A stretch of DNA of 64,000 nucleotides from the NCBI GenBank assembly GCA_904397815.1, contig CAJFOT010000128.1, forward strand, positions 6,027-70,026, in the 5' to 3' direction. The stretch is from Candidatus Paralachnospira sangeri. Its GTDB lineage: Bacteria; Bacillota; Clostridia; Lachnospirales; Lachnospiraceae. The notes below the pieces were generated by a model, which ran no database searches, was not told where the DNA came from, and saw only the letters and a list, made by a program, of their open reading frames with translations. The stretch's first letter is position 1, and the number at the start of each line of letters is the position of its first letter. Below, piece by piece: positions 1 through 64,000 of this stretch. Made by a program: the position numbers and the translations under genes.

Positions 1-1779
1 ATCTTTTTCATAGGCAGCATGGAAGTGGTTCTGCTGCCATCGTAGCGTTCTCTGGCGATGAGAGCCGCGCCGAAAGCGCCCATGATGCCGGCGATGTCGG
101 GGCGTACCGCCTCGCAGCCGGAAATATATTCAAAACTGCGCAAAACAGCGTCATTGTAAAAAGTACCGCCCTGTACAACGACACATTTTCCCAAATCGGA
201 AGCATTTGTAATTTTTATTACCTTATATAATGCATTCTTGATAACAGAGTATGCCAGGCCGGCAGAGATATCTGCCACGGAGGCTCCTTCTTTTTGAGCC
301 TGTTTTACATTGGAATTCATAAATACGGTACAGCGGGTTCCCAGGTCAATGGGACTGGGGGCGAAAAGGGCAGCTTTTGCGAAATCTTCAATGCTGTAGT
401 TCAGGGATTTGGCGAAGGTTTCGATAAAGGAGCCGCAGCCGGATGAGCAGGCTTCATTCAGCTGTACGCTGTCCACCGTACCATTTTTGATTTTGATGCA
501 TTTCATATCCTGACCGCCGATGTCCAGAATACAGTCCACATCCGGGGCGAAAAAGGATGCGGCATAGTAGTGGGAGACTGTCTCCACTTCTCCCTCATCC
601 AGCATCAGCGCGGCTTTCAGCAGGGCCTCCCCGTATCCGGTGGAGCAGGACCAGGCGATCTGCGCCGACTCCGGCATCAAGTCGTTGATTTCCTTCATCG
701 CCCGCAGAGCAGTGGCCAGAGGGCTGCCGTTGTTGCCGGAATAGAAGGAATAGAGGAGCCGTCCGTCTTCTCCTACCAGAGCCACTTTTGTTGTGGTGGA
801 TCCGGCATCGATACCCAGGAAACAGTTGCCCTCATAGGTTTCCAGATCGCCGGTGGCAACACAGTGCTGGGCATGGCGGCGGGTAAATTCATCATATTCT
901 TCCTGGCTGGCGAAAAGGGGTTTCAGCCGTTTGACTTCGCTTTCCAGCCGGACACCCTCCTCCAGCCTCCTCTGGAGGGAAGAAATGTCTGTAATCTGAT
1001 TGGGATCATGGTTCATTGCTGCGCCGATGGCTGCAAACAGATGAGAGTGTTCAGGCGCGATAACTGCGTCGTCTGTCAGCTTCAGAGTGCGGATGAACGC
1101 GTTTTTCAGTTCCGGCAGGAAGTGAAGAGGGCCGCCCAGGAAGGCAACATTGCCCCGAATCGGCTTTCCGCAGGCCAGGCCGGATATCGTCTGATTCACC
1201 ACTGCCTGGAAAATGGAGGCAGCCAGATCCTCCTTGGTAGCCCCCTCATTGATCAGCGGCTGAATGTCTGATTTTGCGAACACGCCGCAGCGGGCCGCGA
1301 TCGGATAAATTGCTTTGTAATTTTTTGCGTATTCATTTAAACCTGCGGCATCAGTCTGAAGGAGAGACGCCATCTGGTCAATGAAAGATCCGGTGCCGCC
1401 CGCACAGATTCCGTTCATACGCTGGTCAATGCCGTTGCTGAAATAGATAATTTTTGCGTCCTCGCCGCCCAGTTCGATGGCGACATCCGTTTGAGGGGCA
1501 TAGTCCTGCAGGGCAGTGGACACCGCTACTACTTCCTGTACGAAGGGAACGTCCATATGCTTGGAGAGAGACAGGCCGCCGGAGCCGGTGATCACAGCTG
1601 ATATTTTCATTTCACCCAGCTGGCTTCGGGCTTCCCCTATCAGCTCTGCCAGAGTCTCCTGAATATTTGCGTAATGGCGTTTGTAATCTGAAAAAAGGAG
1701 CTGATAATCCTGTGAGATCACAGCGATTTTTACTGTGGTCGATCCGATATCAATTCCCAGAATATTATATTGATCCATA
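1..1779 (-). CDS. BadF/BadG/BcrA/BcrD-type ATPase (acyl-CoA dehydratase activase-related, two tandem ASKHA ATPase modules). This is the 5' part of a larger gene that runs off the window. The frame is interrupted by an apparent 1-nt insertion near 1741.
   Basis: A minus-strand ATG at 1779-1777 sits 6 nt after the RBS GGGAGGAA and gives [13 protein letters not shown]. The continuation [30 protein letters not shown]...[10 protein letters not shown] lies one frame over and stays open to position 1. The second module shows [15 protein letters not shown] at 780-833. The gene is absent from the ORF track because it is truncated by the window edge. Confidence 0.7.
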
Positions 1780-2023
1780 GTTCCTCCCGTTCCACTTAAT
1801 GGTTAAAGCGTTCACTTTGAGCAACAGTACCGTCCGCTGCGGGGACGGTTTGAAAACTTCTGCACGCCAGACATTATATAGCATATTTCAAAAAAAGACA
1901 AGAAACATTATTTTATATTTGTAAACTGGCGATTTCTACATTCTAATATATTTATAAAGAAGCGGAAGATATCCTTTGTGTATTATGTTAAATTTCTTTA
2001 ACATGAATCGGGAATGGTTCTAT

Positions 2024-2052
2024 TTGACAAAGTTGGAGAGAACAAATATAAT
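2024..2052 (+). promoter_or_regulatory. Consensus sigma-A promoter for corA
   Basis: TTGACA (2024-2029), a 17-nt spacer and TATAAT (2047-2052), about 48 nt upstream of the corA ATG. Confidence 0.6.
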
Positions 2053-2099
2053 GGATATAGTTATGTGCAAAAGTTAAACAAAGATGTGGAGCGCTGGTT

Positions 2100-3041
2100 A
2101 TGGTAAGATATTTTATGTCGGTTGATGGAAAAATTCAGGAAGAGAAAAGCCCCCGCAACGGCGGCTGGATCGCCCTGACGAATCCGACGGCAGGGGAGAT
2201 TCTGACGATTTCTGCCCGCTATGAAATCGATATTGATGATCTGAAGGCCCCCCTGGATGAGGAGGAACGTTCCCGTGTGGAGGTGGAAGATGCCTATACG
2301 CTGATACTGGTGGATATCCCTATTATTGAAGAGAGAAATGAGAAGGACTGGTACGGCACCATCCCCATGGGCATCATCATGAAGGATGAGATTATGATTA
2401 CGGTATGTCTGGTGGAAACACCGATTCTGACTGCTTTTATGGAAGGAAGAGTCAGAAATTTCAATACTCACTGGAAAACCCGTTTTATTCTCCAGATCCT
2501 CTATAAAAATGCCTCATGGTATCTCCATTATCTGCGCATTATCGATAAGAAAAGTGAAGAGGTGGAAATGCGGCTGAACCGGTCTTCGAAGAATGAAGAG
2601 CTGATTGAGGTGCTGGAACTGGAGAAAAGCTTGGTTTATTTTACCACATCCCTCCGATCCAATGAAGTAGTGCTGGAAAAGCTGCTGCGTACAGAACGTA
2701 TTAAAAAGTATCCGGAAGATGAGGATCTTCTGGAGGATGTTATCATCGAGAACAAGCAGGCCATCGAGATGGCGAATATATACAGCGGTATTTTGAGTGG
2801 TACAAGAGATGCTTTTGCCTCCATAATTTCCAATAATCTGAATGTTGTGATGAAATTTCTGGCTTCTGTTACCATTGTAATGTCTATCCCTACCATGATC
2901 GCCAGTTTTTATGGCATGAATGTGAACCTGGCAGGGGTGCCTTTTGCCAGCAGCCAGTGGGGGTTCTGCGGTGTGATTTTATTTTCTATTGTGGTATCCC
3001 TGATTGTTGTCTGGATTTTTATCCGGACGAATATGTTCTGA
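2100..3041 (+). CDS. corA: CorA-family magnesium/cobalt transporter
   Basis: 313 aa with two C-terminal TM helices and the signature YGMNV (GMN motif) in ...ASFYGMNVNLAGVPF. The RBS GGAGCG lies upstream. Confidence 0.9.
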   Translation: MVRYFMSVDGKIQEEKSPRNGGWIALTNPTAGEILTISARYEIDIDDLKAPLDEEERSRVEVEDAYTLILVDIPIIEERNEKDWYGTIPMGIIMKDEIMITVCLVETPILTAFMEGRVRNFNTHWKTRFILQILYKNASWYLHYLRIIDKKSEEVEMRLNRSSKNEELIEVLELEKSLVYFTTSLRSNEVVLEKLLRTERIKKYPEDEDLLEDVIIENKQAIEMANIYSGILSGTRDAFASIISNNLNVVMKFLASVTIVMSIPTMIASFYGMNVNLAGVPFASSQWGFCGVILFSIVVSLIVVWIFIRTNMF

Positions 3042-3104
3042 CGGTGGAATACTGCAAATTGCAGATACCTCTGGTCTATTGCATAGAAAAGCCAAATATA
3101 ATAT

Positions 3105-4013
3105 ATGGAAAGGATTTCAATGAACAGCTGGATTTCAAAACTGGAACGAAAGTTCGGAAAATATGCCATACCCAATCTGATGATGTATATTATCGGACTG
3201 TATGCTGTCGGTTTCATTCTGATGGCGTCCGGAAGCGGTATATATGAAAATTATCTGAGTCTGAATGCGGAGGCGATTCTTCATGGACAGGTGTGGAGGA
3301 TTGTGACCTTTATTCTGCAGCCTCCTGCGACAAACATTCTATCCCTGCTGATTTATCTGATTTTTTACTATGTCATTGGTAAAAATCTGGAATACAGGTG
3401 GGGTTCTTTTATGTTTAACCTGTATTTTTTTACCGGCATGCTGCTGCATGTGATCGCAGCCCTGCTGATTTATCTGATCTTTGGCGTTAATATTTCCATG
3501 GGCACTTCATATCTGAATCTGTCGCTGTTTTTTGCTTTTGCGACAGAGTTTCCCGATATGCAGGTGCTGCTGTTCTGGATTATTCCCATTAAAGTGAAGT
3601 GGTTTGCCATTCTGGAAGGCATTTATTTCGGTCTGGTGATTGTGCTGGGACTTCTGTCTCCGATACTGTCCTTCAGAACCCTGCTGACTCTGGCCAGTTT
3701 CGGACTGCCGGTTTCTCTGGTATCCGCAGTGTCGGCTCTGGTTTCCACGGGGAATTTTCTGCTATTTTTCTTCAGCATGAAGAGTATGCGCCATTTGTCT
3801 CCGAAACAGATGAAACGGAAAATCGTCTATCAGACAAAGGTGAAAAAGGCCGCGCCAAAATCCGGTGCCCCCAGGCATAAGTGCGCTGTCTGTGGAAGGA
3901 CAGAACTGGACGGGGATAACCTGGAATTTCGCTATTGTTCAAAATGTGACGGCATGTATGAATACTGCCAGGATCATTTATATACCCATAAACATGTAAC
4001 GAAAGGAACCTGA
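3105..4013 (+). CDS. Polytopic membrane protein, rhomboid-like, with a C-terminal Cys/His zinc-ribbon
   Basis: 302 aa with about 6 hydrophobic helices. It has a WR-type motif GQVWRIVTFILQPP as in rhomboids. The tail is HKCAVCGRTELDGDNLEFRYCSKCDGMYEYCQDHLYTHKH (CxxC...CxxC...C..H). I did not see a clear GxSG/His catalytic dyad. Confidence 0.5.
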   Translation: MERISMNSWISKLERKFGKYAIPNLMMYIIGLYAVGFILMASGSGIYENYLSLNAEAILHGQVWRIVTFILQPPATNILSLLIYLIFYYVIGKNLEYRWGSFMFNLYFFTGMLLHVIAALLIYLIFGVNISMGTSYLNLSLFFAFATEFPDMQVLLFWIIPIKVKWFAILEGIYFGLVIVLGLLSPILSFRTLLTLASFGLPVSLVSAVSALVSTGNFLLFFFSMKSMRHLSPKQMKRKIVYQTKVKKAAPKSGAPRHKCAVCGRTELDGDNLEFRYCSKCDGMYEYCQDHLYTHKHVTKGT

Positions 4014-4016
4014 CTT

Positions 4017-5453
4017 ATGATGAGAAAAACAAAAATCATCTGTACCCTCGGGCCGAATTCTGACGACCGCGAGGTGATGAAAGCTTTAATTCTGAATGGA
4101 ATGGACATCGCCAGATTCAACTTTTCCCATGGCGATTATCAGGAGCAGAAAGCCCGTCTGGATATGCTGAAGGAGCTGAGAGACGAGCTGGGAATTCCGG
4201 TAGCGGCCCTTCTGGATACAAAAGGCCCGGAGATTCGAACAGGCCTTTTGAAAAACAATAAAAGCGTAACCCTTCACACAGGAGATACTTATGTGCTGAC
4301 CACCAAAGATGTGATCGGTGATGAGAAAATCGGACATGTGAATTATGCTGATCTGCCTCAGAATCTGACAGTGGGCGACACGATCCTGATCGATGACGGC
4401 CTGCTGGAGCTGAAAGTAGATGAACTGACAGAGACAGACATTGTCTGTACGATTATGAACGGCGGAGAACTGGGAATGCGCAAAGGCGTTAATGTTCCCA
4501 ATGTAAAACTGGGCCTGCCGCCGATTACTGAAAAAGACAGAGAAGATATTCTTTTCGGTATCAAACAGGGCTTCGATTTCATCGCTGCTTCCTTTGTCAG
4601 AAACGCGGACGCCATCACAGAAATCAAACATATCCTGTGGGAAAATCATTCTGATATGCAGGTAATTGCCAAGATCGAGAACCGAGAAGGCGTAGATAAT
4701 ATAGATTCCATCCTGAAGGCTGCTGACGGCATTATGGTAGCCCGGGGTGATCTGGGTGTGGAAATTCCTGCAGAGGAAGTGCCTTACATTCAGAAAATTA
4801 TTATCAAAAAATGTAATGATGCTTTCAAACCGGTTATTACAGCGACTCAGATGCTGAATTCCATGATTACCAATCCCCGCCCTACCAGAGCAGAGGTAAG
4901 TGATGTGGCAACTGCTATTTATGACGGAACTGACGCAATCATGCTGTCCGGTGAGACTGCTATGGGAAAATATCCTGTAGAGTCTGTGCAGATGATGCAC
5001 AAAATTGCTCTGACCTCAGAGGATCATCTGGATTATGAGAGTATTCTGGCTGAAAAGAGAAGCTATCGTACCAGAGGCATTTCCAGTGCCGTAAGCTATG
5101 CAGCTGTAGCGACCGCATACCATATGAATTCCAAGGCGATTCTGATTCCTACCATGTCCGGATATACGGCCCGTCTGGTATCGAAATTCCGCCCGCAGAA
5201 CATGGTTGTATCAACTTCTCCTTATTGGCCTGCTCTGCGTAAAATGCAGCTTCTGTGGGGTATTATGCCATTAAAGAGTGATTTTGAGAGTGATACCGAT
5301 GATATTATTGAAAATGCGGTAGAAGTGGCGAAAGAAGCGAAAGTGATTGAGCCGGGAGATATGGTTGTCATTACCGCAGGTATTGGCTTTGCGGACATTG
5401 AACCGGGAGCCCGGATTGAGACGAACGTTATGCAGGTTATTACTGTCCAGTAG
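4017..5453 (+). CDS. pyk: Pyruvate kinase
   Basis: 478 aa. The N-terminus MRKTKIICTLGPNSDD, then ...FNFSHGD...MVARGDLGVEIP... are canonical PK motifs. Confidence 0.95.
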   Translation: MMRKTKIICTLGPNSDDREVMKALILNGMDIARFNFSHGDYQEQKARLDMLKELRDELGIPVAALLDTKGPEIRTGLLKNNKSVTLHTGDTYVLTTKDVIGDEKIGHVNYADLPQNLTVGDTILIDDGLLELKVDELTETDIVCTIMNGGELGMRKGVNVPNVKLGLPPITEKDREDILFGIKQGFDFIAASFVRNADAITEIKHILWENHSDMQVIAKIENREGVDNIDSILKAADGIMVARGDLGVEIPAEEVPYIQKIIIKKCNDAFKPVITATQMLNSMITNPRPTRAEVSDVATAIYDGTDAIMLSGETAMGKYPVESVQMMHKIALTSEDHLDYESILAEKRSYRTRGISSAVSYAAVATAYHMNSKAILIPTMSGYTARLVSKFRPQNMVVSTSPYWPALRKMQLLWGIMPLKSDFESDTDDIIENAVEVAKEAKVIEPGDMVVITAGIGFADIEPGARIETNVMQVITVQ

Positions 5454-5530
5454 TTCTGCATACGTCCGGCTGCAGAAATTGAAGAAAAAGCTGTGTGCCG
5501 CTGACGTACTGCCATAAAAGAAAAGGATCT

Positions 5531-5560
5531 GGCCGCCTTCTGTCTGAGGGCGGCCTGTTC
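5531..5560 (+). terminator. Weak hairpin downstream of pyk
   Basis: ggccgccttc / gagggcggcc form a stem of about 10 bp including one G-U pair (5531-5555). The T tract is poor, so this is a weak call. Confidence 0.35.
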
Positions 5561-5592
5561 TGTCAGATGTCAGTTTTCTGGAGGTATGGAAC

Positions 5593-7626
5593 ATGGCCAA
5601 AGCATTATATATAGCAGAAAAACCAAGCGTAGCTCAGGAATTCGCAAAAGCGCTGAAGGAAAATTTCGGGCGGAGGGACGGTTATCTGGAATCAGATCAA
5701 TCTGTGGTAACCTGGTGTGTGGGGCATCTGGTAACCATGAGTTATCCGGAGGCTTACGATCCGGCATTGAAAAGATGGAGTCTGAGCACCCTTCCTTTTC
5801 TGCCGGAGGTATTCCTCTATGAAGTGATCGACAGTGTGAAAAAGCAATATGAGATTGTCAGCGGCCTGCTGAATCGCAGGGATGTAACAGTTATTTATGT
5901 CTGCACCGATTCCGGGCGGGAAGGGGAGTATATCTACCGGCTTGTAGAGCAGATGGCAGGAGTGTCAGGAAAAATGAGAAAACGGGTATGGATTGACTCC
6001 CAGACTGAGGAGGAGATTCTCAGAGGCATCCGTGAGGCAAAGGATCTGTCAGAATATGACCACCTGTCAGATTCTGCATATCTGCGGGCAAAAGAAGACT
6101 ATCTGATGGGGATAAACTTTTCCCGTCTTCTGACTCTGAAATACGGTAACACAATATCCGATTTCCTGGGAAGAGACCGAAGCGTGCTGTCTGTGGGGCG
6201 GGTGATGACCTGTGTTCTGGGCATGGTGGTCCGGCGGGAGCGGGAAATCAGGGATTTTGTGAAAACTCCTTTTTATAAGGCAGCAGCCACTGTCAGTGTC
6301 CAAAGCGGCGGGGGAGAGAGCGGGGAGAAAGAGGCTGTTTTTGACAGTGAGTGGAAAGCGGTGAAGGGGAGCCGGTATGAAAACAGCCCTCTGCTGTATA
6401 AGGATAACGGTTTTACGAAACGGGAGCCAGCCGAGGAGCTGATTCAGTACCTGAAGGAGGAGCTGCCGGTATCGGCTGTAATTGCTGCCATCCAGCGGAA
6501 AAAGGAAAAGAAAAATCCGCCTTTGCTGTTTAATTTGGCAGAACTGCAGAATGAGTGTTCCCGTATGTTTAAAATCAGTCCTGACGAGACGCTGCGGATC
6601 GCCCAGGAATTGTATGAAAAAAAGCTGGTAACCTATCCCAGAACCGACGCCAGAGTTTTGTCGACGGCGGTGGCGAAGGAGATCGGGAAAAATATCCGGG
6701 GGCTGACCCAGATTCCGGGGGTGAAATGGGCAGCGGAGGAGATTCTGAACCAGAACCGACACCAGGGCCTGGCAAAAACCCGCTATGTCAATGACAAACA
6801 GATCACAGACCACTATGCCATCATTCCCACCGGGCAGGGTATCAGCGGCCTGAGCCGATTGCCCCGGCAGTCTGTGCAGGTATATGAGCGGATCGTCCGC
6901 CGGTTTCTGAGCATTTTTTTCCCTGGCGCGGTATATGAAAAGATCTCGATCGAGATGACCATCCGGGAGGAACATTTTTTTGCCAGTGTCCGGGTGCTGG
7001 CGGAGGAAGGGTATCTGAAGGTGGCCGGCGCGGGGAAAAAGCAGGACCAGGAGGACTGTAAAAACCCGGCTCTTTTTGAGGCTTTGAAAAAGCTGAAAAA
7101 GGGCATGGCACTGCCGGTAGAAAAGCTGGAGATCAGGGAAGGGGAGACCACGCCGCCGAAACGGTACACCTCAGGCTCTATGATTCTGGCGATGGAGAAT
7201 GCGGGGCAGCTGATCGAGGACGAGGACCTGCGCGCCCAGATCAAGGGCAGCGGGATCGGAACATCTGCGACAAGGGCAGAGATTTTAAAAAAGCTGGTAA
7301 ATATCCAGTACCTGGAACTGAATAAAAAAACCCAGGCGATCTCCCCCACCCTGTTTGGGGAACTGGTATATGAGGTGGTAAATGCATCCATCAGCCAGCT
7401 GCTGAATCCGGAGCTGACGGCCAGCTGGGAGAAGGGTCTGACTTATGTGGCCAACGGGCAGATCACCCCAGATGAATATATGGAGAAGCTGGAGGGTTTT
7501 ATCAGGCGGAGAACCGGGAAGGTGACGGAGAACAATTACCGTCGCCTCCTGCTGCATAATTTCACGCTGGTCCGCCAGTATTATCAGACAGAAAAAAAAG
7601 AAAAGAAGGAGAGTGAAAAATCATGA
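5593..7626 (+). CDS. topB: Type IA DNA topoisomerase (topoisomerase III)
   Basis: 677 aa. The Toprim N-terminus is MAKALYIAEKPSVAQEFAKAL, and the length and motifs are typical of TopB. The RBS GGAGG lies 8 nt upstream. Confidence 0.9.
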   Translation: MAKALYIAEKPSVAQEFAKALKENFGRRDGYLESDQSVVTWCVGHLVTMSYPEAYDPALKRWSLSTLPFLPEVFLYEVIDSVKKQYEIVSGLLNRRDVTVIYVCTDSGREGEYIYRLVEQMAGVSGKMRKRVWIDSQTEEEILRGIREAKDLSEYDHLSDSAYLRAKEDYLMGINFSRLLTLKYGNTISDFLGRDRSVLSVGRVMTCVLGMVVRREREIRDFVKTPFYKAAATVSVQSGGGESGEKEAVFDSEWKAVKGSRYENSPLLYKDNGFTKREPAEELIQYLKEELPVSAVIAAIQRKKEKKNPPLLFNLAELQNECSRMFKISPDETLRIAQELYEKKLVTYPRTDARVLSTAVAKEIGKNIRGLTQIPGVKWAAEEILNQNRHQGLAKTRYVNDKQITDHYAIIPTGQGISGLSRLPRQSVQVYERIVRRFLSIFFPGAVYEKISIEMTIREEHFFASVRVLAEEGYLKVAGAGKKQDQEDCKNPALFEALKKLKKGMALPVEKLEIREGETTPPKRYTSGSMILAMENAGQLIEDEDLRAQIKGSGIGTSATRAEILKKLVNIQYLELNKKTQAISPTLFGELVYEVVNASISQLLNPELTASWEKGLTYVANGQITPDEYMEKLEGFIRRRTGKVTENNYRRLLLHNFTLVRQYYQTEKKEKKESEKS

Positions 7627-8291
7627 AGGAAATGAGCGTAAAGGAACTGTATAGCCTGGAACATACCAGGGCGAAGAAACTGCTGGAGTCAGTGGAGTAT
7701 CCCTGGCAGGCACTGGCGAAGATCCGTGACACCATTATCGAAATCGGGAAGACGTTGCCGGCAGACCGGTATGATCAGGTGGAGGAGGATGTCTGGATTG
7801 CCAAATCTGCTCAGGTAGCTCCCACCGCCTATATCCACGGACCGGCCATTATTGGCGAGGAGACGGAAGTGCGCCACTGTGCCTTTATTCGGGGCAGCGC
7901 TCTGGTGGGAGATCACTGTGTGGTGGGAAATTCTACCGAGCTGAAAAATGTGATTTTGTTCGATAATGTACAGGTACCCCATTATAACTATGTGGGGGAC
8001 TCTGTCCTGGGATACCGCTCCCACATGGGAGCCGGCTCCATCACATCCAATGTCAAATCAGACAAAAAACTGGTAGTGGTAAAGGCAGGAACAGAGCGGA
8101 TCGAGACCGGCCTGAAAAAATTCGGTGCCATGCTGGGCGATAATGTGGAGGTTGGCTGTGGAACCGTCCTGAACCCGGGCAGCGTGGTGGGAAGAGACTG
8201 TATCATTTATCCCCTGTCCATGGTGAGAGGCTTTGTCAGACCCGGTTCCATCTACAAGAATCAGAACGAAATCGTAGCGAGAGTGGACTGA
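7623..8291 (+). CDS. Left-handed beta-helix (hexapeptide-repeat) transferase, GlmU C-terminal-like
   Basis: 222 aa with hexapeptide periodicity (IIGEETEVRHCAFIRGSALVGDHCVVGNSTELKNVILFDNVQV...). Its ATGA overlaps the topB stop. Confidence 0.75.
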   Translation: MKEMSVKELYSLEHTRAKKLLESVEYPWQALAKIRDTIIEIGKTLPADRYDQVEEDVWIAKSAQVAPTAYIHGPAIIGEETEVRHCAFIRGSALVGDHCVVGNSTELKNVILFDNVQVPHYNYVGDSVLGYRSHMGAGSITSNVKSDKKLVVVKAGTERIETGLKKFGAMLGDNVEVGCGTVLNPGSVVGRDCIIYPLSMVRGFVRPGSIYKNQNEIVARVD

Positions 8292-8293
8292 TC

Positions 8294-9109
8294 TCAGGAC
8301 AGTTTTTCCAGAAACACGTTGATTTCTGCTCCCAGCAGTGTGATATTCATACAGATATACAGCCACAGCATAATCAGGACGATAGCTGCCAGGCTGCCAT
8401 AGGTGGATGAAAAGTTGGAAAAGTAAGAGATATAGATAGAGTACACAAAGGAAAACAGGGACCATCCGAAGGTGGCGAAAATGGCTCCGGGAAACTGATT
8501 CAGCAATGTGACATTCCTGTTGGGGAAAAAGCGGTACAGCACCATAAAAAATCCGGTCAGCACAAAAGAGGACAAGAAGGTCCGGATTCCGACGACCAGG
8601 ATGGAAAAATCCCGGATCCTCGGAATCTGATCTTCCAGAAACATCTGGATGTTGTTGCCGAATACCAGCAGAATCAGCGCCACCAGCATGACAGCCAGGA
8701 AAAAAACTGTATAAAAATAGCAGATCAGACGCAGACGGATATAGCCGATCTTATGTTCGGAAGAATATACCTGATTCAGCCCCCGCTCCACTGCCATCAC
8801 GCCCCGGGAGGCGGACCAGAGGGTGGTGATGGCAGTGACGGACAGAATAGTGCCGGAGGATTTTTCATAAATTTCATAGACTATGGCATAAAAAGACGGC
8901 TGGAGACTCTCCGGTATGAATACAACAACAGACTCCATTATCTGTGTCAGGCTGTCCGGCGAAATAAACTGAACCATATTCATAATCAGCATCAGAAGAG
9001 GGAAGGCGGAAATAATTAAAAAGAAAGATGCCTGGGCCGCATAGACCGTAATCTGATCTTCTGTCACCTGATTTTTGAAAGCACAGAACCGGATAAATAA
9101 TTTGAGCAT
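8294..9109 (-). CDS. YihY/BrkB-family membrane protein
   Basis: 271 aa and polytopic. The N-terminal ...VYAAQASFFLIISAFPLLML... is typical of the YihY/virulence factor BrkB family. Confidence 0.8.
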   Translation of the reverse strand: MLKLFIRFCAFKNQVTEDQITVYAAQASFFLIISAFPLLMLIMNMVQFISPDSLTQIMESVVVFIPESLQPSFYAIVYEIYEKSSGTILSVTAITTLWSASRGVMAVERGLNQVYSSEHKIGYIRLRLICYFYTVFFLAVMLVALILLVFGNNIQMFLEDQIPRIRDFSILVVGIRTFLSSFVLTGFFMVLYRFFPNRNVTLLNQFPGAIFATFGWSLFSFVYSIYISYFSNFSSTYGSLAAIVLIMLWLYICMNITLLGAEINVFLEKLS

Positions 9110-9231
9110 GGGCAGACAGCACCGTCCTCTCGTGATATTTTTCGCCCGGACCGGTTAAAAGCCGGCGATATCCATATGGTATCACGAGTTTGCCCTTCCG
9201 GCAAGGCGGGAATGTTAAATCAGATATATTT

Positions 9232-10224
9232 TTACTGTCTGCTGCTGTGTCCGCCGAATACGTCAAAGGTCATGGAATCCAGCCGGGAGTCGATGGCCGC
9301 GATTTCTTCCTTCGTCAGCAGGATATCGGCTGCCTCCAGGTTTTCCTTCAGCCGTTCCGGTTTCCTTGAGCCGGGGATCGGGATGATATAAGGCTTCTTG
9401 TTTAGCATCCATGCCAGGGAAATCTGGCTGACAGCGGCATGCTTTTTTTCTGCCAGCTGATCCAGCAGTTCCAGCAGCGCCTTTCCCTTTTCATAGCCGT
9501 CTTCCGTATACTGGGGCATATCCGCCCGGTAATCCTGGCTTCCCTCAAATTGGGTCTGGGGGGTATACTTTCCGGTCAGGAACCCGTTGGCCAGCGGTGA
9601 AAAAGCCACATAGGCCACATCCAGCTCTTCGCACACCGGGAAAAGATTTTCATGCCATCTGGCCATCATCGAATACCGGTTCTGAATTGCGGTTACAGGG
9701 CATACCTGATTTGCCCTTCTCAGATATTCCTCCATTGCCTCGGAGATTCCCCAGCTGCGTATTTTTCCCTCTCTGATCAGCCGGGACATCACTTCTGCCA
9801 CTGTCTCCGGCTCCACCTTCGGGTCGATCCGGTGCTGATAATAAAGGTCTATGTAATCCGTTCCCAGTTTTCTCAGACTTTCTTCCACACTGGAGCGGAT
9901 CGTTTCCGGACGGCTGTCCAGACGCAGACTCCGGTCCTCGTTATGCTGCACGCCCATCTTGGTGGCAATCACCACATGCTGACGCACATCTTTCAGCGCT
10001 TCGCCGACGAGAATCTCATTATAAGAAATAGTACCGTCCGGATAAATTCCTGTGTATACCTCTGCAGTGTCGAAAAAATTGTAACCCATTTCATATGCTT
10101 CCCGGATAACCCTGACAGCTGTCTGATGATCGGTGGGATCCCCTGACGCATGGCTGAATCCCATGCAGCCCAGGCCTACAGGACTGACAGACAGCCCGCT
10201 GTTTCCTAATCTTCTTTTTTCCAT
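9232..10224 (-). CDS. Aldo/keto reductase
   Basis: 330 aa. MEKRRLGNSGLSVSPVGLGCMGF...FFDTAEVY...HRIDP are classical AKR motifs. Confidence 0.9.
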   Translation of the reverse strand: MEKRRLGNSGLSVSPVGLGCMGFSHASGDPTDHQTAVRVIREAYEMGYNFFDTAEVYTGIYPDGTISYNEILVGEALKDVRQHVVIATKMGVQHNEDRSLRLDSRPETIRSSVEESLRKLGTDYIDLYYQHRIDPKVEPETVAEVMSRLIREGKIRSWGISEAMEEYLRRANQVCPVTAIQNRYSMMARWHENLFPVCEELDVAYVAFSPLANGFLTGKYTPQTQFEGSQDYRADMPQYTEDGYEKGKALLELLDQLAEKKHAAVSQISLAWMLNKKPYIIPIPGSRKPERLKENLEAADILLTKEEIAAIDSRLDSMTFDVFGGHSSRQ

Positions 10225-10499
10225 GATGGAATTACCTCCTTGAATGTTTTGGCTTCATTATAATAAAGAAATAAATACGCCAGAAGTTTCCATTTGGAAG
10301 GAGGTATATACCTTTGGGTATACAGTAAAAAATGTAAAATGGAAAATGAAAAATTTTACATTGTCTTTACTGAGTTTTGACAAAATACCCATTTCTTTTA
10401 TGTAGAATTTACGGTACAAATGAATGTATCAATACATTGGGATCATTTTACACAGACAGAAGGATTTTAAGGACTGAGGCAGGAATATTTTTTTTCCTG

Positions 10500-10530
10500 C
10501 CCCGGTTTTTATTATAAAGGATCCGTATTC
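10500..10530 (+). promoter_or_regulatory. Candidate sigma-I-type promoter P1 upstream of sigI
   Basis: CCCC (10500-10503), 20 nt, then CGTATTCT (10524-10531). The same motif recurs at 12236 and 12334. The 8-bp palindrome ggcaggaa/ttcctgcc (10478-10501) overlaps the C-tract. Confidence 0.5.
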
Positions 10531-10552
10531 TATGCTATGGAGGATTGAAGCT

Positions 10553-11281
10553 ATGCAGAAGGAGCATCAGATCGTAAAAGAGGTCTATGCGGCGAAGAAA
10601 GACGCGCAGAAGGCAGATGAGCTGATCCGCGCCTATATTCCCTACATACGTTCTGAAACGTCAAAATGTATTTCCCGCCTCTGCACAGAGCAGGATGATG
10701 AGTTCAGCATCGGTATGATTGCGTTCCATGAGGCAATACTGGGATATGAAAAAGAGAAGGGCGCGTTTTTAAGCTACGCTGCCATGGTGATCCGGAGCCG
10801 CCTGATTGATTTTCAGCGCCGGGAAGCCCGGCACAGGGGGCATCTCTCCCTGAATGAGGCGCAGAACGATGAAGAGCGCACACTGATGGAGGAGCTGGCA
10901 GATGACAGAGATCATTATGAGGAATCTGTCAATCGGGAGGCAACCAGACAGGAGATTGCAGAACTGTCCGCCGTGATGAAGAACTTCGGCGTCACCTTTT
11001 CTGATGTGGCGGATAATTCGCCGAAGCAGCAGAGAACGCTGGAGGCCTGCCGCGCGGCAATCTGCTACGCCGCTGAAAACGCAGAGCTTCTCCGTGAGCT
11101 GCTGCAGACCGGAAAGCTGCCGATGGCGCAGCTGGTCCGGGGCTCCGGCGCAGAACGGAAAACTCTGGAACGCCACAGGAAATATATTCTGGCCATGCTG
11201 CTGATTCAGACCAATGGATATGAGATCATCCGCGGACATCTGCGGCACGTCCTGAAAGGGAAAGGAGGGTTGCCGGCATGA
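10553..11281 (+). CDS. sigI: RNA polymerase sigma factor SigI
   Basis: DDEFSIGMIAFHEAI, NSPKQQ, RKTLERHRKYILAM and TNGY match the B. subtilis SigI signature blocks. I chose the ATG at 10553 (GGAGG 9 nt upstream) over the track start at 10532. The stop overlaps the next gene's start (ATGA). Confidence 0.9.
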   Translation: MQKEHQIVKEVYAAKKDAQKADELIRAYIPYIRSETSKCISRLCTEQDDEFSIGMIAFHEAILGYEKEKGAFLSYAAMVIRSRLIDFQRREARHRGHLSLNEAQNDEERTLMEELADDRDHYEESVNREATRQEIAELSAVMKNFGVTFSDVADNSPKQQRTLEACRAAICYAAENAELLRELLQTGKLPMAQLVRGSGAERKTLERHRKYILAMLLIQTNGYEIIRGHLRHVLKGKGGLPA

Positions 11282-12204
11282 AATATGTGGTGATGGAATG
11301 CTGCCTGAGTTATGCGGTGGTTCTGGACGAAGAAGGCAGATTCCTTAAGGTGGCCAACATGCACTATGAGGTTGGGCAGACCGTAACAGATGTAATTGAG
11401 ATGCAGACTTCCGGCCAGACATCAGCCGGGAAGCAGAAAAAGATAAGAAAATGGATTTATTCGGCGGCGGCGGCCGCGGCGTGCCTGATCCTGGTGTTTA
11501 CCGCGTTATTCCGGACAGAACAGACGCCTTACGCTTCTGTATATATTACCATCAACCCGGAGGTGCGTGTAGATATAGACCAGAATGATACAGTTATCGG
11601 ACTGGAAGGGGTAAATGAGGATGGAAAGCAGCTGGTGGATGGGTACAGCTACCGGAAGAAGCAGCTGGATCTGGTGATGGATGAGCTGGTGGACAGAGCG
11701 ATTGAGATGGGATATCTCTATGAGGGCGGCCAGATTACGCTGACGCTGGACGCGGAAGATGATGAATGGATCGTCAGCCACAGTGAATCTCTGACAAGCC
11801 GGCTGAATGAACATTTGAGAGAGAAGATGAGCGTCACCATCGAGATCCGAGATACAAAAACGGAGAGCCATGAAATCATTATTCCTGTCACGCCGGCAGC
11901 GGAAACGTATCAGTCCTCTGACTACGGAGAAACACAGACACAGGAAAGCAGCGCTTCGCAGACAGCGCCTGAGACCAGTGCCCCGCAGACAGCGCCGCCG
12001 ACCGCAGCTCCGGAACCGGCAGACGGAGACAGCGGTTATGGTGAAGAAGCGGCTGAAGACGGCCAGTCCGCTTATGCGGAACCGAATGACGGCAGCGGAT
12101 CAGACTATGACGATGACGGGGATGACGATGGGGATGACGACAGCGATGATAACGATGATGACGGCGAAGATGGGGATGACGGCGACGATGACGATGATGA
12201 ATAA
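11278..12204 (+). CDS. rsgI: Anti-sigma-I factor RsgI: N-terminal RsgI_N domain, one TM helix, a juxtamembrane domain with an Asn-Pro motif, and an acidic disordered tail
   Basis: MKYVVMECCLSYAVVLDEEGRFLKVANMHYEVGQTV resembles the RsgI N-domain. The TM helix is WIYSAAAAAACLILVFTALF. ITINPEVRVD carries Asn93-Pro94 at 11554-11559. The tail is Ser/Thr/Pro/Ala-rich and ends in DDDGDDDGDDDSDDNDDDGEDGDDGDDDDDE. Confidence 0.85.
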   Translation: MKYVVMECCLSYAVVLDEEGRFLKVANMHYEVGQTVTDVIEMQTSGQTSAGKQKKIRKWIYSAAAAAACLILVFTALFRTEQTPYASVYITINPEVRVDIDQNDTVIGLEGVNEDGKQLVDGYSYRKKQLDLVMDELVDRAIEMGYLYEGGQITLTLDAEDDEWIVSHSESLTSRLNEHLREKMSVTIEIRDTKTESHEIIIPVTPAAETYQSSDYGETQTQESSASQTAPETSAPQTAPPTAAPEPADGDSGYGEEAAEDGQSAYAEPNDGSGSDYDDDGDDDGDDDSDDNDDDGEDGDDGDDDDDE

Positions 12205-12235
12205 AAATAGTAACACAAAAAAATATTTCCGGCGA

Positions 12236-12266
12236 CCCCATTTTTGAAAGAACAGCTCCGTATTCT
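12236..12266 (+). promoter_or_regulatory. Candidate sigma-I-type promoter P2
   Basis: An A-tract, then CCCC (12236-12239), 19 nt, then CGTATTCTGT (12259-12268). Confidence 0.5.
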
Positions 12267-12333
12267 GTAAATGTAACGAGAGGAAAGGACAGACAAGGGC
12301 TTCAAAAAAAGAAAAATAAAAAATATGGTTCCA

Positions 12334-12364
12334 CCCCACTTTTACAAAAGGGCATGCGTAATCT
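12334..12364 (+). promoter_or_regulatory. Candidate sigma-I-type promoter P3
   Basis: An A-tract, then CCCC (12334-12337), 19 nt, then CGTAATCTGT (12357-12366), about 85 nt upstream of the ATG at 12446. Confidence 0.5.
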
Positions 12365-12445
12365 GTATATGAAAGATGAAAAAGAAGCCCTTGAGAATCT
12401 CAGAGAGAATATGAAAATATTACAAAATATTGGAGGAAGATCAGT

Positions 12446-13507
12446 ATGAAAAAAATGAAAGAATTCAGAATGAAGGAAATGGCAGCAGAAAACAGAATCG
12501 GAAAAATGACGAAGTCTCTTCTGACAGCAGGCGCGGTACTGGCGTTAAGCCTTTCCTGTCTGGCGGGATGCGGACAGAATCCTGGCAGCGCAGGAACAGC
12601 AGCAGGCACACAAGCAGCAGTCAGCACAGAGACGGCAGCAGGCACAGAACTGTCGGCCGGAGGGGTACTGTTCCTGAGTGTGAATCCTGAGATCGCGATT
12701 ACCTATGATGAAAATGGAAATGTCACCAAGGTGGAGTCCCGCAACGATGAAGGAGCGAAGATATTAGAAAATTATACAGGATATGAAGGGAAAGCTACCC
12801 GCGAGGTTGTGACGGAACTGGTAACCGCAATCGGAGAAGCCGGTTATTTCGTGGAAGAGATTGAAGGCGAGGCCCGCCAGATCACCATCGAGATCGAGGC
12901 CGGCTCCACACTCCCCAATGACACCTTTCTGGATGAGGTGGCGGCAGATGTCCGCAACTGCGTAAACAGCCACGACTGGCACAGCCCGCTGGATATTCAG
13001 GGTGAGAGCGATTACGGCATGACAGAATATGACGACACGGACTACGGCCCGAATAATGACGGCGTGACTGATTATGACGACACGGACTATGGCCCGAACA
13101 ACGATGGTGTGACTGATTATGATGACACGGATTATGGTCCGAATAACGACGGCGTAACCGACTACAGCGAGACAGCAGCGACAACAACAGCAACAACAGC
13201 AGCAACAACAGCAGCAGCAACAACAGCAGCGGCAGTCTATGATGATACCGACTACGGCCCGAACAATGACGGCGTGACCGATTATGACGATACCGATTAC
13301 GGTCCGAACAACGACGGCGTGACCAACTATGACGACACGGATTACGGCCCGAACAACGACGGCGTGACCAATTATGACGATACCGACTACGGTCCGAACA
13401 ATGACGGCGTGACCGACTACAGTGACAGCGGGGATTCCAATTATGACGACGGAGGCAGCAATTATGATGCCGATGGAGAAGACGGCGACAGCGGATATGA
13501 TGATTAA
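12446..13507 (+). CDS. Secreted lipoprotein with an RsgI-ectodomain-like domain, seven 15-aa acidic repeats and an acidic tail
   Basis: The signal peptide plus lipobox is LSCLAGC. LSVNPEIAITYDENGNVTKVESRNDEGAKIL...ELVTAIGEAGY parallels RsgI residues about 88-160. The repeat YDDTDYGPNNDGVT(D/N) occurs seven times. The RBS GGAGG lies 9 nt upstream. Confidence 0.85.
   Translation: MKKMKEFRMKEMAAENRIGKMTKSLLTAGAVLALSLSCLAGCGQNPGSAGTAAGTQAAVSTETAAGTELSAGGVLFLSVNPEIAITYDENGNVTKVESRNDEGAKILENYTGYEGKATREVVTELVTAIGEAGYFVEEIEGEARQITIEIEAGSTLPNDTFLDEVAADVRNCVNSHDWHSPLDIQGESDYGMTEYDDTDYGPNNDGVTDYDDTDYGPNNDGVTDYDDTDYGPNNDGVTDYSETAATTTATTAATTAAATTAAAVYDDTDYGPNNDGVTDYDDTDYGPNNDGVTNYDDTDYGPNNDGVTNYDDTDYGPNNDGVTDYSDSGDSNYDDGGSNYDADGEDGDSGYDD
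13028..13417 (+). repeat. In-frame 45-nt tandem repeats in two blocks (3 units at 13028-13162, 4 units at 13238-13417), separated by a 75-nt segment (13163-13237) that is mostly an (ACA/GCA)n Thr/Ala linker
   Basis: The units encode YDDTDYGPNNDGVT plus D or N. The peptides are identical while the units differ at synonymous sites (for example ggcccgaataatgacggcgtg, ggcccgaacaacgatggtgtg and ggtccgaataacgacggcgta). Confidence 0.95.
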
Positions 13508-14198
13508 GGCGGAGAAGAAACCGCTCCGACTGCGGCATGAACGGAAACATGTGATAAACCCTCAGGATGACCTGGAATTGTCCGGACGCCTGCGCAGACT
13601 GTTCTCCCATGACAAACACGCTGACTCACACGGGATCTACCGTGTGAGCAGCCTGTACTTTGATACGCCCTATGACAAGGCGCTCCGGCAGAAAGCGGAC
13701 GGCGTGGACCGCAGAGAAAAATTCCGGCTCAGGTTTTACAATGGAGACACTTCCTTTATCCGTCTGGAGAAAAAAATCAAGATGAATGGTCTGTGCGGGA
13801 AATACAGCGCCCGGCTGACGGCCGGGCAGACAGAACTGCTGCTGAAAGGAGAACTGGATTTTCTGAAAAACAGCGGCGATCCTCTTTTGCTGGAACTCTA
13901 CAGCAAAATGCAGGGGCAGCTCCTTGCGCCGAAAACTATTGTGACGTATGACCGGGAGGCTTTCCTGTACGGCCCCGGAAATGTAAGGATTACGATAGAC
14001 CGGAACCTGCGTACCGGCCTGGGCAGCACTGATTTTCTGAACCCGGAACTGTTTCATGTCGGTGTTTCGGACGGCATGGCGGTTTTAGAAGTCAAGTATG
14101 ATCAGTTTCTGCCGGAGCTGGTCAGAATGGCGGTTCAGACACCCAACCGGCAGACGGCCCCCTTTTCCAAATATGCGGTCTGCCGGAAATACGACTGA
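13497..14198 (+). CDS. VTC-domain (triphosphate-tunnel, polyphosphate-polymerase-like) protein
   Basis: YRVSSLYFDTPYDKALRQKADGVDRREKFRLRFY... is typical of bacterial VTC/TTM domain proteins. I chose the ATG at 13497, which overlaps the upstream stop by 11 nt. The track ORF starts further upstream inside the lipoprotein gene. Confidence 0.8.
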   Translation: MMIKAEKKPLRLRHERKHVINPQDDLELSGRLRRLFSHDKHADSHGIYRVSSLYFDTPYDKALRQKADGVDRREKFRLRFYNGDTSFIRLEKKIKMNGLCGKYSARLTAGQTELLLKGELDFLKNSGDPLLLELYSKMQGQLLAPKTIVTYDREAFLYGPGNVRITIDRNLRTGLGSTDFLNPELFHVGVSDGMAVLEVKYDQFLPELVRMAVQTPNRQTAPFSKYAVCRKYD

Positions 14199-14216
14199 TG
14201 GCAGGAGGACTTTTTT

Positions 14217-14888
14217 ATGACGTTTCAGAATATTTTTCAATCTTCCTTTTTGGAAAACGTGTCGGCGATTCCGCCCTTCGATATGGCGCTGGCGCTGATT
14301 CTGGCCTTTCTGACCGGCCTGTTCATATTTTTTGTGTATAAAAAGACCTATGCCGGCGTGATGTATTCAGCCACCTTCGGCATCAGCCTGATTGCCCTCT
14401 GCATGATCACGGCGCTGCTGATCCTGGCGGTGACCAGCAATATCGTTCTTTCTCTGGGAATGGTGGGCGCCCTCTCGATCGTCCGGTTCCGGACGGCGGT
14501 GAAGGAACCCTTCGATATTGTGTTTCTGTTCTGGGCTATCGCGGCGGGGATTGTACTGGCTTCCGGTTTTATTCCGCTGGCAGTTCTGGGCAGTATGCTG
14601 ATTGGTCTGGTTCTGATGGTTTTTTCCCGGTATAAGGGATTTGAAAAGCCCTATATTCTGGTGCTTCACTGTGAGAATGATGAGACAGAGAAGGCTGCTT
14701 TTTCCTTTCTGGACGGAAAGGCAGGGAGGATCTGCCTGAAAAGCAAGAGTGTGGCGCCCGGCTGTATTGAGCTGCATTATGAAGTGCGCCTGAAGGACGG
14801 GGATACGGATTTTATCAATCAGCTGTCCCAGCTGCCCGGTGTGTCCCACATTGTGATGGTGTCCTACAATGGCGATTATATGAGCTGA
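14217..14888 (+). CDS. DUF4956-family membrane protein
   Basis: 223 aa with 4-5 TM helices and then a soluble C-terminal domain of about 70 aa. It occupies the characteristic neighbourhood between VTC and CotH genes. The RBS AGGAGG is present. Confidence 0.75.
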   Translation: MTFQNIFQSSFLENVSAIPPFDMALALILAFLTGLFIFFVYKKTYAGVMYSATFGISLIALCMITALLILAVTSNIVLSLGMVGALSIVRFRTAVKEPFDIVFLFWAIAAGIVLASGFIPLAVLGSMLIGLVLMVFSRYKGFEKPYILVLHCENDETEKAAFSFLDGKAGRICLKSKSVAPGCIELHYEVRLKDGDTDFINQLSQLPGVSHIVMVSYNGDYMS

Positions 14889-16297
14889 TGCCTATGATGA
14901 GATCCCGATATATTGACATGATCTGTATTCTGGGCGCTGCCGCGGCCCTGACGCTGACAGTTCTCTTTATGAATGGCGAGAAACTGGGGCTAACGCCCGC
15001 ATCCTCGATTCCCGGATATGAGACGCGGCTTTTCGACCCGTCGAGGGTACATACCATTGACATAATCATAGAGGACTGGGAGGGGTTTCTGGACAGCGCG
15101 CCGGAAGAGGAATACAGTCCGTGTACACTGATTATCGACGGAGAAGCCTTTTCCAATGTGGCATTGCGGGCGAAGGGAAATAATTCCCGGCGGCTGACAG
15201 AGGAATACGGACTGGACCGGTACAGCCTGAAGGTGGAATTCGACCATTATACTTACAGCAGCTACTATGGCCTGGATAAGTTTTCCCTGGACGCATCTTT
15301 TCAGGACAACAGTTATATGAAAACCTGGATTGCCTATGACATGATGGCGTATATGGGAGTTCCCACACCCCTGTGCAGCTATGTGTGGGTGCGGGTGAAC
15401 GGAGAGGACTGGGGGCTGTTTCTGGCGGTGGAGGAGCCGGAGGAGGCATTTGCCAGGAGAAACTTCGGAAAGGATTACGGGCAGCTGTATAAGCCGGATT
15501 ACAGGTCTCTGAATGATGAAAACGCGGATGTAGCTCTCCGCTATACGGATGATGATATCGACAGCTATGACAATATATTCCGCAACGCAAAATTTAACCC
15601 GTCCGACGGGGATAAGAGAGCGCTGATCGGGGCGCTGAAAACCCTTTCCTCCGGTGAAAATCTGGAATCCGCGGTGAATGTGGATGAGGTGCTGAGATAT
15701 TTTACGGTGCAGGTTTTTGTGGTAAATCTGGACAGCTATCTGGGGCGCACCGGACATAACTATTTTCTGTATGAAGAGGATGGGCGGATCAGCATCCTGC
15801 CCTGGGATTATAATCTGGCCTTTGCCACCTATTCTCTGGGGATGCCTGACCCGGTCAATGATTCCACCCTATATGTCAATTATCCCATTAACACGCCGGC
15901 TGCCGGAGAGGTGATGCTGAACCGTCCCCTCTACCATAATCTGATGAAGCACGATGAATATTTCGCCCGGTATCACGCGTATTTCGACCAGCTGATCGGG
16001 GGATATTTCGAGAGCGGATATTTTGAGGATTTTATAGATCAGACGCTGGAAATGATCCGCCCCTGGGCGGAGAAAGACCCGACAGCTTTCTGCTCTTATG
16101 AGGACTTTCTCCTGGGAGTGGATACTATAAAGGAATTTTGTCTGCTGCGGGCAGAGAGTGTGAGAGGACAGCTGGATGGAGAGATCCCTTCCACAATCAG
16201 AGGGCAGACGGAAGACAGCAGTTCCTTCGTGAATGCCTCCTCTGTATGGCTGCCGGATATGGGTGAGATCGCGGATCTGGAGGACGGTGTCCGCTGA
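14888..16297 (+). CDS. cotH: CotH-family atypical protein kinase, membrane-anchored and extracytoplasmic
   Basis: 469 aa. The N-terminal anchor is MICILGAAAALTLTVLF. The conserved CotH core is GHNYFLYEEDGRISILPWDYNLAF. The start overlaps the DUF4956 stop (TGATG). Confidence 0.85.
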   Translation: MPMMRSRYIDMICILGAAAALTLTVLFMNGEKLGLTPASSIPGYETRLFDPSRVHTIDIIIEDWEGFLDSAPEEEYSPCTLIIDGEAFSNVALRAKGNNSRRLTEEYGLDRYSLKVEFDHYTYSSYYGLDKFSLDASFQDNSYMKTWIAYDMMAYMGVPTPLCSYVWVRVNGEDWGLFLAVEEPEEAFARRNFGKDYGQLYKPDYRSLNDENADVALRYTDDDIDSYDNIFRNAKFNPSDGDKRALIGALKTLSSGENLESAVNVDEVLRYFTVQVFVVNLDSYLGRTGHNYFLYEEDGRISILPWDYNLAFATYSLGMPDPVNDSTLYVNYPINTPAAGEVMLNRPLYHNLMKHDEYFARYHAYFDQLIGGYFESGYFEDFIDQTLEMIRPWAEKDPTAFCSYEDFLLGVDTIKEFCLLRAESVRGQLDGEIPSTIRGQTEDSSSFVNASSVWLPDMGEIADLEDGVR

Positions 16298-16309
16298 CTG
16301 GCAGACTGG

Positions 16310-17773
16310 TTACAGAAGTCTGTGCTTCTGCTGATACAGCTCCAGAATATCGACAGACAGCTGACAGTATTTGCGGGCGTAGGCATCGTCCAGACTGTGC
16401 TCCAGAATTTCCTGGATTTTCCGGATCCGGTACAGAACGGTATTCCGGTGAGTAAACAGCGCTGTGCTGGCCCGGGAGACAGAACGCTCATTGTCCAGAA
16501 ATATCTTCAGGGTGTGGAACAGCTCGTCCCCGTTTACCTGGCTCTGTTCCCACAGCTGGATCACCGCGGGCATGCAGGCATGTACCGACTTGATCAGAGA
16601 GTCGGATTCGACGATATAATCAATGGCATAATCGAAGAAATCATAATAGTTATCCTGGGGATGGAACATTTTTCCGGTGGCGGCGGCATAGGCGGCCTGG
16701 GCGTACAGATAGCCGGCCTGCTCGATGCCTTTGCAGGGCAGGCTGAAGCTGACCTTCACCGGATTGCGTGCCTCCAGGTAGCGGAAAAATTCCTGCATGG
16801 CCGGATCTTTCCGGAGGTTCCGGTTGGAAAACATCAGAATATAGGGCTGTTTTTTCATAACAATACAATTCTTTACCTGCTGGAGGATAACCTGCATTAC
16901 CAGATCCAGGCTCCTGTCCGGATCGCCCCGCCCGTCCTGACTGACAATTTCTGCCAGAGCCAGATAGTAGCAGTCGTCGGCATTCCATCCCTGGTATTCC
17001 AGCTGGGTTTCCAGCAGCTTTTCATCGTAAGCATTTCCGAACAGAATGTTGTAGAACACATTGGTATTATTCAGAAAGCTTTCATAATAAATCTGTCCCA
17101 GGCTGGGTTCCAGCATGGCGGCTATGTACTCCAGCAGCTGCCAGTCGCCTGGGTTGGTGGCACGTTCCTTTTCCAGGACGGTAATCCTTCCGCACACAGC
17201 GTCATTGCAGTATAAACAATAGGAAATGCCGTTGTAGGCCAGGGTCTTATTGCGGGAGAAGCGGAAGGACTGGGTGCCATGCTGCCAGAAATCTGCGGCG
17301 GTGTGGTTATTCCGCATCTGCTGCATGGCGTTCAGAGAGGTGTAGCCGTACTGACAGAGATAGGCCCATTCCTCGTCCAGCGAGTCGGCCGGATACTGTC
17401 TGGTGATGGCCAGCACACGGCTGTTGCCGTCCAGAATCATCATAGGATTTTGAAAGACCTGCCACGCCAGGTCGATCACACCCTGGTAATCTCTCCGGCG
17501 GATCAGCTGAATCAGCTGGTCGGCCCAATCCTGGAAATAATCGAAGACACTCTGGATAATTTCCACCCCCTGAGTGACGTCCATATTGTGGACGCGGATG
17601 GTATCTCCCTCGCCGCTGCAGACCAGATCTTCCCCTTCCCGGTATACATGTACACAGTTTGTGGCATAAACCCGGCGGGCGCTTTTCAGCACAACGGGGG
17701 CATTATTTTTAATATCCAGAACCATATCCAGGGAAGACAGGCGGTTGGCGATCATCCACATACTCAGCTTCAT
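16310..17773 (-). CDS. PucR-family transcriptional regulator
   Basis: 487 aa. The C-terminal PucR-type HTH is SVSRASTALFTHRNTVLYRIRKIQEIL. It is divergent from the transporter operon. Confidence 0.85.
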   Translation of the reverse strand: MKLSMWMIANRLSSLDMVLDIKNNAPVVLKSARRVYATNCVHVYREGEDLVCSGEGDTIRVHNMDVTQGVEIIQSVFDYFQDWADQLIQLIRRRDYQGVIDLAWQVFQNPMMILDGNSRVLAITRQYPADSLDEEWAYLCQYGYTSLNAMQQMRNNHTAADFWQHGTQSFRFSRNKTLAYNGISYCLYCNDAVCGRITVLEKERATNPGDWQLLEYIAAMLEPSLGQIYYESFLNNTNVFYNILFGNAYDEKLLETQLEYQGWNADDCYYLALAEIVSQDGRGDPDRSLDLVMQVILQQVKNCIVMKKQPYILMFSNRNLRKDPAMQEFFRYLEARNPVKVSFSLPCKGIEQAGYLYAQAAYAAATGKMFHPQDNYYDFFDYAIDYIVESDSLIKSVHACMPAVIQLWEQSQVNGDELFHTLKIFLDNERSVSRASTALFTHRNTVLYRIRKIQEILEHSLDDAYARKYCQLSVDILELYQQKHRLL

Positions 17774-18000
17774 AAAACAGCACTCCTTTTTTTATATCGT
17801 TTAAATTGTCCGACTAATATGCATAATTATCCAGGGTACTTTTGTATTTTAGATAAAATTCAGAGGGAAGAACAGAGATTGAATTTACAAAATTTACAGA
17901 TTACTGACGAAGGAAAATTGTGCGGGGGATACATGGCAACCTGCTACAGGTCCGGTATAATAAAGACATCGAATTTCACAGCAAGGGGGTTGCATGATTT

Positions 18001-19395
18001 ATGCAAGAAAAAAGTTTAAGTTCAGCACAGGTAAATAAATATGGCTTTTACCTGCTGACTTCGTCATTGGCGGCGATGGTTCAGATGACATATCTGACGA
18101 TTTTTATGACAGATATTATTATGATTCCCACGGCAGTGGTTGCCTCTACCCTTCTGATTGCCAGAATCATAGATTTTCTGATCGGCGTGATCTGCGGCGG
18201 TATTATTGAAAAGTTCCGGATGCCATGGGGAAAGTATCGTTCCTGGCTTCTGGTACTTCGGTGGGTAATTATCTTTTCACTGGTATGTTCATTCTTTGAC
18301 ACATCCAGCTGGCCGGTTGCGTTCCGTGTAGGTGTGTCTTTCATCGGATATTTCCTGCTGAATGCGGGTATGAGTTTTACAACAAATGCGTATTATGCGT
18401 TGGGGCCGGCGCTGGCAGGAGCAAATCTCAATGACCGTAACCGGCTCAGCGCCCGCGGTGCTCAGTTTATGTGTGTGGCAATGCTGATTACATCTGCGCT
18501 GACCATTCCGCTGGTTACAGCCCTGACACCTGTTGTCGGACCTGCCAATGCTTATCTGATCGTAGCGGTGGTATTTGCCCTGCCCTATATCGGAGGCTGC
18601 CAGATGGTTTCCAATATGTGCCGTGAGTGTGATCCTTCCGGAAAGGCGGAAAAAGGCGGTGCTCAGGCTGGCCCTACTGTAACGCTGGGTGATATGGTCC
18701 GTTCCGTAACACAGAATTCACAGCTGCTGGTTTTGTTTATCGCATATACGATCTATTATATCGGTCTGTATGTGATTTCCGGCCTGGGTACATATTATTT
18801 TACTTATATTGTCGGAGATTTCATGAAAATGTCAGTCAGCATGACAATTACCATGATTACCGGTTTTATCGCTTCTCTGATAATGCCGAAGCTGGGCGGG
18901 AAACTGGGCAAGAAGAAAGCCTTTGTTACCGCGCTGGTTGTATACGCATTGGCTTATGCATGTGTATTCTTCATTGGCGGCAACTGGCCTTTCTATACAC
19001 TGTGCGGCGCGATTGGCGGCGGTGCTGTATACCTGTTCTCCAGTTTTGGCGCAAACTACTTTGTTGACTGCGGTGAGTATCACCTGCACAAGACAGGAAA
19101 AGATACCAGAACAATCGCCATTACGATGTACTCGGTTCCGATGAAAATCGGCATGGCACTGGGCGGCGCGATCGCTACTTACGGACTGGCTTTTATCGGC
19201 TATCATGCCGGCATGACCATCGACGGCGCGTTCCAGACTAAATTTATGTTCCTGTTATCCATTATTCCTGCGGTCCTCGTGCTGATTGGCGCGCTGATTA
19301 TGCTCATTGGCTACAAGATTACTGATGAAGACGCAGCAAGATATGCGGCGGAAAATGCCGCAAGAGCTGCGGAGGCTGCCGCAACAAAGGAATAA
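18001..19395 (+). CDS. MFS transporter, glycoside-pentoside-hexuronide (GPH):cation symporter family
   Basis: 464 aa with about 12 TM helices and a GPH-like N-terminus (YGFYLLTSSLAAMVQMTYLTIFMTD). Confidence 0.8.
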   Translation: MQEKSLSSAQVNKYGFYLLTSSLAAMVQMTYLTIFMTDIIMIPTAVVASTLLIARIIDFLIGVICGGIIEKFRMPWGKYRSWLLVLRWVIIFSLVCSFFDTSSWPVAFRVGVSFIGYFLLNAGMSFTTNAYYALGPALAGANLNDRNRLSARGAQFMCVAMLITSALTIPLVTALTPVVGPANAYLIVAVVFALPYIGGCQMVSNMCRECDPSGKAEKGGAQAGPTVTLGDMVRSVTQNSQLLVLFIAYTIYYIGLYVISGLGTYYFTYIVGDFMKMSVSMTITMITGFIASLIMPKLGGKLGKKKAFVTALVVYALAYACVFFIGGNWPFYTLCGAIGGGAVYLFSSFGANYFVDCGEYHLHKTGKDTRTIAITMYSVPMKIGMALGGAIATYGLAFIGYHAGMTIDGAFQTKFMFLLSIIPAVLVLIGALIMLIGYKITDEDAARYAAENAARAAEAAATKE

Positions 19396-19414
19396 GTGAG
19401 GAAAGGAAAAAGAT

Positions 19415-20449
19415 ATGGCAAAAATGACAGAAAAAGAAAATTATCTGAGAACTCTGCGGGGAGAACAGCCTGAATGGGTGCCGGTATATAGTTTTGGACC
19501 CATGCCGGGGCAGGAACGGCCGTGTACCTCCTGTATGCTGGAGCCTTTGATCCTCAGTGAATTCCGCTTCAATGGCGGCGGGAAGGACTGCTGGGGCGTA
19601 ACCTATGTGCCCACCAAGGAAACCGGCAATGCTCTTCTTCCCAAACCGGGAGAATTTATTCTGGATGACATCCGTCACTGGCGGGATGTGATCAAAGCGC
19701 CGTCACTGGATGGCATTGACTGGGAAGCGATGGCAAATAAGCAGCTGGAAGGCTTTTATAAAATGGGTGTAAACCGAGAGGATACCGCTATTGCCCTGAA
19801 CCTGCATGTAGGATATTTCCAGAATCTGATGGCGTTTATGGGATTTACTGAAGGACTGTGCGCTATGTTCGAGGAACCTGAAGAAGTGAAAGCACTCTTT
19901 GATTATATGTGTGATTTCTACACAGAGGTTACCCGTCAGATCTGGCCTTATGTGAAACCTGATGTGCTGACTCTGATGGATGATACCGCTACCTGGCGGG
20001 CACCTTTCATCTCTGCTGAGATGTATCGGGAGCTGGTATTGCCTTTCCATGACAGACAGGCGAAATTTGGACGAGATGCGGGTATTCCCATTACCATGCA
20101 CAACTGCGGGCGGGCAGAAGATTTTATGGAAGACCTGCGCGGGATCGGCGTCAATGCCTGGGATCCTGCCCAGACATGCAATGATCTGAAAGGAGTGCAG
20201 GAAAAGTTTGGAAACAGCCTTGTGCTGATGGGATGCTGGGACGCAAGAGACCGGCTGATGGCCCCTGATGCAACAGAAGAGGAAATCCGCCAGTCAGTTC
20301 GGGATACCATGGATACTTACGCGCCCGGCGGCGGATTTTGCTGGTGCGGCGGATATCTGGGCGCTGTCGGTGACGAGGAAATCAACAGAAGGAATGCGAT
20401 TCTGTTCGATGAGGTATATAAATACGGCGATGCTTTCTACAAAAAATAA
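19415..20449 (+). CDS. URO-D-superfamily protein, MtaA/CmuA-like putative methyltransferase (paralogue 1)
   Basis: 344 aa with LRGEQPEWVP, DDTATWRAPFISAEMYRELVLPF and MHNCG (an HxC motif), plus later Cys residues (FCWCGGY). It starts 19 nt after the transporter stop. Confidence 0.75.
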   Translation: MAKMTEKENYLRTLRGEQPEWVPVYSFGPMPGQERPCTSCMLEPLILSEFRFNGGGKDCWGVTYVPTKETGNALLPKPGEFILDDIRHWRDVIKAPSLDGIDWEAMANKQLEGFYKMGVNREDTAIALNLHVGYFQNLMAFMGFTEGLCAMFEEPEEVKALFDYMCDFYTEVTRQIWPYVKPDVLTLMDDTATWRAPFISAEMYRELVLPFHDRQAKFGRDAGIPITMHNCGRAEDFMEDLRGIGVNAWDPAQTCNDLKGVQEKFGNSLVLMGCWDARDRLMAPDATEEEIRQSVRDTMDTYAPGGGFCWCGGYLGAVGDEEINRRNAILFDEVYKYGDAFYKK

Positions 20450-20567
20450 TATCAGCTTAATGTCATTTGCTTTATAATGAAAGTATTGCAGAGACTTGCT
20501 TACGGAGCCTTCCTTGAATTACAGAGAAGGCTTCGCGGCGCAACAATAAAAAGGGGGAAAAGAATTT

Positions 20568-21653
20568 ATGACAGTTGGAAAATTTATGCAGACAGCGGCA
20601 AATCGTGATTACTCAAAAGAATGGCAGGCTCCGGGCAGCTTTCCCTGGATTATCCAGAGACCGAAAGAGCCTATTACGGGAAGACCTTACAGCGTAAGGG
20701 AGAACTATATTCGCTGTGTAAAGGGAGAACAGCCTTACTGGATGCCCTGCTACATGTATGAAACCAATACGATCTGGCCGGACGCCATGGAAGAGCATCC
20801 TGTTCCCGAGGTAGACGGCTATGACTGGTGGGGTGTATACTGGACAATGGTAGAGTCAGTAGGCGGCATGATTACGAAACCAGGGACCAGAACCATTTCT
20901 GATTTTGCAAAGTGGAAGGAAGAACTGGAGTGGCCGGATCTGTCTGTAGTGGATTTCAAGACAGACGGCGAGAAGATTCAGAAGATGCTGGACCCCGAAC
21001 GGGCTCATATCTATGAGAGCGTGGAAGGCATTTTTGAGCGTCTTCATGAGATGATTCCTTTTGACGAATCTTTGATGGCTTTCTATGAGGAACCGGAACT
21101 GCTGGAAGAGTTTTTCCAGAAGATGGCGGACTATAAAATAGAGTCTACTCAGAAGATCTTTGATTATTATGGCCGGGTGGACGGCGTTCTCTATCATGAT
21201 GACTGGGGGACCCAGAGAGCAGGCTTCTTCTCGAATAAGATGTTCCGTGAGCAGCTGATGCCGGCTACAAGCCGTTATCTGAAATTTATCAAGGATCAGG
21301 GCAAGTTTATTGAGCTCCATTCCTGCGGCAAAAATGTACAGTACGTTCCGGAGATGATCGAGATGGGCATCGATATGTGGACCCCTCAGTCCGGAATTAA
21401 TGATCCTGATTATCTGTATGAAAACTATGGCGATCAGATGACCTTTGCCTTCTTTGTACAGATCGACCCGAAAGCAGATGAGGCTGAGGTAAGAAGAGTA
21501 GTCAGAGATTTCGTTGATCATTTTGGCGCAAAAGGCCGGTGTATGCCTTGCTTCATGACAGATATGAGCAATCCGATGCAGGATACTGTTGCTAAGGATG
21601 AGCTGTACAACTATTCACTGGAATACTACAATAAACTGTACAACAGAGGCTGA
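20568..21653 (+). CDS. URO-D-superfamily protein, MtaA/CmuA-like putative methyltransferase (paralogue 2)
   Basis: 361 aa with VKGEQPYWMP, HDDWGTQRAGFFSNKMFREQLMP and LHSCG (an HxC motif), plus CMPC. It is collinear with paralogue 1. Confidence 0.75.
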   Translation: MTVGKFMQTAANRDYSKEWQAPGSFPWIIQRPKEPITGRPYSVRENYIRCVKGEQPYWMPCYMYETNTIWPDAMEEHPVPEVDGYDWWGVYWTMVESVGGMITKPGTRTISDFAKWKEELEWPDLSVVDFKTDGEKIQKMLDPERAHIYESVEGIFERLHEMIPFDESLMAFYEEPELLEEFFQKMADYKIESTQKIFDYYGRVDGVLYHDDWGTQRAGFFSNKMFREQLMPATSRYLKFIKDQGKFIELHSCGKNVQYVPEMIEMGIDMWTPQSGINDPDYLYENYGDQMTFAFFVQIDPKADEAEVRRVVRDFVDHFGAKGRCMPCFMTDMSNPMQDTVAKDELYNYSLEYYNKLYNRG

Positions 21654-21664
21654 TAAAACACACA

Positions 21665-21706
21665 GAGGGGATTTCTTTCCGGATTCTTCCGTGAAGAAAT
21701 CCCCTC
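21665..21706 (+). terminator. Strong hairpin after URO-D paralogue 2
   Basis: gaggggatttctt (21665-21677) and aagaaatcccctc (21694-21706) form a perfect 13-bp stem. The T tract is weak. Confidence 0.5.
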
Positions 21707-21775
21707 AACTGTCTTAACAAATCACCGGTTTTATGATATGATGGCTGTGTACGTATTACGACAGGAGGACTTAAA

Positions 21776-22825
21776 ATGGGGAAAAAATACGCAGCCTATG
21801 TAGGTTCCTATACATTTATCGGAAACAGTAAAGGCATTACGATTTATGATGTAGATGTAGAAAAAGGACGTCTCACAAAAAAAGGCGAGGCGATAGTTAA
21901 TAATTCATCATATCTGGCGGTATCCCATGACCGGAAGTATCTGTATTCGATTGTTGATGAGGGAATTGCCAGCTTCCGTATTCTTGAGGATGGCATGCTG
22001 GAACAGATGAATATCGCCACAATCCAGGGGATGAGGGGCTGCTATTTGTTCCTGGACCCTACTGACCGGTATATTTTTGTCAGCGGATATCATGATGGAA
22101 AACTGACTGTTCTGAATATCCGGGAGAATCATACTGTGGGAAGCATTACTGATTTTGTATTTCATAAAGGGATTGGGAGTGTTGCTGAAAAAACCCATCA
22201 GCCCCATATCAGCTGTGTCATGATGACACCGGATTCGAAATATGTGTGCGCGGTGGATTCCGGCATTGACCAGATTAAAGTGTACAGCTTTAATTATGAA
22301 ACCGGTCGGCTGGCGCTGGCTGATATTGTCCGCTGTGATCTGGAGTCCGGTCCCCATCATATGATGTTCAGTAATGACGGGCGGTTTATGTATGTTGTAT
22401 GCGAACTGAAAAAGCATATCTGTGTTTATTCCTATGACGGAAACGGGGCTTCTCCCTGTTTCGAGCTGGTTCAGAGGATTTTTACAGTGCGAAAAAACGC
22501 CAGCAGCGTCAGCGCAGCCTGCGCCATTGAGATGACATCGGATAACCGATATCTGTTCTGTTCCAACGCCGGGGACAACAGTGTCTGCATTTTCCAGAGA
22601 GACGCTGAGAGCGGCAGACTGTCCGTGATGCGGATTCTTCCCATCAGCGGTGACTACCCGAAAGACATCGGCCTCTTTCCCGATGACCGTCATCTGTTTT
22701 CCGTCAACCATGAGTCAGGTTCTCTGACCTTTTTCACTGTCAATTACGAAAAAGGGCTGATTATCATGAACCAGGTCCCCATCAGCGTGGATGAGCCAAA
22801 CTGCGGGCTGATTGTGGAACTGTGA
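21776..22825 (+). CDS. Lactonase, 7-bladed beta-propeller (6-phosphogluconolactonase-like)
   Basis: 349 aa. AYVGSYT...GITIYDVD..., with repeated blade-like segments and ...HLFSVNHESGSLTFF. It has its own TTAACA-17-TATGAT promoter-like element upstream. Confidence 0.8.
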   Translation: MGKKYAAYVGSYTFIGNSKGITIYDVDVEKGRLTKKGEAIVNNSSYLAVSHDRKYLYSIVDEGIASFRILEDGMLEQMNIATIQGMRGCYLFLDPTDRYIFVSGYHDGKLTVLNIRENHTVGSITDFVFHKGIGSVAEKTHQPHISCVMMTPDSKYVCAVDSGIDQIKVYSFNYETGRLALADIVRCDLESGPHHMMFSNDGRFMYVVCELKKHICVYSYDGNGASPCFELVQRIFTVRKNASSVSAACAIEMTSDNRYLFCSNAGDNSVCIFQRDAESGRLSVMRILPISGDYPKDIGLFPDDRHLFSVNHESGSLTFFTVNYEKGLIIMNQVPISVDEPNCGLIVEL

Positions 22826-22893
22826 CAGTTTTGGCGGGCTGGAGGTTTTATCCGGAAGGGAACGATAAGCAGGTATTTTTTGGAGGGAATATT

Positions 22894-23556
22894 TTGACAA
22901 AGGAAGAATTTTTAATCCGTATCAAAGAAGATGAAGAATATTCACCTGGCTGGCAGGCGATTGATGACGCTTTTGAAGCTTTGTACCCTGGCCAGACTCC
23001 GAATCACTTCGGAACGCTTCTGACTTCGAGGGCAATATTCGGCGGCGATCAGTATTTAGACGGATTTTCTGTATATACTTCTCCAAAAGGCTATAAGCAT
23101 CTGGTTACGTATGGGATGACAGTGCTTTACGGCGATGAGGACGCTTTCGGCGGTGAATGGAACGGCTGGGGCTACGAAATGACTATAAAACTGAAAGAAA
23201 AAGACACGGAAAGCTGTATGTGGGCAATTGATATGCTGTCTAACCTTGCGGGATACACATACAAAACCAGCCGTTATTTTGAACCGGGCCAATATGTGAA
23301 AGGCAACGGCACCTCCCTTCATATTGGCGCAGATTCTCTGATTACAGCGCTTTTGCTGGTAAACGATACCGAGGCCAAACCGCAGATGTCCGTGTATGGA
23401 AAAACAGAATTTATCCAGCTTGTCGGAATAACTGAGTCGGAAATTCAGGCGCTCATCAGGGATCGAAACAATATTTCCAGGCTGATTGAACTGATGAAAG
23501 CGGATGGAAATGAGGATCTGGTTACAGATATGAGAAGGTCCAAATCGTATTTGTAA
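22894..23556 (+). CDS. SUFU-like (suppressor-of-fused) domain protein
   Basis: WQAIDDAFEALYPGQTPNHFGT...DGFSVYTSPKGYKHLVTYGMT...WGYEMTIKL is typical of bacterial SUFU-family proteins. I chose the TTG at 22894 (GGAGGG 6 nt upstream) over the track start at 22822. Confidence 0.7.
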   Translation: MTKEEFLIRIKEDEEYSPGWQAIDDAFEALYPGQTPNHFGTLLTSRAIFGGDQYLDGFSVYTSPKGYKHLVTYGMTVLYGDEDAFGGEWNGWGYEMTIKLKEKDTESCMWAIDMLSNLAGYTYKTSRYFEPGQYVKGNGTSLHIGADSLITALLLVNDTEAKPQMSVYGKTEFIQLVGITESEIQALIRDRNNISRLIELMKADGNEDLVTDMRRSKSYL

Positions 23557-23730
23557 CCCTAAGAAAATATCAGGCCTCCACATGTCTGTCCCCGTCCCTG
23601 CACAGACCAATGCTGATAAAACATGGCATTGTTAACCGGCCTGCTGTCTGACGCAATGTATGGCTTTCACTTCTGTTCTTCTTACAAGATATAAGGCTAC
23701 GTGACAGCGTTTTTGCTGGCTTTTTCATTC

Positions 23731-23864
23731 AGCGGCCAGTATTCAGAACCGCCGGACAGGGAAGCAGCGCTGTACCCCGGAGCGCTGCTTCCCTGTCCGG
23801 CGGTTCGTTCCTCCCGGTCTCTTTGTCTGCCTGCACACCGCAGTGCATCTGGATACTGGCCGCT
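23731..23864. repeat. Nested perfect inverted repeats in a gene-free region
   Basis: The outer 12-bp arms are agcggccagtat (23731-23742) and atactggccgct (23853-23864). The inner 26-bp arms are gaaccgccggacagggaagcagcgct (23746-23771) and the exact complement (23781-23806), with a 9-nt loop. Confidence 0.9.
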
Positions 23865-24000
23865 GCAAGAACCCCCATATATTTTGTCGTTTTTTTCTGT
23901 TTGCGCTCCCTTTCTCTTTGTGATAAAATATAATCATCCTTTCAAAAACAGTTCATTTTTTCGTCCCATCGTTTCTATTTCGTGTTCTTTTATTTTCCGG

Positions 24001-24029
24001 TTGACTTTTTTATAAAAGTATACTAATAT
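24001..24029 (+). promoter_or_regulatory. recA promoter
   Basis: TTGACT (24001-24006), a 17-nt spacer and TAATAT (24024-24029). Confidence 0.6.
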
Positions 24030-24037
24030 GTATTTAT

Positions 24038-24051
24038 CGAACAAATGTTCA
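24038..24051. promoter_or_regulatory. LexA (Cheo/SOS) box
   Basis: cGAACaaatGTTCa matches the Gram-positive GAAC-N4-GTTC consensus. It lies just downstream of the -10 and upstream of the recA RBS. Confidence 0.8.
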
Positions 24052-24083
24052 TAGAAGACCGGCTGATTATGGAGGGTAATGAT

Positions 24084-25151
24084 ATGGTTAAAGAAGATAA
24101 ATTAAAAGCGCTGGATGCCGCTTTGACACAGATTGAGAAGCAGTATGGCAAAGGTTCTGTGATGAAGCTGGGGGATTCGAACGCTCATATGAATATTGAG
24201 ACAGTTCCGACCGGTTCCCTGAGTCTTGATATCGCTCTGGGGCTGGGAGGTGTTCCCAAGGGCAGAATTATCGAGATCTATGGGCCGGAGTCCAGCGGCA
24301 AAACGACGGTTGCCCTGCACATGGTGGCGGAAGTGCAGAAACGGGACGGCATCGCCGGCTTCATTGACGCGGAACATGCTCTGGATCCTGTTTATGCGAA
24401 GAATATCGGCGTAGATGTGGATAATCTTTATATTTCCCAGCCTGATAACGGCGAGCAGGCGCTGGAGATCGCGGAAACGATGGTTCGTTCCGGAGCGATT
24501 GATATTGTGATTATTGATTCAGTAGCTGCTCTGGTGCCGAAAGCAGAGATTGACGGAGATATGGGGGATGCTCATGTGGGCCTTCAGGCCCGGCTGATGT
24601 CCCAGGCACTGCGGAAGCTGACAGCCTGCATCAGCAAGTCCAATTGTGTTGTTATTTTTATTAACCAGCTTCGTGAGAAGGTGGGGGTGATGTTTGGCAA
24701 TCCGGAGACCACCACCGGCGGCCGGGCACTGAAGTTTTATTCCTCGATCCGTCTGGATGTGCGCAGAATCGAGGCATTAAAGCAGGGCGGAGAGATTATC
24801 GGCAACCGCACCCGCATTAAGGTGGTAAAGAATAAAATTGCCCCGCCCTTTAAAGAGGCGGAGTTTGATATTATGTTCGGAAAGGGAATTTCCAGGGAGG
24901 GCGATATTCTGGATCTGGCGGCGAAGGTCGGGATTGTGGAGAAGAGCGGCGCCTGGTATGCCTATAACCAGGATAAAATCGGCCAGGGCCGGGAGAACGC
25001 GAAAATTTTCCTCCAGAATAATCCTGATATCATGGCGGAAATTGATCAGAAGGTGAGAGCTTACTATCATGTGGGAGAACCGGCTGATCAGGCGGCCCGG
25101 ACGGATATTCCGAGTTCTTCTGATAACGATGAAAATTCTGCTGATATGTAA
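24084..25151 (+). CDS. recA: Recombinase RecA
   Basis: [30 protein letters not shown], with Walker [11 protein letters not shown] chose the ATG at 24084 (GGAGGG 7 nt upstream) over the track start at 24045. Confidence 0.97.
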
Positions 25152-25210
25152 CAAATGTTGTGTAAATTGTTCTAATTTTCACAAAATAATGTTATAAATA
25201 TCCAATACAC

Positions 25211-25239
25211 TTGACAGGGGACCAAAAACAGTTTAAAAT
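25211..25239 (+). promoter_or_regulatory. rny promoter
   Basis: TTGACA (25211-25216), a 17-nt spacer and TAAAAT (25234-25239). Confidence 0.55.
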
Positions 25240-25292
25240 TTAGATGTTGTATTTGTACAATGAAAACTAAATAAGGAGGTGCTCCTGAATCG

Positions 25293-26840
25293 ATGGGTAG
25301 TTATATCATTGCTGTGTTGATCACACTTTGTGTTGTGGCACCTATTACTTGGTTTTCCGCTATTGCCTACCGGAAGAAGGTTTATGAGGACAAAATCGGG
25401 AAAGCAGAGGAAAAATCAAGAGAGATAATAGATGAAGCATTGAAGGTCGCTGAAACGAAAAAGCGGGAAGCCCTTTTGGAAGCCAAAGAGGAATCTTTGA
25501 AGACCAAAAACGAGCTGGAAAAAGAGACCAGAGAGCGTAGAAATGAGCTGCAGCGATATGAGCGCCGGGTTTTGAACAAGGAAGAAAACCTGGACAAGAA
25601 GGCTGACGCCCTGGAAAAACGCGAAGCAGGATTAGCAGCAAAGGAAGATTCATTGAACAGGCGGAGCAAAGAAGTGGAAACACTTTTTGCGAAGCAGGAA
25701 CAGGAACTGGAACGTATTTCCGGACTAACCTCCGAACAGGCAAAGGAATATCTTTTAAAAACTGTTGAAGAAGATGTAAAGCATGACACTGCGAAAATGA
25801 TCAAGGAGCTGGAAAGCCGCGCAAAGGAAGAAGCGAACAAGAAGGCGAAGGAGTATGTGGTAACCGCAATACAGAAATGTGCCGCAGACCATGTAGCAGA
25901 GACGACGATTTCTGTGGTCCAGCTTCCCAATGATGAGATGAAAGGACGCATCATCGGACGGGAAGGCCGCAATATCCGTACGCTGGAAACGCTGACAGGT
26001 GTGGATCTGATTATTGACGATACCCCTGAAGCGGTTGTTTTATCCGCTTTTGATCCAATCCGCCGAGAAGTGGCCCGTATTACACTGGAAAAATTGATTC
26101 TGGACGGCCGTATTCATCCGGCCAGAATTGAAGAAATGGTGGAAAAGGCACAGAAGGAAGTGGACACTATTATCCGTGAGGAAGGTGAGGCCGCGGTTCT
26201 GGAAGTAGGGATTCACGGAATTCACCCGGAACTGGTCAAGCTGCTGGGTAAAATGCGGTTCAGAACCAGCTATGGTCAGAACGCATTGAAGCATTCTATT
26301 GAGGTGGCTCATTTGTCAGGGCTTCTGGCGGGAGAGATCGGACTGGATGTGCGTCTGGCAAAGCGGGCCGGATTATTACATGATATCGGCAAGGCAGTGG
26401 ATCACGAAATGGAGGGCTCTCATATTCAGCTGGGTGTAGAACTTTGTAAAAAATACAAAGAATCTGCAGTTGTAATCAACGCAGTGGAATCTCATCACGG
26501 AGATGTGGAACCCACATCCCTGATCGCGTGCATTGTGCAGGCGGCTGATACGATTTCCGCGGCGCGTCCGGGCGCGAGAAGAGAGACATTAGAAACATAT
26601 ACCAACAGATTAAAACAATTAGAAGATATTACGAATTCCTTTAAAGGAGTAGACAAATCTTTTGCTGTTCAGGCAGGACGTGAAATTCGAATTATGGTAA
26701 TTCCCGAACAGGTCAGCGATGATGACATGGTGTTACTTGCAAGAAATATTTCAAAGCAGATCGAATCAGAATTGGAATATCCGGGACAGATAAAAGTCAA
26801 TGTAATCCGCGAATCAAGGGTTACAGACTATGCTAAATAA
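25293..26840 (+). CDS. rny: Ribonuclease Y
   Basis: 515 aa with an N-terminal TM helix, a Lys/Glu-rich coiled coil, a KH domain ([12 protein letters not shown]) and an HD domain (LLHDIGK). Confidence 0.97.
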
Positions 26841-26853
26841 AACATGAAAATAC

Positions 26854-26888
26854 AAAAAGCTCGAAATATCATTTCGGGCTTTTTGTTT
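26854..26888 (+). terminator. Rho-independent terminator of rny
   Basis: The stem is gctcgaaa/tttcgggc (26859-26879, one G-U pair). It is flanked by an A-run upstream and followed by TTTTTGTTT. Confidence 0.75.
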
Positions 26889-26930
26889 CATAAAAGGTTT
26901 TATGGCAATATCACGCAGAAAGGAGCGAAA

Positions 26931-27464
26931 ATGGAAGAAATCAAAAGAATAAATCGGGAACTGAAATGCAAAGGGGCGATCGTGGATTTTTATTCCGATA
27001 CGATGCTGCTGCCTAACGGGCATACAGCCCAGTGGGATTATATCGCCCATAAAGGAGCTGCCGCTGTGGTTCCGGTGACAGATGACGGGAAAATTCTGAT
27101 GGTGCGTCAGTACCGGAACGCACTGGAGCGGTATACACTGGAAATCCCGGCAGGTTCATTAAACTATGCCGGGGAGCCGAAAATTGACTGTGCTTTCCGG
27201 GAACTGGAGGAGGAGACTGGTTACAGGGCGGAGACGCTGGATCATCTGCTGGACATCAACACCACAGTGGCATTCTGCAACGAGCTGATCGGCGTATATG
27301 TGGCCAGAAAACTGATCCCGTCCAGACAGCATCTGGATGAAGATGAATTCCTGAATGTACAGGCCTATGACCTGGATGAACTGTTGAAAATGATCGATGA
27401 GAAAAAGATAACAGACGGAAAGACTGTTGCGGCGCTGCTGGCCTATAAACTGAAATACGCTTAA
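26931..27464 (+). CDS. NUDIX hydrolase (ADP-ribose pyrophosphatase-like)
   Basis: The Nudix box is GSLNYAGEPKIDCAFRELEEETGY. I chose the ATG at 26931 (AAAGGAG upstream), because the track start at 26844 lies in the rny terminator. Confidence 0.85.
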   Translation: MEEIKRINRELKCKGAIVDFYSDTMLLPNGHTAQWDYIAHKGAAAVVPVTDDGKILMVRQYRNALERYTLEIPAGSLNYAGEPKIDCAFRELEEETGYRAETLDHLLDINTTVAFCNELIGVYVARKLIPSRQHLDEDEFLNVQAYDLDELLKMIDEKKITDGKTVAALLAYKLKYA

Positions 27465-27594
27465 ATTCCGGGCGCAGAGCGGTTTTCTCCGGAATGGAAT
27501 CAGCCGGATATCCGTTGAAGTTACGGACGCGTCAGCAGGCATGGCATAAAGAAAAAAATATGGGCATATAGTGGATGAGAGAGGAGAAGGCTTT

Positions 27595-28155
27595 ATGAAT
27601 CAGACATCCGACTATATGCCCCTTTTATTTTTCTGGCTGATTGGCGCAGCCGCAGGTACACTGCTGTTTTTTGCCGCCTGTCAGTCTGATGAGGCCAGTC
27701 TGCTGGCGGACAGCCAGATTATGATGAATGCTGTACGGACAGGACAAACATCAGGCTTCCCACTGTTTCGCTATATTTTTCAGCGGCGTTTTTTAACTGC
27801 TCTGGTGCTGTGGCTGCTGAGTATGACTCAGTTTGGGATGGCTGTACTCAACAGCGCTGTATTCTGCTGCGGTATGACAAATGGCTTTGCGGTGTCCGCT
27901 ATGACTTATCTGTATGGGATTTCAGGCTATCCGATAGCAGTAGCTTCTGGATTTCCCCATAACCTGATTTATCTGCCTGTCTGGATTTTATTCTATTTTT
28001 TCTGCCGGAACGTAAACCGGCACAGCGGCGGCATTCTGCGGCAGAGCCCTTATTTTCTGGCAGTATGCGTGGCTTTTCTGGCAGCAGCTTTTCTGGAGGC
28101 TTATCTCAATCCGTGGATTTTAGAGTGGATTGGTCAAATCTTTAACATATTTTAG
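27595..28155 (+). CDS. spoIIM: Stage II sporulation protein M
   Basis: A polytopic protein. FPHNLIYLPVWILF and AFLEAYLNPWILEWI parallel B. subtilis SpoIIM (LPQNLLLIPAYIIM, AFVEGFLSPVLIEWI). It sits in the typical position next to xerD. Confidence 0.75.
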   Translation: MNQTSDYMPLLFFWLIGAAAGTLLFFAACQSDEASLLADSQIMMNAVRTGQTSGFPLFRYIFQRRFLTALVLWLLSMTQFGMAVLNSAVFCCGMTNGFAVSAMTYLYGISGYPIAVASGFPHNLIYLPVWILFYFFCRNVNRHSGGILRQSPYFLAVCVAFLAAAFLEAYLNPWILEWIGQIFNIF

Positions 28156-28255
28156 GAAAAATTGTTAAAAACTGTTTGATTTTACGGCATAATTCGTTAT
28201 AATGTAAGATAGCAGTTTTCCGACTGCGGTGAACATAAAGGCAAGGGGATCTAAC

Positions 28256-29089
28256 ATGCTAATGAATGAAATTGACGAATTTATAAAATATTTAGGTCAG
28301 ATAAAACATACATCATACAATACTCAGGTATCCTATCGCAGAGATTTGACGAAGCTTTCTGCCTTTTTGGAGAAACAGAGCATCAGCCGGTGGGAGAAAG
28401 TAACAGAGACGAGTTTGAACTTATATGCCCTGCAATTGGAAAAGGATGGACTGAAAGCATCCAGTATTTCCAGAAACATCGCGGCAATCAGGAGTTTTTG
28501 CCAGTATATGCTGCGCAACGGGAAGCTGTCCGCAGACCCGTCACAGCGGCTGAAGTCGCCGAAGATTGAGAAAAAAGTGCCGGTTGCCCTGAGCCGTCAG
28601 GAAGTAGAACGTCTTCTGCGGGAACCATCCGGCGATACGCCTAAAGAGATGCGGGATCGGGCGATGCTGATGCTGCTGTATGCTACCGGCATCCGGGTTT
28701 CTGAGTTGATACAGCTGACGATGGATGATCTGAATCTGTCATTGGGGTACATTGTCTGCAAAGACCGGACCATACCTTTTTCGGAACCGGTAAAGGCTGC
28801 GATTCAGGCATATCTGAAAGATGCCCGCGGCTATTTCGTGAAGAATCAGGAAAGTCGGTATCTGTTTACCAATTGCAGCGGCAATCCTATGAGCCGCCAG
28901 GGATTCTGGAAGCTTATGAAATATTATGGAGAGAAAATCGGTCTTTCTCAGGTGCTGACACCCCATGTCCTGCGCCATTCCATGGCGGTCCATATGCTGG
29001 AGGAGGGAGTTGGAATGCAGCGGCTTCAACAGATCCTTGGGCATTCTGACATATCTACCACCCAGATGTATGCATATTTCAAGCAATAA
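28256..29089 (+). CDS. xerD: Site-specific tyrosine recombinase XerD
   Basis: It has an N-terminal SAM-like domain (IDEFIKYLGQIKHTSYNTQVSYRRDL) and the catalytic residues R...HVLRHSMAVHML...LGHSDISTTQMY. Confidence 0.85.
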   Translation: MLMNEIDEFIKYLGQIKHTSYNTQVSYRRDLTKLSAFLEKQSISRWEKVTETSLNLYALQLEKDGLKASSISRNIAAIRSFCQYMLRNGKLSADPSQRLKSPKIEKKVPVALSRQEVERLLREPSGDTPKEMRDRAMLMLLYATGIRVSELIQLTMDDLNLSLGYIVCKDRTIPFSEPVKAAIQAYLKDARGYFVKNQESRYLFTNCSGNPMSRQGFWKLMKYYGEKIGLSQVLTPHVLRHSMAVHMLEEGVGMQRLQQILGHSDISTTQMYAYFKQ

Positions 29090-29195
29090 GCTGGCTGGCC
29101 GGTTCCATTTCGTGAATTTGACAGTTGTATTTTATTGTCAGGCTGCGTTATAATAAATAGAAATTTGCTAAGACCAGAGAGAAAGGATGCTTGAG

Positions 29196-30485
29196 ATGAA
29201 ACCATACAAGGAATTGGACAAAGAAGAACTGCTGGCGTTAAAAGCAGAATTGGACCGGAAATATAAAGAATACCAGGATATGGGACTGAAACTGGATATG
29301 TCCAGGGGAAAACCGTCCGCAGAACAGCTGGATCTGTCAATGGGCATGATGGACGTGCTGAACAGCAGTACAGACCTGAAATGTGAAGAGGGAATTGACT
29401 GCCGGAATTACGGCTGCCTGGACGGCATCCAGGAGGCGAAGGAACTTCTGGCGGCGATTATGGAGGTTCCTACAGAAAATATAATCATTTATGGTAATTC
29501 CAGTTTAAATGTAATGTTTGATACAGTGTCCAGATCCATGACCCATGGGGTGATGGGGCATACTCCCTGGTGCAAGCTGGACCGGGTGAAATTTTTATGT
29601 CCGTCACCGGGATATGACAGACATTTTACGATCACAGAATATTTTGGCATCGAGATGATTGCAGTTCCCATGACACCGGAAGGGCCGGACATGGATATGG
29701 TGGAGAAGCTGGTCAGCGAGGACGACGCAATCAAGGGAATCTGGTGTGTGCCGAAATATTCCAATCCCCAGGGAATCACCTATTCAGATGAGACGGTGCG
29801 CCGTTTCGCCAGGCTGAAGCCTGCGGCGGAGGATTTCCGGATTTACTGGGACAATGCCTATACCGTACATCATCTGTATGATGACAAGCAGGACCACCTG
29901 ATTGAGATCCTGGAGGAATGTGAAAAGGCGGGTAATCCTGATATGGTTTATAAGTTCAGTTCTACATCCAAGATCACATTCCCCGGCTCCGGCGTGGCTG
30001 CCATCGCGGCATCCAAAAACAATCTGGTAGAGATCAGAAAAGCGCTGACAGTTCAGACCATCGGTCATGATAAGCTGAATCAGCTGCGCCATGTGCGGTT
30101 CTTTAAAAATCTGGACGGTATTACAGCCCACATGAAGAAGCACGCAGACATTATGCGGCCGAAGTTTGAGGCTGTTCTGGATATTCTGGACCGAGAACTG
30201 TCCGGCCTGGAGATCGGCAGCTGGATCAAGCCCAGAGGCGGATATTTTATCTCCTTTGACTCTATGGATGGCTGCGCGAAGGATATTGTGAAGAAAGCGA
30301 AGGAGGCGGGGGTTGTGATGACCGGTGCCGGCGCCACTTACCCTTATGGAAAGGACCCTCATGACAGTAATATCCGTATTGCCCCTTCTTATCCGACATT
30401 GGAGGAAATTGTGACGGCAGCAGAACTGTTTACTCTTTGTGTCAAACTTTCTTCTGTGGAGAAGCTGCTGGCTGATATGAAATAA
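29196..30485 (+). CDS. PLP-dependent aminotransferase (class I/II fold, aspartate aminotransferase-like)
   Basis: MKPYKELDKEELLALK...LDMSRGKPSAEQLDLS, with the PLP-lysine motif FSSTSKITF. The RBS GAAAGGA is present. Confidence 0.8.
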   Translation: MKPYKELDKEELLALKAELDRKYKEYQDMGLKLDMSRGKPSAEQLDLSMGMMDVLNSSTDLKCEEGIDCRNYGCLDGIQEAKELLAAIMEVPTENIIIYGNSSLNVMFDTVSRSMTHGVMGHTPWCKLDRVKFLCPSPGYDRHFTITEYFGIEMIAVPMTPEGPDMDMVEKLVSEDDAIKGIWCVPKYSNPQGITYSDETVRRFARLKPAAEDFRIYWDNAYTVHHLYDDKQDHLIEILEECEKAGNPDMVYKFSSTSKITFPGSGVAAIAASKNNLVEIRKALTVQTIGHDKLNQLRHVRFFKNLDGITAHMKKHADIMRPKFEAVLDILDRELSGLEIGSWIKPRGGYFISFDSMDGCAKDIVKKAKEAGVVMTGAGATYPYGKDPHDSNIRIAPSYPTLEEIVTAAELFTLCVKLSSVEKLLADMK

Positions 30486-30545
30486 AACATTTATCTTTGA
30501 CTGTTTTTCAGGTGAAAAGGAAAAAACGCCGGAAAGCGGTATCGC

Positions 30546-30590
30546 GCCGACAGGGGCACTGCGATGCTGCTGTCCGGCGGTTTTGATTTT
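30546..30590 (+). terminator. Terminator after the aminotransferase gene
   Basis: The stem is gccgacag / ctgtccggc (8 bp with a 1-nt bulge), followed by GGTTTTGATTTT. Confidence 0.5.
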
Positions 30591-30702
30591 AGTTGCTTCT
30601 TGCCTTTTTACCCATTTTATATTATAGTGTTTCTGGAAAGAAATCCGGAGGATTGCCATATCTTCCGGAAGAACAGGAATATACGACGAAAGGAAGAGCT
30701 TG

Positions 30703-31974
30703 ATGAAGAAAACACCCTTTTTAACGTTAGAGCAGGTTCAGGATATTGTGAAAACCTATCCGACGCCTTTTCATATTTATGATGAACAGGGGATCCGTGA
30801 CAACATGGTCCGACTGAAAGAGGCTTTTTCCTGGAATAAAGGATTCAGGGAATATTTTGCGGTGAAGGCTACGCCCAATCCCTTTTTGATTAATATTCTG
30901 CGGGAGTATGGCTGCGGCTGCGACTGCTCTTCTCTGACAGAACTGATGCTGGCCGATGCCATCGGCTGCGGCGGAGCGGATATTATGTTTTCCTCCAATG
31001 CTACTCCGGCGGAGGAGTTTGTGTATGCCCGGAAGATCGGCGCGGTGATTAATTTGGATGATTTTACCCACATCCGGTTTCTGGAGGACTGCGCAGGACT
31101 GCCGGAAACCATTAGCTGCAGGTATAATCCGGGCGGTGTGTTCCAGATGAGCAACGGCATCATGGACAATCCGGGAGACGCTAAGTATGGATTTACCACG
31201 GAGCAGCTTTTCGAGGGCTTTCGTATTCTGAAAGAAAAAGGAGTTAAGAATTTCGGTCTCCATGCTTTTCTGGCCAGCAATACGGTGACCAATGAGTATT
31301 ATCCAATGCTGGCGAGGGTATTGTTTGAACTCGCTGTCCGTCTGAAGGAGGAGACAGGGGTTCATATCGGCTTCATCAACCTGTCCGGCGGAATTGGCAT
31401 TCCTTACCGGCCGGATCAGGAACCCAATGATATCTATGAGATCGGCAGAGGGGTAAAAGAGGTCTATGACCAGATCCTGCGCCCGGCGAAGATGGATGAT
31501 GTGGCTATCTACACAGAGCTGGGCCGTTTTATGCTGGGGCCTTACGGCGCTCTGGTTACCCGGGCGATCCATCAGAAGCACATTTACAAGGAATATATCG
31601 GCTGTGACGCCTGTGCCGCCAATCTGATGCGCCCTGCGATTTACGGAGCTTATCATCACATTACGGTTTTAGGCAAAGAGGAGGCGCCCTGCGACCATCA
31701 GTATGATGTCACCGGTTCTTTGTGTGAGAATAATGATAAATTTGCGGTCGACCGCATGCTGCCTCAAATTAATGTGGGGGATTATCTTTATATCCATGAT
31801 ACTGGGGCGCATGGTTTTTCCATGGGATATAACTATAATGGAAAACTCCGCTCTGCGGAACTGCTGAAAAAAGCTGACGGCACCATACAGCTGATCCGTC
31901 GGGCTGAAACTCCGAAAGACTATTTTGCCACCTTTGATTTCTGCGACATTCTGGATGACATCTTAAAGAAATAA
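30703..31974 (+). CDS. Group IV PLP-dependent decarboxylase (diaminopimelate decarboxylase-like)
   Basis: YPTPFHIYDE, the PLP lysine in YFAVKATPNP, ELGRFMLGPYG and GSLCENNDKF. Substrate specificity cannot be decided from the sequence alone. Confidence 0.8.
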   Translation: MKKTPFLTLEQVQDIVKTYPTPFHIYDEQGIRDNMVRLKEAFSWNKGFREYFAVKATPNPFLINILREYGCGCDCSSLTELMLADAIGCGGADIMFSSNATPAEEFVYARKIGAVINLDDFTHIRFLEDCAGLPETISCRYNPGGVFQMSNGIMDNPGDAKYGFTTEQLFEGFRILKEKGVKNFGLHAFLASNTVTNEYYPMLARVLFELAVRLKEETGVHIGFINLSGGIGIPYRPDQEPNDIYEIGRGVKEVYDQILRPAKMDDVAIYTELGRFMLGPYGALVTRAIHQKHIYKEYIGCDACAANLMRPAIYGAYHHITVLGKEEAPCDHQYDVTGSLCENNDKFAVDRMLPQINVGDYLYIHDTGAHGFSMGYNYNGKLRSAELLKKADGTIQLIRRAETPKDYFATFDFCDILDDILKK

Positions 31975-32029
31975 GGTTATAATGTAATGATAGAAAAAGA
32001 TGTGAGAAAATGAGGAACGGAGCGTTCAT

Positions 32030-33088
32030 ATGAAGAATGAGAAAGAGGCCGCGCGGAGAAATGTCCTGGTGGTGGAAGCGGTTCTGATTGCGATTCTGGT
32101 CATGGCGCTGACAGTGCTTCTGGTACTATATTTTGAAAAAGATGCTCCCGAACAGCGGGGCGAACTGTCCTTTGAGGAAATGGAGACCGCAGTATCTGAC
32201 GGAGATGAATCAGAAACAGCGCCTCAGCCGGAGTATGTTTATGAACGGATTCATCTGGAGGATTCGATTCTGGGAGACATCTCGATTCCCACAATGCCTG
32301 ATGTGCGCCGGCACAGTTATTCCTGGGATAATCTGACGGAAGAAAACGGCAGATATTATTATGAATCTGACACCTGGCAGTCCAGAACCGGAATTGATGT
32401 GTCTTATTTCCAGGGAGAGATTGACTGGGAGCAGGTGAAAAATGACGGCATTGATTTTGCGATCATCCGTCTGGGCTTCCGTGGATACGGAACCGGCAAT
32501 ATCGTTATCGACGAGCAGTTTATCTCAAATATAAACGGGGCATTAAATGCAGGCCTGGAGGTAGGCGTTTATTTCTTCTCCCAGGCTGTCACCCAGGATG
32601 AGGCTGTCCGCGAGGCGGAAACTGTCCTGAGCATGATTGAAAACTATCAGATTACTTATCCGGTGGTTTATGATCTGGAGATAATTGATGATAACGGCTC
32701 CCGAACCAGAGATCTGACTTCGGAGACAATGACGGCGAACGCTGCAGCTTTTTGCAGTGTAATCGAAGATGCAGGATATGATGCAGTATATTACGCTACC
32801 TTGCGGACAGCCCTGCTGAAGTATGACATGGCACAGCTGACAGACTATGATCTGTGGTATGTCCAGTCGGAAGAGGAGCCGGCGATCCCTTATGATTTTA
32901 TCATGTGGCAGTACACCTCGGAAGGTGAAGTGGACGGCATCGAGGGCAATGTATCGCTGAATCTGTATTTTGAGAGGAAGACCGCTGACGGAAATACAGA
33001 CGGAACCGGCCAGGGAGACGGGACAGAAACAGAAAATGGGACAGAAACCGTGACAGAGAGCGAAACAGAAACGTCGGGAGAGGAATAA
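32030..33088 (+). CDS. GH25-family lysozyme (muramidase), membrane-anchored, with an acidic Thr/Glu tail
   Basis: The N-terminal TM helix is VLVVEAVLIAILVMALTVLLVLYF. The GH25 signature is GIDVSYFQGEIDWEQVKNDGIDFAIIRLGFRG. The tail is GTETENGTETVTESETETSGEE. Confidence 0.85.
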   Translation: MKNEKEAARRNVLVVEAVLIAILVMALTVLLVLYFEKDAPEQRGELSFEEMETAVSDGDESETAPQPEYVYERIHLEDSILGDISIPTMPDVRRHSYSWDNLTEENGRYYYESDTWQSRTGIDVSYFQGEIDWEQVKNDGIDFAIIRLGFRGYGTGNIVIDEQFISNINGALNAGLEVGVYFFSQAVTQDEAVREAETVLSMIENYQITYPVVYDLEIIDDNGSRTRDLTSETMTANAAAFCSVIEDAGYDAVYYATLRTALLKYDMAQLTDYDLWYVQSEEEPAIPYDFIMWQYTSEGEVDGIEGNVSLNLYFERKTADGNTDGTGQGDGTETENGTETVTESETETSGEE

Positions 33089-33090
33089 TT

Positions 33091-35736
33091 TTGGCTAATT
33101 TATCACCAATGATGCAGCAGTATGTTGCGACAAAGGAACAGTATAAAGACTGTATATTATTTTATCGGCTGGGTGATTTCTATGAGATGTTTTTTGACGA
33201 CGCGCTGACTGCGTCGAAAGAACTGGAGATTACCCTGACGGGTAAAGACTGCGGACTTCCAGAGCGGGCGCCCATGTGTGGCGTCCCTCATCACGCTGTG
33301 GATGTATATCTGAACCGGCTGGTTCAGAAGGGATATAAGGTAGCGGTGGCGGAGCAGATGGAGGATCCCAAACAGGCCAAAGGCATCGTGAAACGGGAAG
33401 TGATCCGTGTGGTGACTCCCGGCACCATTCTCAGCAGCCAGGCCCTGGATGAGGGGAAGAATAACTATCTGATGAGCATTGTTTATCTGGGCAGATTCTT
33501 CGGCATCTCCATCGCTGATATTTCCACCGGTGATTTTTATGTCACGGAGGTGGATCAGCTCAGAACACTGACGGATGAAATTAATAAATTTATGCCTTCG
33601 GAAATCATATGCAATGAAGCTTTTTATATGAGCGGCGCGGATATTGATGATCTGAAGAACCGGCTGACTATCTCCATATCTTCTATGGAGAATTATTATT
33701 TTGACGATGACAGATGCCGGCAGATCCTGCTGGATCATTTTCATGTCAGCCGCCTGGAAGGACTGGGGATCACCGATTATCCCATCGGCATGATCGCTTC
33801 CGGCGCCCTGCTTCAGTACCTGTATGAAACCCAGAAGAATGATGTGGCCCAGCTGACAGCTATTCACCCCTATCAGACTGGAAAATATATGATTATTGAC
33901 ACGTCCACCCGGCGGAACCTGGAGCTGACAGAGACTCTGCGGGAGAAGAATAAAAGGGGTTCACTGCTGTGGGTGCTGGATCAGACCCGGACGGCCATGG
34001 GCGCCAGAACCCTGCGCAGCTGGATCGAACAGCCTCTGATCGACCGGCAGGAGATCATTCAGCGCCAGGATGCTCTGGAGGAACTGAATGAGAATTTTAT
34101 CCTCAGAGAGGAACTGGCCGAATATCTGAATCCTATTTATGACCTGGAGCGGCTGATCAGCAGGATTATCAATAAAACAGCCAATCCCAGAGACCTGATT
34201 GCCTTCAAGAATTCTCTGGCCATGCTGCCGCCGGTAAAAGAGCTGCTGGGGCAGTTCCGCAGCGACAAGCTGAAAGAAGCGTGGGAGGAACTGGATGACC
34301 TGAAGGATATTTTCGACCTGATCGATGCCTCCATCATCGAGGATCCGCCGGTTACCCTGCGGGAAGGCGGCCTGATCAAAGATGGCTTTAACGAGCAGGC
34401 CGACCAGTACCGGAAGGCGAAAACAGACGGGAAAAGCTGGCTGACCCAGCTGGAGATCCGGGAGAAGGAAAAGACAGGAATTAAAAATCTGAGAATTAAA
34501 TATAACAAGGTGTTCGGTTATTATCTGGAGGTGACCAATTCCTTTAAGTCTCTGGTGCCGGATTATTACATCCGCAAACAGACGCTGACTAATGCAGAGC
34601 GGTATACCACAGAGGAACTGAAACAGCTGGAAGAGGTGATACTGGGAGCGGAGGACAAGCTGTTTGCCCTGGAGTACGATCTGTTCTGCCAGATCCGGAA
34701 TCAGATCGCCGAACAGGTGGTCAGGATTCAGAACAGCGCTAAAGCCATCGCCAGGGCGGATGTCTATGTGTCTCTGGCCAAGGCTGCGGACCGGAACCAG
34801 TATGTGCGCCCGAAGATTAATGAGAAGGGCCTGATTGATATCAAAAACGGGCGCCACCCGGTGGTGGAGCGGATGCTCCAGGGCGAGCTGTTTGTGGAAA
34901 ATGACACCTACCTGGACAACGGGCAGAACCGGGTATCCATTATCACCGGCCCCAATATGGCGGGCAAGTCTACATACATGCGTCAGGTGGCTCTCATCGT
35001 GCTGATGGCCCAGATCGGCAGTTTTGTCCCGGCTCAAAGTGCAAACATCGGCATCTGCGACCGAATCTTTACCAGAGTGGGAGCTTCCGACGACCTGGCC
35101 TCCGGCCAGAGCACCTTTATGGTAGAAATGACGGAGGTGGCCAACATTCTGCGCAATGCCACCCGGAACAGCCTGCTGATTCTGGATGAGATCGGCAGGG
35201 GAACCAGTACTTTCGACGGGCTGAGCATTGCCTGGTCTGTTATCGAGTACATCAGCAATGTGCGGACACTGGGGGCCAAGACCCTGTTCGCCACCCATTA
35301 TCATGAGCTGACAGAGCTGGAGGGCGCCATCAGCGGCGTCAATAATTACTGCATCGCTGTCAAGGAGCGGGGAGACGACATCGTGTTTCTCCGGAAGATT
35401 GTAAAAGGCGGGGCGGATAAGAGTTATGGCATCCAGGTGGCAAAGCTGGCCGGCGTGCCTGACCCGGTGATCAGCCGGGCCAAGGAGATCCTGGAGGAGT
35501 TAATCAGCGCCGATATTACCATGAAGGCAAGTGAGATGGCTGCCTGTGCCGGCGTGAAGAAAAAAGGGGTGACAAAGCCGGATGAGGTGGATATGACCCA
35601 GCTCACCCTTTTTGATACCGTAAAAGAGGACGATATTATTACAGAGCTGACTCAGATGGATCTGGGCAATATGACTCCCATCGACGCGCTGAATACTCTT
35701 TATCGTCTGCAGAGCAGATTAAAAAACAGGGTGTGA
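33091..35736 (+). CDS. mutS: DNA mismatch repair protein MutS
   Basis: 881 aa with a TTG start, (M)ANLSPMMQQYVATKEQY and Walker A GPNMAGKST. Confidence 0.97.
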   Translation: MANLSPMMQQYVATKEQYKDCILFYRLGDFYEMFFDDALTASKELEITLTGKDCGLPERAPMCGVPHHAVDVYLNRLVQKGYKVAVAEQMEDPKQAKGIVKREVIRVVTPGTILSSQALDEGKNNYLMSIVYLGRFFGISIADISTGDFYVTEVDQLRTLTDEINKFMPSEIICNEAFYMSGADIDDLKNRLTISISSMENYYFDDDRCRQILLDHFHVSRLEGLGITDYPIGMIASGALLQYLYETQKNDVAQLTAIHPYQTGKYMIIDTSTRRNLELTETLREKNKRGSLLWVLDQTRTAMGARTLRSWIEQPLIDRQEIIQRQDALEELNENFILREELAEYLNPIYDLERLISRIINKTANPRDLIAFKNSLAMLPPVKELLGQFRSDKLKEAWEELDDLKDIFDLIDASIIEDPPVTLREGGLIKDGFNEQADQYRKAKTDGKSWLTQLEIREKEKTGIKNLRIKYNKVFGYYLEVTNSFKSLVPDYYIRKQTLTNAERYTTEELKQLEEVILGAEDKLFALEYDLFCQIRNQIAEQVVRIQNSAKAIARADVYVSLAKAADRNQYVRPKINEKGLIDIKNGRHPVVERMLQGELFVENDTYLDNGQNRVSIITGPNMAGKSTYMRQVALIVLMAQIGSFVPAQSANIGICDRIFTRVGASDDLASGQSTFMVEMTEVANILRNATRNSLLILDEIGRGTSTFDGLSIAWSVIEYISNVRTLGAKTLFATHYHELTELEGAISGVNNYCIAVKERGDDIVFLRKIVKGGADKSYGIQVAKLAGVPDPVISRAKEILEELISADITMKASEMAACAGVKKKGVTKPDEVDMTQLTLFDTVKEDDIITELTQMDLGNMTPIDALNTLYRLQSRLKNRV

Positions 35737-35744
35737 GATAAGAG

Positions 35745-37757
35745 ATGGCCAATATAACCAGACTGGACCAGAGTACCATTAATCAGATCGCCGCCGGCGA
35801 GGTGATTGACCGGCCGGCCTCCGTAGTAAAAGAGCTGATGGAAAATGCCATTGATGCGGGCGCCACTGCTGTGACAGTGGAGATCCGGGAAGGCGGCATT
35901 TCCTTTATCCGCATTACCGACAACGGCTGCGGCATCGAGGGGGAGGACATTCCCCTGGCTTTTCTGCGCCATACCACCAGTAAGATCAAATCAGTGGAGG
36001 ACCTTCTCACTGTGAAAAGCCTGGGGTTCCGAGGCGAGGCACTCTCCAGCATCGCCGCAGTGGCTCAGGTAGAGCTGATTACCAAAACTGCCGGGAGTCT
36101 GACCGGATACCGATATGTAATTGAAGGCGGAGAGGAGAAGAAACTGGAGGAGGTGGGAACGCCGGAGGGTACCACCATCATTGTCCGGAATCTGTTCTAC
36201 CACACGCCGGCCCGGAAGAAGTTTCTGAAGTCGGCGGCCACCGAGGGCTCCTATATCGGAGATCTGGTACAGCGGATGGCCCTGTCCCACCCGGAGATTT
36301 CCCTGCGGCTCATTGTCAATAACCAGACCCGCCTCCACACGGCAGGCAACCATAACCTGAAGGATATCATCTACGGGATCTATGGGAAGGAGCTGACCCG
36401 GGAGCTGATTCCTGTGGATGGGACGCTGTTCTGCGGCAGCCTGCGGGGTTATATCGGAAAGGCGTCTGTCTCCAAAGGGAACAGAACCTGGGAAAACTAT
36501 TTTATCAACGGAAGATATATTAAGAGCAATATCATCGGGAAGGCGCTGGAGGAGGCTTACCAGGGGATTATGATGCAGCACCGGTATCCCTTCTGCGTCC
36601 TTCATCTGTCCATCGACCCGGCCTATATCGATGTCAATGTCCATCCCTCCAAGATGGAGATCCGTTTCCAGCAGGGGGAGCAGCTGTATCAGGAGCTGCT
36701 GGAACAGATCAGAGGGGCGCTGCGGGGAAAGGAGATGATTCCCTCCTTTACCGTGGGGGCTGAGGAAAAGAAAGAAAAGCCTCAGCCGCTGCCGGTCCGG
36801 GCTCCCGAGCCCTTTGAGCAGCATCGGATGGAGCAGGAGCGTCAGACGGAACATGCGGAACACCTGATGGCTCCGGGCGGGCAGCCGGACTGGCTGGCGG
36901 CGGGATCTCAGACCGGCCCGGCGGCAGAACAGCAGGATGGAATACTGTCTGCCGGCACAGAAGGACAGAGCAGTCCTGCAGCTGCGGCAGACAGCCCCGT
37001 AGTCTCCGGCGCCGGGGGGAAAGACGGATGTGATCTGACCGGGCGGACAGAATCGAAGACAGAGCCGGAACCGGCGGTGAAAGAGCCGGCTTCCTATGTG
37101 ATTGACCATACGCCTGTGGCAGAGGAAGTGCGGCAGCAGGAGCTTTTTGAGGAAAAAATTGTCCAGAAACGGCTGCTGGATGACTATCAGATCATCGGCC
37201 AGCTGTTTAAAACTTACTGGCTGGTGCAGTTTCAGGATAATTTCCTGATTATTGATCAGCACGCGGCTCATGAAAAGGTGCTGTATGAGAAGCTGGTACG
37301 GGAGTTCCGGGAACAGAAGATCATGAGCCAGCAGATGAATCCCCCTGCGATTCTGACATTGTCTCCGGGGGAGGAGGCGCTGGTAAGGGAATACAGCAGC
37401 CTGCTGCGGGAAGCAGGCTTTGAGATGGAGCCCTTCGGCGGTTCAGAATATGCCGTTTATGCCATGCCGGTGGATCTGTATCGTACTGACAGTGAAAGTC
37501 TGCTGCGGGAGATCATTGACGGTTTGGGTGAGATGAAGGGCAGCAGGGAGTCAATGCTGATTTTCGAGCAGATTGCTCTGCGCTCCTGTAAGGGTGCTAT
37601 TAAAGGAAACCAGGAGATCAGCAGAAGGGAAATGGAAGCGCTGCTGGCCCAACTGATGGAGCTGGAGAATCCCTACACCTGCCCTCACGGGCGTCCGGTG
37701 ATCATCCGGATGACCCGGTACGAGCTGGAGAAAAAATTTAAGCGGGTGATATCATGA
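35745..37757 (+). CDS. mutL: DNA mismatch repair protein MutL
   Basis: 670 aa. The GHKL N-terminus is IAAGEVIDRPASVVKELMENAIDAG, with the C-terminal dimerisation motifs QHAAHEKVLYE and CPHGRP. Confidence 0.97.
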   Translation: MANITRLDQSTINQIAAGEVIDRPASVVKELMENAIDAGATAVTVEIREGGISFIRITDNGCGIEGEDIPLAFLRHTTSKIKSVEDLLTVKSLGFRGEALSSIAAVAQVELITKTAGSLTGYRYVIEGGEEKKLEEVGTPEGTTIIVRNLFYHTPARKKFLKSAATEGSYIGDLVQRMALSHPEISLRLIVNNQTRLHTAGNHNLKDIIYGIYGKELTRELIPVDGTLFCGSLRGYIGKASVSKGNRTWENYFINGRYIKSNIIGKALEEAYQGIMMQHRYPFCVLHLSIDPAYIDVNVHPSKMEIRFQQGEQLYQELLEQIRGALRGKEMIPSFTVGAEEKKEKPQPLPVRAPEPFEQHRMEQERQTEHAEHLMAPGGQPDWLAAGSQTGPAAEQQDGILSAGTEGQSSPAAAADSPVVSGAGGKDGCDLTGRTESKTEPEPAVKEPASYVIDHTPVAEEVRQQELFEEKIVQKRLLDDYQIIGQLFKTYWLVQFQDNFLIIDQHAAHEKVLYEKLVREFREQKIMSQQMNPPAILTLSPGEEALVREYSSLLREAGFEMEPFGGSEYAVYAMPVDLYRTDSESLLREIIDGLGEMKGSRESMLIFEQIALRSCKGAIKGNQEISRREMEALLAQLMELENPYTCPHGRPVIIRMTRYELEKKFKRVIS

Positions 37758-38716
37758 CAGTGAAAGAAAAAAAGCCTCTGGTTATTCTGACAGGTCCTAC
37801 GGCAGTGGGAAAGACGGCTCTGTCCGTCCGGCTGGCCCGGAAGATCGGCGGTGAGATTATCAGCGCGGATTCCATGCAGGTATACAGAGGGATGGATATC
37901 GGCTCCGCGAAGGTGAGCCGGGAGGAGATGGAAGGGATTCCTCATTATCTCATCGATGTGCTGGACCCCAGGGAGCCTTTTCATGTGGCCGGGTTTCAGG
38001 AGATGGCGAGGGAGGCCATGGAAAAAATCTATGCCGCCGGCCATATTCCTGTGATTGTGGGAGGCACCGGTTTTTATATCCAGGCGCTGGTGTATGATAT
38101 TGATTTTACGGAGACTGCGGAGGACAGAGGATACCGGGCAGAGCTGGAGCGGACGGCGGAGGAAAAGGGAAACGGCTGGCTTTACCGGCAGCTGGAGGAA
38201 GCGGATCCGGAATATGCCGCCCAGAACCATCCCAATAACCGGAAGCGGATCATTCGGGCGCTGGAGTATATTCATCTGACAGGAGAAAAATTTTCTCTTC
38301 ATAATGAAGAAGAGAGGGGAAAGGAATCCCCCTATCAGTTCGCCTATTTTGTGCTGACCATGGACCGGGACCGGCTGTATCAGCGGATTAATATCCGGAT
38401 CGACCAGATGATGGAAGCCGGTCTGGTAGATGAAGTGCGGAGACTGATGGAGATGGGCTGCCGGCGGGGCATGACCTCTATGCAGGGTCTGGGATATAAG
38501 GAGATTCTGGACTGTCTTGCGGGGGAGACCACTCTGGATGAGGCGGTGGAGATCCTGAAACGGGACACCAGACATTATGCAAAACGGCAGCTGACCTGGT
38601 TCCGGCGGGAACGGGACGTGATCTGGGTAGACAAAGATCAGTTCTCCGGGGATGAGGCGATTCTGGAATTTATAACAGAACAGTTAAAGTGGAAAGGAAT
38701 TATCAAACATGAATAA
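37754..38716 (+). CDS. miaA: tRNA dimethylallyltransferase
   Basis: The P-loop is GPTAVGKT, with SADSMQVYRGMDIGSAK. Its ATGA overlaps the mutL stop. Confidence 0.95.
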   Translation: MTVKEKKPLVILTGPTAVGKTALSVRLARKIGGEIISADSMQVYRGMDIGSAKVSREEMEGIPHYLIDVLDPREPFHVAGFQEMAREAMEKIYAAGHIPVIVGGTGFYIQALVYDIDFTETAEDRGYRAELERTAEEKGNGWLYRQLEEADPEYAAQNHPNNRKRIIRALEYIHLTGEKFSLHNEEERGKESPYQFAYFVLTMDRDRLYQRINIRIDQMMEAGLVDEVRRLMEMGCRRGMTSMQGLGYKEILDCLAGETTLDEAVEILKRDTRHYAKRQLTWFRRERDVIWVDKDQFSGDEAILEFITEQLKWKGIIKHE

Positions 38717-40007
38717 AGAGCTGATGGAGATGTACCTTCAGCTGGGTCTGAGCCCGGCGGTTATCCGCATTGGAGAGGAGACAGAACGAAGGCTGGAGGA
38801 ACGTTTTCGGGAGATTGACAGGCGGGCGGAATACAACCAGATGAAGGTGTTAAAAGCCATGCAGGAGTGCCGGGTGAATGCGGGTCATTTTGCTCCTTCC
38901 TCCGGTTACGGTTATAATGACGACGGACGGGACACCTTGGAACAGGTATATGCCAGAACCTTTCACTGTGAGGATGCGCTGGTACGGGCTCAGCTGACCT
39001 GCGGCACCCATGCCCTCCATGTGGCGCTGTCGGCGATTCTGCGTCCTGGTGATGAACTGCTTTCGCCGGTTGGGAAACCATATGACACCCTGGAAGAGGT
39101 GATCGGCATCCGGGAGTCCGCAGGCTCCCTGAAGGAGTTCGGTATTTCCTACCGGCAGGTGGATCTGCTGCCGGACGGGGCATTTGACTATGACAGAATC
39201 CGTGAAGCGATCAGGCCCAACACCCGCATGGTTACGATTCAGCGATCGAAGGGCTATGATTCCCGTCCCACACTGTCTGTAAGCCGGATCGGGGAGCTGA
39301 TCCGCTTTATCAAAGATATTCGCCCGGATATTGTCTGTATGGTAGACAACTGCTATGGAGAATTTGTGGAGACCACAGAGCCCACTGATGTGGGAGCTGA
39401 TATGATCGTCGGTTCTCTGATTAAAAATCCCGGCGGCGGTCTGGCGCCGATCGGCGGCTATATCGCAGGGAAAAAGGAACTGATCGAGCGCTGCGCCTAC
39501 CGTCTGACATCTCCCGGCCTGGGAAAAGAGGTGGGCGCAAGCCTGGGCATCAACCAGACCTTTTATCAGGGATTTTTCATGGCGCCGGTGGTGGTGGCGG
39601 GAGCGCTGAAATCGGCGATTTTTGCTGCCTGCATTTTCGAAGGGCTTGGATTTCCTGTCCTGCCTGACGGAACTGTATCCCGTCATGATATTATCCAGGC
39701 GGTGGAGCTTCAGACACCGGAGAGGCTGATTGCTTTCTGCGAGGGGATTCAGGCGGCTGCCCCCGTGGACAGCTATGTACGGCCTGAACCGTGGGCGATG
39801 CCGGGATATGACTCGGATGTGATCATGGCGGCGGGTGCTTTCGTCCAGGGGTCATCTATTGAACTGAGTGCTGACGGGCCGCTGCGTTCCCCTTATACGG
39901 TATTTTTCCAGGGAGGCCTGACCTGGTATCACGGAAAATTCGGGATTCTGAAGGCGCTGCAGAGAATGGCGGAAGAGGGGCTGGTCGCTCTGCCGGAAAC
40001 TTTGTAA
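38709..40007 (+). CDS. ynbB: Methionine gamma-lyase-family / aluminium-resistance-family PLP protein (YnbB-like)
   Basis: 432 aa. EYNQMKVLKAMQECRVNAGHF...GYGYNDDGRD is typical of the YnbB family. It overlaps the end of miaA by 8 nt. Confidence 0.8.
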   Translation: MNKELMEMYLQLGLSPAVIRIGEETERRLEERFREIDRRAEYNQMKVLKAMQECRVNAGHFAPSSGYGYNDDGRDTLEQVYARTFHCEDALVRAQLTCGTHALHVALSAILRPGDELLSPVGKPYDTLEEVIGIRESAGSLKEFGISYRQVDLLPDGAFDYDRIREAIRPNTRMVTIQRSKGYDSRPTLSVSRIGELIRFIKDIRPDIVCMVDNCYGEFVETTEPTDVGADMIVGSLIKNPGGGLAPIGGYIAGKKELIERCAYRLTSPGLGKEVGASLGINQTFYQGFFMAPVVVAGALKSAIFAACIFEGLGFPVLPDGTVSRHDIIQAVELQTPERLIAFCEGIQAAAPVDSYVRPEPWAMPGYDSDVIMAAGAFVQGSSIELSADGPLRSPYTVFFQGGLTWYHGKFGILKALQRMAEEGLVALPETL

Positions 40008-40067
40008 CAGTTCAGCCATGCAGGCCGCGGACCGCCTGCTTCGGAGGCTATCCGCATGGCTGAACTG
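40004..40067. repeat. Hairpin element containing copy A of a 36-nt dispersed repeat
   Basis: The 14-bp arms are cagttcagccatgc (40008-40021) and gcatggctgaactg (40054-40067). Positions 40004-40039 are 34/36 identical to 62532-62567. Confidence 0.85.
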
Positions 40068-40175
40068 CTACGAAAATTATTTGTAAATTCCATCACAAAT
40101 ATGTACATTGGCAGAATAGTATGTTAGAATATTCTAAATTTGGGTTTATGTAAATATTAAGGAGATTGTTTGGAT

Positions 40176-40430
40176 ATGAAGAAGTCTCGCAGTACCACAG
40201 CGCTGCTGATTCTGCTGTTATGCGGTGTGGTTTTGGGCGGCTTTATCGGAACGCTGGCCAGTGGAATCGGCGCTTTGAGCTGGCTGGATTACGGACAGAC
40301 CTTTGGTCTGACGAATCCGCTGATGCTGGATCTGGGTGTGATGTCCATCACTTTTGGCCTGACGATCCGTATCAGCATCGCCAGTATTTTAGGAGTGGTG
40401 ATTGCCATCCTGATCTATCGGCTGCTGTGA
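40176..40430 (+). CDS. DUF4321-family small membrane protein
   Basis: MKKSRSTTALLILLLCGVVLGGFIGTLA...MLDLGVMSITFGLTIRISIASILGVVIAILIYRLL. The RBS AAGGAG lies upstream. Confidence 0.8.
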   Translation: MKKSRSTTALLILLLCGVVLGGFIGTLASGIGALSWLDYGQTFGLTNPLMLDLGVMSITFGLTIRISIASILGVVIAILIYRLL

Positions 40431-40480
40431 TCTGCCGTCCCCGGCATACCATGTCTGGAGAGCTGCCAGAGGTATATGAT

Positions 40481-41173
40481 ATGTCACATTACAGCATGAA
40501 AGAACTGCCTTTAAAGGAACGCCCATACGAAAGATGTCTTGAGCGGGGGCCGGAAGCGCTCTCTGACGCAGAACTTCTGTCGGTGATTATCCGCACAGGT
40601 GCCCACGGTGAAAATTCCCTGGATCTGGCCCGAAAGGTACTGGGCTTAAGCAGGGAGGGAGAGGGTCTGGCCGCGATTCTCCACCTGTCGGTCCCGGAAC
40701 TCTGTTCACTGAAAGGAATCGGGAAGGTGAAAGCGGTGCAGATTCTGTGTGTCGGGGAATTGTCAAAGCGGATTTCCCAGAGCCGTCGGGAGAAGCAGCT
40801 GATTTTAAATTCGCCCAGTTCCATCGCTGCCTATTATATGGAACGGATGCGCCATCAGGAACAGGAGGAGATGATTGCGGTCTTTTTTAATACGAAAAAC
40901 CGGCTGCTGAAGGATAAGCTGCTAACCAGGGGAACAGTGAACGCTTCTCTGGTTTCTCCAAGGGAGATTTTTATCGAGGCTTTGCGCTATCATGCCGTTT
41001 ACATTGTTCTCCTGCATAATCATCCCAGCGGAAGTCCTGAACCCAGCAAAGAGGATATGCTGGTAACCCAGCGAATTGAACGGTCGGGAGAGATGCTGGG
41101 AATTCGCCTGATCGACCATATTATCATTGGTGATAACCGATATATCAGTTTTAAAGAACGAGGTTTGTTGTAA
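40481..41173 (+). CDS. radC: RadC-family (JAB/MPN domain) protein
   Basis: MKELPLKERPYERCLERGPEALSDAELLSVIIRTG, an HhH region and the JAMM-like motif LLHNHPSGSPEPSKED. The upstream 105 codons of the track ORF overlap the DUF4321 gene and are discarded. Confidence 0.9.
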   Translation: MSHYSMKELPLKERPYERCLERGPEALSDAELLSVIIRTGAHGENSLDLARKVLGLSREGEGLAAILHLSVPELCSLKGIGKVKAVQILCVGELSKRISQSRREKQLILNSPSSIAAYYMERMRHQEQEEMIAVFFNTKNRLLKDKLLTRGTVNASLVSPREIFIEALRYHAVYIVLLHNHPSGSPEPSKEDMLVTQRIERSGEMLGIRLIDHIIIGDNRYISFKERGLL

Positions 41174-42034
41174 ATGAAAGATGGATTTAACTTTAAGATT
41201 CCGGCCAAAATGGTGCTGTTTCTTCTGACACTGCTTTTTGCGGTGCTGATTGCTCTCTCCTTTTTCCAGAGCAGTGTGACAGACGCGCTCAGCAATGGAA
41301 TCAGCGCAGCAGTCCTGCCTATGCAGAAGGGGTTGAATCGGCTGGGCACACAGGTCTTTACTGAGGCAGAAAATCTGGTTTCTCTGAAACATGCTCAGGA
41401 AGAAAATGAGCGTCTCCGGGAGCAGATCGCCGCTCTTCAGGAGGAGAACAGCCTGTCAGAGCAGGAGAGATATGAGCTGGAAACCTATCGGGAGCTCTAT
41501 GATCTGGATCAGGAATACTCTCAGTATGAAAAGGTAGGTGCCCGGGTGATCGGCAAGGATTCCGGCCAGTGGTTCCATTCTTTTCTGATCGACAAGGGCA
41601 GCGAGGACGGTCTGGCAGAGGATATGACTGTTATCGCTCAGGGCGGCCTGGTAGGAGTCATCACGGCGGTTGGACCTCATTCAGCCAGGGTGATGTCTAT
41701 CATTGATGATGAGAGTAATATTACAGCTATGTCTGTGAACAGCAGAGAGAGTTTTATCGTGTCCGGCGATCTGGAGCTGTATGAAGACGGACATCTGCAG
41801 GTGATGTATATTGACCGGGAAAGTGAAATCAGCCCAGGAGACAAAATTGTCACCTCCAATATCAGCAGTGTCTATCTGCCGGGCATCCTGATCGGATATA
41901 TTGATGAAGTATCAGTGGATCCCAACAACATGACCAAATCGGGCACGCTGATACCGGTTGTGGATTTTGAACATTTGGAGACTGTTCTGGTGATTACCAC
42001 ACTGAAAAATACAGGTGATGATATTGTTGAATAG
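41174..42034 (+). CDS. mreC: Rod shape-determining protein MreC
   Basis: 286 aa with an N-terminal TM helix, a coiled coil (ENERLREQIAALQEEN) and beta-barrel domains (VIGKDSGQWFHSFLIDKGSEDG...GLVGVI). Confidence 0.9.
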   Translation: MKDGFNFKIPAKMVLFLLTLLFAVLIALSFFQSSVTDALSNGISAAVLPMQKGLNRLGTQVFTEAENLVSLKHAQEENERLREQIAALQEENSLSEQERYELETYRELYDLDQEYSQYEKVGARVIGKDSGQWFHSFLIDKGSEDGLAEDMTVIAQGGLVGVITAVGPHSARVMSIIDDESNITAMSVNSRESFIVSGDLELYEDGHLQVMYIDRESEISPGDKIVTSNISSVYLPGILIGYIDEVSVDPNNMTKSGTLIPVVDFEHLETVLVITTLKNTGDDIVE

Positions 42035-42052
42035 GAGGCGGTGTATTTTTTG

Positions 42053-42577
42053 ATGAAAGTGAAACGTATCATCGGCATGCTTCTGGTGATTGTGGCCGGT
42101 TTTCTGCTGCAAAGCAGCATTCTTCCGGCGTTTGGCTGGATGAATTATATTCCCAATATACTGGTGATAACAGTCTGTGCGTTCGGACTGACCAGTGGCC
42201 CCTACTACGGTATGCTGGCGGGGGTTCTTTGCGGCCTTCTGATGGACAGTGTTTTTGGGCACCGGATCGGCTATTATTCACTGATTTTCCTGTATATGGG
42301 TTATCTCAACGGCATCTGTCAAAAATATTTCTTTTATGATAACCTGGCTGTCCCGCTGCTGGCCTGCGGCCTCAGCGATTTCGGTCTGGGCTTTTATATT
42401 TTTGTCGTCAGCTTCCTTCTGCGGAACCGGACGAATTTTCCATTTTATATGATGAATATGATTCTGCCGGAACTGGTCAGCACCATCGTGGCCGCGCTGA
42501 TCCTTTTCCGGATTATCGCTTTGATCAACGCAAAAATGACGGAACTGGAAAAAAGGAGATCGACGAAATTTGTTTAA
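42053..42577 (+). CDS. mreD: Rod shape-determining protein MreD
   Basis: A polytopic protein of about 175 aa immediately after mreC. The start is ambiguous (GTG 42041, TTG 42050 or ATG 42053). Confidence 0.8.
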   Translation: MKVKRIIGMLLVIVAGFLLQSSILPAFGWMNYIPNILVITVCAFGLTSGPYYGMLAGVLCGLLMDSVFGHRIGYYSLIFLYMGYLNGICQKYFFYDNLAVPLLACGLSDFGLGFYIFVVSFLLRNRTNFPFYMMNMILPELVSTIVAALILFRIIALINAKMTELEKRRSTKFV

Positions 42578-45437
42578 AGAACTATTGCAGATTGTCACAG
42601 AATTTTTAAAAAACTTTTTTACATCCCGGCTGTTTGTCATTTCTGTTGTGATACTGGGAATGATGGCCACTTTGGCGGTTCACCTGTTTCAGCTCCAGAT
42701 CGTAAACGGAGAATCCTATCAGAATGACTATATCAATCAGACACTGACCAGCGTGGCTGTCGACAGTTCCCGGGGCGTGATCTATGACAGAAACGGAACG
42801 CCGCTGGCCTATAATAAGCTGGCTTATTCCATCACAGTGAAGGAGACAGGGGCTTACAACGGCTATGAGCGAAATCTGATGCTGCTGAATCTGCGGGATA
42901 TTCTGGTGTCCCATGGAGAGGAGATCGTGGCTTCTGTCCCGATTGCTCTGGATGAAAATGGAAATTATGTTTTTACCACCACTTCCGAAAACCGCCGTCT
43001 GGGCTTTTTGCGGGATGTATACGGCCTGCAGAGCGTGGATGAACTGGACGATGAGGAGGAAACCCGGTCTGCCTCTACGGCACAGGATATCGTGGATCTG
43101 CTGGTGGAGCGGTATGGCATCGGCGCTTACGGCTCCAGACCCGAGGATGGTACCTATGAGGTGACCAAAGAGGAAACCCTGGATTTGATTTACATCCGTT
43201 ATTCCATGGCGCTGAATTCCTATCAGCGCTATCTCCCCACAACGGTGGCCCAGGATGTAGACATGACTACAGTGGCCGATGTACTGGAGCATGCCAGTGA
43301 ACTGGAAGGCGTCGAAGTGGAGGAAGACTCCATCAGAGTCTATGAAAATGGTGAGTATTTCGCCAACATCATCGGTTATATCGGTCAGGCTGACAGTGAG
43401 GAACTGGAGGCATTGCAGGGCGATGGAGGTGACTATGTCACCGGGGACCTGATCGGAAAGACGGGGATCGAGGCTACGATGGAGTCTCAGCTGAGAGGCA
43501 CCAAGGGGTCTCAGACCATGTATGTAGACAGCCAGGGTCATATCCTGGAGATCGTGGATGAGGCAGAGCCGGTGGCGGGAAATGACATCTATCTGACTAT
43601 CGACAGTGAAGAAACGATTGCGATTTATAACATCCTGGAGCAGCAGCTGGCCGGGGTGCTGGTGTCGAAAATCGTAAATGAGGATGTTACCATCACACCG
43701 AATATGTCTGCCTCCCAGATGTTTATTCCGGTAAAGGATGTATACTATCAGCTGATCGGCAATAACGTGCTGTCCATTTCCCATTTCAGTGAGGATGACG
43801 CCAGCGAGACAGAGCAGGGAATCTATGCCAAATACCTGGGACGGAAACAGCAGGTGATTCGGGAACTATCGAATACGCTGATGAACGAAAACGCTGTGGC
43901 GATCGCAGAGGAAAGCGAAGAAATGCAGTCTTACATTTCTTATGCTTATAATATGCTGGTGAATAATAATATCTTGGTGCGTGACTGGATTGATACGGAG
44001 GATTCCATGTATCAGGAATGGCAGAATGATACATGCAGCTTCCGGGAGTTTCTTCTCTACGCTCTGACAAATGGCTGGATTGATACCAATGAGCTGGATC
44101 TGGAGGACAGGTATTCCAGTACAGAGGAAACTTTTTCTGCTCTGGTCAGCAAAATGGAGGAAATTCTTGACACGGACTCAGATTTTACCAAACAGATTTA
44201 CCGCTATATGATCGATGACGAAACGCTGACCGGCAGGGAACTGTGTCTGGCTCTTTTTGATCAGGGAGTTCTGGAATATAATGCGGATGATTATCAGAGT
44301 CTGTCTCAGGGGAGCAGCGTAACTGCCTACAATTTTATCAAAGAAAAAATAGCAAATATTGAAATTACGCCGGCTCAGCTGGCGCTGGATCCCTGCTCCG
44401 GGTCAGTGGTGGTGACGGATGTTAATACCGGCCAGGTGCTGGCCATGGTGTCTTATCCGGGGTATGACAATAATCTGCTGATGTCCAGCAGTACTTATTA
44501 TGCTCAGGTCAGCAGCGATGAGTCGCTGCCTCTTTACCCACGTGTGACTCAGACCCGGACGGCGCCAGGATCCATCTTTAAGATGATTACAGCAATCGCC
44601 GGTATGGAAGAAGGGGTGCTTCAGCCCGGGGAGACGATTCAGACCAGAGGAATTTTTACAGAACTGGGTCTGAACCTGCGGTGCCAGGCTTATCCGGGTA
44701 CACACGGCACCATCGGTATTCCAGAAGCACTGCAGCGATCCTGCAACTACTTTTTCTGTGAAGTCGGATATCGGCTATCTCTTGATTCCACCGGTACCTA
44801 CAACGAGACATTGGGCCTGAATACCATCAGGAAATATTCAGAGGACTTCGGTCTGGGACAGAAATCCGGCGTGGAGGTTTACGAAAATGATCCCCATGTA
44901 ACAGATGAAAACCCGATTCCTTCCGCTATCGGACAGGGCTCCCATTCCTATACCAATACCCAGATGAACCGGTATGCTGTTACGCTGGCCACCAGGGGAA
45001 ATGTACTGGATCTGAACCTGATTTCCCATGTCTCCAGCCCTTCCGGCGAACGGCTGGAGACATATGGGACAGAAATCATTAATCAGCTGGATTATTCGGA
45101 AACTTCTTGGGATGTAGTATGGGAAGGCATGAGAAATGTAATCACCGGAGGCTCTTACAATGCGCTGTTTGCAGATCTGCCTGTGACGGTAGCAGGTAAG
45201 ACCGGTACGGCCGAGGAAAGTCTGGTCCGGGCGCCTCATGCGAACTTTATCTGCTTTGCGCCCTATGAGAATCCGGAGATTGCTGTCAGTGTCAGCATTC
45301 CTTACGGTTATACCGCCGCAAACGCAGTGCAGGTGGCGAAGGCGACTCTGGAATACCATTATGGAGTGACTACTCTGGAGGATATTGTGGGTTCCAGCGC
45401 TTCCGGCGGAAATATGGTAGATGAAAATGAAGAATGA
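42570..45437 (+). CDS. mrdA: Penicillin-binding protein 2 (elongation-type class B transpeptidase) with a large internal insertion
   Basis: 955 aa with a TTG start. The TM helix is LFVISVVILGMMATLAVHLF. The transpeptidase motifs are SIFK (SxxK), SCN (SxN) and KTGT. Confidence 0.9.
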   Translation: MFKELLQIVTEFLKNFFTSRLFVISVVILGMMATLAVHLFQLQIVNGESYQNDYINQTLTSVAVDSSRGVIYDRNGTPLAYNKLAYSITVKETGAYNGYERNLMLLNLRDILVSHGEEIVASVPIALDENGNYVFTTTSENRRLGFLRDVYGLQSVDELDDEEETRSASTAQDIVDLLVERYGIGAYGSRPEDGTYEVTKEETLDLIYIRYSMALNSYQRYLPTTVAQDVDMTTVADVLEHASELEGVEVEEDSIRVYENGEYFANIIGYIGQADSEELEALQGDGGDYVTGDLIGKTGIEATMESQLRGTKGSQTMYVDSQGHILEIVDEAEPVAGNDIYLTIDSEETIAIYNILEQQLAGVLVSKIVNEDVTITPNMSASQMFIPVKDVYYQLIGNNVLSISHFSEDDASETEQGIYAKYLGRKQQVIRELSNTLMNENAVAIAEESEEMQSYISYAYNMLVNNNILVRDWIDTEDSMYQEWQNDTCSFREFLLYALTNGWIDTNELDLEDRYSSTEETFSALVSKMEEILDTDSDFTKQIYRYMIDDETLTGRELCLALFDQGVLEYNADDYQSLSQGSSVTAYNFIKEKIANIEITPAQLALDPCSGSVVVTDVNTGQVLAMVSYPGYDNNLLMSSSTYYAQVSSDESLPLYPRVTQTRTAPGSIFKMITAIAGMEEGVLQPGETIQTRGIFTELGLNLRCQAYPGTHGTIGIPEALQRSCNYFFCEVGYRLSLDSTGTYNETLGLNTIRKYSEDFGLGQKSGVEVYENDPHVTDENPIPSAIGQGSHSYTNTQMNRYAVTLATRGNVLDLNLISHVSSPSGERLETYGTEIINQLDYSETSWDVVWEGMRNVITGGSYNALFADLPVTVAGKTGTAEESLVRAPHANFICFAPYENPEIAVSVSIPYGYTAANAVQVAKATLEYHYGVTTLEDIVGSSASGGNMVDENEE

Positions 45438-45448
45438 GGTGAAAGAGT

Positions 45449-46114
45449 ATGAAGCAGTCTGTGATGATAAAAGGAAACGCATACGGAATTACCGTGGTTT
45501 TGGATCCGCAGATTCCCTTTCCGCAGCTGAAAGAGGATGTGTCGGCCAAGTTTCGGGAATCCGCCAGTTTTTTTAAAAATGCGAAAATGGCAGTTTCCTT
45601 TGAGGGCAGACCGCTGACCGATGAAGAGCAGATGGAGCTGGTGGGTGTAATCTCAGACAGCTCTGCGATCCATGTCCTCTGTGTGGTGGATACGGACCGG
45701 GAAAAGGAAGAACTGTTCCGCAGCAAGGTCAGCCGGGTGGAATCGCCGGATTACAATCCGGGACAGTTCTATAAAGGGACGCTGCGGGGCGGCCAGGTTC
45801 TGGAAGCAGAGGGCAGCATTATTATACTGGGGGATGTGAACCCCGGGGGGAAAGTAATCGCCAAAGGCAACATCATCGTGCTGGGCGCTCTGAAGGGAAC
45901 AGCCTATGCGGGCATTTCCGGCAATGACCATGCTTTTGTGGCAGCGCTGGAGATGGACGCCATGCAGATCCGGATCGGCGATGTCATCGCACGCAGCGAT
46001 GATGCCAGGGCTTCCGCCCGCACTTCCACACCGAAGATCGCTTTTGTGGAGGACGGAAATATTTACGTGGAAACAATCTGTAAAGAAGTCATAAATGATA
46101 TAAAATTAATTTAA
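45449..46114 (+). CDS. minC: Septum site-determining protein MinC
   Basis: 221 aa. The C-terminal beta-helix is GSIIILGDVNPGGKVIAKGNIIVLGALKGTAYAG. Confidence 0.9.
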   Translation: MKQSVMIKGNAYGITVVLDPQIPFPQLKEDVSAKFRESASFFKNAKMAVSFEGRPLTDEEQMELVGVISDSSAIHVLCVVDTDREKEELFRSKVSRVESPDYNPGQFYKGTLRGGQVLEAEGSIIILGDVNPGGKVIAKGNIIVLGALKGTAYAGISGNDHAFVAALEMDAMQIRIGDVIARSDDARASARTSTPKIAFVEDGNIYVETICKEVINDIKLI

Positions 46115-46189
46115 AATAACTAGCATTATTTTTTGTTTTCATGTACAATGAAGATGTGAGATTGCATATTATTTTGGGAGGAAATAATC

Positions 46190-46981
46190 ATGAGTGAAGT
46201 TATAGTAGTTACATCAGGCAAAGGCGGTGTGGGAAAGACTACCACCACTGCGAATGTCGGCACCGGGCTTGCGATGATGAATAAGAAAGTGGTGCTGATT
46301 GACACAGATATCGGTTTACGTAATCTGGACGTAGTGATGGGACTGGAAAACCGGATCGTCTACAACCTGGTGGATGTGGTGGAGGGCAACTGCCGCATGA
46401 AACAGGCGCTGATTAAGGACAAGCGCTATGACAACCTGTTTCTGCTGCCGTCCGCACAGACCAGAGATAAAACTGCAGTTTCACCTGAGCAGATGAAAAA
46501 GCTAACCGATGAATTGCGTGAGGAATTTGACTATATTTTACTGGACTGTCCCGCGGGAATCGAGCAGGGATTTAAAAACGCCATAGCGGGCGCTGACCGG
46601 GCACTGATTGTTACGACTCCTGAAGTGGCAGCTATCCGCGATGCCGACCGGATTATTGGTCTGCTGGAAGCCAATGAAATCCACAAGATCGACCTGATTA
46701 TCAACCGTATCCGTATGGAACTGGTGAAACGGGGTGATATGATGACCAATGACGATGTCATTGAGATTCTGGCAGTTTCACTGATCGGCGCTGTACCGGA
46801 TGATGAGAATATTGTTATCGCGGCCAATCAGGGAGAACCGCTGGTGGGCAATGACACATTGGCCGGACAGGCATATATGAACATTGTGCGCCGGGTAATG
46901 GGCGAAGAAGTTCCTTTCCTGGATCTGGACAGCGGCAGCGGCTTTTTTTCCCGCCTGTTAAAACGTCTGGGTGTGAAGTAG
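46190..46981 (+). CDS. minD: Septum site-determining ATPase MinD
   Basis: The deviant Walker A is SGKGGVGKTT, and the C-terminal amphipathic helix is FFSRLLKRLG. Confidence 0.97.
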   Translation: MSEVIVVTSGKGGVGKTTTTANVGTGLAMMNKKVVLIDTDIGLRNLDVVMGLENRIVYNLVDVVEGNCRMKQALIKDKRYDNLFLLPSAQTRDKTAVSPEQMKKLTDELREEFDYILLDCPAGIEQGFKNAIAGADRALIVTTPEVAAIRDADRIIGLLEANEIHKIDLIINRIRMELVKRGDMMTNDDVIEILAVSLIGAVPDDENIVIAANQGEPLVGNDTLAGQAYMNIVRRVMGEEVPFLDLDSGSGFFSRLLKRLGVK

Positions 46982-46997
46982 GCAGAAAGGGGCAGCT

Positions 46998-47264
46998 ATG
47001 AGCATTTTTGATTTATTTAAAAAAAAGAATTCCGGTTCAATTGCCAAGGATCGTCTGAAATTGCTGCTGGTTTCGGACCGGGCCAGCTGTTCTCCTGAAA
47101 TTATGGAGGCAATTAAAAACGATATCATCAATGTGATATCCAAATATATGGAAATTGACGCCGAGGGACTGGATATACAGATTACACAGACTGAATGTGA
47201 AGGGAGCGAAGGAAAGGTACCGGCGCTGTTTGCCAATATTCCGATTAAGGATATCCGGAAATGA
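46998..47264 (+). CDS. minE: Cell division topological specificity factor MinE
   Basis: 88 aa. MSIFDLFKKKNSGSIAKDRLKLLLVSDR is a typical MinE N-terminus. Confidence 0.93.
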   Translation: MSIFDLFKKKNSGSIAKDRLKLLLVSDRASCSPEIMEAIKNDIINVISKYMEIDAEGLDIQITQTECEGSEGKVPALFANIPIKDIRK

Positions 47265-47288
47265 CGGATGCCGGTCAGATGAGAGTGG

Positions 47289-48425
47289 ATGTTTGCGTTC
47301 AAGAATTATAAATTAAGACATTTTAATTTTAAAATGGTTCTTTACATTTTAATCCTGTCGGTTATCGGCATTCTGGTAATCGCCAGCGCTACGATGAATG
47401 ACGGCCCGTCTACTTATTACAGGCAGATTATGGGCGTTTCGGTAGGCTTTATCTGTATGCTGATTATCTCAATGATCGATTATCACTGGGTATTAAGATG
47501 GTACATTTTAATATATCTTGCAATGGCCGGGATGCTGATTGCTGTTCTTTTGTTTGGAACTTCAACGGATACCGGTGTTACACGGTGGCTGGTCCTGCCT
47601 GTCATCGGGCAGATACAGCCGTCAGAATTTGCCAAAATTGCCGTAATTGCTTTTTTCGCCAGGTTTTTTGAAAAATATGAGGACAGAATTAATTCTCCGG
47701 CTGTTGTTTTCGGAAGCGTTGCGCTGCTGGGCATTCCGGCGGTGTTGATTCTGGAACAGCCGAACCTGTCTACCGCGATCGTATTTTTCATTATTTTTCT
47801 TGTCATGATCTATACCGCAAAAATCAGCTACAAATGGGTATTCGGCACAGTGGCTGTGGCGCTGCCGTGTCTGGGGATCTTTTTATTCCTGCTGTCCAAC
47901 GGCTATAATTTATTCCTGCGCAGCTACCAGGCCAACAGAATTCTGGGCTTTTTCGGACTGGCGGCGAATACGGAGGATATCCAGCTGCAGCAGATCAATT
48001 CCCGGATGGCGATCGGTTCCGGTCAGCTGTATGGCAAGGGATTGTTTAACACAACACTGGAATCTGTGAAAAACGGTAATTTTCTGATGGAGGAGGATAC
48101 TGATTTTATTTTTGCTGTAGTAGGAGAGGAGATGGGTTTTATTGGGAGCTGCGTGGTCATCGGGCTGTTTGTCCTGATTATTCTGGAATGTATCTGGCTG
48201 GCAGCCAGAGCCAAGGATATGTCAGGGCGGCTGATCTGTATCGGCATGGCATCGCTCTTGGCCTTTCAGGCCTTTATCAACATTGGTGTGGCATCTTATC
48301 TGCTTCCGAATACGGGACTGCCTCTGCCGTTTATCAGTGCGGGCCTGAGTTCCCTGATCAGTATATTTATGGGGATGGGACTGGTATTGAATGTCGGAAT
48401 GCAGAGAAAGACAGAGTTGCTGTAA
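47289..48425 (+). CDS. rodA: SEDS-family peptidoglycan glycosyltransferase (FtsW/RodA/SpoVE), RodA by context
   Basis: 378 aa with about 10 TM helices, IQPSEFAKIAVIAFFA and DTDFIFAVVGEEMGFIG. Confidence 0.9.
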   Translation: MFAFKNYKLRHFNFKMVLYILILSVIGILVIASATMNDGPSTYYRQIMGVSVGFICMLIISMIDYHWVLRWYILIYLAMAGMLIAVLLFGTSTDTGVTRWLVLPVIGQIQPSEFAKIAVIAFFARFFEKYEDRINSPAVVFGSVALLGIPAVLILEQPNLSTAIVFFIIFLVMIYTAKISYKWVFGTVAVALPCLGIFLFLLSNGYNLFLRSYQANRILGFFGLAANTEDIQLQQINSRMAIGSGQLYGKGLFNTTLESVKNGNFLMEEDTDFIFAVVGEEMGFIGSCVVIGLFVLIILECIWLAARAKDMSGRLICIGMASLLAFQAFINIGVASYLLPNTGLPLPFISAGLSSLISIFMGMGLVLNVGMQRKTELL

Positions 48426-48488
48426 ATGTTTTTATGCAGCTGCAGAAGACAGAGCATAAAACTGTAAAATGAAGAATCGAGGGATACT

Positions 48489-48884
48489 ATGAACATTGGA
48501 CTGATTGCCCACGACGCGAAGAAAAAACTGATGCAGAATTTCTGCATCGCGTATCGGGGAATATTAAGCAAGCACGAATTATACGCCACCGGAACAACGG
48601 GACGGCTGATCGAGGAAGTGACAAATCTGAATGTCCACAAATTCCTGGCGGGTCATCTGGGAGGCCAGCAGCAGCTTTCGGCTCATATTGAGCAGAATCT
48701 GATTGATCTGGTTATTTTTCTGAGGGATCCTTTGTCCCCTAAATCTCATGAGCCGGATGTGAACAGTGTGATGGAAATCTGTGATAAGCACAATATTCCG
48801 CTGGCTACCAATCTGGCTACCGCCGAGCTGCTGATCAAGGCGCTGGAGCGGGGAGATCTGGAATGGCGAGAGACGTTTAAATAA
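48489..48884 (+). CDS. mgsA: Methylglyoxal synthase
   Basis: [15 protein letters not shown]...LYATGTTG...PHEPDV. Confidence 0.93.
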
Positions 48885-48902
48885 ACAGATAGAGGGACTA
48901 TT

Positions 48903-49880
48903 ATGAAAAAATACAGGCTGTGGCTGGCCGCAATTGCGGCAGCTGTCATACTGGGCGGCTGCAGTGACCGCGCTCAGAAGGAAATGTTAAAATCATATGA
49001 GGTTTCCTATGGAATGGATGAAGTATTGTCCAGTCCATCGGGGAACAGCGGGAAGGCAGATTTTTTTGCTGAAAACCTCTGCGTGGTTGAGAGTGAAGAC
49101 GCTTTCACTGATGATCTGATCAATGCCGGCGCTGCCATCATTTTTAACCGTACGGACAGAGAAGTGGTATTCAGCAATGACGCTTATACCCGGCTGTATC
49201 CGGCCAGCATCACGAAACTGATGACCGTTCTGGTGGCACTGGAAAATGGAAATCTGGAGGATACAATACAGATTACGGATGAGATGCTGACAGGACTGGA
49301 GGGAACTTCTCTGGCAGGAATTCAGTCCGGGGAAACCTATACACTGGAACAGCTGCTTTACGGCGCTCTTCTCCCTTCGGGCAATGATGCGGCTACAGCG
49401 ATTGCCTGGCTGGTGGGAGGAGGCAGCGCGGATAATTTTGTATCCATGATGAATGATACTGCTGCCAGTCTCGGCGCTACCGGGACACATTTTATGAACC
49501 CTCATGGATTGTCAGATGACAATCATTATACAACAGCCTATGATATTTATCTGATCATGAACCGTCTGCTGGATTATGAACAGTTTACACAGATTATTTC
49601 CACATCCAGCTATACCGCTGAATATACAGACGCAGATGGCAATCCCGCTGAACGGGTATTTTCCACCACAGTCCGTTATGTCAGCGGCGACACGGAAGCG
49701 CCTGAAGGCGTGACAGTACTGGGCGGCAAAACCGGCACCACCACACCTGCCGGTTCCTGTCTGGCGCTGGTTTCTACAGACGGGGAAGGGGATCAGTATA
49801 TTTCCGTTATTTTAAAGGCAGACAACAGAGCTTCTTTATATGAACAGATGGATGAATTATTAACTAAAATTTTGAAATAA
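48903..49880 (+). CDS. D-alanyl-D-alanine carboxypeptidase (peptidase S11), lipoprotein
   Basis: The lipobox is ILGGC. The motifs are SITK (SxxK), SGN (LLPSGNDAA) and KTGT. Confidence 0.88.
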   Translation: MKKYRLWLAAIAAAVILGGCSDRAQKEMLKSYEVSYGMDEVLSSPSGNSGKADFFAENLCVVESEDAFTDDLINAGAAIIFNRTDREVVFSNDAYTRLYPASITKLMTVLVALENGNLEDTIQITDEMLTGLEGTSLAGIQSGETYTLEQLLYGALLPSGNDAATAIAWLVGGGSADNFVSMMNDTAASLGATGTHFMNPHGLSDDNHYTTAYDIYLIMNRLLDYEQFTQIISTSSYTAEYTDADGNPAERVFSTTVRYVSGDTEAPEGVTVLGGKTGTTTPAGSCLALVSTDGEGDQYISVILKADNRASLYEQMDELLTKILK

Positions 49881-49957
49881 TTCTTGTGTTTTTGTAAGAT
49901 TTGTACTATAATTATTTTAAATATCATATACGTTTCGCACAAAAGGAGGAGAACGCT

Positions 49958-50377
49958 ATGGTCGAAATTATAGCAGGTCAAAAAGGAAAAGGGAAAACAA
50001 AATACCTTTTGGAGAAGGCAAATAATGCTATAAAGGATGCAAAGGGCTCGATCGTATATCTGGATAAGAGCTCAAAGCATATGTATGAATTAAATACCAG
50101 GGTTCGTTTGATCAACGTGGCTGATTTTGGTATCGGGTCTTACGAAGCGTTTATTGGTTTTATCTGTGGAATTATTTCTCAGGATCATGATTTGGAACAG
50201 ATGTATTTGGACAGCTTCTTAAAGTTATCGTGGCTGGAGGGTCAGGATATTGCGGAAGCGATAGATGAATTAGACCGAATTGGAAAGAAATATGAAGTCA
50301 CATTTGTATTAAGTGTTTCCCGGGATGCTGCTGATCTTCCTGAAAATGCGAAAGACAAAATTGTTGTTTCATTGTAA
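49958..50377 (+). CDS. Small (139 aa) P-loop NTPase-like protein of unknown function
   Basis: MVEIIAGQKGKGKTKYLL is Walker A-like, and SIVYLD is a possible Walker B. The RBS AAAGGAGGAG lies upstream. The track start at 49901 lacks an RBS. Confidence 0.65.
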   Translation: MVEIIAGQKGKGKTKYLLEKANNAIKDAKGSIVYLDKSSKHMYELNTRVRLINVADFGIGSYEAFIGFICGIISQDHDLEQMYLDSFLKLSWLEGQDIAEAIDELDRIGKKYEVTFVLSVSRDAADLPENAKDKIVVSL

Positions 50378-50413
50378 TGGGATATATGCGAGATTGCGCT
50401 ACATATGAAAAAG

Positions 50414-50441
50414 AGAAAAAGCTCCGTAACGGAGCTTTTTC
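50414..50441. terminator. Bidirectional Rho-independent terminator
   Basis: AAAAA gctccg taa cggagc TTTTT. It lies between the convergent P-loop and DUF378 genes. Confidence 0.8.
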
Positions 50442-50455
50442 CATTGGGTGTTTTG

Positions 50456-50668
50456 TCACACCTTGTCCGCAGATTCGATTCTTCCGTAGGTACTGATCAG
50501 ATACAATCCGGCGATTCCTACCAGACCGTATACGATTCTGGACAACAGCGACATATCACCGAAAAGGAAGGCCACCAGATCAAAACGGAAGAAACCGATC
50601 AGTCCCCAGTTAATCGCACCGATAATGGCGATGGTTAATATTGTATAATCAATTCCTTTTGTGTTCAT
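50456..50668 (-). CDS. DUF378-family small membrane protein
   Basis: 70 aa. ILTIAIIGAINWGLIGFFRFDLVAFLFG...IVYGLVGIAGLY is typical of DUF378. Confidence 0.8.
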   Translation of the reverse strand: MNTKGIDYTILTIAIIGAINWGLIGFFRFDLVAFLFGDMSLLSRIVYGLVGIAGLYLISTYGRIESADKV

Positions 50669-50772
50669 TTGATTACCTCCATTCTTTAATCAGGATATCC
50701 ATTTTGACAAAAAATATGTATTGCGCATTCCGCATTCTTTTTTTATAATAAAAGGGTTGGAAGGGAGACTGA

Positions 50773-52167
50773 ATGGCTAAGAAAAATAAGAAGATAATCC
50801 GCTTAAGAACATATAAATTTATTAATATCGGAACGATTATTTTTGCGTTCATCCTTCTTTACCTGATCATCAGTGTGGTGATGTATCTGTCCAAGGAACG
50901 CATTCAGATCTACACAGTCAGCGAGGGGAGTCTGGCGGTGAATTCTGACTATACCGGCATTATTTTGAGGGATGAAACAGTTTATAATACAGAGTACAAC
51001 GGTACTGTGTATTATTATATGCAGGAGGGTCAGAAAACCGGCGTGGGCGATCTGGTCTATTCGATTGATGAAACCGGGCAGATGGCTGAGCTGCTGGCCC
51101 AGCAGAGCGCAGACGGAAATCAGCTGTCGGAGGAAAATCTGACGTACCTGAAGCGGATGCTGGCGAACTTCAGCACCAGTTATGATCAGGTGAATTTTTC
51201 AGATATTTATGAAGTAAAATATTCGATTCAGGCAGCTCTTCTGGAATACGCCAGCATGGACGCCATGACGGAGCTGAACCAGGCTCTGACGGAAATGGAT
51301 GCCCAGTTTCAAATGTATTATGCGCCTTCCAGCGGTGTGGTTGCTTATTATTCGGATGGCTTCGAAGGGGTATCAGCAGAACAGTTGACCATGGATTCTT
51401 TTAATAAAGACAACTACGAAAAACAATATTTTCAGGCCGGTGCTATGGTAGAGGCCGGTACAGCAGTGTATAAAACAGTAAACAGTGATCAGTGGTCTGT
51501 AATCATACCGATTACAGAAGAAGATCTGACGGAACTGGCTGACCGGGATACAGTACGTGTCAAATTTAAATTAAATCAGTTTGAAACCACGGCTGATTAT
51601 TCTACTTTTGTGACCAATGACGGCACTACATTGGCACGTCTGTCTTTTGACAACTATATGGCTCAGTTTTTGTCAGAACGTTTTGTGGACATTGAATTGG
51701 ACAAGAATCAGGCGGAAGGGTTAAAGATTCCGGTCACATCTCTGACAACGAAGGATTTTTATAAAATCCCTGTTGATTTTCTGACGAAAGGCGGCGAAAG
51801 CAGTGAGAACGGCTTTAATGTGGAGACTGTAGGAGAGGACGGAGAAGTAACTTCCCGTTTTGTGGCAGCAACAATTTATTATTCTACTGATGAGTATTAC
51901 TATATCGATACAGGGCTGGAAGATATTCCTTCTGGTTCTTACCTGCTGAAACCGGACAGCAGTGACCGGTATATGGTGGGGGAGACAGAACCTCTGACAG
52001 GTGTTTATAATGTAAACAGCGGCTATGCGATCTTCCGGCGGGTTGATATCCTGGAGCAGAATGAAGAATACTGCATCGTCAGCGACAGCACGCCGTATGG
52101 CTTATCTGTATATGATCATATTGTGCTGGATGCATCCACTGTGAATGAGGATGATATTATTTATTAA
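50773..52167 (+). CDS. Membrane-anchored protein, possibly HlyD/adaptor-like; function unknown
   Basis: 464 aa with an N-terminal TM helix (FINIGTIIFAFILLYLIISVVMYL) followed by a beta-rich ectodomain. The coding call is solid but the family assignment is uncertain. Confidence 0.6.
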   Translation: MAKKNKKIIRLRTYKFINIGTIIFAFILLYLIISVVMYLSKERIQIYTVSEGSLAVNSDYTGIILRDETVYNTEYNGTVYYYMQEGQKTGVGDLVYSIDETGQMAELLAQQSADGNQLSEENLTYLKRMLANFSTSYDQVNFSDIYEVKYSIQAALLEYASMDAMTELNQALTEMDAQFQMYYAPSSGVVAYYSDGFEGVSAEQLTMDSFNKDNYEKQYFQAGAMVEAGTAVYKTVNSDQWSVIIPITEEDLTELADRDTVRVKFKLNQFETTADYSTFVTNDGTTLARLSFDNYMAQFLSERFVDIELDKNQAEGLKIPVTSLTTKDFYKIPVDFLTKGGESSENGFNVETVGEDGEVTSRFVAATIYYSTDEYYYIDTGLEDIPSGSYLLKPDSSDRYMVGETEPLTGVYNVNSGYAIFRRVDILEQNEEYCIVSDSTPYGLSVYDHIVLDASTVNEDDIIY

Positions 52168-52330
52168 AATACCCGAAATTGATTATTTTCCGGCGATGAT
52201 TGATTATGAAGGCGAAATGTGGTATCATTGATGTAAATGTTTGGAGCCCTGACAGAGGTGCCTGACATATCGTACATAGGGAAAAAGGATTATAATCTTG
52301 CAATATATTTAGAAATGGAGCGGTAGTGCA

Positions 52331-52855
52331 ATGGCTGGTTTTATTGAAAAATTTTTGGATATGGTAAAATTGTCAGACCGTTATGACGAGGATGAATTTG
52401 ATGAGTTTGGCGACGAGGATCTGGACTATGAGCCAAAGGAGGAAAAACGCAGCAAACGGTCTAAGAAGGAAAAAGAGTTTCAGGATATCGATCTGAGAGA
52501 TATGTCAGATGCAAAGCCATCCCGAAAGAGCAATGTGGTTCCGCTGACCCGGAGCAGCAATGGACGGGGAATGGAGGTATGTGTGATCAAGCCTGCTTCT
52601 ATGGAAGATTCCAAGGAGATCGTAGATACATTGCTGAAGGGAAGGGCAGTGGTCATCAATCTGGAAGGCATTCATATTGAAACCGGACAGCGGATCATAG
52701 ATTTTACCTTCGGCGCCTGTTATTCCATTAACGGGAACCTGAACAAGGTGACAGAATATATCTTTATTGTAACGCCCAGCAACATAGAACTGTCAGGTGA
52801 CCTGCTGGATGCGCTGTCAGGAGAAAATTTTGACTCCACTACCTTTAAGCTGTAA
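52331..52855 (+). CDS. sepF: Cell division protein SepF
   Basis: The C-terminal SepF core is MEVCVIKPASMEDSKEIVDTLLKGRAVVINLEG...IDFTFGACYSINGNL. Confidence 0.9.
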   Translation: MAGFIEKFLDMVKLSDRYDEDEFDEFGDEDLDYEPKEEKRSKRSKKEKEFQDIDLRDMSDAKPSRKSNVVPLTRSSNGRGMEVCVIKPASMEDSKEIVDTLLKGRAVVINLEGIHIETGQRIIDFTFGACYSINGNLNKVTEYIFIVTPSNIELSGDLLDALSGENFDSTTFKL

Positions 52856-52867
52856 GAGGGAGACAGT

Positions 52868-53623
52868 ATGAGTCAGGATGAGCAGTTACTCGGGAGACGT
52901 CTTGTGGAACTGGCAAACCAGTGCTACCGCAGGGACATCCCTGTATTCAGTCATTTTTTAAATTTGAGTGAGCAGACAGTTTTCCATTCACTGCGGTCAG
53001 AGCTGCCGCCGGTCAGCACAAAGCTGGAAGGAGGATATGAAACCGCGGAACGGAAGATTGTTTGCTTTCTTCCTGTCAGGGAGGAATATCCGGCAGCAGC
53101 ACCTATTTCCGCGGTGCTGATCCGGCCGAAAGCCCCCAAATATGCTGTTCCCTGTTCCCACCGGGATTATCTGGGCGCGGTGCTGAATCTGGGGATCGAC
53201 CGGAATCAGACAGGAGACATTCTGGTCTCCGGTCAGGATGCCTGGCTGCTGTGCAGAGAGCAGATCGCTCCTTTTATCGCAGAGCAGCTGACCAGTGTCA
53301 GGCATAACGCGGTGACCTGCCAGATCACCGCCCCGGAGGAAATTGCGTACACGCCCAGGTACCGGGAGGTCACCGGCAGCATCGCTTCCGTCAGGCTGGA
53401 CAGCCTGGTGGGACTGGCTTTCGGCCTGTCCCGGGCGAAAGCCTCGGAGTGTGTCAAAGGCGAGCGGGTATTTGTTAATGGAAGGATGGTTATCTCTTCC
53501 TCTTTCACCCCTGAGGAGGGGGCGCTGATTTCCGTCAGGCAGCTGGGAAAATTCCGGTATGAAGGATTTATGACAAAGACGAAAAAGGGACGGGATATGG
53601 TCTGTCTGGAAATATTTGAATGA
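52868..53623 (+). CDS. ylmH: YlmH-family RNA-binding protein (S4 domain)
   Basis: 251 aa. SHFLNLSEQ..., with the C-terminal S4 domain VRLDSLVGLAFGLSRAKASECVKGERVFVNGRMV. It follows sepF. Confidence 0.85.
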   Translation: MSQDEQLLGRRLVELANQCYRRDIPVFSHFLNLSEQTVFHSLRSELPPVSTKLEGGYETAERKIVCFLPVREEYPAAAPISAVLIRPKAPKYAVPCSHRDYLGAVLNLGIDRNQTGDILVSGQDAWLLCREQIAPFIAEQLTSVRHNAVTCQITAPEEIAYTPRYREVTGSIASVRLDSLVGLAFGLSRAKASECVKGERVFVNGRMVISSSFTPEEGALISVRQLGKFRYEGFMTKTKKGRDMVCLEIFE

Positions 53624-53637
53624 GAGGAGAAATATAT

Positions 53638-54729
53638 ATGACTGACAGAATTACAGTGCATAATCAGGGAAATCCGATTTATGATATTGTATTTCAGCGG
53701 GATTTCAGCGAAATAGCGGAGGAGCTCAGAACAATGGGGCTGGAGCAGCGGAAGATCTGCGTGGTCACGGACAGTACAGTGGCTTCTTACTATTTGGAGG
53801 AAGTACAGTCAGCAGTGAGCGGATGTGCCGCGGCCTGTACTTCCTTTGTGTTTCCCGCCGGGGAGGAAAATAAAAATCTGGATGTGGTGCGGAAACTGTA
53901 TGAGCATCTGATTCTTCACCATTTTGAGCGGAAGGATCTGCTGATTGCTCTGGGTGGAGGTGTGACAGGAGATCTGGCAGGGTTTGCCGCGGCCACTTAT
54001 CTGAGAGGCATTGATTTTATCCAGGTGCCCACTACCCTGCTGTCCCAGGTGGACAGCAGTATCGGCGGGAAGACAGGAGTGGACTTTGATTCCTATAAAA
54101 ACATGGTGGGGGCTTTTTATATGCCCCGCCTGGTATATATCAACCTGTCCGCCCTGAAAACCCTGACAGAACGGCAGTATCTGGAAGGAATGGGGGAGAT
54201 CATCAAGCATGGCCTGATTAAGGACAGAGACTATTTCTTCTGGCTGAAGGAGCACATGGCAGAGATCAGGAGCCGTGACCTGGAAGTATGTCGGCAAATG
54301 ATCCGCCGCAGTTGTGAGATCAAACGGGATGTGGTGGAACAGGATCCGAGGGAGCAGGGGGAGCGGGCGCTGCTGAATTTTGGTCATACCCTGGGGCATG
54401 CGGTGGAGAAAGAGCAGGGGTTTGCCCTCCTTCACGGAGAGTGTGTGGCCCTGGGCGCCATCGCCGCCGCATATATTTCCATGAAGCGGGGCGGGATCTC
54501 CCGGACGGATTATGAGGAGATCATTGGGGTAACCGGCGCTGCCGGACTGCCTGTCTCCCTGTCCGGCGCTGACACGGAGCGGATTCTGGAGGCAGTCAGA
54601 CATGACAAAAAGATGGAGGCCGGCGTCATTAAATTTATTCTGCTGCGGCAGATCGGGGAAGCCTGTATCAGCCGGGATGTCAGCCAAGAAGAAATGGCCG
54701 GAGCCCTGGGAGAAATCTTGAAAAAATGA
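53638..54729 (+). CDS. aroB: 3-dehydroquinate synthase
   Basis: GGGVTGDLAGFAAATYLRGIDFIQVPTTLLSQVDSSIGGKTGV and NFGHTLGHAVE. I chose the ATG at 53638 (GAGGAG upstream). Confidence 0.93.
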   Translation: MTDRITVHNQGNPIYDIVFQRDFSEIAEELRTMGLEQRKICVVTDSTVASYYLEEVQSAVSGCAAACTSFVFPAGEENKNLDVVRKLYEHLILHHFERKDLLIALGGGVTGDLAGFAAATYLRGIDFIQVPTTLLSQVDSSIGGKTGVDFDSYKNMVGAFYMPRLVYINLSALKTLTERQYLEGMGEIIKHGLIKDRDYFFWLKEHMAEIRSRDLEVCRQMIRRSCEIKRDVVEQDPREQGERALLNFGHTLGHAVEKEQGFALLHGECVALGAIAAAYISMKRGGISRTDYEEIIGVTGAAGLPVSLSGADTERILEAVRHDKKMEAGVIKFILLRQIGEACISRDVSQEEMAGALGEILKK

Positions 54730-54744
54730 TAGAGCGGAGGAACT

Positions 54745-55278
54745 ATGAGACAAAAAAGAATCAAATCATTTCTGATCTTTGCCGCGGCGGCTATTCTGCT
54801 GATTATCCTGGATCAGTGGACCAAGTCGCTGGCAGAAATCAGTTTAAAGGGTCTGTCATCGTCGGTGCCGGTAATTCCAGGCATCTTTGAACTGGTGTAC
54901 GTGGAGAATCGCGGGGCAGCTTTCGGAATTCTGCAGAACCAGATGCTGATTTTCTATATCGTGACGCCTCTGGTTCTTCTGGCTGTCCTTTATGTATATC
55001 TGCGGACGCCGCTGACCCGGCGCTTTCTGCCGCTGCGGGTGATCTGTATCCTGCTTTTTGCGGGTGCGGTGGGGAACCTGATTGACAGGATGGTTCAGGG
55101 TTATGTGATCGACTTTTTCTACTTCGTCCCCATTAATTTTCCTGTCTTTAATGTGGCGGACTGTTATGTCACGGTAGCGACTGTCCTGCTGTTTATTTTT
55201 CTGCTGTTTGTGTATAAAGAAAAGGATCTGGAGTTTTTGTTTTTCAGACGGAGGGGAGAAGGGGCTGAGACTGATTGA
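54745..55278 (+). CDS. lspA: Lipoprotein signal peptidase (signal peptidase II)
   Basis: VENRGAAFG, GNLIDR and FNVADCYVTVA. Confidence 0.93.
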   Translation: MRQKRIKSFLIFAAAAILLIILDQWTKSLAEISLKGLSSSVPVIPGIFELVYVENRGAAFGILQNQMLIFYIVTPLVLLAVLYVYLRTPLTRRFLPLRVICILLFAGAVGNLIDRMVQGYVIDFFYFVPINFPVFNVADCYVTVATVLLFIFLLFVYKEKDLEFLFFRRRGEGAETD

Positions 55279-56201
55279 AGCAGCTGTATTTCAAGGTAGA
55301 GGATGCTTATGAAAAAGAACGGCTGGACAAATATCTGGCGGAGCAATGCGCTGATATGTCCAGGTCTTATATCCAGAAACTGCTGAAAGAGGGGCATGTT
55401 CTGGTTAATGGGACAGCGGGGAAGAGCAGCACCCGTCTGACTGCCTCAGATGAAATCTCTTTTGATGTGCCGGACGCGGCAGTGCCGGAGATTCTGCCGG
55501 AGGATATTCCCCTGGATATTGTTTATGAGGATCAGGATGTGATCCTGGTCAATAAACCCAAGGGGATGGTGGTCCATCCTGCTGCCGGCCATTACTCCGG
55601 CACACTGGTTAACGGTCTGATGTATCACTGTGCCGGCAGCCTGTCGGGCATCAACGGTGTGATGCGGCCCGGCATTGTCCACCGGATCGACAAGGATACT
55701 TCGGGGCTTCTGATCGCCTGCAAAAACGACGGGGCTCACCAGGCAATCGCGGCCCAGCTGAAAGAGCACTCTGTCACCCGCCGGTATCTGGCCATTGTCC
55801 ACGGACAGATGAAAGAGGAGCAGGGGGTGATTCACGCGCCTGTGGGCCGCAATCCCCGGGACCGGATGAAGATGGCCGTGGTGGCCTCCGGCGGAAAAGA
55901 CGCGGTCACCCATTACCAGGTGGTAAAGCAGTGGGAGAAGTACGCTCTGGTGCAGTGCCGGCTGGAGACCGGGCGCACCCATCAGATTCGTGTTCATATG
56001 GCTCACTGCCGCCATCCGCTGGCGGGAGATTACGTCTACGGGCCGGATCCGTGTCCGGTAAAATTGATGGGAGTTACCTGGGAGGGGCAGGCCCTTCATG
56101 CCGGCGTGTTCGGATTTGTCCATCCCACAACCAGCCGGTATATGGAGTTTCAGGCGCCGCCGCCGGATTATTTTGCAGCGCTGATGGAACGGATGAAGTA
56201 A
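55275..56201 (+). CDS. rluD: RluA/RluD-family 23S rRNA pseudouridine synthase
   Basis: A TTG start that overlaps the lspA stop. It has an S4 domain (RLDKYLAE) and the catalytic HRIDKDTSGLL. Confidence 0.9.
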   Translation: MKQLYFKVEDAYEKERLDKYLAEQCADMSRSYIQKLLKEGHVLVNGTAGKSSTRLTASDEISFDVPDAAVPEILPEDIPLDIVYEDQDVILVNKPKGMVVHPAAGHYSGTLVNGLMYHCAGSLSGINGVMRPGIVHRIDKDTSGLLIACKNDGAHQAIAAQLKEHSVTRRYLAIVHGQMKEEQGVIHAPVGRNPRDRMKMAVVASGGKDAVTHYQVVKQWEKYALVQCRLETGRTHQIRVHMAHCRHPLAGDYVYGPDPCPVKLMGVTWEGQALHAGVFGFVHPTTSRYMEFQAPPPDYFAALMERMK

Positions 56202-56348
56202 TAGAATCGATTTTTTCATACTTCCGCAACGAAAATAAGGAAATCAGCATAAAATGATAGGAATCCCAGATGAAATGTGCTATAATTTAGTTATCAGAAG
56301 AGCGAATGTCTGAATCTTATATTGGGGATGTTGTGAGGAGGGATCTAT

Positions 56349-56981
56349 ATGAGTAAAAAGATTATTATTACAATCGGCCGGGAATGCGGCAGCGGCGGAA
56401 AGCATGTGGGAGAATTAATTTCTCAGAAGCTGAATATTCCGTTCTATGATAAAGAACTGCTGGCTGTGGCTGCAAAAAACAGCGGGCTGTGCGAGGAGAT
56501 TTTTGAGTTCCACGATGAAAAGCCCACAGGCTCCTTCCTGTATTCACTGGTTTCTGATACCTATTCCATGGGCTATAACCATTCCGGCTATATAGATATG
56601 CCGCTGAACCAGAAGGTCTTTCTGGCCCAGTTTGAGGCAATCCAGAAGATTGCGGATGAAGGCTCCTGCGTCATCGTGGGCCGGTGCGCGGATTATGCCC
56701 TGGCGGATTATAAAGAGATGACCTCCGTCTTTCTCCATGGCAACCTGGAAGATAAGGTGAAATATACGATGGAATACTATCATCTCCCTGAAAACAAGGC
56801 GAAGGAATTTATGGTAAAGACGGATAAGAAGCGTTCCAGCTATTACAATTATTATTCTGACAAACGGTGGGGAAGCCTGAAGAGTTATGATCTCTGCCTG
56901 AACAGCAGCATCCTGGGACACGAGGGAACAGCGGATTTTATCATTGAGTTTGTCAAGAGACGGTATCAGCTGGATATTTAA
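56349..56981 (+). CDS. Cytidylate kinase-like family protein
   Basis: MSKKIIITIGRECGSGGKHVGELISQKLNIPFYDKELL is the typical N-terminus of this family. Confidence 0.8.
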   Translation: MSKKIIITIGRECGSGGKHVGELISQKLNIPFYDKELLAVAAKNSGLCEEIFEFHDEKPTGSFLYSLVSDTYSMGYNHSGYIDMPLNQKVFLAQFEAIQKIADEGSCVIVGRCADYALADYKEMTSVFLHGNLEDKVKYTMEYYHLPENKAKEFMVKTDKKRSSYYNYYSDKRWGSLKSYDLCLNSSILGHEGTADFIIEFVKRRYQLDI

Positions 56982-57023
56982 GATGGAAAATATCTGATTA
57001 TATAACAGTTAAAACCTGACAGC

Positions 57024-57075
57024 AAAGGCGCTGAAACGGGCTGGATTGAGCGCATCCTCCCCATTCAGCGCCTTT
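57024..57075 (+). terminator. Long-loop hairpin after the cytidylate-kinase-like gene
   Basis: aaaggcgctgaa (57024-57035) and ttcagcgccttt (57064-57075) form a 12-bp stem with a 28-nt loop, followed by a T-rich stretch. Confidence 0.45.
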
Positions 57076-57157
57076 ATTGCGTCTTTTAAAAGAATGCCAT
57101 CATTTACCTGCGTAAGGAGCAGACAAAAAGCAGGCGTAAAAAGGAGGATATCAGTTC

Positions 57158-59725
57158 ATGGGAGCATTTGATAAGATTGACAGCGGCCTTCCTTCTGTAG
57201 ATCAGCTGTTGGATCATATACGGCTTGGTGACAATGTGGTATGGAGCGTGTCGGATCTGGAGGATTTCAAATTTTTCGCTTTACCCTTTGTGGAGCAGGC
57301 GATCCGGGACGGGCGGAATATGATTTATATGCGGTTCGCCAGCCATGAGCCTCTGCTGACGCCCAGAGAGGGGCTGAAAATCTATGAATTTGACCCGGAT
57401 AAAGGCTTCGAGGCTTTTACCGTGGACATTTATAACCGGATTACAGAGGAGGGGAGGGAAGCCTTTTATGTATTCGACAGTCTGTCCGCTCTCCAGTCTG
57501 TCTGGTATACGGATCTGATGATGGGTAATTTTTTCCGGGTGACCTGCCCCTATCTCTTCCGCCTGGATACGGTGGCATATTTTCCGGTGATCCGGGGGCG
57601 GCATTCCTTCGACGCTGTGGCCAGGATCCGGGACACCACCCAGCTGCTGCTGGATGTCTGCAGCAGCGGCCGGCAGATTTACCTGCATCCACTGAAGGTG
57701 TGGAACCGCTATTCCGCGAAAATGTTTATGACCCACGGCGGAGACAGAGATATCGGGGTGTTTGCGCCGCTGACAGATGGCGTCACGCTGAGCCGGTACT
57801 ACCAGCTGCTGGAACAGGACAGTATTGCCGGCCAGGATCAGAACTATGACAGCCATGATCGTTTCTTCTCCATGGCGAAGCTGGAGTATCAGCATGGGGT
57901 TTTCAGCGAGGAGACAGAACAGCAGATTCTGGAGAGCACCATGACAAAGGATCCCCGGCTCCAGAAAATGGTGAAGGAATATTTTACACCGGATGATTAT
58001 TTCAGGCTCCGCAACCGGATGATCGGCAGCGGCTCCATCGGCGGAAAAGCCTGCGGCATGCTGCTGGCCCGGAAAATCATCCATTCCCGCGTCCCGGAAT
58101 ACCTGCGGTACCATGAGCCCCATGATTCTTTCTATATCGGCTCAGACGTGTATTATACCTATATTGTCTCCAACAGCTGCTGGGAGCTCCGGATTGCCCA
58201 GCGGACGGAGGAGGGCTACTTCGAGCGGGCAGAAGCGTTGAAGGAAGCCCTCCTTAACGGCACCTTTCCCTCCAATATACGGGAGAAGTTCCGTTCTCTG
58301 CTGGAATATTACGGGCAGAGTCCGATTATTGTGCGTTCTTCCAGCTTCCTGGAGGATGGCTTCGGTAATGCCTTTGCGGGAAAATATGAGTCCGTGTTCT
58401 GCGTCAACCGGGGCACCCCGGAGGAACGGCTGGAGGCCTTTGAGGACGCAGTGAGAAGGGGTTATGCCAGCACTGTGGATCTCTCAGCCCTGGAGTATCG
58501 GAAGATTCAGGGGCTGGAGGGCCATGACGAACAGATGGCCATACTGGTGCAGCGGGTGTCCGGCTCTTATTACGGAAACTGGTTCTTCCCGTCAGCAGCG
58601 GGAGTGGGGTACAGCAGAAGCTTCTACCGCATGGACAAAAACATGGATCCCGCCGCCGGGCTGCTCCGTATCGTGACAGGCCTGGGAACGAGAGCGGTGG
58701 ACCGCACAGAAAATGATTATCCCCGCCTGGTAAATCTGGACCGGCCTGCAGTCTCTATGTATACGAATGAGAGAGACCGCCACCGCTTCTCTCAGAGAAT
58801 GATGGATGTTCTGGATATTCCCAGCAATGTCCTGACGACAATCCCGGCGGAGCAGATGATGGATCAGCTGCCTCTCTGGTTAAAAAAAGCTGTGATGGAG
58901 CGGGACAGGGAGGCGGAGAGCGCTCTTCAGAGGATGGGCAGACGGCAGGAGGTATGGTTCGTCACCTGCCAGAGATTGTTGGAAAATCAGGCGTTTACCG
59001 GTTTTATGCGAAATATTCTGAAAACGCTGGAAGAGGCGTACCACAATCCGGTGGATATCGAATATACCGTCAATCTCAGCGAAGATGGCGAGTTTGTGGT
59101 AAATCTGGTTCAGTGCCGGCCGCTGTACACCGGGAAGGAGGGAAAAGCAGTTCAGATCCCCCGGCTGCCGCAGGAACAGACATTCTTCCGGCTCCGGAAT
59201 TCCTCTATGGGAAATTCGGCAGAAATGGAAATCCAGGCCGTGGTGCAGATCGATCCGGTGCAGTATTATAACTATCCCTACGCCCTCAAGACAAAGGTGG
59301 CGGGAGCGATAGGGCGGATCAACCGCTTTTTCCGCCAGAAAGGCTGGAACCTGCTGCTGACTGCGCCGGGCCGGCTGGGCACTTCCTCGCCGGAACTGGG
59401 CGTCCCGGTCAGCTTTGCAGATATCTCAGGCTTCCGGGCCATCTGCGAGGTATCCGACAGCCGGGCCGGCTATCTGCCGGAACTGAGCTACGGCAGCCAC
59501 ATGTTCCAGGACCTGGTGGAAGCAGACATCGCTTACCACGCCATCTGGAACGACAAACGGACTCTCTGCTACAACGAAAATTTTTTTCAGGGCCGGGAAA
59601 ACCTCTTCCCGGAAATCTGCCCCGACATGACAGACCTCTTTGAGATGATCCATGTATGGAAAACCCCCGGACTGGGCTGCTGGAACGATCCCCTGTCCGG
59701 AATGGCGCAGTGCGGGTGGAGATGA
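57158..59725 (+). CDS. PEP/pyruvate-binding (PPDK_N ATP-grasp) domain protein with an N-terminal degenerate KaiC/RecA-like domain
   Basis: 855 aa. The N-terminus GLPSVDQLLDHIRLGDNVVWSVSDLEDFKFFALPFVEQAI...AFYVFDSLSAL shows a KaiC-like layout without a Walker A. The middle region IGGKACGMLLARKI...IVRSSSFLEDGFGNAFAGKY is PPDK_N-like. I saw no swivel-His domain or PEP-utilising TIM barrel. Confidence 0.8.
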   Translation: MGAFDKIDSGLPSVDQLLDHIRLGDNVVWSVSDLEDFKFFALPFVEQAIRDGRNMIYMRFASHEPLLTPREGLKIYEFDPDKGFEAFTVDIYNRITEEGREAFYVFDSLSALQSVWYTDLMMGNFFRVTCPYLFRLDTVAYFPVIRGRHSFDAVARIRDTTQLLLDVCSSGRQIYLHPLKVWNRYSAKMFMTHGGDRDIGVFAPLTDGVTLSRYYQLLEQDSIAGQDQNYDSHDRFFSMAKLEYQHGVFSEETEQQILESTMTKDPRLQKMVKEYFTPDDYFRLRNRMIGSGSIGGKACGMLLARKIIHSRVPEYLRYHEPHDSFYIGSDVYYTYIVSNSCWELRIAQRTEEGYFERAEALKEALLNGTFPSNIREKFRSLLEYYGQSPIIVRSSSFLEDGFGNAFAGKYESVFCVNRGTPEERLEAFEDAVRRGYASTVDLSALEYRKIQGLEGHDEQMAILVQRVSGSYYGNWFFPSAAGVGYSRSFYRMDKNMDPAAGLLRIVTGLGTRAVDRTENDYPRLVNLDRPAVSMYTNERDRHRFSQRMMDVLDIPSNVLTTIPAEQMMDQLPLWLKKAVMERDREAESALQRMGRRQEVWFVTCQRLLENQAFTGFMRNILKTLEEAYHNPVDIEYTVNLSEDGEFVVNLVQCRPLYTGKEGKAVQIPRLPQEQTFFRLRNSSMGNSAEMEIQAVVQIDPVQYYNYPYALKTKVAGAIGRINRFFRQKGWNLLLTAPGRLGTSSPELGVPVSFADISGFRAICEVSDSRAGYLPELSYGSHMFQDLVEADIAYHAIWNDKRTLCYNENFFQGRENLFPEICPDMTDLFEMIHVWKTPGLGCWNDPLSGMAQCGWR

Positions 59726-59734
59726 GGGTTTTCA

Positions 59735-59790
59735 ACAAAAAAGTCAGCCGTGTAACAGTTCCCGCAGCTGTTACACGGCTGACTTTTTTG
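59735..59790. terminator. Bidirectional Rho-independent terminator
   Basis: An A-run, then the 16-bp stem gtcagccgtgtaacag / ctgttacacggctgac (59743-59783), then TTTTTT. It lies between convergent genes. Confidence 0.85.
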
Positions 59791-59830
59791 TTCGGGTGGG
59801 TGACAGCCCCCTAAACGAAAACATTTACTA

Positions 59831-61834
59831 TTACTTATCAGTCATCATCATCATGATATCGTTGCTTCTCCTGATGAATTCGGTCATCCGCTCCGGTGTC
59901 AGTGTTCCGTGGCTTAACTGTGCCAGGTCGTACAGCTGCTGACAGATGACGGGCGCCTGCTCGGAATCTTTATGGCTGGTCAGGTACTGTACCAGCGGAT
60001 GGCTGGCGTTTAATACCAGGGTCTGTCCTTCGTTTGCGCCGCCGAAGAGGGAAGCGTCCATACCGTACATCTTCATCATATCCTGCATTCTGCGGCCTTC
60101 CTCAGATACAGTAATCATGGAAGCGACAGAAGCGTTTTTCAGTTTTTCTACCTTCACTTCCAGTTTTTCCATATTTAAGGCGTCTCGGAAGGCTTTGGTC
60201 AGATCCTCGGTATAGGTCTTGATCTGTTCTGCCTCGCTGTCATCCACTGTTTCCTTAAAGGAATCGGTGAGATCCGCGTCGATCCGGACGAAGTGAAGGT
60301 TTTCATTTTTCTGTTCTGTGTGGCTGATGAAGGGGGTATCGATATTGTGGGGCAGCAGCACCGCGTCGATGCCTTCCTGGCGGAACATATTGATGTACTG
60401 ACTCTGTTCCTTTTCATCTGTCACATAGAAAATGGTGTTTTCATGTTTCTCCTTGTTCTCTTCCAGGCACTCGGAGAGGGTGAGATATTTGCCGTCGATG
60501 TTCTTATAAAGGATGTAATCCTTCATCTTATCGTCAAACTTCTCATCCTTCAGGCAGCCGAACTTGATGAAGGGACTGATATCATCCCAGTATTTTTCAT
60601 AGTTTTCCTTGTCGGTCTTGCACATGCCGCTTAACCGGTCAGCCACCTTCTTGGTGATATAATCGGAGATCTTCTTTACGAAGCCATCGTTCTGCAGAGC
60701 GCTTCTGGATACGTTCAGCGGCAGGTCAGGGCAGTCAATCACACCCTTGAGCAGCATCAGGAACTCAGGGATTACTTCCTTAATATTATCCGCGATGAAT
60801 ACCTGGTTGTTGTACAGCTTGATAACGCCCTCGATGGAGTCGTATTCCATATTGATCTTCGGGAAATATAAGATTCCTTTCAGGTTAAAAGGATAGTCCA
60901 TGTTCAGGTGAATCCAGAACAGCGGCTCCTTGTAGTCGTGGAATACCTTCCGGTAGAAGTCTCTGTATTCCTCCTCCGTACACTCGTTGGGGTGCTTTGC
61001 CCAGAGGGGATGGGTATCATTGATGGGCTCGGGGCGTTTCAGGATCTTTACCTTTTCCTTCCGGGGAGAAACCTCTACAGTTTCCTTTTCGCCGTTTTCA
61101 TTTTCCCGCTCTTCGGTCTTGGCTTCCTCCACGATGTGTTCAATGACAGTATCGGTATCCTTTACGTCAGCCTCATCGATGGTTTCGTATTCAGGCTCCT
61201 TGCCTTTTACAGTCAGATAGATTTCTGTGGGCATGAAAGAGCAGTATTTCTCCAGAACCTCTCTCGCCCGGTATTCATTGGCAAATTCTACGCTGTCTTC
61301 GTTAAAGTAGAGGGTGATGGAGGTACCGACTTCTTTCTTGTCGCTGTCGGTCATCTCATACTCTGTGCCGCCGTCAGACTCCCAGTGGACAGCTGTGGCC
61401 CCTTCTTTATAGGAAAGCGTATCGATGGTTACCCGGTCTGCCACCATAAAAGCGGAGTAGAAGCCCAGGCCGAAATGGCCGATGATCTGGTCCTCGTTGG
61501 TCTTGTCCTTATATTTTTCCAGGAAATCCTGGGCGCCGGAGAAGGCGATCTGGTTGATATACTCATCTACCTCCTCGAAGGTCATGCCGATACCGTTATC
61601 GGTGACAACGGCTGTCTTTGCCTCCGGATCCAGTTCCACTGTAACCTTTGCCTTGTAATCATCGGGAAACTGGTATTCACCCATGATCTCCAGCTTTTTC
61701 AGTTTGGTGATGGCGTCACAGGCATTGGAAATAAGCTCTCTATAAAAAATGTCGTGATCGGAATACAGCCATTTTTTTATGATCGGAAAAATATTTTCAC
61801 TGTTAATCGATAAACTTCCTGATTGTTTACTCAT
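59831..61834 (-). CDS. htpG: Molecular chaperone HtpG (Hsp90)
   Basis: MSKQSGSLSINSENIFPIIKKWLYSDHDIFYRELISNACDAI, with GQFGLGFYSAF-type motifs. I chose the ATG at 61834 (AAGGAG 8 nt upstream). Confidence 0.97.
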   Translation of the reverse strand: MSKQSGSLSINSENIFPIIKKWLYSDHDIFYRELISNACDAITKLKKLEIMGEYQFPDDYKAKVTVELDPEAKTAVVTDNGIGMTFEEVDEYINQIAFSGAQDFLEKYKDKTNEDQIIGHFGLGFYSAFMVADRVTIDTLSYKEGATAVHWESDGGTEYEMTDSDKKEVGTSITLYFNEDSVEFANEYRAREVLEKYCSFMPTEIYLTVKGKEPEYETIDEADVKDTDTVIEHIVEEAKTEERENENGEKETVEVSPRKEKVKILKRPEPINDTHPLWAKHPNECTEEEYRDFYRKVFHDYKEPLFWIHLNMDYPFNLKGILYFPKINMEYDSIEGVIKLYNNQVFIADNIKEVIPEFLMLLKGVIDCPDLPLNVSRSALQNDGFVKKISDYITKKVADRLSGMCKTDKENYEKYWDDISPFIKFGCLKDEKFDDKMKDYILYKNIDGKYLTLSECLEENKEKHENTIFYVTDEKEQSQYINMFRQEGIDAVLLPHNIDTPFISHTEQKNENLHFVRIDADLTDSFKETVDDSEAEQIKTYTEDLTKAFRDALNMEKLEVKVEKLKNASVASMITVSEEGRRMQDMMKMYGMDASLFGGANEGQTLVLNASHPLVQYLTSHKDSEQAPVICQQLYDLAQLSHGTLTPERMTEFIRRSNDIMMMMTDK

Positions 61835-61873
61835 AATCACAGCTCCTTTACTAAAATCTTATCGATACTGTAT

Positions 61874-61902
61874 ATCTTAATACCTGAAAGGCCGGTTGTC
61901 AA
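61874..61902 (-). promoter_or_regulatory. htpG sigma-A promoter
   Basis: On the minus strand: TTGACA (61902-61897), a 17-nt spacer and TAAGAT (61879-61874). Confidence 0.55.
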
Positions 61903-61909
61903 GAAAAAA

Positions 61910-61936
61910 TTAGCACTCATTTCAGATGAGTGCTAA
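61910..61936. promoter_or_regulatory. CIRCE element (HrcA operator)
   Basis: TTAGCACTC-atttcagat-GAGTGCTAA is a perfect match to the CIRCE consensus TTAGCACTC-N9-GAGTGCTAA. Confidence 0.9.
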
Positions 61937-61945
61937 TAAAAACGT

Positions 61946-62437
61946 TTATTCGAACGGGATGGCCAGCTGGCGCAGCAGCTTCCGCACCGTATCGTCCCAC
62001 AGCTGCTCCAGGCTTTTGTTCATGGAAAAGGTATTCAGGGATGTCCCCGATATGGCGGTAAGGCCATGTTTTTCATAGCGGAAATTCAGATACAGCCCGC
62101 CGATTTCATCCATGGAAAACGGCACCGGATTCTGCTGAATCAGTCTCTGGATATTGTCCCGGGACAGAGCCAGGGCAATCTGAAAGGAGAGGGGCAGACG
62201 GGTTCCTTTGATCAGGGAAAAGCATACCGGCCGGATGGCCTTCCATTCCATCAGAGCAGTATCCCGCATGGCGTCCAGCTCCTCCTGAGAAAAAAAGTCC
62301 TTTTTCATTCCGCCGTCGATGATATAGGTATTCGAAGTGGTGATCACGGCTTCCTTCAGAAGAAAATAGTCGAAAGACGGCCGGGCAAAGAGATGGGCTG
62401 TGGCAGTTTTTAAATCCGGCAGCTGTAAACCAATCAT
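61946..62437 (-). CDS. Conserved hypothetical protein
   Basis: A 163-aa ORF with good coding appearance (MIGLQLPDLKTATAHLFARPSFDYFLL...). I could assign no family from the sequence alone. Confidence 0.6.
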   Translation of the reverse strand: MIGLQLPDLKTATAHLFARPSFDYFLLKEAVITTSNTYIIDGGMKKDFFSQEELDAMRDTALMEWKAIRPVCFSLIKGTRLPLSFQIALALSRDNIQRLIQQNPVPFSMDEIGGLYLNFRYEKHGLTAISGTSLNTFSMNKSLEQLWDDTVRKLLRQLAIPFE

Positions 62438-62531
62438 AGTAATCCTCCCAAATGATAGTTGTCTTTGGCTATAAGTATACGGCAGCCGGCGGAAAAAGAA
62501 AAGAAAAAAGTGACTGCCGAAACGAAAAATC

Positions 62532-62567
62532 GTAACAGTTCAGCCATGCAGGCCACAGACCGCCTGC
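62532..62567. repeat. Copy B of the 36-nt dispersed repeat
   Basis: gtaacagttcagccatgcaggccacagaccgcctgc is 34/36 identical to 40004-40039. Confidence 0.85.
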
Positions 62568-62691
62568 AATCGGGATTGCCGGAACGTGTGGGGTATGATA
62601 AACTGAAGCTGTCTCAAGAGATTGTGCCGATACAGGAAAGAAGGAAGTGACTGGGATGTGCAGGAACACGAAAAAGAGGAACAAAGCTTTT

Positions 62692-62760
62692 CTCCACGCA
62701 AAGCCGGCGCGCGACAATTGCGTGGAGTAACCTGTCGCGACAAAGATGTGCCGGCTTTGC
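62692..62760 (+). promoter_or_regulatory. Structured leader with mutually exclusive helices upstream of the small HTH gene
   Basis: H1 is ctccacgcaa (62692-62701) with ttgcgtggag (62718-62727). H2 is gcaaagccggc (62698-62708) with gccggctttgc (62750-62760). H3 is cgcgaca (62710-62716) with tgtcgcg (62733-62739). H1 is incompatible with H2 plus H3. Confidence 0.45.
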
Positions 62761-62792
62761 TGCCTGATGATCAGATCAAGGAGGAAGCCAGC

Positions 62793-63056
62793 ATGAAATA
62801 TTATAATGCAAACATGATACTTCCGGATGCTCTGGTGAAGGAGCTGCAGACTTATGTCCAGGGCGGTTATATCTATGTTCCCATCGAACCTAAACGGCAG
62901 AGGCGCTGGGGAGAAGTCTCCGGCTACCGTCAGGAACTGAAGGAGCGCAACCGGCAGATCAGAGAGGCATATCGGAAAGGGATTCCCATGGAACGCCTGT
63001 CTGAAACATATAGCCTGTCCCTGTCTGCTGTCCGGAAAATTATATATCAGAAATAA
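62793..63056 (+). CDS. Small CD3324-like / Mor-like HTH protein
   Basis: 87 aa. MKYYNANMILPDALVKELQTYVQGGYIYVP...WGEVSGYRQELKERNRQIREAY...LSLSAVRKIIY. The RBS AAGGAGG is present. The track start at 62622 lies in the structured leader. Confidence 0.7.
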   Translation: MKYYNANMILPDALVKELQTYVQGGYIYVPIEPKRQRRWGEVSGYRQELKERNRQIREAYRKGIPMERLSETYSLSLSAVRKIIYQK

Positions 63057-63182
63057 TGCTGCGGGGCTGCCGGAAGGCGGCCCTGTGTTTATTTCGGTAT
63101 CGTTCTGTGTATAGAATGTTGATCCCGGCAGCGGTATGATAAAAAAGAAGGAAGTATGAAATAGGTTAAGAAAGGAGCCGTT

Positions 63183-63830
63183 ATGACACAGAAAATCTAT
63201 CCCCGTTCCCGTGACAGGGAAACGGTCTATCTGAAAAGTGTTGTCAGCAATCCCAATATTATCGTCGGAGATTATACGATGTATCATGACTTTGTCAATC
63301 ACCCTGAGGATTTTGAGAAGAATAATGTTTTGTATCAGTATCCGGTCAATCAGGACAAGCTGATCATCGGCAGGTTCTGCTCCATCGCCTGCGGCGCCAG
63401 ATTTCTGTTCAACAGCGCAAATCACAGGCTGTCGTCTTTGTCCACCTATCCTTTCCCCATATTTTTTGAGGAATGGGGGCTGGATGTAAAGGATATTACA
63501 AAAGCGTGGGACAACAAAGGAGATATTGTAATCGGAAATGATGTGTGGATCGGCTATGAGGCTGTCATTCTGGCCGGGGTCACGGTCGGCGACGGCGCCG
63601 TCATCGGGACACGGGCTGTTGTGACAAAGGATGTTCCTCCCTATACCATCGTAGGCGGTGTTCCGGCGAAGCCGATCAGAGAGCGGTTCAGCCGGGATAT
63701 CATTGACTCTCTGCTCCGGATAAAATGGTGGGACTGGCCGGCGGAGGAGATTTCACGGCACATCGCCGACATACAGGCGGGAAACCTGGGCAATCTTTTG
63801 GGTGGAAATCACTGTCATGATTATGTATAA
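63183..63830 (+). CDS. vat: Vat-family (xenobiotic/streptogramin A) O-acetyltransferase
   Basis: 215 aa. [15 protein letters not shown]...[30 protein letters not shown]...[26 protein letters not shown] are hexapeptide repeats typical of Vat/XAT enzymes. Confidence 0.8.
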
Positions 63831-63882
63831 TAGGAAACAGATGAAATGTTCCATTATATGAAAAAGCAACAGGAGGATACCT

Positions 63883-64000
63883 ATGATGAATCAGGATCAG
63901 ATCACCCATTGGATAGCCTTTCTCCAGAAGGCTGTCAGCCCCTATCATTCCGTGGCGGCGGCGGAAGAGATGCTGGAGGCAGCAGGCTTTCAGCGGCTAT
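63883..64000 (+). CDS. M18-family aminopeptidase, N-terminal fragment (runs off the window)
   Basis: AGGAGG then ATG at 63883. MMNQDQITHWIAFLQKAVSPYHSVAAAEEMLEAAGFQRL resembles aspartyl aminopeptidase N-termini (SPxxFH...GF..L). Confidence 0.5.
   Translation, partial: MMNQDQITHWIAFLQKAVSPYHSVAAAEEMLEAAGFQRL

Follow-up and report, generated by a model that had tools for sequence, protein, structure and literature searches.

RsgI proteins undergo autoproteolysis at a conserved Asn-Pro (PMC10556640, PMC10328401) within an extracellular SEAL domain, with the cleaved ectodomain being retained (PMC10556640), and the RsgI of Bacillus subtilis senses cell-wall defects via a disordered region (PMC9732909); both points were made in an earlier note on this DNA and hold in the published work. 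The promoter motifs published for SigI are a Bacillales consensus, ACCCCC..AA-N15-CGAA, and a clostridial -10 element, CGWA (PMC4711584). SEAL-PepSY proteins without an anti-sigma domain or transmembrane segment were noted in Brogan 2023 (PMC10556640); these previously known proteins were overlooked in the earlier note. Among enzymes acting on repetitive disordered proteins, the Bacillus CotH kinase phosphorylates the repeat regions of CotG and CotB, its known substrates being Ser/Lys/Arg repeats of basic rather than acidic, Tyr-containing character (PMC7821199).

In the window, i.e. the whole 64-kb stretch of DNA that was analysed, a sigI-rsgI pair is followed by a gene whose product is paralogous to the ectodomain of RsgI and has the SEAL domain, Asn-Pro hairpin and acidic tail. 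Such an ectodomain-only paralogue had been proposed earlier and is borne out by sequence, profile and fold comparison; the arrangement was not known to the earlier reader, and no description of sigI-rsgI accompanied by an RsgI-ectodomain lipoprotein was found in the literature either. The reading favoured here, at a probability of roughly 0.55, is that the lipoprotein is a SigI-induced, force-releasable surface protein with a tail that is the twin of the one on the sensor and a probable target of CotH.

The sigI-rsgI pair

10500..10527, + strand: SigI-type promoter upstream of sigI (CCCC-N20-CGTA, then TTCT; read from the sequence)
10553..11281, + strand: sigI, 242 aa, ATG at 10553 (start in the open reading frame list, 10532)
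11278..12204, + strand: rsgI, 308 aa (Pfam RsgI_M E 5e-23, RsgI_N E 8e-5)

The sigI product matches the NCBIfam SigI models (E 1.8e-53) as well as Pfam Sigma70_r2. The start at 10553 is preferred over that at 10532 because the latter ATG lies upstream of the transcription start predicted from the promoter; GGAGG (10539-10543) stands ahead of the preferred ATG, and sigI orthologues encode ~243 aa. In the sequence ATGA, the start codon of rsgI and the stop codon of sigI overlap. The architecture of B. subtilis RsgI is present in full in the window's own RsgI, comprising an anti-sigma N-domain (residues 4-37), a transmembrane helix (~59-77), a SEAL domain (85-196) and an acidic, Tyr-containing tail (~200-308) with the motifs DSGYG, QSAYA and SGSDYDD. 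The protein includes YASVYITINPEV, and its N93-P94 is encoded at 11554-11559.

A lipid-anchored paralogue of the RsgI ectodomain

12446..13507, + strand: SEAL-domain lipoprotein gene, 353 aa, open reading frame
12446..12571, + strand: lipoprotein signal peptide, ending in lipobox LAGC, Cys42 codon 12569-12571 (read from the sequence)
12656..12991, + strand: SEAL (RsgI_M) domain of the lipoprotein, residues 71-182 (Pfam, hhalign, AlphaFold, Foldseek)
13001..13504, + strand: acidic tail of the lipoprotein, predicted disordered (TRF, AlphaFold)

A strong ribosome-binding site, GGAGGAAG, lies 7 nt 5' of the start at 12446. By its signal (an n-region, a hydrophobic core and a lipobox, L-A-G-C, with Cys42), the 353-aa product is a predicted lipoprotein, residues 2-40 being helical in the AlphaFold model. 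The lipobox Cys is followed by a linker of ~30 residues, the SEAL domain and a tail of ~170 residues, without a cytoplasmic anti-sigma domain or a transmembrane helix. The sequence includes GGVLFLSVNPEI, with N80-P81 encoded at 12683-12688; the coordinates and sequences in the earlier note agree with the translations for both Asn-Pro pairs.

The profile, pairwise and AlphaFold comparisons proposed earlier were run, and the similarity between RsgI and the lipoprotein is far above chance. The Pfam profile RsgI_M (PF23750) matches the lipoprotein with E 4.5e-13 and 50.4 bits (cut-off 25.3), BLASTP against RsgI yields an alignment at E 1e-9 in which the two NP motifs are in register, and hhalign of the lipoprotein profile against the cassette-RsgI profile (20 sequences each) gives 97.7% probability and E 2e-12. 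The domain is modelled at pLDDT 89-98, and the hairpin that joins beta1 (73-78) to beta2 (82-87) contains N80-P81. When the PDB was searched with this model in Foldseek, six of the top seven matches were RsgI SEAL structures, with 8t9n the best (E 4e-6, TM 0.64/0.75), 8hdj, 8her and 8hep next, and 8heq at rank 9.

Relatives of the lipoprotein occur in 309 species genomes (genome scan). When clustered by identity, homologues number 352 at 90% and 136 at 50% (E <= 1e-30). The lipobox is present in 117/120 of the top 120 homologues and NP in 120/120, the counts among the top 150 representatives being 138/150 and 144/150; 20 diverse homologues all keep N, P and E as well as the downstream N-x-D Asn. 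That the resemblance arose by chance, or that the gene is a functionless, decayed fragment of a duplicated rsgI, has a negligible probability: the pairwise identity is only 25%, but significance is reached in profile, profile-profile and fold comparison alike, and lipobox, NP hairpin and repeats are intact across these genomes and 50% identity clusters, conservation that rules this explanation out. Identity is 0.56 among lipoproteins and 0.47 among RsgI proteins versus 0.20 between the two groups; the paralogy is therefore ancient, and a lipid anchor took the place of the anti-sigma domain and transmembrane helix.

Promoters, operon and gene context

12236..12262, + strand: P1, SigI-type promoter 5' of the lipoprotein gene (CCCC-N19-CGTA followed by TTCTGTAAATG)
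12334..12360, + strand: SigI-type promoter P2, second tandem copy (CCCC-N19-CGTA, then ATCTGTATATG)
13497..14198, + strand: VTC-domain protein (Pfam VTC E 5e-37), polyphosphate-polymerase-like, no signal peptide
14217..14888, + strand: DUF4956 membrane protein (Pfam DUF4956 E 1e-9), weak MgtC/SapB similarity
14888..16297, + strand: CotH-family kinase (Pfam CotH E 1.7e-59), N-terminal membrane anchor ~9-27

The pattern CCCCNNTTT-N14-CGTA has only two matches in the window, P1 being one of them, where 0.02 are expected. Across related loci, the motif lies 5' of sigI in 54/68 (0.24 expected from shuffles) and 5' of the lipoprotein gene in 76/79 (0.6 expected), with two or more copies at the latter position in 23/79. 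Per locus, ACCCC-N19/20-CGTA precedes only these two genes, and all 136 occurrences of the extended motif in 1.14 Mb are upstream of one or the other. Since this conserved motif, which agrees with published SigI consensus sequences, is common only to sigI and the lipoprotein gene, the lipoprotein operon is apparently SigI-controlled, as the earlier note had put it, and its dependence on SigI is predicted.

The lipoprotein gene heads an operon, lipoprotein-VTC-DUF4956-CotH, with overlapping junctions at lipoprotein/VTC (ATGATG at 13497-13502 overlapping the lipoprotein's end, TAA 13505-13507) and at DUF4956/CotH. The DUF4956 protein, with four hydrophobic segments and then a C-terminal soluble domain, fits the description of Streptococcus intermedius SIR_1592 (PMC12345266). 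The CotH protein aligns to Bacillus cereus CotH 5jd9 (E 4e-16) and keeps two Asp residues 23 apart (NLDSY ... PWDYN) that correspond to the B. subtilis catalytic D228 and D251; given its N-terminal anchor, the kinase domain is predicted to face outward. This conserved operon was overlooked in the earlier note.

Of the 309 loci found, the closest 80 were used to assess gene context, 67 of them with enough flank for synteny. Upstream of the lipoprotein gene, sigI-rsgI is present in 64/67, and downstream, VTC-DUF4956-CotH in 57/67, with CotH alone in three more. Six loci have a divergent sigI-rsgI pair, and there too the lipoprotein gene accompanies VTC-DUF4956-CotH; in five loci, sigI-rsgI-lipoprotein is retained without CotH. 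Independent gene calls and Pfam labels corroborate the synteny, and the six-gene cassette is conserved over many families of Clostridia and Erysipelotrichia, including many gut Firmicutes. In the window it is flanked by genes for an aldo-keto reductase and a PucR-family regulator and contains no pel genes.

Adjacent encoding of the paralogous domains in these 64/67 loci would suit a co-sensor, in which the lipoprotein SEAL domain pairs, or swaps its beta1 strand, with that of RsgI and so stabilizes or destabilizes cleaved RsgI, setting the threshold for site-2 proteolysis. A highly conserved lipoprotein surface loop, AGYFVEEIEGExRQITIEIE, has a local dip in model confidence and is typical of interaction sites. 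Such pairing is nevertheless very doubtful, the beta1 strands being family-specific (GGVLxLxVNPEI in the lipoproteins vs YASVYxxINPEV in RsgI) and only the RsgI domain being juxtamembrane, that of the lipoprotein having a 20-60-residue linker.

The acidic tails

The lipoprotein tail, composed of DTDYGPNNDGVTDY repeats, is modelled at pLDDT 40-49 without secondary structure. Its 15-aa (45-bp) repeats, DYDDTDYGPNNDGVT, fall in two blocks, 13014-13155 and 13238-13414 (TRF period 45, 3.2 and 3.9 copies), with a Thr/Ala spacer at 13172-13235 and a C-terminus of the form (D/G)(S/N)(G/N)YDD. As noticed earlier, the unit PNDGSGSDYDDDGDD in the RsgI tail is similar to the repeat PNNDGVTDYDDTDYG of the lipoprotein. 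The earlier description of both tails as acidic stands, but that of the lipoprotein is not of generic low complexity, for it carries a conserved repeat motif whose presence tracks CotH. This motif is conserved across the lipoprotein family, and an acidic [S/T]-[D/N/G]-Tyr form of it is common to the RsgI and lipoprotein tails, at a density per 100 aa of 3.0 in lipoproteins, 1.6 in RsgI proteins and 0.02 in other ORFs. It co-varies between the two proteins by lineage: tail similarity is 0.287 within a locus vs 0.160 with other loci, the within-locus value being reached in 0/2000 permutations.

The S/T-x-Tyr motif is found in the lipoprotein at 60/60 CotH-positive loci vs 0/7 CotH-negative loci, where all seven tails are poly-Asp, although this association is weaker than its p-value implies, the seven negative loci being perhaps five independent lineages. 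Among RsgI tails, 47/54 at CotH-positive loci and 0/5 at CotH-negative loci carry the motif; 7/54 are without it despite CotH. The RsgI tail of one locus (L010) has Phe in place of Tyr, which argues against Tyr as the obligatory phospho-acceptor there.

Several features of the tail would suit a structural coat, that is, a mucin-like, cation-binding (e.g. Ca2+) acidic surface polymer in which the SEAL domain would do no more than allow shedding and the likeness to RsgI would come from shared ancestry without a common role in signalling. The tail is highly acidic and consists of repeats, being pure poly-Asp in some lineages; lengths of close relatives step by 15 aa (248, 263, 278 and 308 aa), as in surface proteins with differing repeat number; and anchor, SEA-like domain and tandem repeats make up a membrane-mucin layout. 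We also take the repeat to resemble, loosely and at several shared positions, calcium-binding loops of the DxDxDG type, so that it could bind cations rather than be modified. A coat of this kind is improbable in view of the near-obligatory linkage to sigI-rsgI, the promoter in common with sigI and the co-variation with the RsgI tail; moreover, the repeats take no fold in the AlphaFold model, in which ions are not modelled.

The co-variation of the tails and the SEAL domain common to both proteins would also fit a pure decoy, a reading that is possible but on the unlikely side: the induced lipoprotein would compete for whatever pulls on the tails and be shed in place of RsgI, damping signalling by negative feedback, and CotH, VTC and DUF4956 would merely be further SigI outputs. 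The tandem SigI-type promoters suggest strong induction, the NP hairpin kept throughout the top 120 homologues implies that release matters, five loci retain sigI, rsgI and the lipoprotein gene without CotH, and SEA-domain mucins provide a precedent as releasable decoys (PMC2752161, PMC6491460). The decoy reading leaves unexplained why S/T-x-Y is missing from the two tails at precisely those loci that lack CotH, and why the lipoprotein and CotH genes are so frequently co-transcribed, including where VTC and DUF4956 are missing; in addition, the SEAL domain of the lipoprotein is more conserved than that of RsgI, beyond the needs of a passive tether.

A proposed mechanism

According to the favoured reading, of a releasable surface protein with a CotH-modified tail, the pulling apart of RsgI's cleaved SEAL domain would lead to site-2 proteolysis and free SigI, which would then transcribe its own operon and that of the lipoprotein. 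The lipoprotein is predicted to cleave itself at N80/P81, with the SEAL core and tail staying non-covalently on the lipid-anchored beta1 strand until released by force, a form of retention proposed here as described for RsgI and SEA-domain mucins. Because sensor and lipoprotein bear the same tail, both presumably meet the same partner, most likely CotH, whose kinase domain, facing outward, would modify the S/T-x-Y repeats; more speculatively, the VTC/DUF4956 pair might supply polyphosphate. With tail and partner shared, the sensor would report a surface state altered by the operon, giving feedback, and a decoy or feedback role for the lipoprotein itself is possible. We know of no extracellular source of ATP, which counts against this reading. 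So does the mismatch between the basic repeats known as CotH substrates and the acidic Tyr repeats of the tails.

Comparison with known systems

Like B. subtilis RsgI, the lipoprotein has the SEAL fold (8t9n) with Asn-Pro in a three-residue beta-hairpin (PMC9732909, PMC10556640), and a disordered C-terminal tail without a further domain. Unlike that protein, it carries its SEAL domain on a ~30-residue linker, not beside the membrane, and, having neither anti-sigma domain nor transmembrane helix, its cleavage could not trigger intramembrane proteolysis. Tails of the B. subtilis type are aromatic-depleted and tolerate scrambling, whereas those of the cassette have a conserved Tyr-containing repeat. 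SEAL-PepSY proteins, which occur among the nearest representatives of the lipoprotein family, likewise have SEAL outside an anti-sigma factor; however, they have PepSY domains and are described without a disordered region, whereas the lipoprotein has no PepSY domain, a long repeat tail, a SigI-type promoter and a fixed place between rsgI and VTC-DUF4956-CotH.

The RsgI1-9/SigI systems of Clostridium thermocellum share with the window an autoregulated sigI-rsgI pair, an Asn-Pro autocleavage site (PMC10328401, PMC4711584, PMC6056542) and targets bearing the sigI promoter motif (-10 CGWA). Their RsgI proteins have carbohydrate-binding modules at the C-terminal end and control genes of the cellulosome, whereas in the window RsgI has no binding module, ACCCC in the -35 region is followed by a T-tract, and the target operon comprises a SEAL paralogue with VTC, DUF4956 and CotH. 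B. subtilis RsgI and PBP1 offer another sensor paired with a second envelope protein that has a similar disordered tail (PMC9732909), a likeness suggesting that in both pairs the two proteins respond to the same envelope feature; PBP1 is an enzyme and not a SEAL protein, while the cassette's second protein is a sensor paralogue transcribed, as predicted, by the sensor's sigma factor.

Bacillus CotH-CotG/CotB resembles the cassette in that the gene for a CotH kinase neighbours one for a disordered protein with tandem repeats (PMC7821199), but the spore substrates lie inside the mother cell, whereas the cassette has repeats of the acidic S/T-x-Tyr kind and a predicted location outside the membrane for both partners. 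Gram-positive pel loci have accessory genes of the same VTC-DUF4956-CotH families in the same order (PMC7112168, PMC12345266), and the S. intermedius study did not find this triad outside pel loci (PMC12345266); in the window it is tied instead to sigI-rsgI and the SEAL lipoprotein. Clostridium perfringens NELoc-2 has the same triad order, with sigI and a 348-aa hypothetical protein listed just upstream (PMC2879425). MUC1-type mucins resemble the lipoprotein in combining an anchor, an autoproteolytic SEA-type domain (autoproteolysis being predicted here) and a long tandem-repeat disordered region (PMC2752161, PMC6491460). SEAL and SEA domains are thought to be convergent, without sequence relationship, and the anchor of the lipoprotein is lipid; the mucin ectodomain is non-covalently held and sheddable, as is proposed for the lipoprotein.

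Gene layout of the cassette

In the window, sigI, rsgI and the gene for the SEAL-domain lipoprotein share one orientation and form the 5' half of a six-gene cassette that continues into VTC, DUF4956 and CotH genes.

10532-11281, + strand: sigI open reading frame, probable start 10553 (NCBIfam SigI, E 1.8e-53)
11278-12204, + strand: rsgI, 308 aa, its start overlapping the sigI stop; Pfam RsgI_N at E 8e-5 (just under the cut-off) and RsgI_M (PF23750) at E 5e-23 over residues 85-196
12446-13507, + strand: lipoprotein gene, 353 aa, with a strong ribosome-binding site, GGAGGAAG

The sigI start is probably the ATG at 10553 rather than the listed 10532, since a SigI-type -10 element (CGTA, 10524-10527) gives an expected transcription start near 10538; a GGAGG at 10539-10543 precedes this ATG, and the resulting 242-aa protein matches the orthologues in length. 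Farther along, the VTC start (ATGATG, 13497-13502) overlaps the lipoprotein stop, and the CotH gene overlaps the DUF4956 stop. The cassette lies between genes for an aldo-keto reductase and a PucR-family regulator on the opposite strand. Just 3' of it, at 16310-21653, lie the PucR-family regulator (-), an MFS/sugar transporter and two URO-D-like (methyltransferase-type) genes, which appear to be without relation to the cassette. A 245-aa antisense reading frame rich in Arg, His and Ser (12882-13619, -) runs across the lipoprotein's repeat region and is most likely an artefact of repeat codon composition, not a gene. Among NCBIfam families, SigI was the sole clear match; DUF4956 gave a weak match to MgtC/SapB, and no curated family was matched by the lipoprotein, RsgI, VTC or CotH proteins. 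Rfam returned no match between 10000 and 16600 at E <= 0.1; the 5' UTR thus contains neither a known riboswitch nor a known leader.

A lipoprotein built on the RsgI sensor domain

The earlier note had described the lipoprotein as a paralogue of the RsgI ectodomain, and every comparison made here supports that kinship. The two proteins align by BLASTP at E 1e-9 and 25% identity, with their Asn-Pro motifs in register and at the positions claimed, N93-P94 (11554-11559) in RsgI and N80-P81 (12683-12688) in the lipoprotein. The RsgI middle-domain profile PF23750 is the lipoprotein's only Pfam match (E 4.5e-13 over residues 77-172, its 50.4 bits exceeding the curated cut-off of 25.3), so that the Pfam model already recognizes the protein. 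When an alignment of 20 diverse lipoprotein SEAL domains was compared by hhalign with one of 20 RsgI SEAL domains from related cassettes, the probability was 97.7% (E 2e-12, 75 columns). The AlphaFold model of the domain, confident at pLDDT 79 (89-98 once the alignment was deepened), retrieved RsgI SEAL structures as six of the top seven PDB matches in Foldseek, led by B. subtilis RsgI (8t9n, E 4e-6, TM 0.64/0.75) and followed by C. thermocellum RsgI2, RsgI6 and RsgI1 (8hdj, 8her and 8hep), with a further RsgI2 entry (8heq) at rank 9.

The model places V79-N80-P81 in a three-residue turn joining beta1 (73-78) and beta2 (82-87), the geometry of the mapped RsgI cleavage site (PMC10556640; PMC10328401). 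Asn-Pro is present in 120/120 and 81/81 homologues; in the homologue alignment NPE is invariant, as is the downstream Asn of RNDDG, the Asp of which is nearly so. The SEAL domains of two non-RsgI families have been reported to be cleaved (Brogan 2023, PMC10556640). Two other stretches look like interaction surfaces, namely W-x-S-P-V-D-V-x-G-E-S-D-Y-G-x-T-D-Y, strongly conserved and separating the SEAL core from the repeats (12992-13000 and homologues; columns 113-130 of the lipoprotein alignment), and a nearly invariant acidic loop within the SEAL domain, AGYFVEEIEGExRQITIEIE, where model confidence dips.

The two proteins differ in their predicted anchors. The lipoprotein gave no match to RsgI_N, the cytoplasmic anti-sigma domain that binds SigI and that the neighbouring RsgI carries; a signal peptide takes its N-terminus instead (MKK...SLLTAGAVLALSLSCLAGC), with a charged start, a hydrophobic core and the lipobox LAGC with Cys42. 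Lipoboxes and transmembrane segments were called by eye and by regular expression (lipobox consensus [LVI][ASTVI][GAS]C), and the expression matched 117/120 and 138/150 homologues. The sole hydrophobic segment runs into the lipobox, and no RsgI-type juxtamembrane transmembrane helix, on which a site-2 protease could act, was found. The 353-aa protein is thus a predicted lipoprotein, and processing would leave only Cys42, bearing the lipid, and a linker some 30 residues long ahead of the SEAL domain; in the full-length AlphaFold model the order is signal-peptide helix, low-confidence linker (43-70), SEAL domain and tail. The tail (residues 186-353) has a pLDDT of 40-49 and no secondary structure, in agreement with the acidic disordered tail that had been proposed.

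An old family

A search of 5.8 billion proteins gave 352 clusters of lipoprotein homologues. The best 120 of these were all of 200-350 aa, contained PF23750 only and were unnamed or 'hypothetical'; all 120 had Asn-Pro followed by an acidic or polar residue, and their tails, like that of the window protein, carried the TDYGPNNDGVTDY repeat, or else simpler x-S/T-D/N/G-Y-D/G units. When 1.84 billion representatives were searched with a profile, 136 clusters at 50% identity were found (E <= 1e-30), in each of which the domain begins 30-60 residues from the N-terminus. Mean SEAL identity was 0.56 between lipoproteins and 0.47 among cassette RsgIs, as against 0.20 between the two groups, even within one locus, and the cleavage hairpins are lineage-specific, (S/K/R)VNPEI in lipoproteins versus (T/S)INPEV in RsgI. 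As judged from these sequences, the lipoprotein and RsgI SEAL lineages are old. A co-sensor, one of the roles raised in the earlier note and pictured here as the two SEAL domains acting on one another, is among the weaker alternatives. That the lipoprotein gene is a decayed rsgI fragment is rejected in view of its conservation.

Two further features of the family were seen. In some close relatives (P0180, P0191, P0214, P0229, P0244-P0246 and others among the database homologues) the SEAL domain is followed not by acidic repeats but by at least one PepSY-like domain, with the pattern ..AKxIALxHAGV...YELEF...YEYDIDAxTGxIL; a SEAL-PepSY class lacking an anti-sigma domain or transmembrane segment has already been mentioned by Brogan et al. 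(PMC10556640). In addition, near-identical lipoproteins from different samples (P0002-P0011) are 248, 263, 278 and 308 aa long, and because these lengths differ by multiples of the 15-aa repeat, repeat number appears to be polymorphic between strains. A tblastn search of 72,556 plasmids with the SEAL domain gave no match, and hence no sign of a plasmid-borne cassette.

Conserved position and operon structure

A scan of one genome per species found relatives encoded in 309 genomes. Context was assessed in the best 80 of these 309 loci by phmmer searches of the window proteins against all open reading frames there, giving counts that are not corrected for kinship; the 80 include Lachnospiraceae, Oscillospiraceae, Erysipelotrichaceae, Peptostreptococcaceae, Peptococcaceae, Anaerovoracaceae, Christensenellales and others. 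Where the flank was long enough, sigI-rsgI lay directly 5' of the lipoprotein gene in 64/67 loci, and VTC-DUF4956-CotH directly 3' in 57/67, with CotH alone in 3/67 and none of the three in 7/67. Independent gene calls and precomputed Pfam labels gave the same gene order at one other locus. Candidate cultured carriers are Sellimonas caecigallum JCM 35759 (L072), Traorella massiliensis (L014), Clostridium sp. MCC353 (L002) and Gemmiger sp. An50 (L071). At six loci sigI-rsgI is reversed while the lipoprotein gene stays with VTC-DUF4956-CotH, which marks it as the first gene of that operon.

Some loci depart from this layout. In L023, L049 and L056 CotH directly follows the lipoprotein gene, without VTC and DUF4956, and the link between lipoprotein and CotH is therefore tighter than that to the putative polyphosphate genes. 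Assembly JAZTZZ01 (L019, 7183-9511; L020) has two lipoprotein-VTC-DUF4956-CotH operons, one after rsgI and the other adjoining a divergent histidine-kinase/response-regulator pair; the latter yet retains a promoter motif of the SigI type, suggestive of control in trans. No sigI-rsgI was seen near L077 or L079, the former having almost no upstream flank. A classical polyphosphate kinase gene (PPK1) lies about 3 kb 5' of the cassette in L081 (1-2006), probably by coincidence.

SigI-type promoters

Two near-identical elements lie 5' of the lipoprotein gene, ACCCCATTTTTGAAAGAACAGCTCCGTATTCTGTAAATG (from 12235) and ACCCCACTTTTACAAAAGGGCATGCGTAATCTGTATATG (from 12333), and a third lies 5' of sigI (CCCC, 10500-10503; CGTA, 10524-10527). 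The two lipoprotein sites are the sole matches to CCCCNNTTT-N14-CGTA within the 64 kb, against 0.02 expected. Across the related loci, ACCCC-N19/20-CGTA precedes the lipoprotein gene in 76/79 and sigI in 54/68, where 0.6 and 0.24, respectively, would be expected; in 1.14 Mb of locus DNA, each of the 136 occurrences of an extended form falls either ahead of sigI or between rsgI and the lipoprotein gene. The motif fits the SigI promoters that have been published, for which the Bacillales consensus is ACCCCC..AA-N15-CGAA....T and the clostridial -10 is CGWA (PMC4711584; PMC10575876), and differs from the clostridial ones in having a T-tract where they have an A-tract. As SigI autoregulates and the motif is common only to sigI and the lipoprotein operon, there is good comparative evidence that this operon is a direct SigI target and a predicted member of the SigI regulon; the earlier note, which had called the gene apparently under SigI control, read it in the same way.

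The two lipoprotein elements, P1 (12236-12262) and P2 (12334-12360), are a tandem duplicate 98 bp apart, and at least two copies occur in 23/79 related loci. A GC-rich hairpin, GGCAGGAATATTTTTTTTCCTGCC (10478-10501), abuts the -35 of the sigI promoter and may act as an insulating terminator of transcription coming from upstream, or else as a regulatory structure. A generic sigma-70 promoter and terminator scan gave matches no commoner than in shuffles and detected no terminator between rsgI and the lipoprotein gene, so that read-through from the sigI promoter is possible.

A tail motif found also in RsgI and associated with CotH

In the lipoprotein tail a 45-bp repeat, which encodes DYDDTDYGPNNDGVT, forms two blocks between 13014 and 13414 with a Thr/Ala spacer between them, and (D/G)(S/N)(G/N)YDD units end the tail. 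The acidic tails of the cassette RsgIs share its short motif, in forms such as DGQTDYDD, GDSGYG and DSDYDD, and that of L068 contains a full DYGPNNDGVTDY unit. Per 100 aa, [polar/acidic]-x-x-Y-[D/G/E/N/S] occurs 3.0 times in lipoproteins and 1.6 times in RsgI, versus 0.02 in all other open reading frames of the loci. The two tails also vary together by lineage, both having GDSGY(E/D) in Gemmiger and D(S/T)DYDD in Erysipelotrichia; the cosine similarity of their 3-mers is 0.287 within and 0.160 between loci, the within-locus value being reached by 0/2000 permutations and inflated by shared ancestry. A generic low-complexity tail is rejected, the 15-aa repeat being conserved across families. In B. 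subtilis-type RsgI, tails are depleted of aromatic residues and still work when scrambled (PMC9732909); the cassette tails, in contrast, hold a conserved motif, which implies a specific partner.

Presence of the motif follows that of CotH. In all 60 CotH-positive loci the lipoprotein tail holds 10 or more [S/T][D/N/G]Y units (Tyr about 13%), whereas in the seven CotH-negative loci it has none (7/7; about 74% Asp); RsgI tails with at least two units are found in 47/54 CotH-positive versus 0/5 CotH-negative loci. The association is not phylogenetically corrected, and the seven CotH-negative loci represent about five lineages. In those seven (L048, L057, L059, L061, L069, L077 and L079) the lipoprotein tail is almost pure poly-Asp (67-86% Asp), in some with regularly spaced Trp, and the cognate RsgI tail shifts in the same direction. 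A coat of the acidic lipoprotein tails that served to bind cations at the cell surface is a weaker explanation of the lipoprotein. The pure decoy model of the earlier note, in which the lipoprotein would act as a separate copy of the sensor's outer parts, is viable; it leaves the CotH link unexplained.

The CotH protein of the window matches B. cereus CotH (5jd9, E 4e-16), aligns two Asp 23 residues apart with the catalytic D228 and D251 of B. subtilis CotH, and has an N-terminal hydrophobic anchor, from which its domain is predicted to face outward. Bacillus CotH poly-phosphorylates serine-rich repeat regions of CotB and CotG (PMC7821199). Known CotH substrates are basic, unlike the acidic repeats of the lipoprotein and RsgI. 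The shared operon, the co-occurrence of motif and CotH and the intact active site are indirect indications that the lipoprotein repeats may be a CotH substrate. In the RsgI tail of L010 Phe replaces Tyr, which argues against Tyr as an obligatory phospho-acceptor. As for the other two members of the triad, the VTC protein is cytoplasmic and resembles polyphosphate polymerase, with no match in a PDB sequence search, and DUF4956 combines four membrane segments with a C-terminal soluble domain. Apart from this cassette, the triad is known only as an accessory of Pel polysaccharide loci and of a C. perfringens pathogenicity locus (PMC7112168; PMC12345266; PMC2879425). It comprises accessory genes of Gram-positive pel loci (PMC7112168), contributes to Pel-dependent aggregation in S. 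intermedius, where the authors found it only at pel loci (PMC12345266), and appears in C. perfringens NELoc-2 in the row sigI, a 348-aa hypothetical protein, VTC, DUF4956-like and CotH (PMC2879425).

Proposed function and significance

Computation shows the homology and domain layout, the structure of the operon, the sharing of promoters and of a tail motif, and the association with CotH; from these we infer how the cassette might work. The lipoprotein would cleave itself between N80 and P81, its SEAL core and tail staying non-covalently on the lipid-anchored beta1 and being releasable by force; the universal conservation of Asn-Pro argues that cleavage matters. Pulling apart the cleaved SEAL domain of RsgI would free SigI and induce the lipoprotein, CotH, VTC and DUF4956. 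Because sensor and lipoprotein display the same tail, they should meet the same partner, most likely CotH modifying the S/T-x-Y repeats, and the sensor might then read a surface state altered by the operon.

A more complete and speculative reading, to which we give a probability of only about 0.15, is that the cassette is a self-contained circuit for surface homeostasis. The same acidic S/T-x-Tyr tails, on RsgI and on the lipoprotein outside the cell, would both be modified by an outward-facing CotH kinase fuelled by polyphosphate that VTC makes and DUF4956 exports. The modification state of the RsgI tail would set how easily its cleaved SEAL domain is pulled apart, so that SigI would both sense and correct how phosphorylated or charged the lipoprotein coat is. 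If true, this would give bacteria their first known extracellular loop of protein phosphorylation coupled to mechanotransduction, and the VTC-DUF4956-CotH triad its first function.

SEAL domains, Asn-Pro autoproteolysis and SEAL proteins lacking an anti-sigma domain are already published. Literature searches on SEAL domain with lipoprotein and anti-sigma, SigI/RsgI with CotH, and CotH with polyphosphate did not find the arrangement, and yielded no account of a conserved SEAL-plus-repeat lipoprotein family (the search covering work other than the supplementary architecture tables of Brogan 2023), of its fixed place between rsgI and VTC-DUF4956-CotH, of its SigI-type promoter or of an RsgI-shared, CotH-tied tail motif. 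SigI/RsgI is the best-developed case of bacterial mechanotransduction, with signals and outputs largely unknown outside Bacillus and the cellulosome producers. The present analysis defines a compact and widespread cassette of gut and rumen Firmicutes, the regulon of which can be read from promoters and the first product of which is a copy of the sensor's own outer half, opening the tail to study in a protein without signalling of its own. It also ties SigI to the unexplained triad and offers the S/T-x-Tyr repeats (repeat peptide DTDYGPNNDGVTDYDD) as a concrete candidate for what a non-spore CotH kinase modifies or binds.

Comparison with known systems

The logic of the cassette resembles that of B. 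subtilis, where RsgI and PBP1 share disordered tails (PMC9732909). The layout of the lipoprotein, in turn, resembles that of membrane mucins, in which an anchor is followed by a SEA domain and by tandem repeats and which serve as releasable decoys (PMC2752161; PMC6491460); SEAL domains may likewise hold a releasable repeat polymer at the cell surface, as SEA domains do in mucins.

Follow-up and report, generated by a model that had tools for sequence, protein, structure and literature searches.

Sigma-I factors and their anti-sigma factors have been described in Bacillus subtilis (RsgI) and Clostridium thermocellum (RsgI1-9), where sigI and rsgI overlap, the sigI promoter is autoregulated, and RsgI combines an anti-sigma domain, one transmembrane helix and a juxtamembrane SEAL or periplasmic domain with an Asn-Pro motif, for which autoproteolysis is established (PMC10328401, PMC10556640). 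Sigma-I promoters follow a grammar of an A/T-tract plus CGWA (PMC10575876). Separately, cotH, a polyphosphate (polyP) polymerase gene and DUF4956, in some cases with DUF4832, are known as accessory genes that accompany pel loci in Gram-positive bacteria (streptococci, clostridia and bifidobacteria; PMC7112168), including SIR_1592-1594 of Streptococcus intermedius (PMC12345266). In the latter, deletion of the DUF4956 and CotH homologues changes Pel-dependent aggregation while no phenotype is reported for the VTC deletion, and the authors state that they saw no copy of the trio away from Pel loci (PMC12345266). In NELoc-2 of Clostridium perfringens the trio is listed beside a sigI gene, and a sigma-I link is not discussed (PMC2879425). 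Synthesis of polyP by the eukaryotic VTC complex is coupled to its membrane translocation (PMC9911596), and known CotH substrates are tandem-repeat proteins whose genes lie next to cotH (PMC7821199).

The window analyzed here comprises 64,000 nt of Candidatus Paralachnospira sangeri (GCA_904397815.1 CAJFOT010000128.1:6027-70026). Its locus at 10553-16297 consists of sigI-rsgI (10553-12204) and a tightly coupled lipoprotein-VTC-DUF4956-cotH operon (12446-16297), all on the + strand. The stop of sigI and the start of rsgI share ATGA (11278-11281), the lipoprotein TAA (13505-13507) and the VTC ATG (13497) create an 11-nt overlap, the VTC stop (14196-14198) is separated from the DUF4956 ATG (14217) by 18 nt containing GGAGGA, and DUF4956 and cotH overlap as TGATG (14886-14890). 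The cotH stop (16295-16297) is followed after 12 nt by the stop codon, from 16310, of a convergent gene encoding a PucR HTH protein (Pfam). A terminator scan of the + strand from 12204 to 16297 gave none except two 5-6 bp stems within DUF4956, and terminator-like sites were at chance level (10 found vs. 7.0 +/- 3.0 expected). The sequence-only reading had described this gene content and coupling, the 12-nt gap to a convergent pucR and the absence of a terminator-like hairpin; every junction is as it stated, and the last point holds apart from the two short stems.

The six genes are a real module, present in many gut Firmicutes. The cassette recurs at 80 loci in other species, from Lachnospiraceae, Oscillospiraceae, Erysipelotrichia, Peptococcaceae and Carnobacteriaceae, with VTC then DUF4956 in all 80, CotH downstream in 76 of 77 and the lipoprotein gene upstream in 63 of 64; flanking genes are not conserved among the 80. 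The association with sigI-rsgI, the loss of which had been named beforehand as an outcome that would tell against the idea, holds at 57 of the 58 loci informative on this point. This makes the cassette a large counter-example to confinement of the trio to Pel loci; it has the same three families adjacent, in the order VTC-DUF4956-CotH, but lacks pel genes, DUF4832 and an FN3 domain on CotH, and has SigI/RsgI and a SEAL lipoprotein instead. While the anatomy, domain calls, CotH topology, sigI-rsgI link and sigma-I motif of the sequence-only reading stand, its claim of novelty does so in part: the trio was already known from pel loci, with mutant phenotypes, and from beside sigI in NELoc-2, whereas in the literature searched no paper was found discussing its control by sigma-I.

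As the leading explanation we propose, with a probability of roughly 0.45, a self-contained, horizontally mobile envelope module in which SigI/RsgI would switch on polyP synthesis by VTC, transfer by an MgtC-like partner and phosphorylation of protein tails by CotH. A mechanical or cell-wall signal would pull the RsgI ectodomain from its autocleaved stub, and the freed SigI would amplify its own gene and the operon. The VTC enzyme would then polymerise phosphate from ATP at the membrane, and the MgtC-like partner would tether it and deliver a phosphoanhydride donor, polyP or another, to the outer side. With that donor, CotH would phosphorylate the lipoprotein, and probably RsgI too, at many sites in their [S/T]-D-Y tails, altering envelope charge or cation binding with feedback on the sensor. 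A putative role of exported polyP as fuel for outward-facing phosphorylation is plausible, and the cassette suggests a testable way in which bacteria could phosphorylate extracellular proteins. The S. intermedius deletion phenotypes (PMC12345266) are evidence against a strictly linear pathway.

SigI (242 aa; 10553..11281; Pfam Sigma70_r2) aligns over its full length with NCBIfam TIGR02895 (sigma-I; E 6.6e-53, 179.6 bits vs. a cutoff of 185). Its start is likelier to be ATG 10553, which has GGAGGA 8 nt upstream, than ATG 10532, because the latter abuts the -10 element and lies upstream of the predicted transcription start. RsgI (11278..12204; Pfam RsgI_M 5e-23, RsgI_N 8e-5) has an N-terminal anti-sigma domain, a transmembrane segment at residues 58-81 by hydropathy, a SEAL/RsgI_M domain with Asn93-Pro94, a Pro/Ala/Thr linker and an acidic tail bearing S/T-D/G-Y motifs; NP[E/D] is kept in 56 of 61 homologues and the acidic tail in all. 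Both the gene overlap and this domain order are as in B. subtilis and C. thermocellum, and there is strong support from sequence for a predicted sigma/anti-sigma pair of the autoproteolytic SEAL type. A disordered extracellular tail is likewise found in B. subtilis RsgI, but that of the cassette lacks a carbohydrate-binding module, is extremely acidic and carries [S/T]-D-Y motifs. The predicted regulon also differs, comprising the VTC/DUF4956/CotH operon and a paralogue of the sensor ectodomain rather than peptidoglycan or cellulosome genes.

A sigma-I-type promoter precedes sigI (10497..10531, + strand; motif search and sequence), with -35 region CTGCCCCGGTTTTT, -10 element CCGTATTCT, CGTA at 10524-10527 and a predicted start at ~10538. 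Two tandem promoters of this type precede the effector operon on the same strand, P1 at 12230..12267 (GCGACCCCATTTTT ... CCGTATTCT; predicted start ~12273) and P2 at 12328..12365 (TCCACCCCACTTTT ... GCGTAATCT; predicted start ~12371). The pattern CCCC-N17/18-CCGTATTC occurs exactly twice in the 64 kb (10500-10530 and 12236-12265), where 0.01 occurrences are expected, and a third, slightly degenerate sigma-I-like copy lies at 12334-12363. These promoters fit the published grammar (PMC10575876), including an apparently autoregulated sigI promoter with an A/T-tract and a CGWA -10 element, and have GACCCC as a distinct -35 specificity region. Across loci the consensus is GACCCCGnTTTT-N12-CGTAWTCT, and almost every locus has it 5' of sigI and 5' of the lipoprotein gene: upstream of sigI in ~52 of 59 related loci (scores of at least 9.9 against a background maximum of 2.9) and upstream of the lipoprotein gene in ~57 of 61, far above background. 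Tandem motifs are present in 24 of 55 loci at a spacing of 70-100 nt (168 nt in L071).

The sequence-only reading had two sigma-I motifs as the only promoter-like elements here, which is slightly overstated: the motifs are conserved at both positions across related loci, but it missed the degenerate third copy and a weak sigma-70-like match (9/12) at 12391-12418, with further ones within genes. Such matches might be taken to mean that housekeeping promoters drive the four genes, that the motif is not a promoter and that adjacency to sigI-rsgI has no regulatory meaning. This we regard as highly improbable, as sigma-70-like matches are at chance level (15 found vs. 9.7 +/- 2.8 expected), and dozens of species keep the motif at both positions but not the intergenic sequence around it. 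Moreover, five loci with inverted sigI-rsgI keep both motifs, and one without an adjacent sigI (L066) keeps its motif.

The first gene of the operon (12446..13507) encodes a SEAL-domain lipoprotein (Pfam RsgI_M 4.5e-13) with a lipobox LAGC (Cys42) and an Asn80-Pro81 motif, matching RsgI over the NPE region (BLASTP E 1e-9); its homologues conserve the lipobox and VNPE. It is, with strong sequence support, a predicted paralogue of the RsgI ectodomain that retains the Asn-Pro autocleavage motif, a relationship missed in the sequence-only reading. The long acidic tail is built of 15-aa DYDDTDYGPNNDGVT repeats interrupted by an Ala/Thr spacer, encoded by 45-nt tandem repeats at 13014-13155 and 13238-13414. 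TDY is found in 62 of 62 tails, and the [S/T]-D-Y motif is common to the RsgI and lipoprotein tails, which are 20-50% Asp with Lys and Arg nearly absent. The putative role of the Tyr/Thr/Asp tail as CotH substrate gains support, because the RsgI tail is also full of [S/T]-D-Y and known substrates are repeat proteins encoded beside cotH (PMC7821199).

The tail composition would also suit a divalent-cation or polycation module, in which the Asp/Tyr-rich tails are ligands for Ca2+/Mg2+ or cationic peptides and the sensor signals when these are lost or in excess. Exported polyP and a shed acidic lipoprotein fragment would serve as chelators or decoys, and phosphorylation by CotH would do no more than tune charge. 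PolyP chelates cations strongly, and the autocleavage motif of the lipoprotein is kept, so its acidic part could be released. We consider this quite unlikely, since the tails matched no calcium-binding repeat family, no metal transporter was seen co-occurring with the cassette among the 80 loci, and the strict [S/T]-D-Y spacing resembles a recognition or acceptor site more than simple charge.

CotH (469 aa; 14888..16297; Pfam CotH 2e-59; B. cereus CotH 5jd9, E 4e-16) contains both GHNYFLY and LPWDYN, the core reported as intact in the sequence-only reading, and its D282 (NLDSY) and D307 (PWDYN), equivalent to B. subtilis D228 and D251, are invariant. Residues 8-30 are hydrophobic, and every one of 78 homologues shares the N-terminal basic-plus-hydrophobic segment; given this signal anchor, a catalytic domain outside the membrane with both catalytic Asp kept is strongly supported as a prediction, in agreement with the topology proposed earlier. 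The CotH of Pel loci is likewise predicted to be secreted or outward-facing. The Bacillus enzyme acting on CotB/CotG has the same fold, both catalytic Asp and a gene neighborhood of tandem-repeat, low-complexity proteins (substrates in Bacillus), but it is a coat protein rather than signal-anchored, and its substrates are basic Ser/Lys/Arg repeats whereas the putative ones here are acidic and Tyr/Thr-rich. Against our explanation, to our knowledge no CotH-family kinase uses polyP.

The VTC-domain protein (233 aa; 13497..14198; Pfam VTC 4e-37 to 5e-37) is a putative cytoplasmic polyP polymerase in which no hydrophobic segment was found. The top Foldseek PDB matches of its AF2 model (pLDDT 75) are all Vtc4 (5iiq, 3g3t, 3g3r, 8i6v; E ~1e-10 to 1e-11), and R77/R79, K93, Y151/R153 and R164 align with R264/R266, K281, Y359/R361 and R373 of Vtc4, these tunnel residues being invariant within the family. 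Sequence and model strongly support a predicted Vtc4-like triphosphate-tunnel enzyme with its catalytic Arg pair, as the family assignment of the sequence-only reading implied. The rigorous alignment does not extend to the equivalents of Vtc4 K200, E426 and K458, which counts against our explanation; yeast Vtc4 was inactivated by Arg-pair mutation combined with E426N. Like eukaryotic Vtc4/Vtc3/Vtc1, the cassette enzyme has the Pfam VTC tunnel domain and appears obligatorily paired with a membrane protein, but its catalytic domain is separate and soluble, without SPX, and its partner is MgtC-like rather than a three-helix VTC membrane domain; the likeness comes from sequence and model, polyP activity and translocation being putative.

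That partner, the DUF4956 protein (14217..14888; Pfam DUF4956 1e-9), has five predicted helices, a cytoplasmic ACT-like C-terminal domain and an invariant VRFRTAxKxPxD motif on the cytoplasmic face. It is collinear with NCBIfam MgtC/SapB across residues 72-212 (E 8e-6), and the top Foldseek match of its model is the MgtC C-terminal domain 2lqj, strongly supporting a predicted MgtC-like protein, which the earlier reading missed. The homologue at Pel loci has been described as an MgtC-like transmembrane domain plus an ACT domain (PMC12345266). Several points weigh against our explanation here: the membrane part was modelled poorly (pLDDT 40-58), the protein is unrelated to the eukaryotic VTC membrane domain, and no VTC-DUF4956 fusions were seen among the 150 best representatives. 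Nor do we know of any MgtC-family member that is a channel.

PolyP might instead stay inside, the tethered VTC making membrane-proximal cytoplasmic polyP, or regulating phosphate and ATP as MgtC does, within an envelope-stress response, while CotH works independently outside with locally released ATP or as a non-catalytic binding protein. MgtC itself, as cited in PMC12345266, is described as regulating ATP synthase and phosphate metabolism rather than as a channel, and DUF4956 resembles it in sequence and C-terminal fold; also, the VTC deletion has no reported phenotype, unlike those of DUF4956 and CotH. Such a division of labor is nevertheless unlikely, as the genes for VTC, DUF4956 and CotH lie side by side at practically all loci seen, in very different contexts, which argues for joint action, and CotH has kept its catalytic Asp residues without exception. 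Besides, Firmicutes as a rule can make cytoplasmic polyP by other routes.

The trio also occurs, in more distant copies that lack sigI and the lipoprotein gene, within polysaccharide loci, so that a glycan or the machinery making it could be the target rather than the tails. The trio would then be a glycopolymer-associated module directed at a wall or exopolysaccharide polymer or its synthesis machinery, a lesser possibility that still carries some weight. Its CotH would have a glycan or a synthase component as phosphate acceptor, or a cationic polymer would take exported polyP as its anionic partner; SigI/RsgI would merely be envelope-stress control, and the acidic lipoprotein a scaffold or decoy, not a substrate. 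Fam20-type secretory kinases are distant relatives of CotH, and one Fam20-family member phosphorylates a sugar. However, no polysaccharide gene lies in the 64-kb window or is consistently adjacent in the 80 close relatives, and only RsgI and the lipoprotein, with their common repeat motif, co-travel as extracytoplasmic proteins. Pointing the other way, in streptococci, clostridia and bifidobacteria the trio directly adjoins pelDEADAFG (PMC7112168), and deletion of the CotH or DUF4956 homologue alters Pel level and aggregation (PMC12345266). A Pseudobutyrivibrio plasmid copy lies amid GT2/GT4/GT61, acyl- and pyruvyl-transferases, and both a Planococcus plasmid copy and that of NELoc-2 precede genes for a large hypothetical protein, a HEAT-repeat protein and a glycosyltransferase, chitin-synthase-like in NELoc-2. 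Judged from its gene table (PMC2879425), NELoc-2 otherwise resembles the cassette, with, in this order, a sigI-like gene, genes for a wall-associated hypothetical protein (348 aa), a VTC protein and a membrane protein (226 aa), a resolvase gene, another VTC/membrane-protein gene pair and cotH, and differs from it in that this pair is duplicated around the resolvase.

The cassette consists of six genes on the + strand, spanning 10497-16297 from promoter to stop: sigI, for a sigma-I sigma factor (10553-11281), rsgI, for an anti-sigma-I factor with an RsgI_M domain (11278-12204), a gene for a lipoprotein with a lipobox and an RsgI_M domain (12446-13507), a VTC-domain gene (Pfam VTC, 13497-14198), a gene for a DUF4956 membrane protein (14217-14888) and cotH (Pfam CotH, 14888-16297). 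The last three form the trio of putative polyphosphate (polyP) polymerase, DUF4956 and CotH, and together with the lipoprotein gene they make up the effector operon. A sequence-only reading had described this gene content and the coupled junctions, and its observation is confirmed and extended. Inspection of every junction in the sequence showed that ATGA is shared by the end of sigI and the start of rsgI, that the VTC gene begins within the last 11 nt of the lipoprotein gene, that 18 nt containing GGAGGA separate the VTC gene from the DUF4956 gene, and that the latter overlaps cotH as TGATG. A convergent PucR-family gene has its stop 12 nt past cotH. Sigma-70-like and terminator-like matches occur in chance-level numbers across the cassette region, and an Rfam search over 10150-16400 returned no RNA family, so the 5' UTRs contain no riboswitch or leader of a known type.

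In order to see how far this arrangement is conserved, we scanned one genome per species with the VTC alignment, which gave at least 567 stretches with a relative, and analyzed 80 loci by searching their ORFs with the six proteins of the window. These loci span Lachnospiraceae, Oscillospiraceae, Erysipelotrichia, Peptococcaceae, Syntrophomonadaceae, Filifactoraceae and Carnobacteriaceae, the nearest cassette relatives among the matches listed being from Lachnospiraceae and other Clostridia MAGs. Cultured carriers among them include Pseudoflavonifractor capillosus (L080), Gemmiger formicilis (L054), Traorella massiliensis (L018) and Intestinimonas aquisgranensis (L078). The DUF4956 gene directly follows the VTC gene in all 80 loci, CotH lies downstream in 76/77 (in one further locus it has another place within the cassette) and the lipoprotein gene lies upstream in 63/64. 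Both sigI and rsgI accompany the trio in 57 of the 58 loci with enough flank (52 co-directional, 5 divergent), so that the association on whose conservation the sequence-only reading had staked its proposal is upheld. Genes outside the cassette are not conserved among the 80 loci; no conserved flanking polysaccharide synthase, site-2 protease or transporter was found there, and the largest flanking family, an ABC ATPase, is present in 15 loci but at no fixed position. We conclude that the cassette forms a self-contained unit, which has probably been transferred from one lineage to another. Its proteins are unusually alike across classes (VTC 59-73% identity, CotH E <1e-190) and the flanks differ, which suggests horizontal spread of the whole cassette. 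On the evidence of sequence and comparison, this is a conserved and mobile cassette that stands behind a sigma-I-type motif. One locus, in a Saccharofermentanales MAG (L066, 7380-12942), has no sigI-rsgI within 10 kb of the cassette; it has two lipoprotein paralogues in tandem, the second of which is still preceded by a sigma-I-type motif whose -10 reads CGAA.

The motif CCCC-N17/18-CCGTATTC has two copies in the window against 0.01 expected, one directly 5' of sigI (10500-10530) and the other 30 nt past rsgI (12236-12265). A third copy, of the GCGTAATC type and with the sequence CCCCACTTTTACAAAAGGGCATGCGTAATC, lies at 12334-12363, 98 nt beyond the copy after rsgI, and the effector operon is thus predicted to have tandem promoters. 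Sigma-I promoters combine a specificity block with an A/T-tract at -35 and with CGWA at -14 to -11 (PMC10575876), and by sequence comparison the motif in the window fits this grammar. Counted ~11 nt past the A of CGTA, the predicted transcription starts fall at ~10538, ~12273 and ~12371, the first of which argues for ATG 10553, with GGAGGA 8 nt 5' of it, rather than ATG 10532 as the true sigI start. Across loci, the consensus GACCCCGnTTTT-N12-(C)CGTAWTCT is kept at two positions, before sigI and before the lipoprotein gene. With a weight matrix built from strict matches, ~52/59 loci score 9.9 or more 5' of sigI and ~57/61 do so 5' of the lipoprotein gene, compared to a maximum of 2.9 in 114 control segments. 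Tandem motifs precede the lipoprotein gene in 24/55 loci, at a spacing of 70-100 nt, or 168 nt in one locus. Predicted sigma-I control of the cassette is strongly supported by this comparison.

A G+C-rich hairpin followed by a T-run (GGCAGGAATATTTTTTTTCCTGCC) is located at 10478-10501, and its 3' arm reaches into the -35 block of the sigI promoter, which the hairpin could either shield against transcription coming from upstream or occlude. A perfect 9-bp inverted repeat (AATGTAAAA ... TTTTACATT) at 10331-10362, in the intergenic region between a divergent aldo-keto reductase gene and sigI, may be an operator.

The SigI protein resembles SigI models over its full length, sigma-2 and the SigI-specific C-terminal domain included, and its ten best matches are SigI models; it aligns to TIGR02895 over residues 11-228 (model 1-217 of 219, E 6.6e-53) with 179.6 bits, slightly below the equivalog cutoff of 185. 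The cognate rsgI lies directly 3' of sigI and encodes a protein with a Pfam RsgI_M match (5e-23) and a candidate N-terminal anti-sigma-I domain, for which RsgI_N scores 22.8 bits (E 8e-5), below the Pfam cutoff of 25. A single transmembrane segment (58-81) is followed by the RsgI_M/SEAL domain with Asn93-Pro94, a motif retained in 56/61 RsgI homologues. Autoproteolysis at Asn-Pro, followed by force-dependent release of the ectodomain, is the established route of RsgI activation (PMC10328401, PMC10556640). The lipoprotein, with the lipobox LAGC and Cys42, also has an RsgI_M domain (Pfam 4.5e-13) and VNPE at Asn80-Pro81, and it matches RsgI in BLASTP at 1e-9; most of its homologues have VNPE some 20-50 residues past the lipid Cys. 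Since its RsgI_M domain and Asn-Pro align to those of RsgI, the lipoprotein is more than a repeat protein: it is a lipid-anchored paralogue of the sensor ectodomain, a SEAL-domain protein without an anti-sigma domain. SEAL domains lacking an anti-sigma domain have been noted earlier in the literature, which does not include the lipid-anchored sensor-paralogue type.

Both RsgI and the lipoprotein end in acidic tails that nearly lack Lys and Arg and are packed with the motif [T/S]-D-Y-[G/D]-[D/P]. TDY is present in all 62 lipoprotein tails (62/62), with 726 occurrences in 10.5 k residues, and among 55 RsgI tails TDY occurs in 41 and SDY in 25. With E values up to 10 allowed, the tails matched no Pfam family, calcium-binding and other repeat families included. 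The repeat DNA of the tails, with its Asp codons, is stop-free in other frames, which gives rise to long ORFs that are spurious and to VTC gene calls that run too far; in the window these stretches are 11870-12247 (+), 11888-12241 (-), 12882-13619 (-) and 13422-13496. The database copy of the VTC protein (P0001) is accordingly 244 aa compared to a likely 233 aa, and in related loci the extension of the VTC ORF reaches 1.8 kb.

The VTC protein (Pfam 4e-37) is a single domain of 233 aa with the triphosphate-tunnel fold. Its structural model has a pLDDT of only 75 and is closest in Foldseek to yeast Vtc4 (E ~1e-10 to 1e-11), the 14 best matches including Vtc4, Vtc2, Vtc3 and YgiF at probability 1.0. 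In the alignment, R77, R79, K93, Y151, R153 and R164 correspond to the catalytic tunnel residues of Vtc4, R264, R266, K281, Y359, R361 and R373 (Vtc4 numbers counted along the printed alignment), and all six are invariant in 23 homologues. The Vtc4 triple mutant R264A/R266A/E426N is inactive (PMC9911596). When PDB sequences were searched with a profile of the VTC alignment, nothing was found at E 0.01 or better; with E relaxed to 10, there was no more than a partial alignment to Vtc4, covering the central part. Counterparts of Vtc4 K200, E426 and K458, which lie beyond the central HMM alignment, are pattern-only candidates (K17, E198 and S224-K225), and the C-terminal fragment, used as a query, had a chance match only. 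The 233-aa protein has no hydrophobic segment and no SPX or VTC-type membrane domain; unlike in the eukaryotic VTC complex, its partner would be the DUF4956/MgtC-like protein instead of a VTC-type membrane domain. Among the best 150 of 7,389 representative clusters there is no VTC-DUF4956 fusion, which would have been evidence of physical coupling; the N-terminal extensions of the longer proteins among those 150 are basic and disordered and match no Pfam domain. Two members of a more distant VTC subfamily (P0335 and P0338) have a strongly basic, Lys/Arg/Pro/Gln-rich N-terminal extension of 230-260 residues, likewise with no Pfam domain.

The DUF4956 protein has five predicted helices and a confidently modelled C-terminal beta-alpha-beta-beta-alpha-beta domain, for which the top Foldseek match is the C-terminal domain of MgtC (2lqj, target-normalised TM-score 0.62). 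Matches to NCBIfam MgtC/SapB (collinear, 25.6 bits vs. a cutoff of 214) and Pfam MgtC (E = 2) are weak, and the likeness to MgtC/SapB is a remote one, below family threshold at the sequence level. From the positive-inside rule, we infer that the N-terminus is outside, the ACT-like domain cytoplasmic and the invariant VRFRTAxKxPxD loop at the inner face. The CotH protein (Pfam 2e-59) aligns with B. cereus CotH (5jd9), and its invariant D282 and D307 are the counterparts of D228 and D251 of B. subtilis CotH, for which catalytic-Asp mutants have been described (PMC7821199). All 78 CotH homologues have a basic-plus-hydrophobic N-terminus, and with this conserved signal anchor the kinase domain is predicted to be membrane-bound and outward-facing. 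In contrast to Bacillus CotH, with its spore-coat location, the protein in the window has a signal anchor. Many CotH-family proteins carry secretion signals. A sporulation-specific role of CotH was set aside because the cassette is found in Carnobacteriaceae MAGs and the trio in streptococci and bifidobacteria, and also because the signal anchor puts the kinase outside the cytoplasm. Carnobacteriaceae and bifidobacteria are non-sporulating. Streptococci are non-sporulating as well (PMC7112168).

Directly beside pel operons, the trio has been described as a set of accessory genes (PMC7112168). In S. intermedius, deletion of the DUF4956 and CotH homologues lowered aggregation in sputum medium by >50% and changed Pel levels; a phenotype of the VTC deletion was not reported, and outside Pel loci its authors found no copy of the trio (PMC12345266). 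Contrary to that report, the trio is not confined to Pel loci: the cassette, unlike the Pel accessory set, is not contiguous with pelDEADAFG, which is absent from the window and not consistently present in the 80 loci. The gene table of C. perfringens NELoc-2 lists a sigI-like gene and a wall-associated hypothetical protein, then VTC, membrane-protein and CotH genes, with HEAT-repeat and glycosyltransferase genes after CotH (PMC2879425). This HEAT/glycosyltransferase arrangement is mirrored on a plasmid of Planococcus maritimus (L082), where VTC-DUF4956-CotH is followed by a 690-aa hypothetical protein, a HEAT-repeat protein and a glycosyltransferase. On the Pseudobutyrivibrio (P. xylanivorans) plasmid pNP95 (L081) the order is GT61, GT2, CotH-VTC-DUF4956, GT4 and pyruvyl transferases. 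Both are distant trio copies in glycan-biosynthesis contexts, and neither has sigI or the lipoprotein gene. The literature found on DUF4956 does not discuss a sigma-I link, and transcriptome papers mentioning DUF4956 gave no usable functional hint.

The cassette thus brings together a Vtc4-like enzyme and an MgtC-like membrane protein with a CotH predicted to face outward and two SEAL proteins with a common motif. In the mechanism that we propose, polyP made at the membrane would pass to the outside and fuel CotH, which would phosphorylate the [S/T]-D-Y tails. We give this full mechanism a probability of roughly 0.45, a figure that includes our high confidence in its regulation and architecture. 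A stricter version, which seems rather unlikely, is a bacterial analogue of the eukaryotic VTC machine: the Vtc4-like polymerase would dock on the MgtC-like protein and thread polyP to the outer face, where polyP, and not ATP, would serve as phosphoryl donor for CotH, and the kinase would multiply phosphorylate the tails of the sheddable SEAL lipoprotein and of the RsgI sensor, closing a loop of mechanosensing and phosphorylation outside the cytoplasm. An outward handover of polyP fuelling CotH is suggested by the invariable adjacency of the trio genes in very different contexts and by the eukaryotic VTC precedent, in which synthesis is coupled to translocation (PMC9911596); against it stand the MgtC-like protein, unrelated to the VTC channel and poorly modelled, and the S. 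intermedius VTC mutant without reported phenotype. The sequence-only reading, which had exported polyP or another phospho-donor feeding an extracytoplasmic CotH under SigI/RsgI, is partly supported, namely in the conserved sigI-rsgI link, the motif 5' of both units and the predicted outward CotH. Phosphorylation of the tails is suggested by Bacillus CotH, whose substrates are tandem-repeat proteins encoded next door (PMC7821199), and by the repeat motif common to sensor and lipoprotein, and it is possible that the target is instead another polymer, as the distant trio copies inside glycan loci would suggest.

The trio and the SigI/RsgI regulon are each already of a known kind, and there is a realistic chance of new biochemistry. 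New here are the sigma-I link of the trio, the sensor-paralogue lipoprotein with TDY tails in common with RsgI, and the demonstration of the trio as a widespread stand-alone cassette. It bears on the problem of how kinases outside bacterial cells are supplied with a phosphate donor, a question made directly testable by the presence of polymerase, membrane partner, outward kinase and candidate substrates in one co-regulated unit. If true, the mechanism would provide a first function for bacterial VTC-domain proteins and DUF4956, and the cassette might point to the function of the long-enigmatic MgtC fold. Among the regulons of SigI/RsgI mechanosensing it would also be of a new type, one that contains, in lipoprotein form, a copy of the autocleaving ectodomain of the sensor. 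Gut Clostridia and Erysipelotrichia commonly carry the module, for which thousands of database homologues were found, and being so common it may influence the charge or the polyP that abundant commensals bear at their surface.

Elsewhere, the 64 kb of the window hold ordinary genes of the core chromosome (topoisomerase, pyruvate kinase, recA, rny, mutS/L, miaA, mreC, PBP, minCD, rodA), within which no pel or other polysaccharide genes were found. Three sizeable ORFs, at 570-1271, 3105-4013 and 62469-63425 (-), have no Pfam match. The neighbourhood at 16310-23556, which is not conserved beside the cassette in related loci, encodes the PucR-family regulator (-), divergent from an MFS_2 transporter, two URO-D-like proteins, a lactonase-type beta-propeller and a bacterial SUFU-domain protein, and might represent a small locus for catabolism or methyl transfer.

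Follow-up and report, generated by a model that had tools for sequence, protein, structure and literature searches.

Two sigma-I-type promoter motifs precede a lipoprotein-VTC-DUF4956-CotH operon next to sigI-rsgI

Introduction

Which form of RNA polymerase transcribes a lipoprotein-VTC-DUF4956-CotH gene unit that lies immediately downstream of a sigI-rsgI pair, and what do two successive copies of the same long motif in front of that unit mean? The question arises from the 64-kb stretch of DNA analysed here (hereafter the window). In streptococci, clostridia and bifidobacteria, genes for VTC, DUF4956 and CotH proteins occur as a group, a pel-associated accessory module consists of cotH, a polyphosphate polymerase gene and a DUF4956 gene, and the genes listed for Clostridium perfringens NELoc-2 are sigI, VTC, CotH, a 348-aa cell-wall protein and a membrane protein (PMC2879425, PMC7112168). 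By the published gene lists, NELoc-2 has the gene set of the window operon, whereas the pel-linked modules, as described, have no adjoining sigI-rsgI; neither paper gives a promoter or a SigI regulatory link (PMC2879425, PMC7112168). Apart from such gene lists, our literature search found no paper that ties SigI to VTC, DUF4956 or this CotH module. The cseP gene of C. thermocellum, which encodes a CotH-dockerin protein, is sigma-I6-dependent.

Results

The window encodes a sigma-I factor, its anti-sigma factor and a four-gene unit

All features located below are on the + strand of the window. The sigI gene (10553..11281) likely starts at ATG 10553, downstream of GGAGG at 10539-10543; the mechanical open reading frame start at 10532 would put the -10 element of the promoter in front of it within the gene. 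NCBIfam SigI models match the product at E 2e-53, but under their curated cut-offs. Residues 15-229 align full length to SigI6 and SigI1 of C. thermocellum (PDB 8i24 and 8i23; E 1.5e-23 and 2.9e-21), and the C-terminal domain by itself aligns to 6ivu. By these alignments, the window SigI is composed of a sigma-2-like N-domain and a SigI-C domain instead of sigma-4.

The rsgI gene (11278..12204) encodes an anti-sigma-I factor with an RsgI_N domain, one transmembrane helix (WIYSAAAAAACLILVFTALF), a SEAL/RsgI_M domain and a disordered tail that ends with an Asp-rich run. The Pfam match to RsgI_M is strong (E 5e-23), and the call of RsgI_N (E 8e-5, 22.8 bits) is weaker because its score just misses the gathering cut-off of 25 bits. 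The SEAL/RsgI_M domain contains an Asn-Pro motif (ITINPEV) of the kind described for RsgI autocleavage (PMC10328401, PMC10556640), and autocleavage is predicted. No second sigI/rsgI pair was found in the window.

The four-gene unit opens with a lipoprotein gene (12446..13507), the product of which contains a lipobox (LAGC), a SEAL/RsgI_M domain (Pfam E 4.5e-13) with Asn-Pro (SVNPEIA) and seven YDDTDYGPNNDGVTD repeats, and has >1180 homologues. It is followed by genes for a cytoplasmic, polyphosphate polymerase-like VTC-domain protein (13422..14198, Pfam VTC E 5e-37; translation probably begins at an ATG near 13470-13500), a polytopic DUF4956 membrane protein (14217..14888, Pfam DUF4956 E 1.2e-9) and, as the last gene of the unit, a CotH kinase-like protein anchored in the membrane at its N terminus (14888..16297, Pfam CotH E 1.7e-59). 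A search with the operon against a plasmid collection gave no match.

Three copies of one composite motif stand out from the rest of the window

The pattern CCCC-N19/20-CGTAWTCT has exactly three matches on both strands of the window, where 0.04 are expected, and 0/100 shuffles reached three. The loose core CCCC-N17-22-CGWA is not enriched (8 observed vs 18 expected), so the signal resides in the full composite motif. The initial annotation had described these three sites with spacers of 19, 19 and 20 nt, and direct re-reading gave the same sequences and coordinates. Specifically, the distal site P2 (12218..12268) comprises an A/T tract AAAAAATATT at 12218-12227, CGA plus CCCC at 12233-12239 (CCCC at 12236-12239), a T-tract at 12241-12245 and, 19 nt past CCCC, the -10 block CGTATTCTGT at 12259-12268; its predicted +1 is G12273, giving a leader of ~173 nt. 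The proximal site P3 (12316..12366), offset by 98 nt downstream of P2, comprises an A-tract at 12316-12325, CCCC at 12334-12337, a T-tract at 12340-12343 and, again 19 nt past CCCC, the -10 block CGTAATCTGT at 12357-12366; its predicted +1 is G12371 and its leader ~75 nt. P1 (10482..10533), upstream of sigI-rsgI, comprises an A/T tract at 10482-10491, CCCC at 10500-10503, a T-tract at 10506-10510 and, 20 nt past CCCC, the -10 block CGTATTCTAT at 10524-10533, with a predicted +1 at ~10538. The +1 positions were derived from the C-14 G-13 W-12 A-11 numbering of sigma-I promoters (PMC10575876).

A position weight matrix (PWM) was trained on 138 orthologous sites from other genomes, with the window sites left out. 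P2 scores 53.8 bits, the maximum of the window, P3 42.1 bits and P1 33.8 bits, while the next best position in the 64 kb reaches -0.8 bits and the maximum on random sequence is 3.2 +/- 4.1 bits. Given this gap, the earlier by-eye statement that the window holds no other copy stands. The initial annotation had also placed A-tracts and an AATAT element ahead of P2 and P3. The tracts are real, since orthologous sites carry a conserved A6-T4 tract from -18 to -9 relative to the first C, but AATAT is merely the A-to-T junction of that tract; its distance from CCCC is 11, 9 and 7 nt in the three sites, and we therefore rejected it as a discrete element.

The motif travels with sigI-rsgI and with the lipoprotein operon

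Phylogenetic footprinting was performed with 80 genomes or loci carrying the lipoprotein gene. The order sigI-rsgI-lipoprotein-VTC-DUF4956-CotH is retained in ~70/80 loci, drawn from Lachnospiraceae, Oscillospiraceae, Erysipelotrichaceae, Peptostreptococcaceae and Anaerovoracaceae. A proximal copy of the motif lies upstream of the lipoprotein gene in 78/80 loci, with 54-151 nt (mostly ~65-115 nt) from CCCC to the start codon, and 60/72 related loci have a copy upstream of sigI, oriented with the gene. In several Bacillota families, the motif thus keeps its place in front of both the lipoprotein operon and sigI, correctly oriented and at a constant distance. Mediterraneibacter, Sellimonas and Claveliimonas have sigI-rsgI in inverted orientation, and there the motif copy of sigI has turned with the genes, while the lipoprotein copy remains on the + strand. 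One locus, L014, is a natural control: it is the only one to lack both sigI-rsgI (none within 6 kb) and the motif, and it has a sigma-A-type promoter, TTCAAC-N16-TGATATAAT, in place of the motif.

The motif is nearly confined to this gene context. Of the matches in 860 kb of related loci, 101 precede the lipoprotein gene and 61 precede sigI; of the 18 at other places, four are misclassified promoter sites. An unbiased metagenome scan with the pattern CCCCGGTTTT-N13-CGTAATCT returned 120 exact matches, 111 of them in sigI/lipoprotein context: 99 before a lipoprotein homologue, seven before sigI, and five cut by the contig end on a sigI-bearing contig, four of which also carry rsgI.

CCCC and CGTA served as anchors in the search for orthologous sites, and their invariance is therefore circular. 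Independent support, as read from the aligned sites, comes from the flanking positions and from the placement and orientation of the sites. Specifically, A precedes CCCC in 69/87 and 46/50 orthologous sites (CGA lies outside the search pattern), WTCT flanking CGTA is conserved independently of the anchors, and T occupies the -35 tract at 80-82 of 87 orthologous lipoprotein-gene sites (~94%). In ~12 orthologous sigI promoters the tract is an A-tract, with a T-tract in the partner lipoprotein promoters, so an AT tract of either polarity seems to be accepted. Between CCCC and CGTA, N19 is dominant and N20, found in P1, is the minority; CGTA begins 13 nt past TTTT or 14 nt past TTT. Furthermore, the predicted +1 coincides with a conserved purine, at which a conserved GTAAG begins in lipoprotein promoters and past which the Shine-Dalgarno sequence lies at a fixed distance in sigI promoters.

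Doubling of the operon's promoter motif recurs in diverged loci

In ~17/80 genome loci the proximal site is preceded, 66-140 nt upstream, by a second complete one, and the same holds for 13/70 metagenome loci at 64-168 nt, where chance would give ~0.002 per locus. Spacings of 64-140 nt, which fall into groups of 64-72 and 81-140 nt, follow no 10.5-nt periodicity, and helical phasing between paired promoters was rejected. P2 and P3 in the window are identical at 38/50 constrained and 13/48 unconstrained positions, the latter being the expectation from composition. We accordingly rejected a recent tandem duplication as their origin; chance identity at unconstrained positions together with 38/50 at constrained ones argues that both copies were kept through long divergence.

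A different account would leave P3 as the only working promoter, with P2 a decaying or neutral extra copy from tandem duplication of a promoter cassette. Such cassettes do duplicate, as seen in locus L016 (two near-identical 139-nt units plus a third site), and decay is seen in locus L053, where CGGA replaces CGTA in one of two sites; moreover, with just one promoter in ~75-80% of related loci, the system as such does not require a second copy. P2, however, outscores P3 on the orthologue matrix, its constrained positions have been retained where the rest has drifted to chance, and ~17 diverged loci retain a distal copy in which every invariant position, the UP-like tract and the conserved GTAAG at +1 are present. 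We consider it unlikely that P2 is inert. P2 and P3 most likely act additively, as separate, non-overlapping promoters that would share the same specificity, which would raise the output of the effector operon above that of the regulator operon.

The region between P2 and the operon has few marks of a regulatory RNA

The value of P2 might instead lie in its transcript, if P2 mainly made a regulatory 5' RNA that controls the operon through a 5' hairpin or a long-range helix. An inverted repeat, AAGGGCTTC (12295-12303) and GAAGCCCTT (12384-12392), flanks P3 (12295..12392) and occurs only in transcripts begun upstream of P3; the octamer AGGGCTTC is complementary to GAAGCCCT ~90 nt downstream, and the sequence of the pair is conserved in ~10/13 aligned doubled-promoter loci. 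In relatives, the distal leader opens with a GTAAGG-loop-CCTTAC hairpin in which some base changes are compensatory and insertions leave the pairing intact (loci L006, L012 and L015).

Against this, the window itself has a degenerate form of the 5' hairpin, its P2 leader does not fold better than shuffled sequences (z -0.78), the inverted repeat helix has no covariation in the 13 aligned doubled loci, and RNAalifold finds no consensus structure in those 13. Neither consensus structure nor folding above shuffles thus supports RNA structure as the explanation of the doubled region. Furthermore, there is no terminator or U-run between P2 and P3, and an Rfam scan of 10200-12700 (E <= 1) gave a spurious snoRNA match only, with no known riboswitch or leader. 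Proximal leaders have a modest tendency to 5'-end structure (mean z -0.86, from sequences that are not independent). Control by such an RNA as the main role of P2 is, in our judgement, rather improbable.

The geometry of the sites is that of sigma-I promoters

In C. thermocellum, sigma-I3 promoters follow CCCYYAAA-N13-14-CGWA (PMC4711584, PMC6056542), and the homopolymeric A-tract that closes the -35 element on its 3' side is essential in sigma-I promoters of this species. The Bacillales consensus is ACCCCC--AA-N15-CGAA----T, found at sigI, bcrC, mreBH and lytE (PMC4711584). The assignment of the window motif to the sigma-I type, made in the initial annotation, agrees with this published geometry (PMC4711584, PMC6056542, PMC10575876). 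Like sigma-I3 promoters, the window sites have a C-triad, two bases, a homopolymeric AT tract, 13-14 nt and CGTA (CCC-NN-TTT-N14-CGTA in the window); CGTA, the -10 element of P1, P2 and P3, is favoured over CGAA in both systems, and both have a copy ahead of the cognate sigI-rsgI operon. The window motif differs in that its conservation extends further, to CGA ahead of CCCC and WTCTRT past CGTA, in its strong UP-like A6T4 tract, and in its predicted regulon, an envelope operon rather than cellulosomal enzymes. With Bacillales promoters it shares an A plus C-run -35 element, 19 nt from the last four C to CGWA, and, by prediction, autoregulation, and the window RsgI is B. subtilis-like (RsgI_N, transmembrane helix, SEAL, disordered tail, no carbohydrate-binding module), whereas CGTA stands for CGAA, TTTT for AA past the C-run, and the target genes are others.

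In terms of the published sigma-I layout, the A6T4 tract ~18-9 nt 5' of CCCC would act as an UP-like element, (CGA)CCCC would be the specificity region of the -35 element, and the T-tract would be its minor-groove element. CGTA, 13 nt past the T-tract, would supply C-14 G-13 W-12 A-11, followed by WTCTRT, and transcription would start at the purine 11 nt past the A of CGTA.

The T-tract is where these promoters depart from those characterised, which have an A-tract at the same place: all three window sites, like ~94% of the 87 orthologous lipoprotein-gene sites, have T on the non-template strand, sigma-I3 promoters A. SigI6 of C. thermocellum has the minor-groove residues K170-H171-R172-x-S174 on helix alpha-9, and replacing His171 by Asn, Ser or Ala abolishes activity. 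The window SigI has K-Q-Q-R-T at these positions and does not match the conserved minor-groove residues; the pattern P[KR]Q[EQ]RT is found in 73/73 SigI orthologues, in which Gln invariably takes the place of the tract-reading His. The T-tract in the -35 element, the Gln for His171 and the SigI scores under the NCBIfam cut-offs are points against a SigI reading.

A T-tract right after the -35 element is a trait that Gaballa et al. (2018, cited in PMC6056542) described for ECF promoters, and ECF promoters combine it with a CGT-type -10 element (PMC6056542, PMC10575876). The sites could on these grounds belong to an ECF-type sigma factor encoded elsewhere: their T-tract stands at the equal place relative to the -35 element, and their -10 element is of the CGT type. 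They lack, however, the AAC-type -35 element; CCCC-N19-CGWA is sigma-I geometry, and, by the published structures, bubble and -10 numbering follow sigma-I. The adjacent sigma factor carries SigI-C and not sigma-4, the motif travels with sigI-rsgI in >70 genomes, is gone in L014, the locus without sigI, and its copy ahead of sigI itself is the signature of autoregulation. We regard an ECF factor as the reader of these sites as highly improbable.

The initial annotation had seen no sigma-A-like promoter pair here, which essentially holds: a single weak 9/12 sigma-70-like match lies at 12391-12418. Matches of that grade occur in the region at chance frequency (8 found vs 6.7 expected), this one is not conserved among relatives, and we rejected it as a sigma-A promoter. 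That the motif is the operator of a DNA-binding regulator, with transcription coming from unrecognised sigma-A promoters such as this match or from sigI-rsgI read-through, which is possible as no terminator is predicted past rsgI, is extremely improbable, since the motif is asymmetric, consists of two blocks at promoter spacing in strict orientation with the downstream gene, and yields a +1 at a conserved purine and at a fixed distance to the sigI Shine-Dalgarno sequence.

Discussion

Our analysis makes it very likely, on comparative grounds, that P1, P2 and P3 are promoters served by RNA polymerase with the sigma-I factor encoded at this locus. The lipoprotein-VTC-DUF4956-CotH operon is very probably the dedicated target of SigI, because the same signal recurs ahead of the same genes in many gut Clostridia. 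The interpretation of the four-gene unit as the local SigI regulon, proposed in the initial annotation, is supported by conservation, specificity, geometry and the SigI/RsgI neighbours; all checks proposed there that lend themselves to computation favoured it.

We propose the following model. RsgI would hold SigI at the membrane, to which this anti-sigma factor is itself anchored; its SEAL domain is predicted to cleave itself, and its ectodomain is acidic and disordered. A signal, presumably from the envelope, would lead to removal of the RsgI ectodomain and then to intramembrane cleavage, freeing SigI. Free SigI would fire P1, giving positive feedback on sigI-rsgI, and would fire P2 and P3, both reading into the lipoprotein-VTC-DUF4956-CotH operon and giving two mRNA isoforms that differ in their leaders.

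A broader reading, which we put forward tentatively and hold to be possible but somewhat less probable than not, is that the sigma-I/RsgI pair of the window represents a separate clade, widespread among gut and rumen Clostridia and not described before, in which the -35 AT tract is read by Gln and not by the canonical His, either polarity is accepted, and essentially the only regulon is the SEAL-domain lipoprotein with VTC-DUF4956-CotH. If this is true, a mechanosensing RsgI pathway would be the switch for a putative envelope system that makes polyphosphate and/or phosphorylates proteins, the C. perfringens NELoc-2 gene set would fall under the same reading, and promoter duplication would be a recurrent evolutionary means of lifting effector over regulator output.

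The link to SigI/RsgI would provide the first regulatory handle on VTC-DUF4956-CotH, a widespread uncharacterised module that occurs beside pel operons and in the necrotic-enteritis locus of C. perfringens. It points to a role of the module in the cell envelope, and deletion of rsgI or overexpression of sigI should switch the module on. Furthermore, a promoter with a T-tract, or a tract of either polarity, combined with an invariant His-to-Gln replacement offers a natural test of the model of minor-groove reading by SigI-C, and relatives with doubled and with single promoters offer a clean system for relating promoter copy number to the effector:regulator ratio.

Three composite sigma-I-type promoter motifs in the window

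Three sigma-I-type promoter motifs, read from positions 9800–12800, lie on the + strand. P1, which precedes sigI, comprises CCCC at 10500–10503, a 20-nt spacer and the −10 block CGTATTCTAT at 10524–10533. The lipoprotein-VTC-DUF4956-CotH operon is preceded by a distal site, P2 (CCCC 12236–12239, 19-nt spacer, −10 block CGTATTCTGT at 12259–12268), and, 98 nt further on, by a proximal site, P3 (CCCC 12334–12337, 19-nt spacer, −10 block CGTAATCTGT at 12357–12366). The sequences and coordinates in the initial annotation, namely CCCC, 19 nt and CGTAWTCTGT at P2 and P3 and a 20-nt spacer at P1, are thus confirmed. On both strands of the 64-kb window, the pattern CCCC-N19/20-CGTAWTCT matches only P1, P2 and P3 (0.04 matches expected), and none of 100 shuffled windows gave three matches. 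The bare core CCCC-N17–22-CGWA is not enriched in the window (8 seen against 18 expected), so the signal resides in the composite motif. With a matrix derived from 138 orthologous sites, P2, P3 and P1 score 53.8, 42.1 and 33.8 bits, respectively, and the rest of the window scores at most −0.8 bits (null maximum 3.2 ± 4.1), in agreement with the earlier impression that the window holds no further copy. The earlier failure to see a sigma-A-like pair also holds: the single, weak sigma-70-like match, at 12391–12418, is of a kind that occurs at chance frequency in the region and is not conserved in relatives.

Site profiles of 87 non-redundant lipoprotein-gene sites and 50 sigI sites reveal conserved positions outside the search pattern: C-G-A directly 5′ of CCCC; G, any base and TTTT after CCCC; T two bases 5′ of CGTA; and W-T-C-T-R-T 3′ of CGTA. 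An A6-T4 tract that spans −18 to −9 relative to the first C (12218–12227 at P2, 12316–12325 at P3 and 10482–10491 at P1) is strong in lipoprotein promoters and much weaker at sigI promoters, and a weaker A-rich patch lies one helical turn upstream of it; we infer that the tract is a UP-like element. The A-tracts pointed out in the initial annotation are therefore conserved, but the accompanying AATAT is not a discrete element. It is the A-to-T junction of the tract, and its register shifts from 11 to 9 to 7 nt from CCCC in P1, P2 and P3.

A terminator-like hairpin at 10478–10510 (GGCAGGAA...TTCCTGCC then CCGGTTTTT) extends into the 5′ half of P1. The aldo/keto reductase gene next to it runs divergently, so there is nothing to terminate upstream on the + strand, and the hairpin may be a chance by-product of the P1 T-tract.

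In open-complex structures, CGWA corresponds to C-14 G-13 W-12 A-11 (PMC10575876), and applying this numbering to the window sites predicts transcription starts at ~10538 (P1), G12273 (P2) and G12371 (P3). The predicted +1 is a purine in ~85% of orthologous lipoprotein-gene sites; a conserved GTAAG begins at this position in lipoprotein promoters, and a Shine-Dalgarno sequence follows it at a fixed distance in sigI promoters. The mechanical ORF start of sigI, ATG 10532, coincides in part with the −10 region of P1, and the true start is probably the in-frame ATG 10553, with GGAGG ahead at 10539–10543. The sigI mRNA would then have a leader of ~15 nt with the Shine-Dalgarno sequence at its very 5′ end; the promoter/Shine-Dalgarno geometry is common to 50 orthologous sigI promoters.

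The motif travels with sigI across genomes

Homologues of the lipoprotein number more than 1180, and scanning a single genome for each species yielded 80 loci (L001–L080) spanning Lachnospiraceae, Oscillospiraceae, Erysipelotrichaceae, Peptostreptococcaceae, Anaerovoracaceae and others. The complete sigI-rsgI-lipoprotein-VTC-DUF4956-CotH set is found by tblastn in ~70 of the 80, and a few loci are without VTC and DUF4956. In an initial pass, CCCC-N19/20-CGTA precedes the lipoprotein gene at 75/80 loci. Re-inspection of the five misses found a site at L040, L051 and L060, where the start-codon estimate had been off, two sites directly after rsgI at L007, and none at L014. The motif also precedes sigI at 60/72 loci, always in the orientation of sigI. 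In Mediterraneibacter, Sellimonas and Claveliimonas (L013, L030, L032, L033, L035, L036, L043 and L052), sigI-rsgI is inverted and divergent from the lipoprotein operon, and the common intergenic region carries the sigI copy on the minus strand and the lipoprotein copy on the plus strand. Over 860 kb, both strands included, 101 matches lie before the lipoprotein gene, 61 before sigI and 18 elsewhere, of which four are misclassified true sites. The phylogenetic footprinting suggested at the outset thus shows the motif kept before both genes, oriented with them, across ~80 loci.

The exception, L014 (Lachnospiraceae, 5500–6010), retains lipoprotein-CotH and lacks VTC/DUF4956. Neither sigI-rsgI within 6 kb nor a sigma-I motif before the lipoprotein gene is present; the upstream region carries a sigma-A-type promoter, TTCAAC-N16-TGATATAAT. 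This locus is a natural control for the association of motif and sigI.

A metagenome collection was scanned with CCCCGGTTTT-N13-CGTAATCT, and 120 matches were classified. Among the matches listed, 99 lie directly before a lipoprotein homologue, seven before sigI, and five where a contig end cuts the context on a contig with sigI (and, in four of five, rsgI); two are promoter-like before other genes. Chance-like occurrence, in ORFs or without promoter context, which could have spoken against the initial annotation, is confined to 7/120 among the matches listed. The motif is therefore near-exclusive to this gene neighbourhood, and the SigI regulon looks small and local. The two promoter-like matches are full motifs, one before a gene for a secreted protein with a signal peptide (contig L157, 13155–13300) and one before a gene for an unknown protein (contig L193, 292–420); in some organisms, these genes may belong to the regulon as well.

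Doubling of the putative promoter is recurrent

A second complete site lies 66–140 nt upstream of the proximal one at ~17 distinct loci of the 80 (L001, L006, L007, L009, L012, L015, L016 with three copies, L023, L026, L027, L031, L034, L037/38, L054/55, L064, L076 and L079), against ~0.002 chance second sites per locus expected from the background rate of the pattern. In the metagenome set, a second site, mostly 64–72 nt upstream, is present at 13/70 non-redundant loci. The spacings show no helical phasing and none falls below ~64 nt, which fits two independent, non-overlapping polymerase-binding sites. Distal sites tend to read CGTAT, as in sigI promoters, and proximal sites CGTAA; the base after CGTA affects promoter strength in SigI6 (PMC10575876).

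P2 and P3 are identical at 38/50 positions constrained across orthologues and at 13/48 unconstrained positions, where composition predicts 30%. A recent duplication is thereby ruled out, and both sites are held by selection on the motif. At L016 (2446–3800), a ~1 kb insertion separates rsgI from the lipoprotein gene, and two of the three promoter copies are near-identical 139-nt tandem cassettes. The locus captures a promoter duplication that is recent and still under way, and likely illustrates the origin of doubling.

P2 might instead serve to produce a leader RNA with a regulatory role. P3 is flanked by a complementary pair (AAGGGCTTC at 12295–12303 and GAAGCCCTT at 12384–12392), which is conserved in ~10/13 aligned doubled-promoter loci, among them L006, L007, L009, L012, L015, L023, L026 and L037, and distal leaders of relatives carry a 5′-terminal GTAAGG...CCTTAC hairpin. 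Rfam, RNAalifold and shuffling tests gave this reading no support, however: the sequence conservation of the pair comes without covariation or a significant predicted fold, and we record the pair as a side observation. The spacer of the proximal promoter often contains a third, AGGGCTTC-like copy. The hairpin falls exactly at the predicted distal +1 (L006, L007, L012, L015, L023, L026 and L037), has some compensatory changes and remains paired despite insertions; its form in the window and in L001 is degenerate, and it could be a 5′ stabiliser. That P3 is the sole working promoter is argued against by the higher score of P2 and its long-term retention, leaving a working doubled promoter as the preferred reading.

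A probable variant of the characterised sigma-I promoters

SigI (10553–11281, +) matches NCBIfam SigI models at E 2e-53, just below their curated cut-offs, and aligns over its full length, SigI-C domain included, with C. thermocellum SigI6 and SigI1 (PDB 8i24, 8i23). Known sigma-I promoters are built from a specificity region, an A-tract that is essential, and CGWA (PMC6056542), with the consensus CCCYYAAA-N13–14-CGWA for C. thermocellum sigma-I3, CNNAAA-N13–14-CGAA for sigma-I6 and ACCCCC--AA-N15-CGAA----T in Bacillales (PMC4711584). The window motif agrees in geometry with the sigma-I3 consensus, as CCC-NN-TTT-N14-CGTA, and with the Bacillales consensus, as CCCC-N19-CGWA. In contrast, the A-tract is replaced by a T-tract in P1, P2, P3 and ~94% of orthologous lipoprotein-gene sites. 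A CCCCG(G)AAAAT sigI promoter occurs alongside a CCCCGGTTTT lipoprotein promoter in at least nine genomes (L010, L021, L022, L044, L050, L057, L068, L076 and L079 among them); one sigma factor therefore seems to take either polarity, which fits minor-groove shape read-out.

SigI6 His171 enters the minor groove of the A-tract (PMC10575876). The window SigI has K-Q-Q-R-T (PKQQRT, 11016–11030) in place of the K-H-R-D-S (PKHRDS) of SigI6 and SigI1, and P[KR]Q[EQ]RT is present in 73/73 SigI orthologues of L001–L080, with Gln invariant at the tract-reading His position. This Gln coincides with a promoter T-tract or either-polarity tract. Given sigma-I geometry without the A-tract and the tract-reading His, two defining sigma-I features, the motif would work like a sigma-I promoter but be a variant of the characterised ones. 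An ECF sigma factor as its reader is argued against by the lack of an AAC element and by the motif travelling with sigI and being missing where sigI is missing; an operator, by its asymmetry, promoter-like spacing and orientation with the downstream gene.

Regulator and effector operons

RsgI (11278–12204, +) comprises RsgI_N (22.8 bits, just below the 25-bit Pfam gathering cut-off), one transmembrane helix, a SEAL/RsgI_M domain with an Asn-Pro autocleavage motif (well over its own cut-off) and a disordered tail. The C-terminal tail is extremely Asp-rich (DDDGDDDGDDDSDDNDDDGEDGDDGDDDDDE) and is coded by a GAT/GAC-rich imperfect repeat at 12093–12201. RsgI has no carbohydrate-binding module, so a polysaccharide signal bound in the C. 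thermocellum manner is unlikely. No second sigI/rsgI pair occurs within the 64 kb.

The first effector gene (12446–13507, +) encodes a lipoprotein (lipobox LAGC) with its own SEAL/RsgI_M domain and Asn-Pro autocleavage motif (SVNPEIA), followed by seven acidic repeats, YDDTDYGPNNDGVTD, that by sequence look like calcium-binding loops. It is therefore a paralogue of the anti-sigma ectodomain under the predicted control of the sigma factor, and could be a feedback or co-sensor element. Genes for a cytoplasmic VTC-domain protein (13422–14198, +), a polytopic DUF4956 membrane protein (14217–14888, +) and a membrane-anchored CotH-like protein (14888–16297, +) follow with small gaps or none; all products except the VTC protein are membrane-associated or envelope-facing.

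Sigma-I promoters and RsgI signalling are already known. A related gene set, C. perfringens NELoc-2, has been listed uninterpreted as sigI, a 348-aa protein, VTC, a membrane protein and CotH (PMC2879425), a cotH/polyphosphate polymerase/DUF4956 trio is recorded beside pel operons (PMC7112168), and a C. thermocellum CotH-dockerin gene is sigma-I6-dependent. Our literature search found no paper that connects VTC, DUF4956 or this CotH module with SigI.

For B. subtilis and C. thermocellum RsgI, it is established that loss of the autocleaved ectodomain leads to intramembrane proteolysis and free SigI (PMC10556640, PMC10328401). By analogy, RsgI here would sequester SigI until loss of its autocleaved ectodomain and intramembrane proteolysis release it, and free SigI would turn on P1, as feedback, together with P2 and P3. 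On strong comparative evidence, the proposal of a local SigI regulon with a doubled promoter appears correct. No terminator is predicted between P2 and P3 or downstream of rsgI, so all three promoters may feed transcripts into the effector operon, and doubling would most simply raise effector output relative to regulator output.
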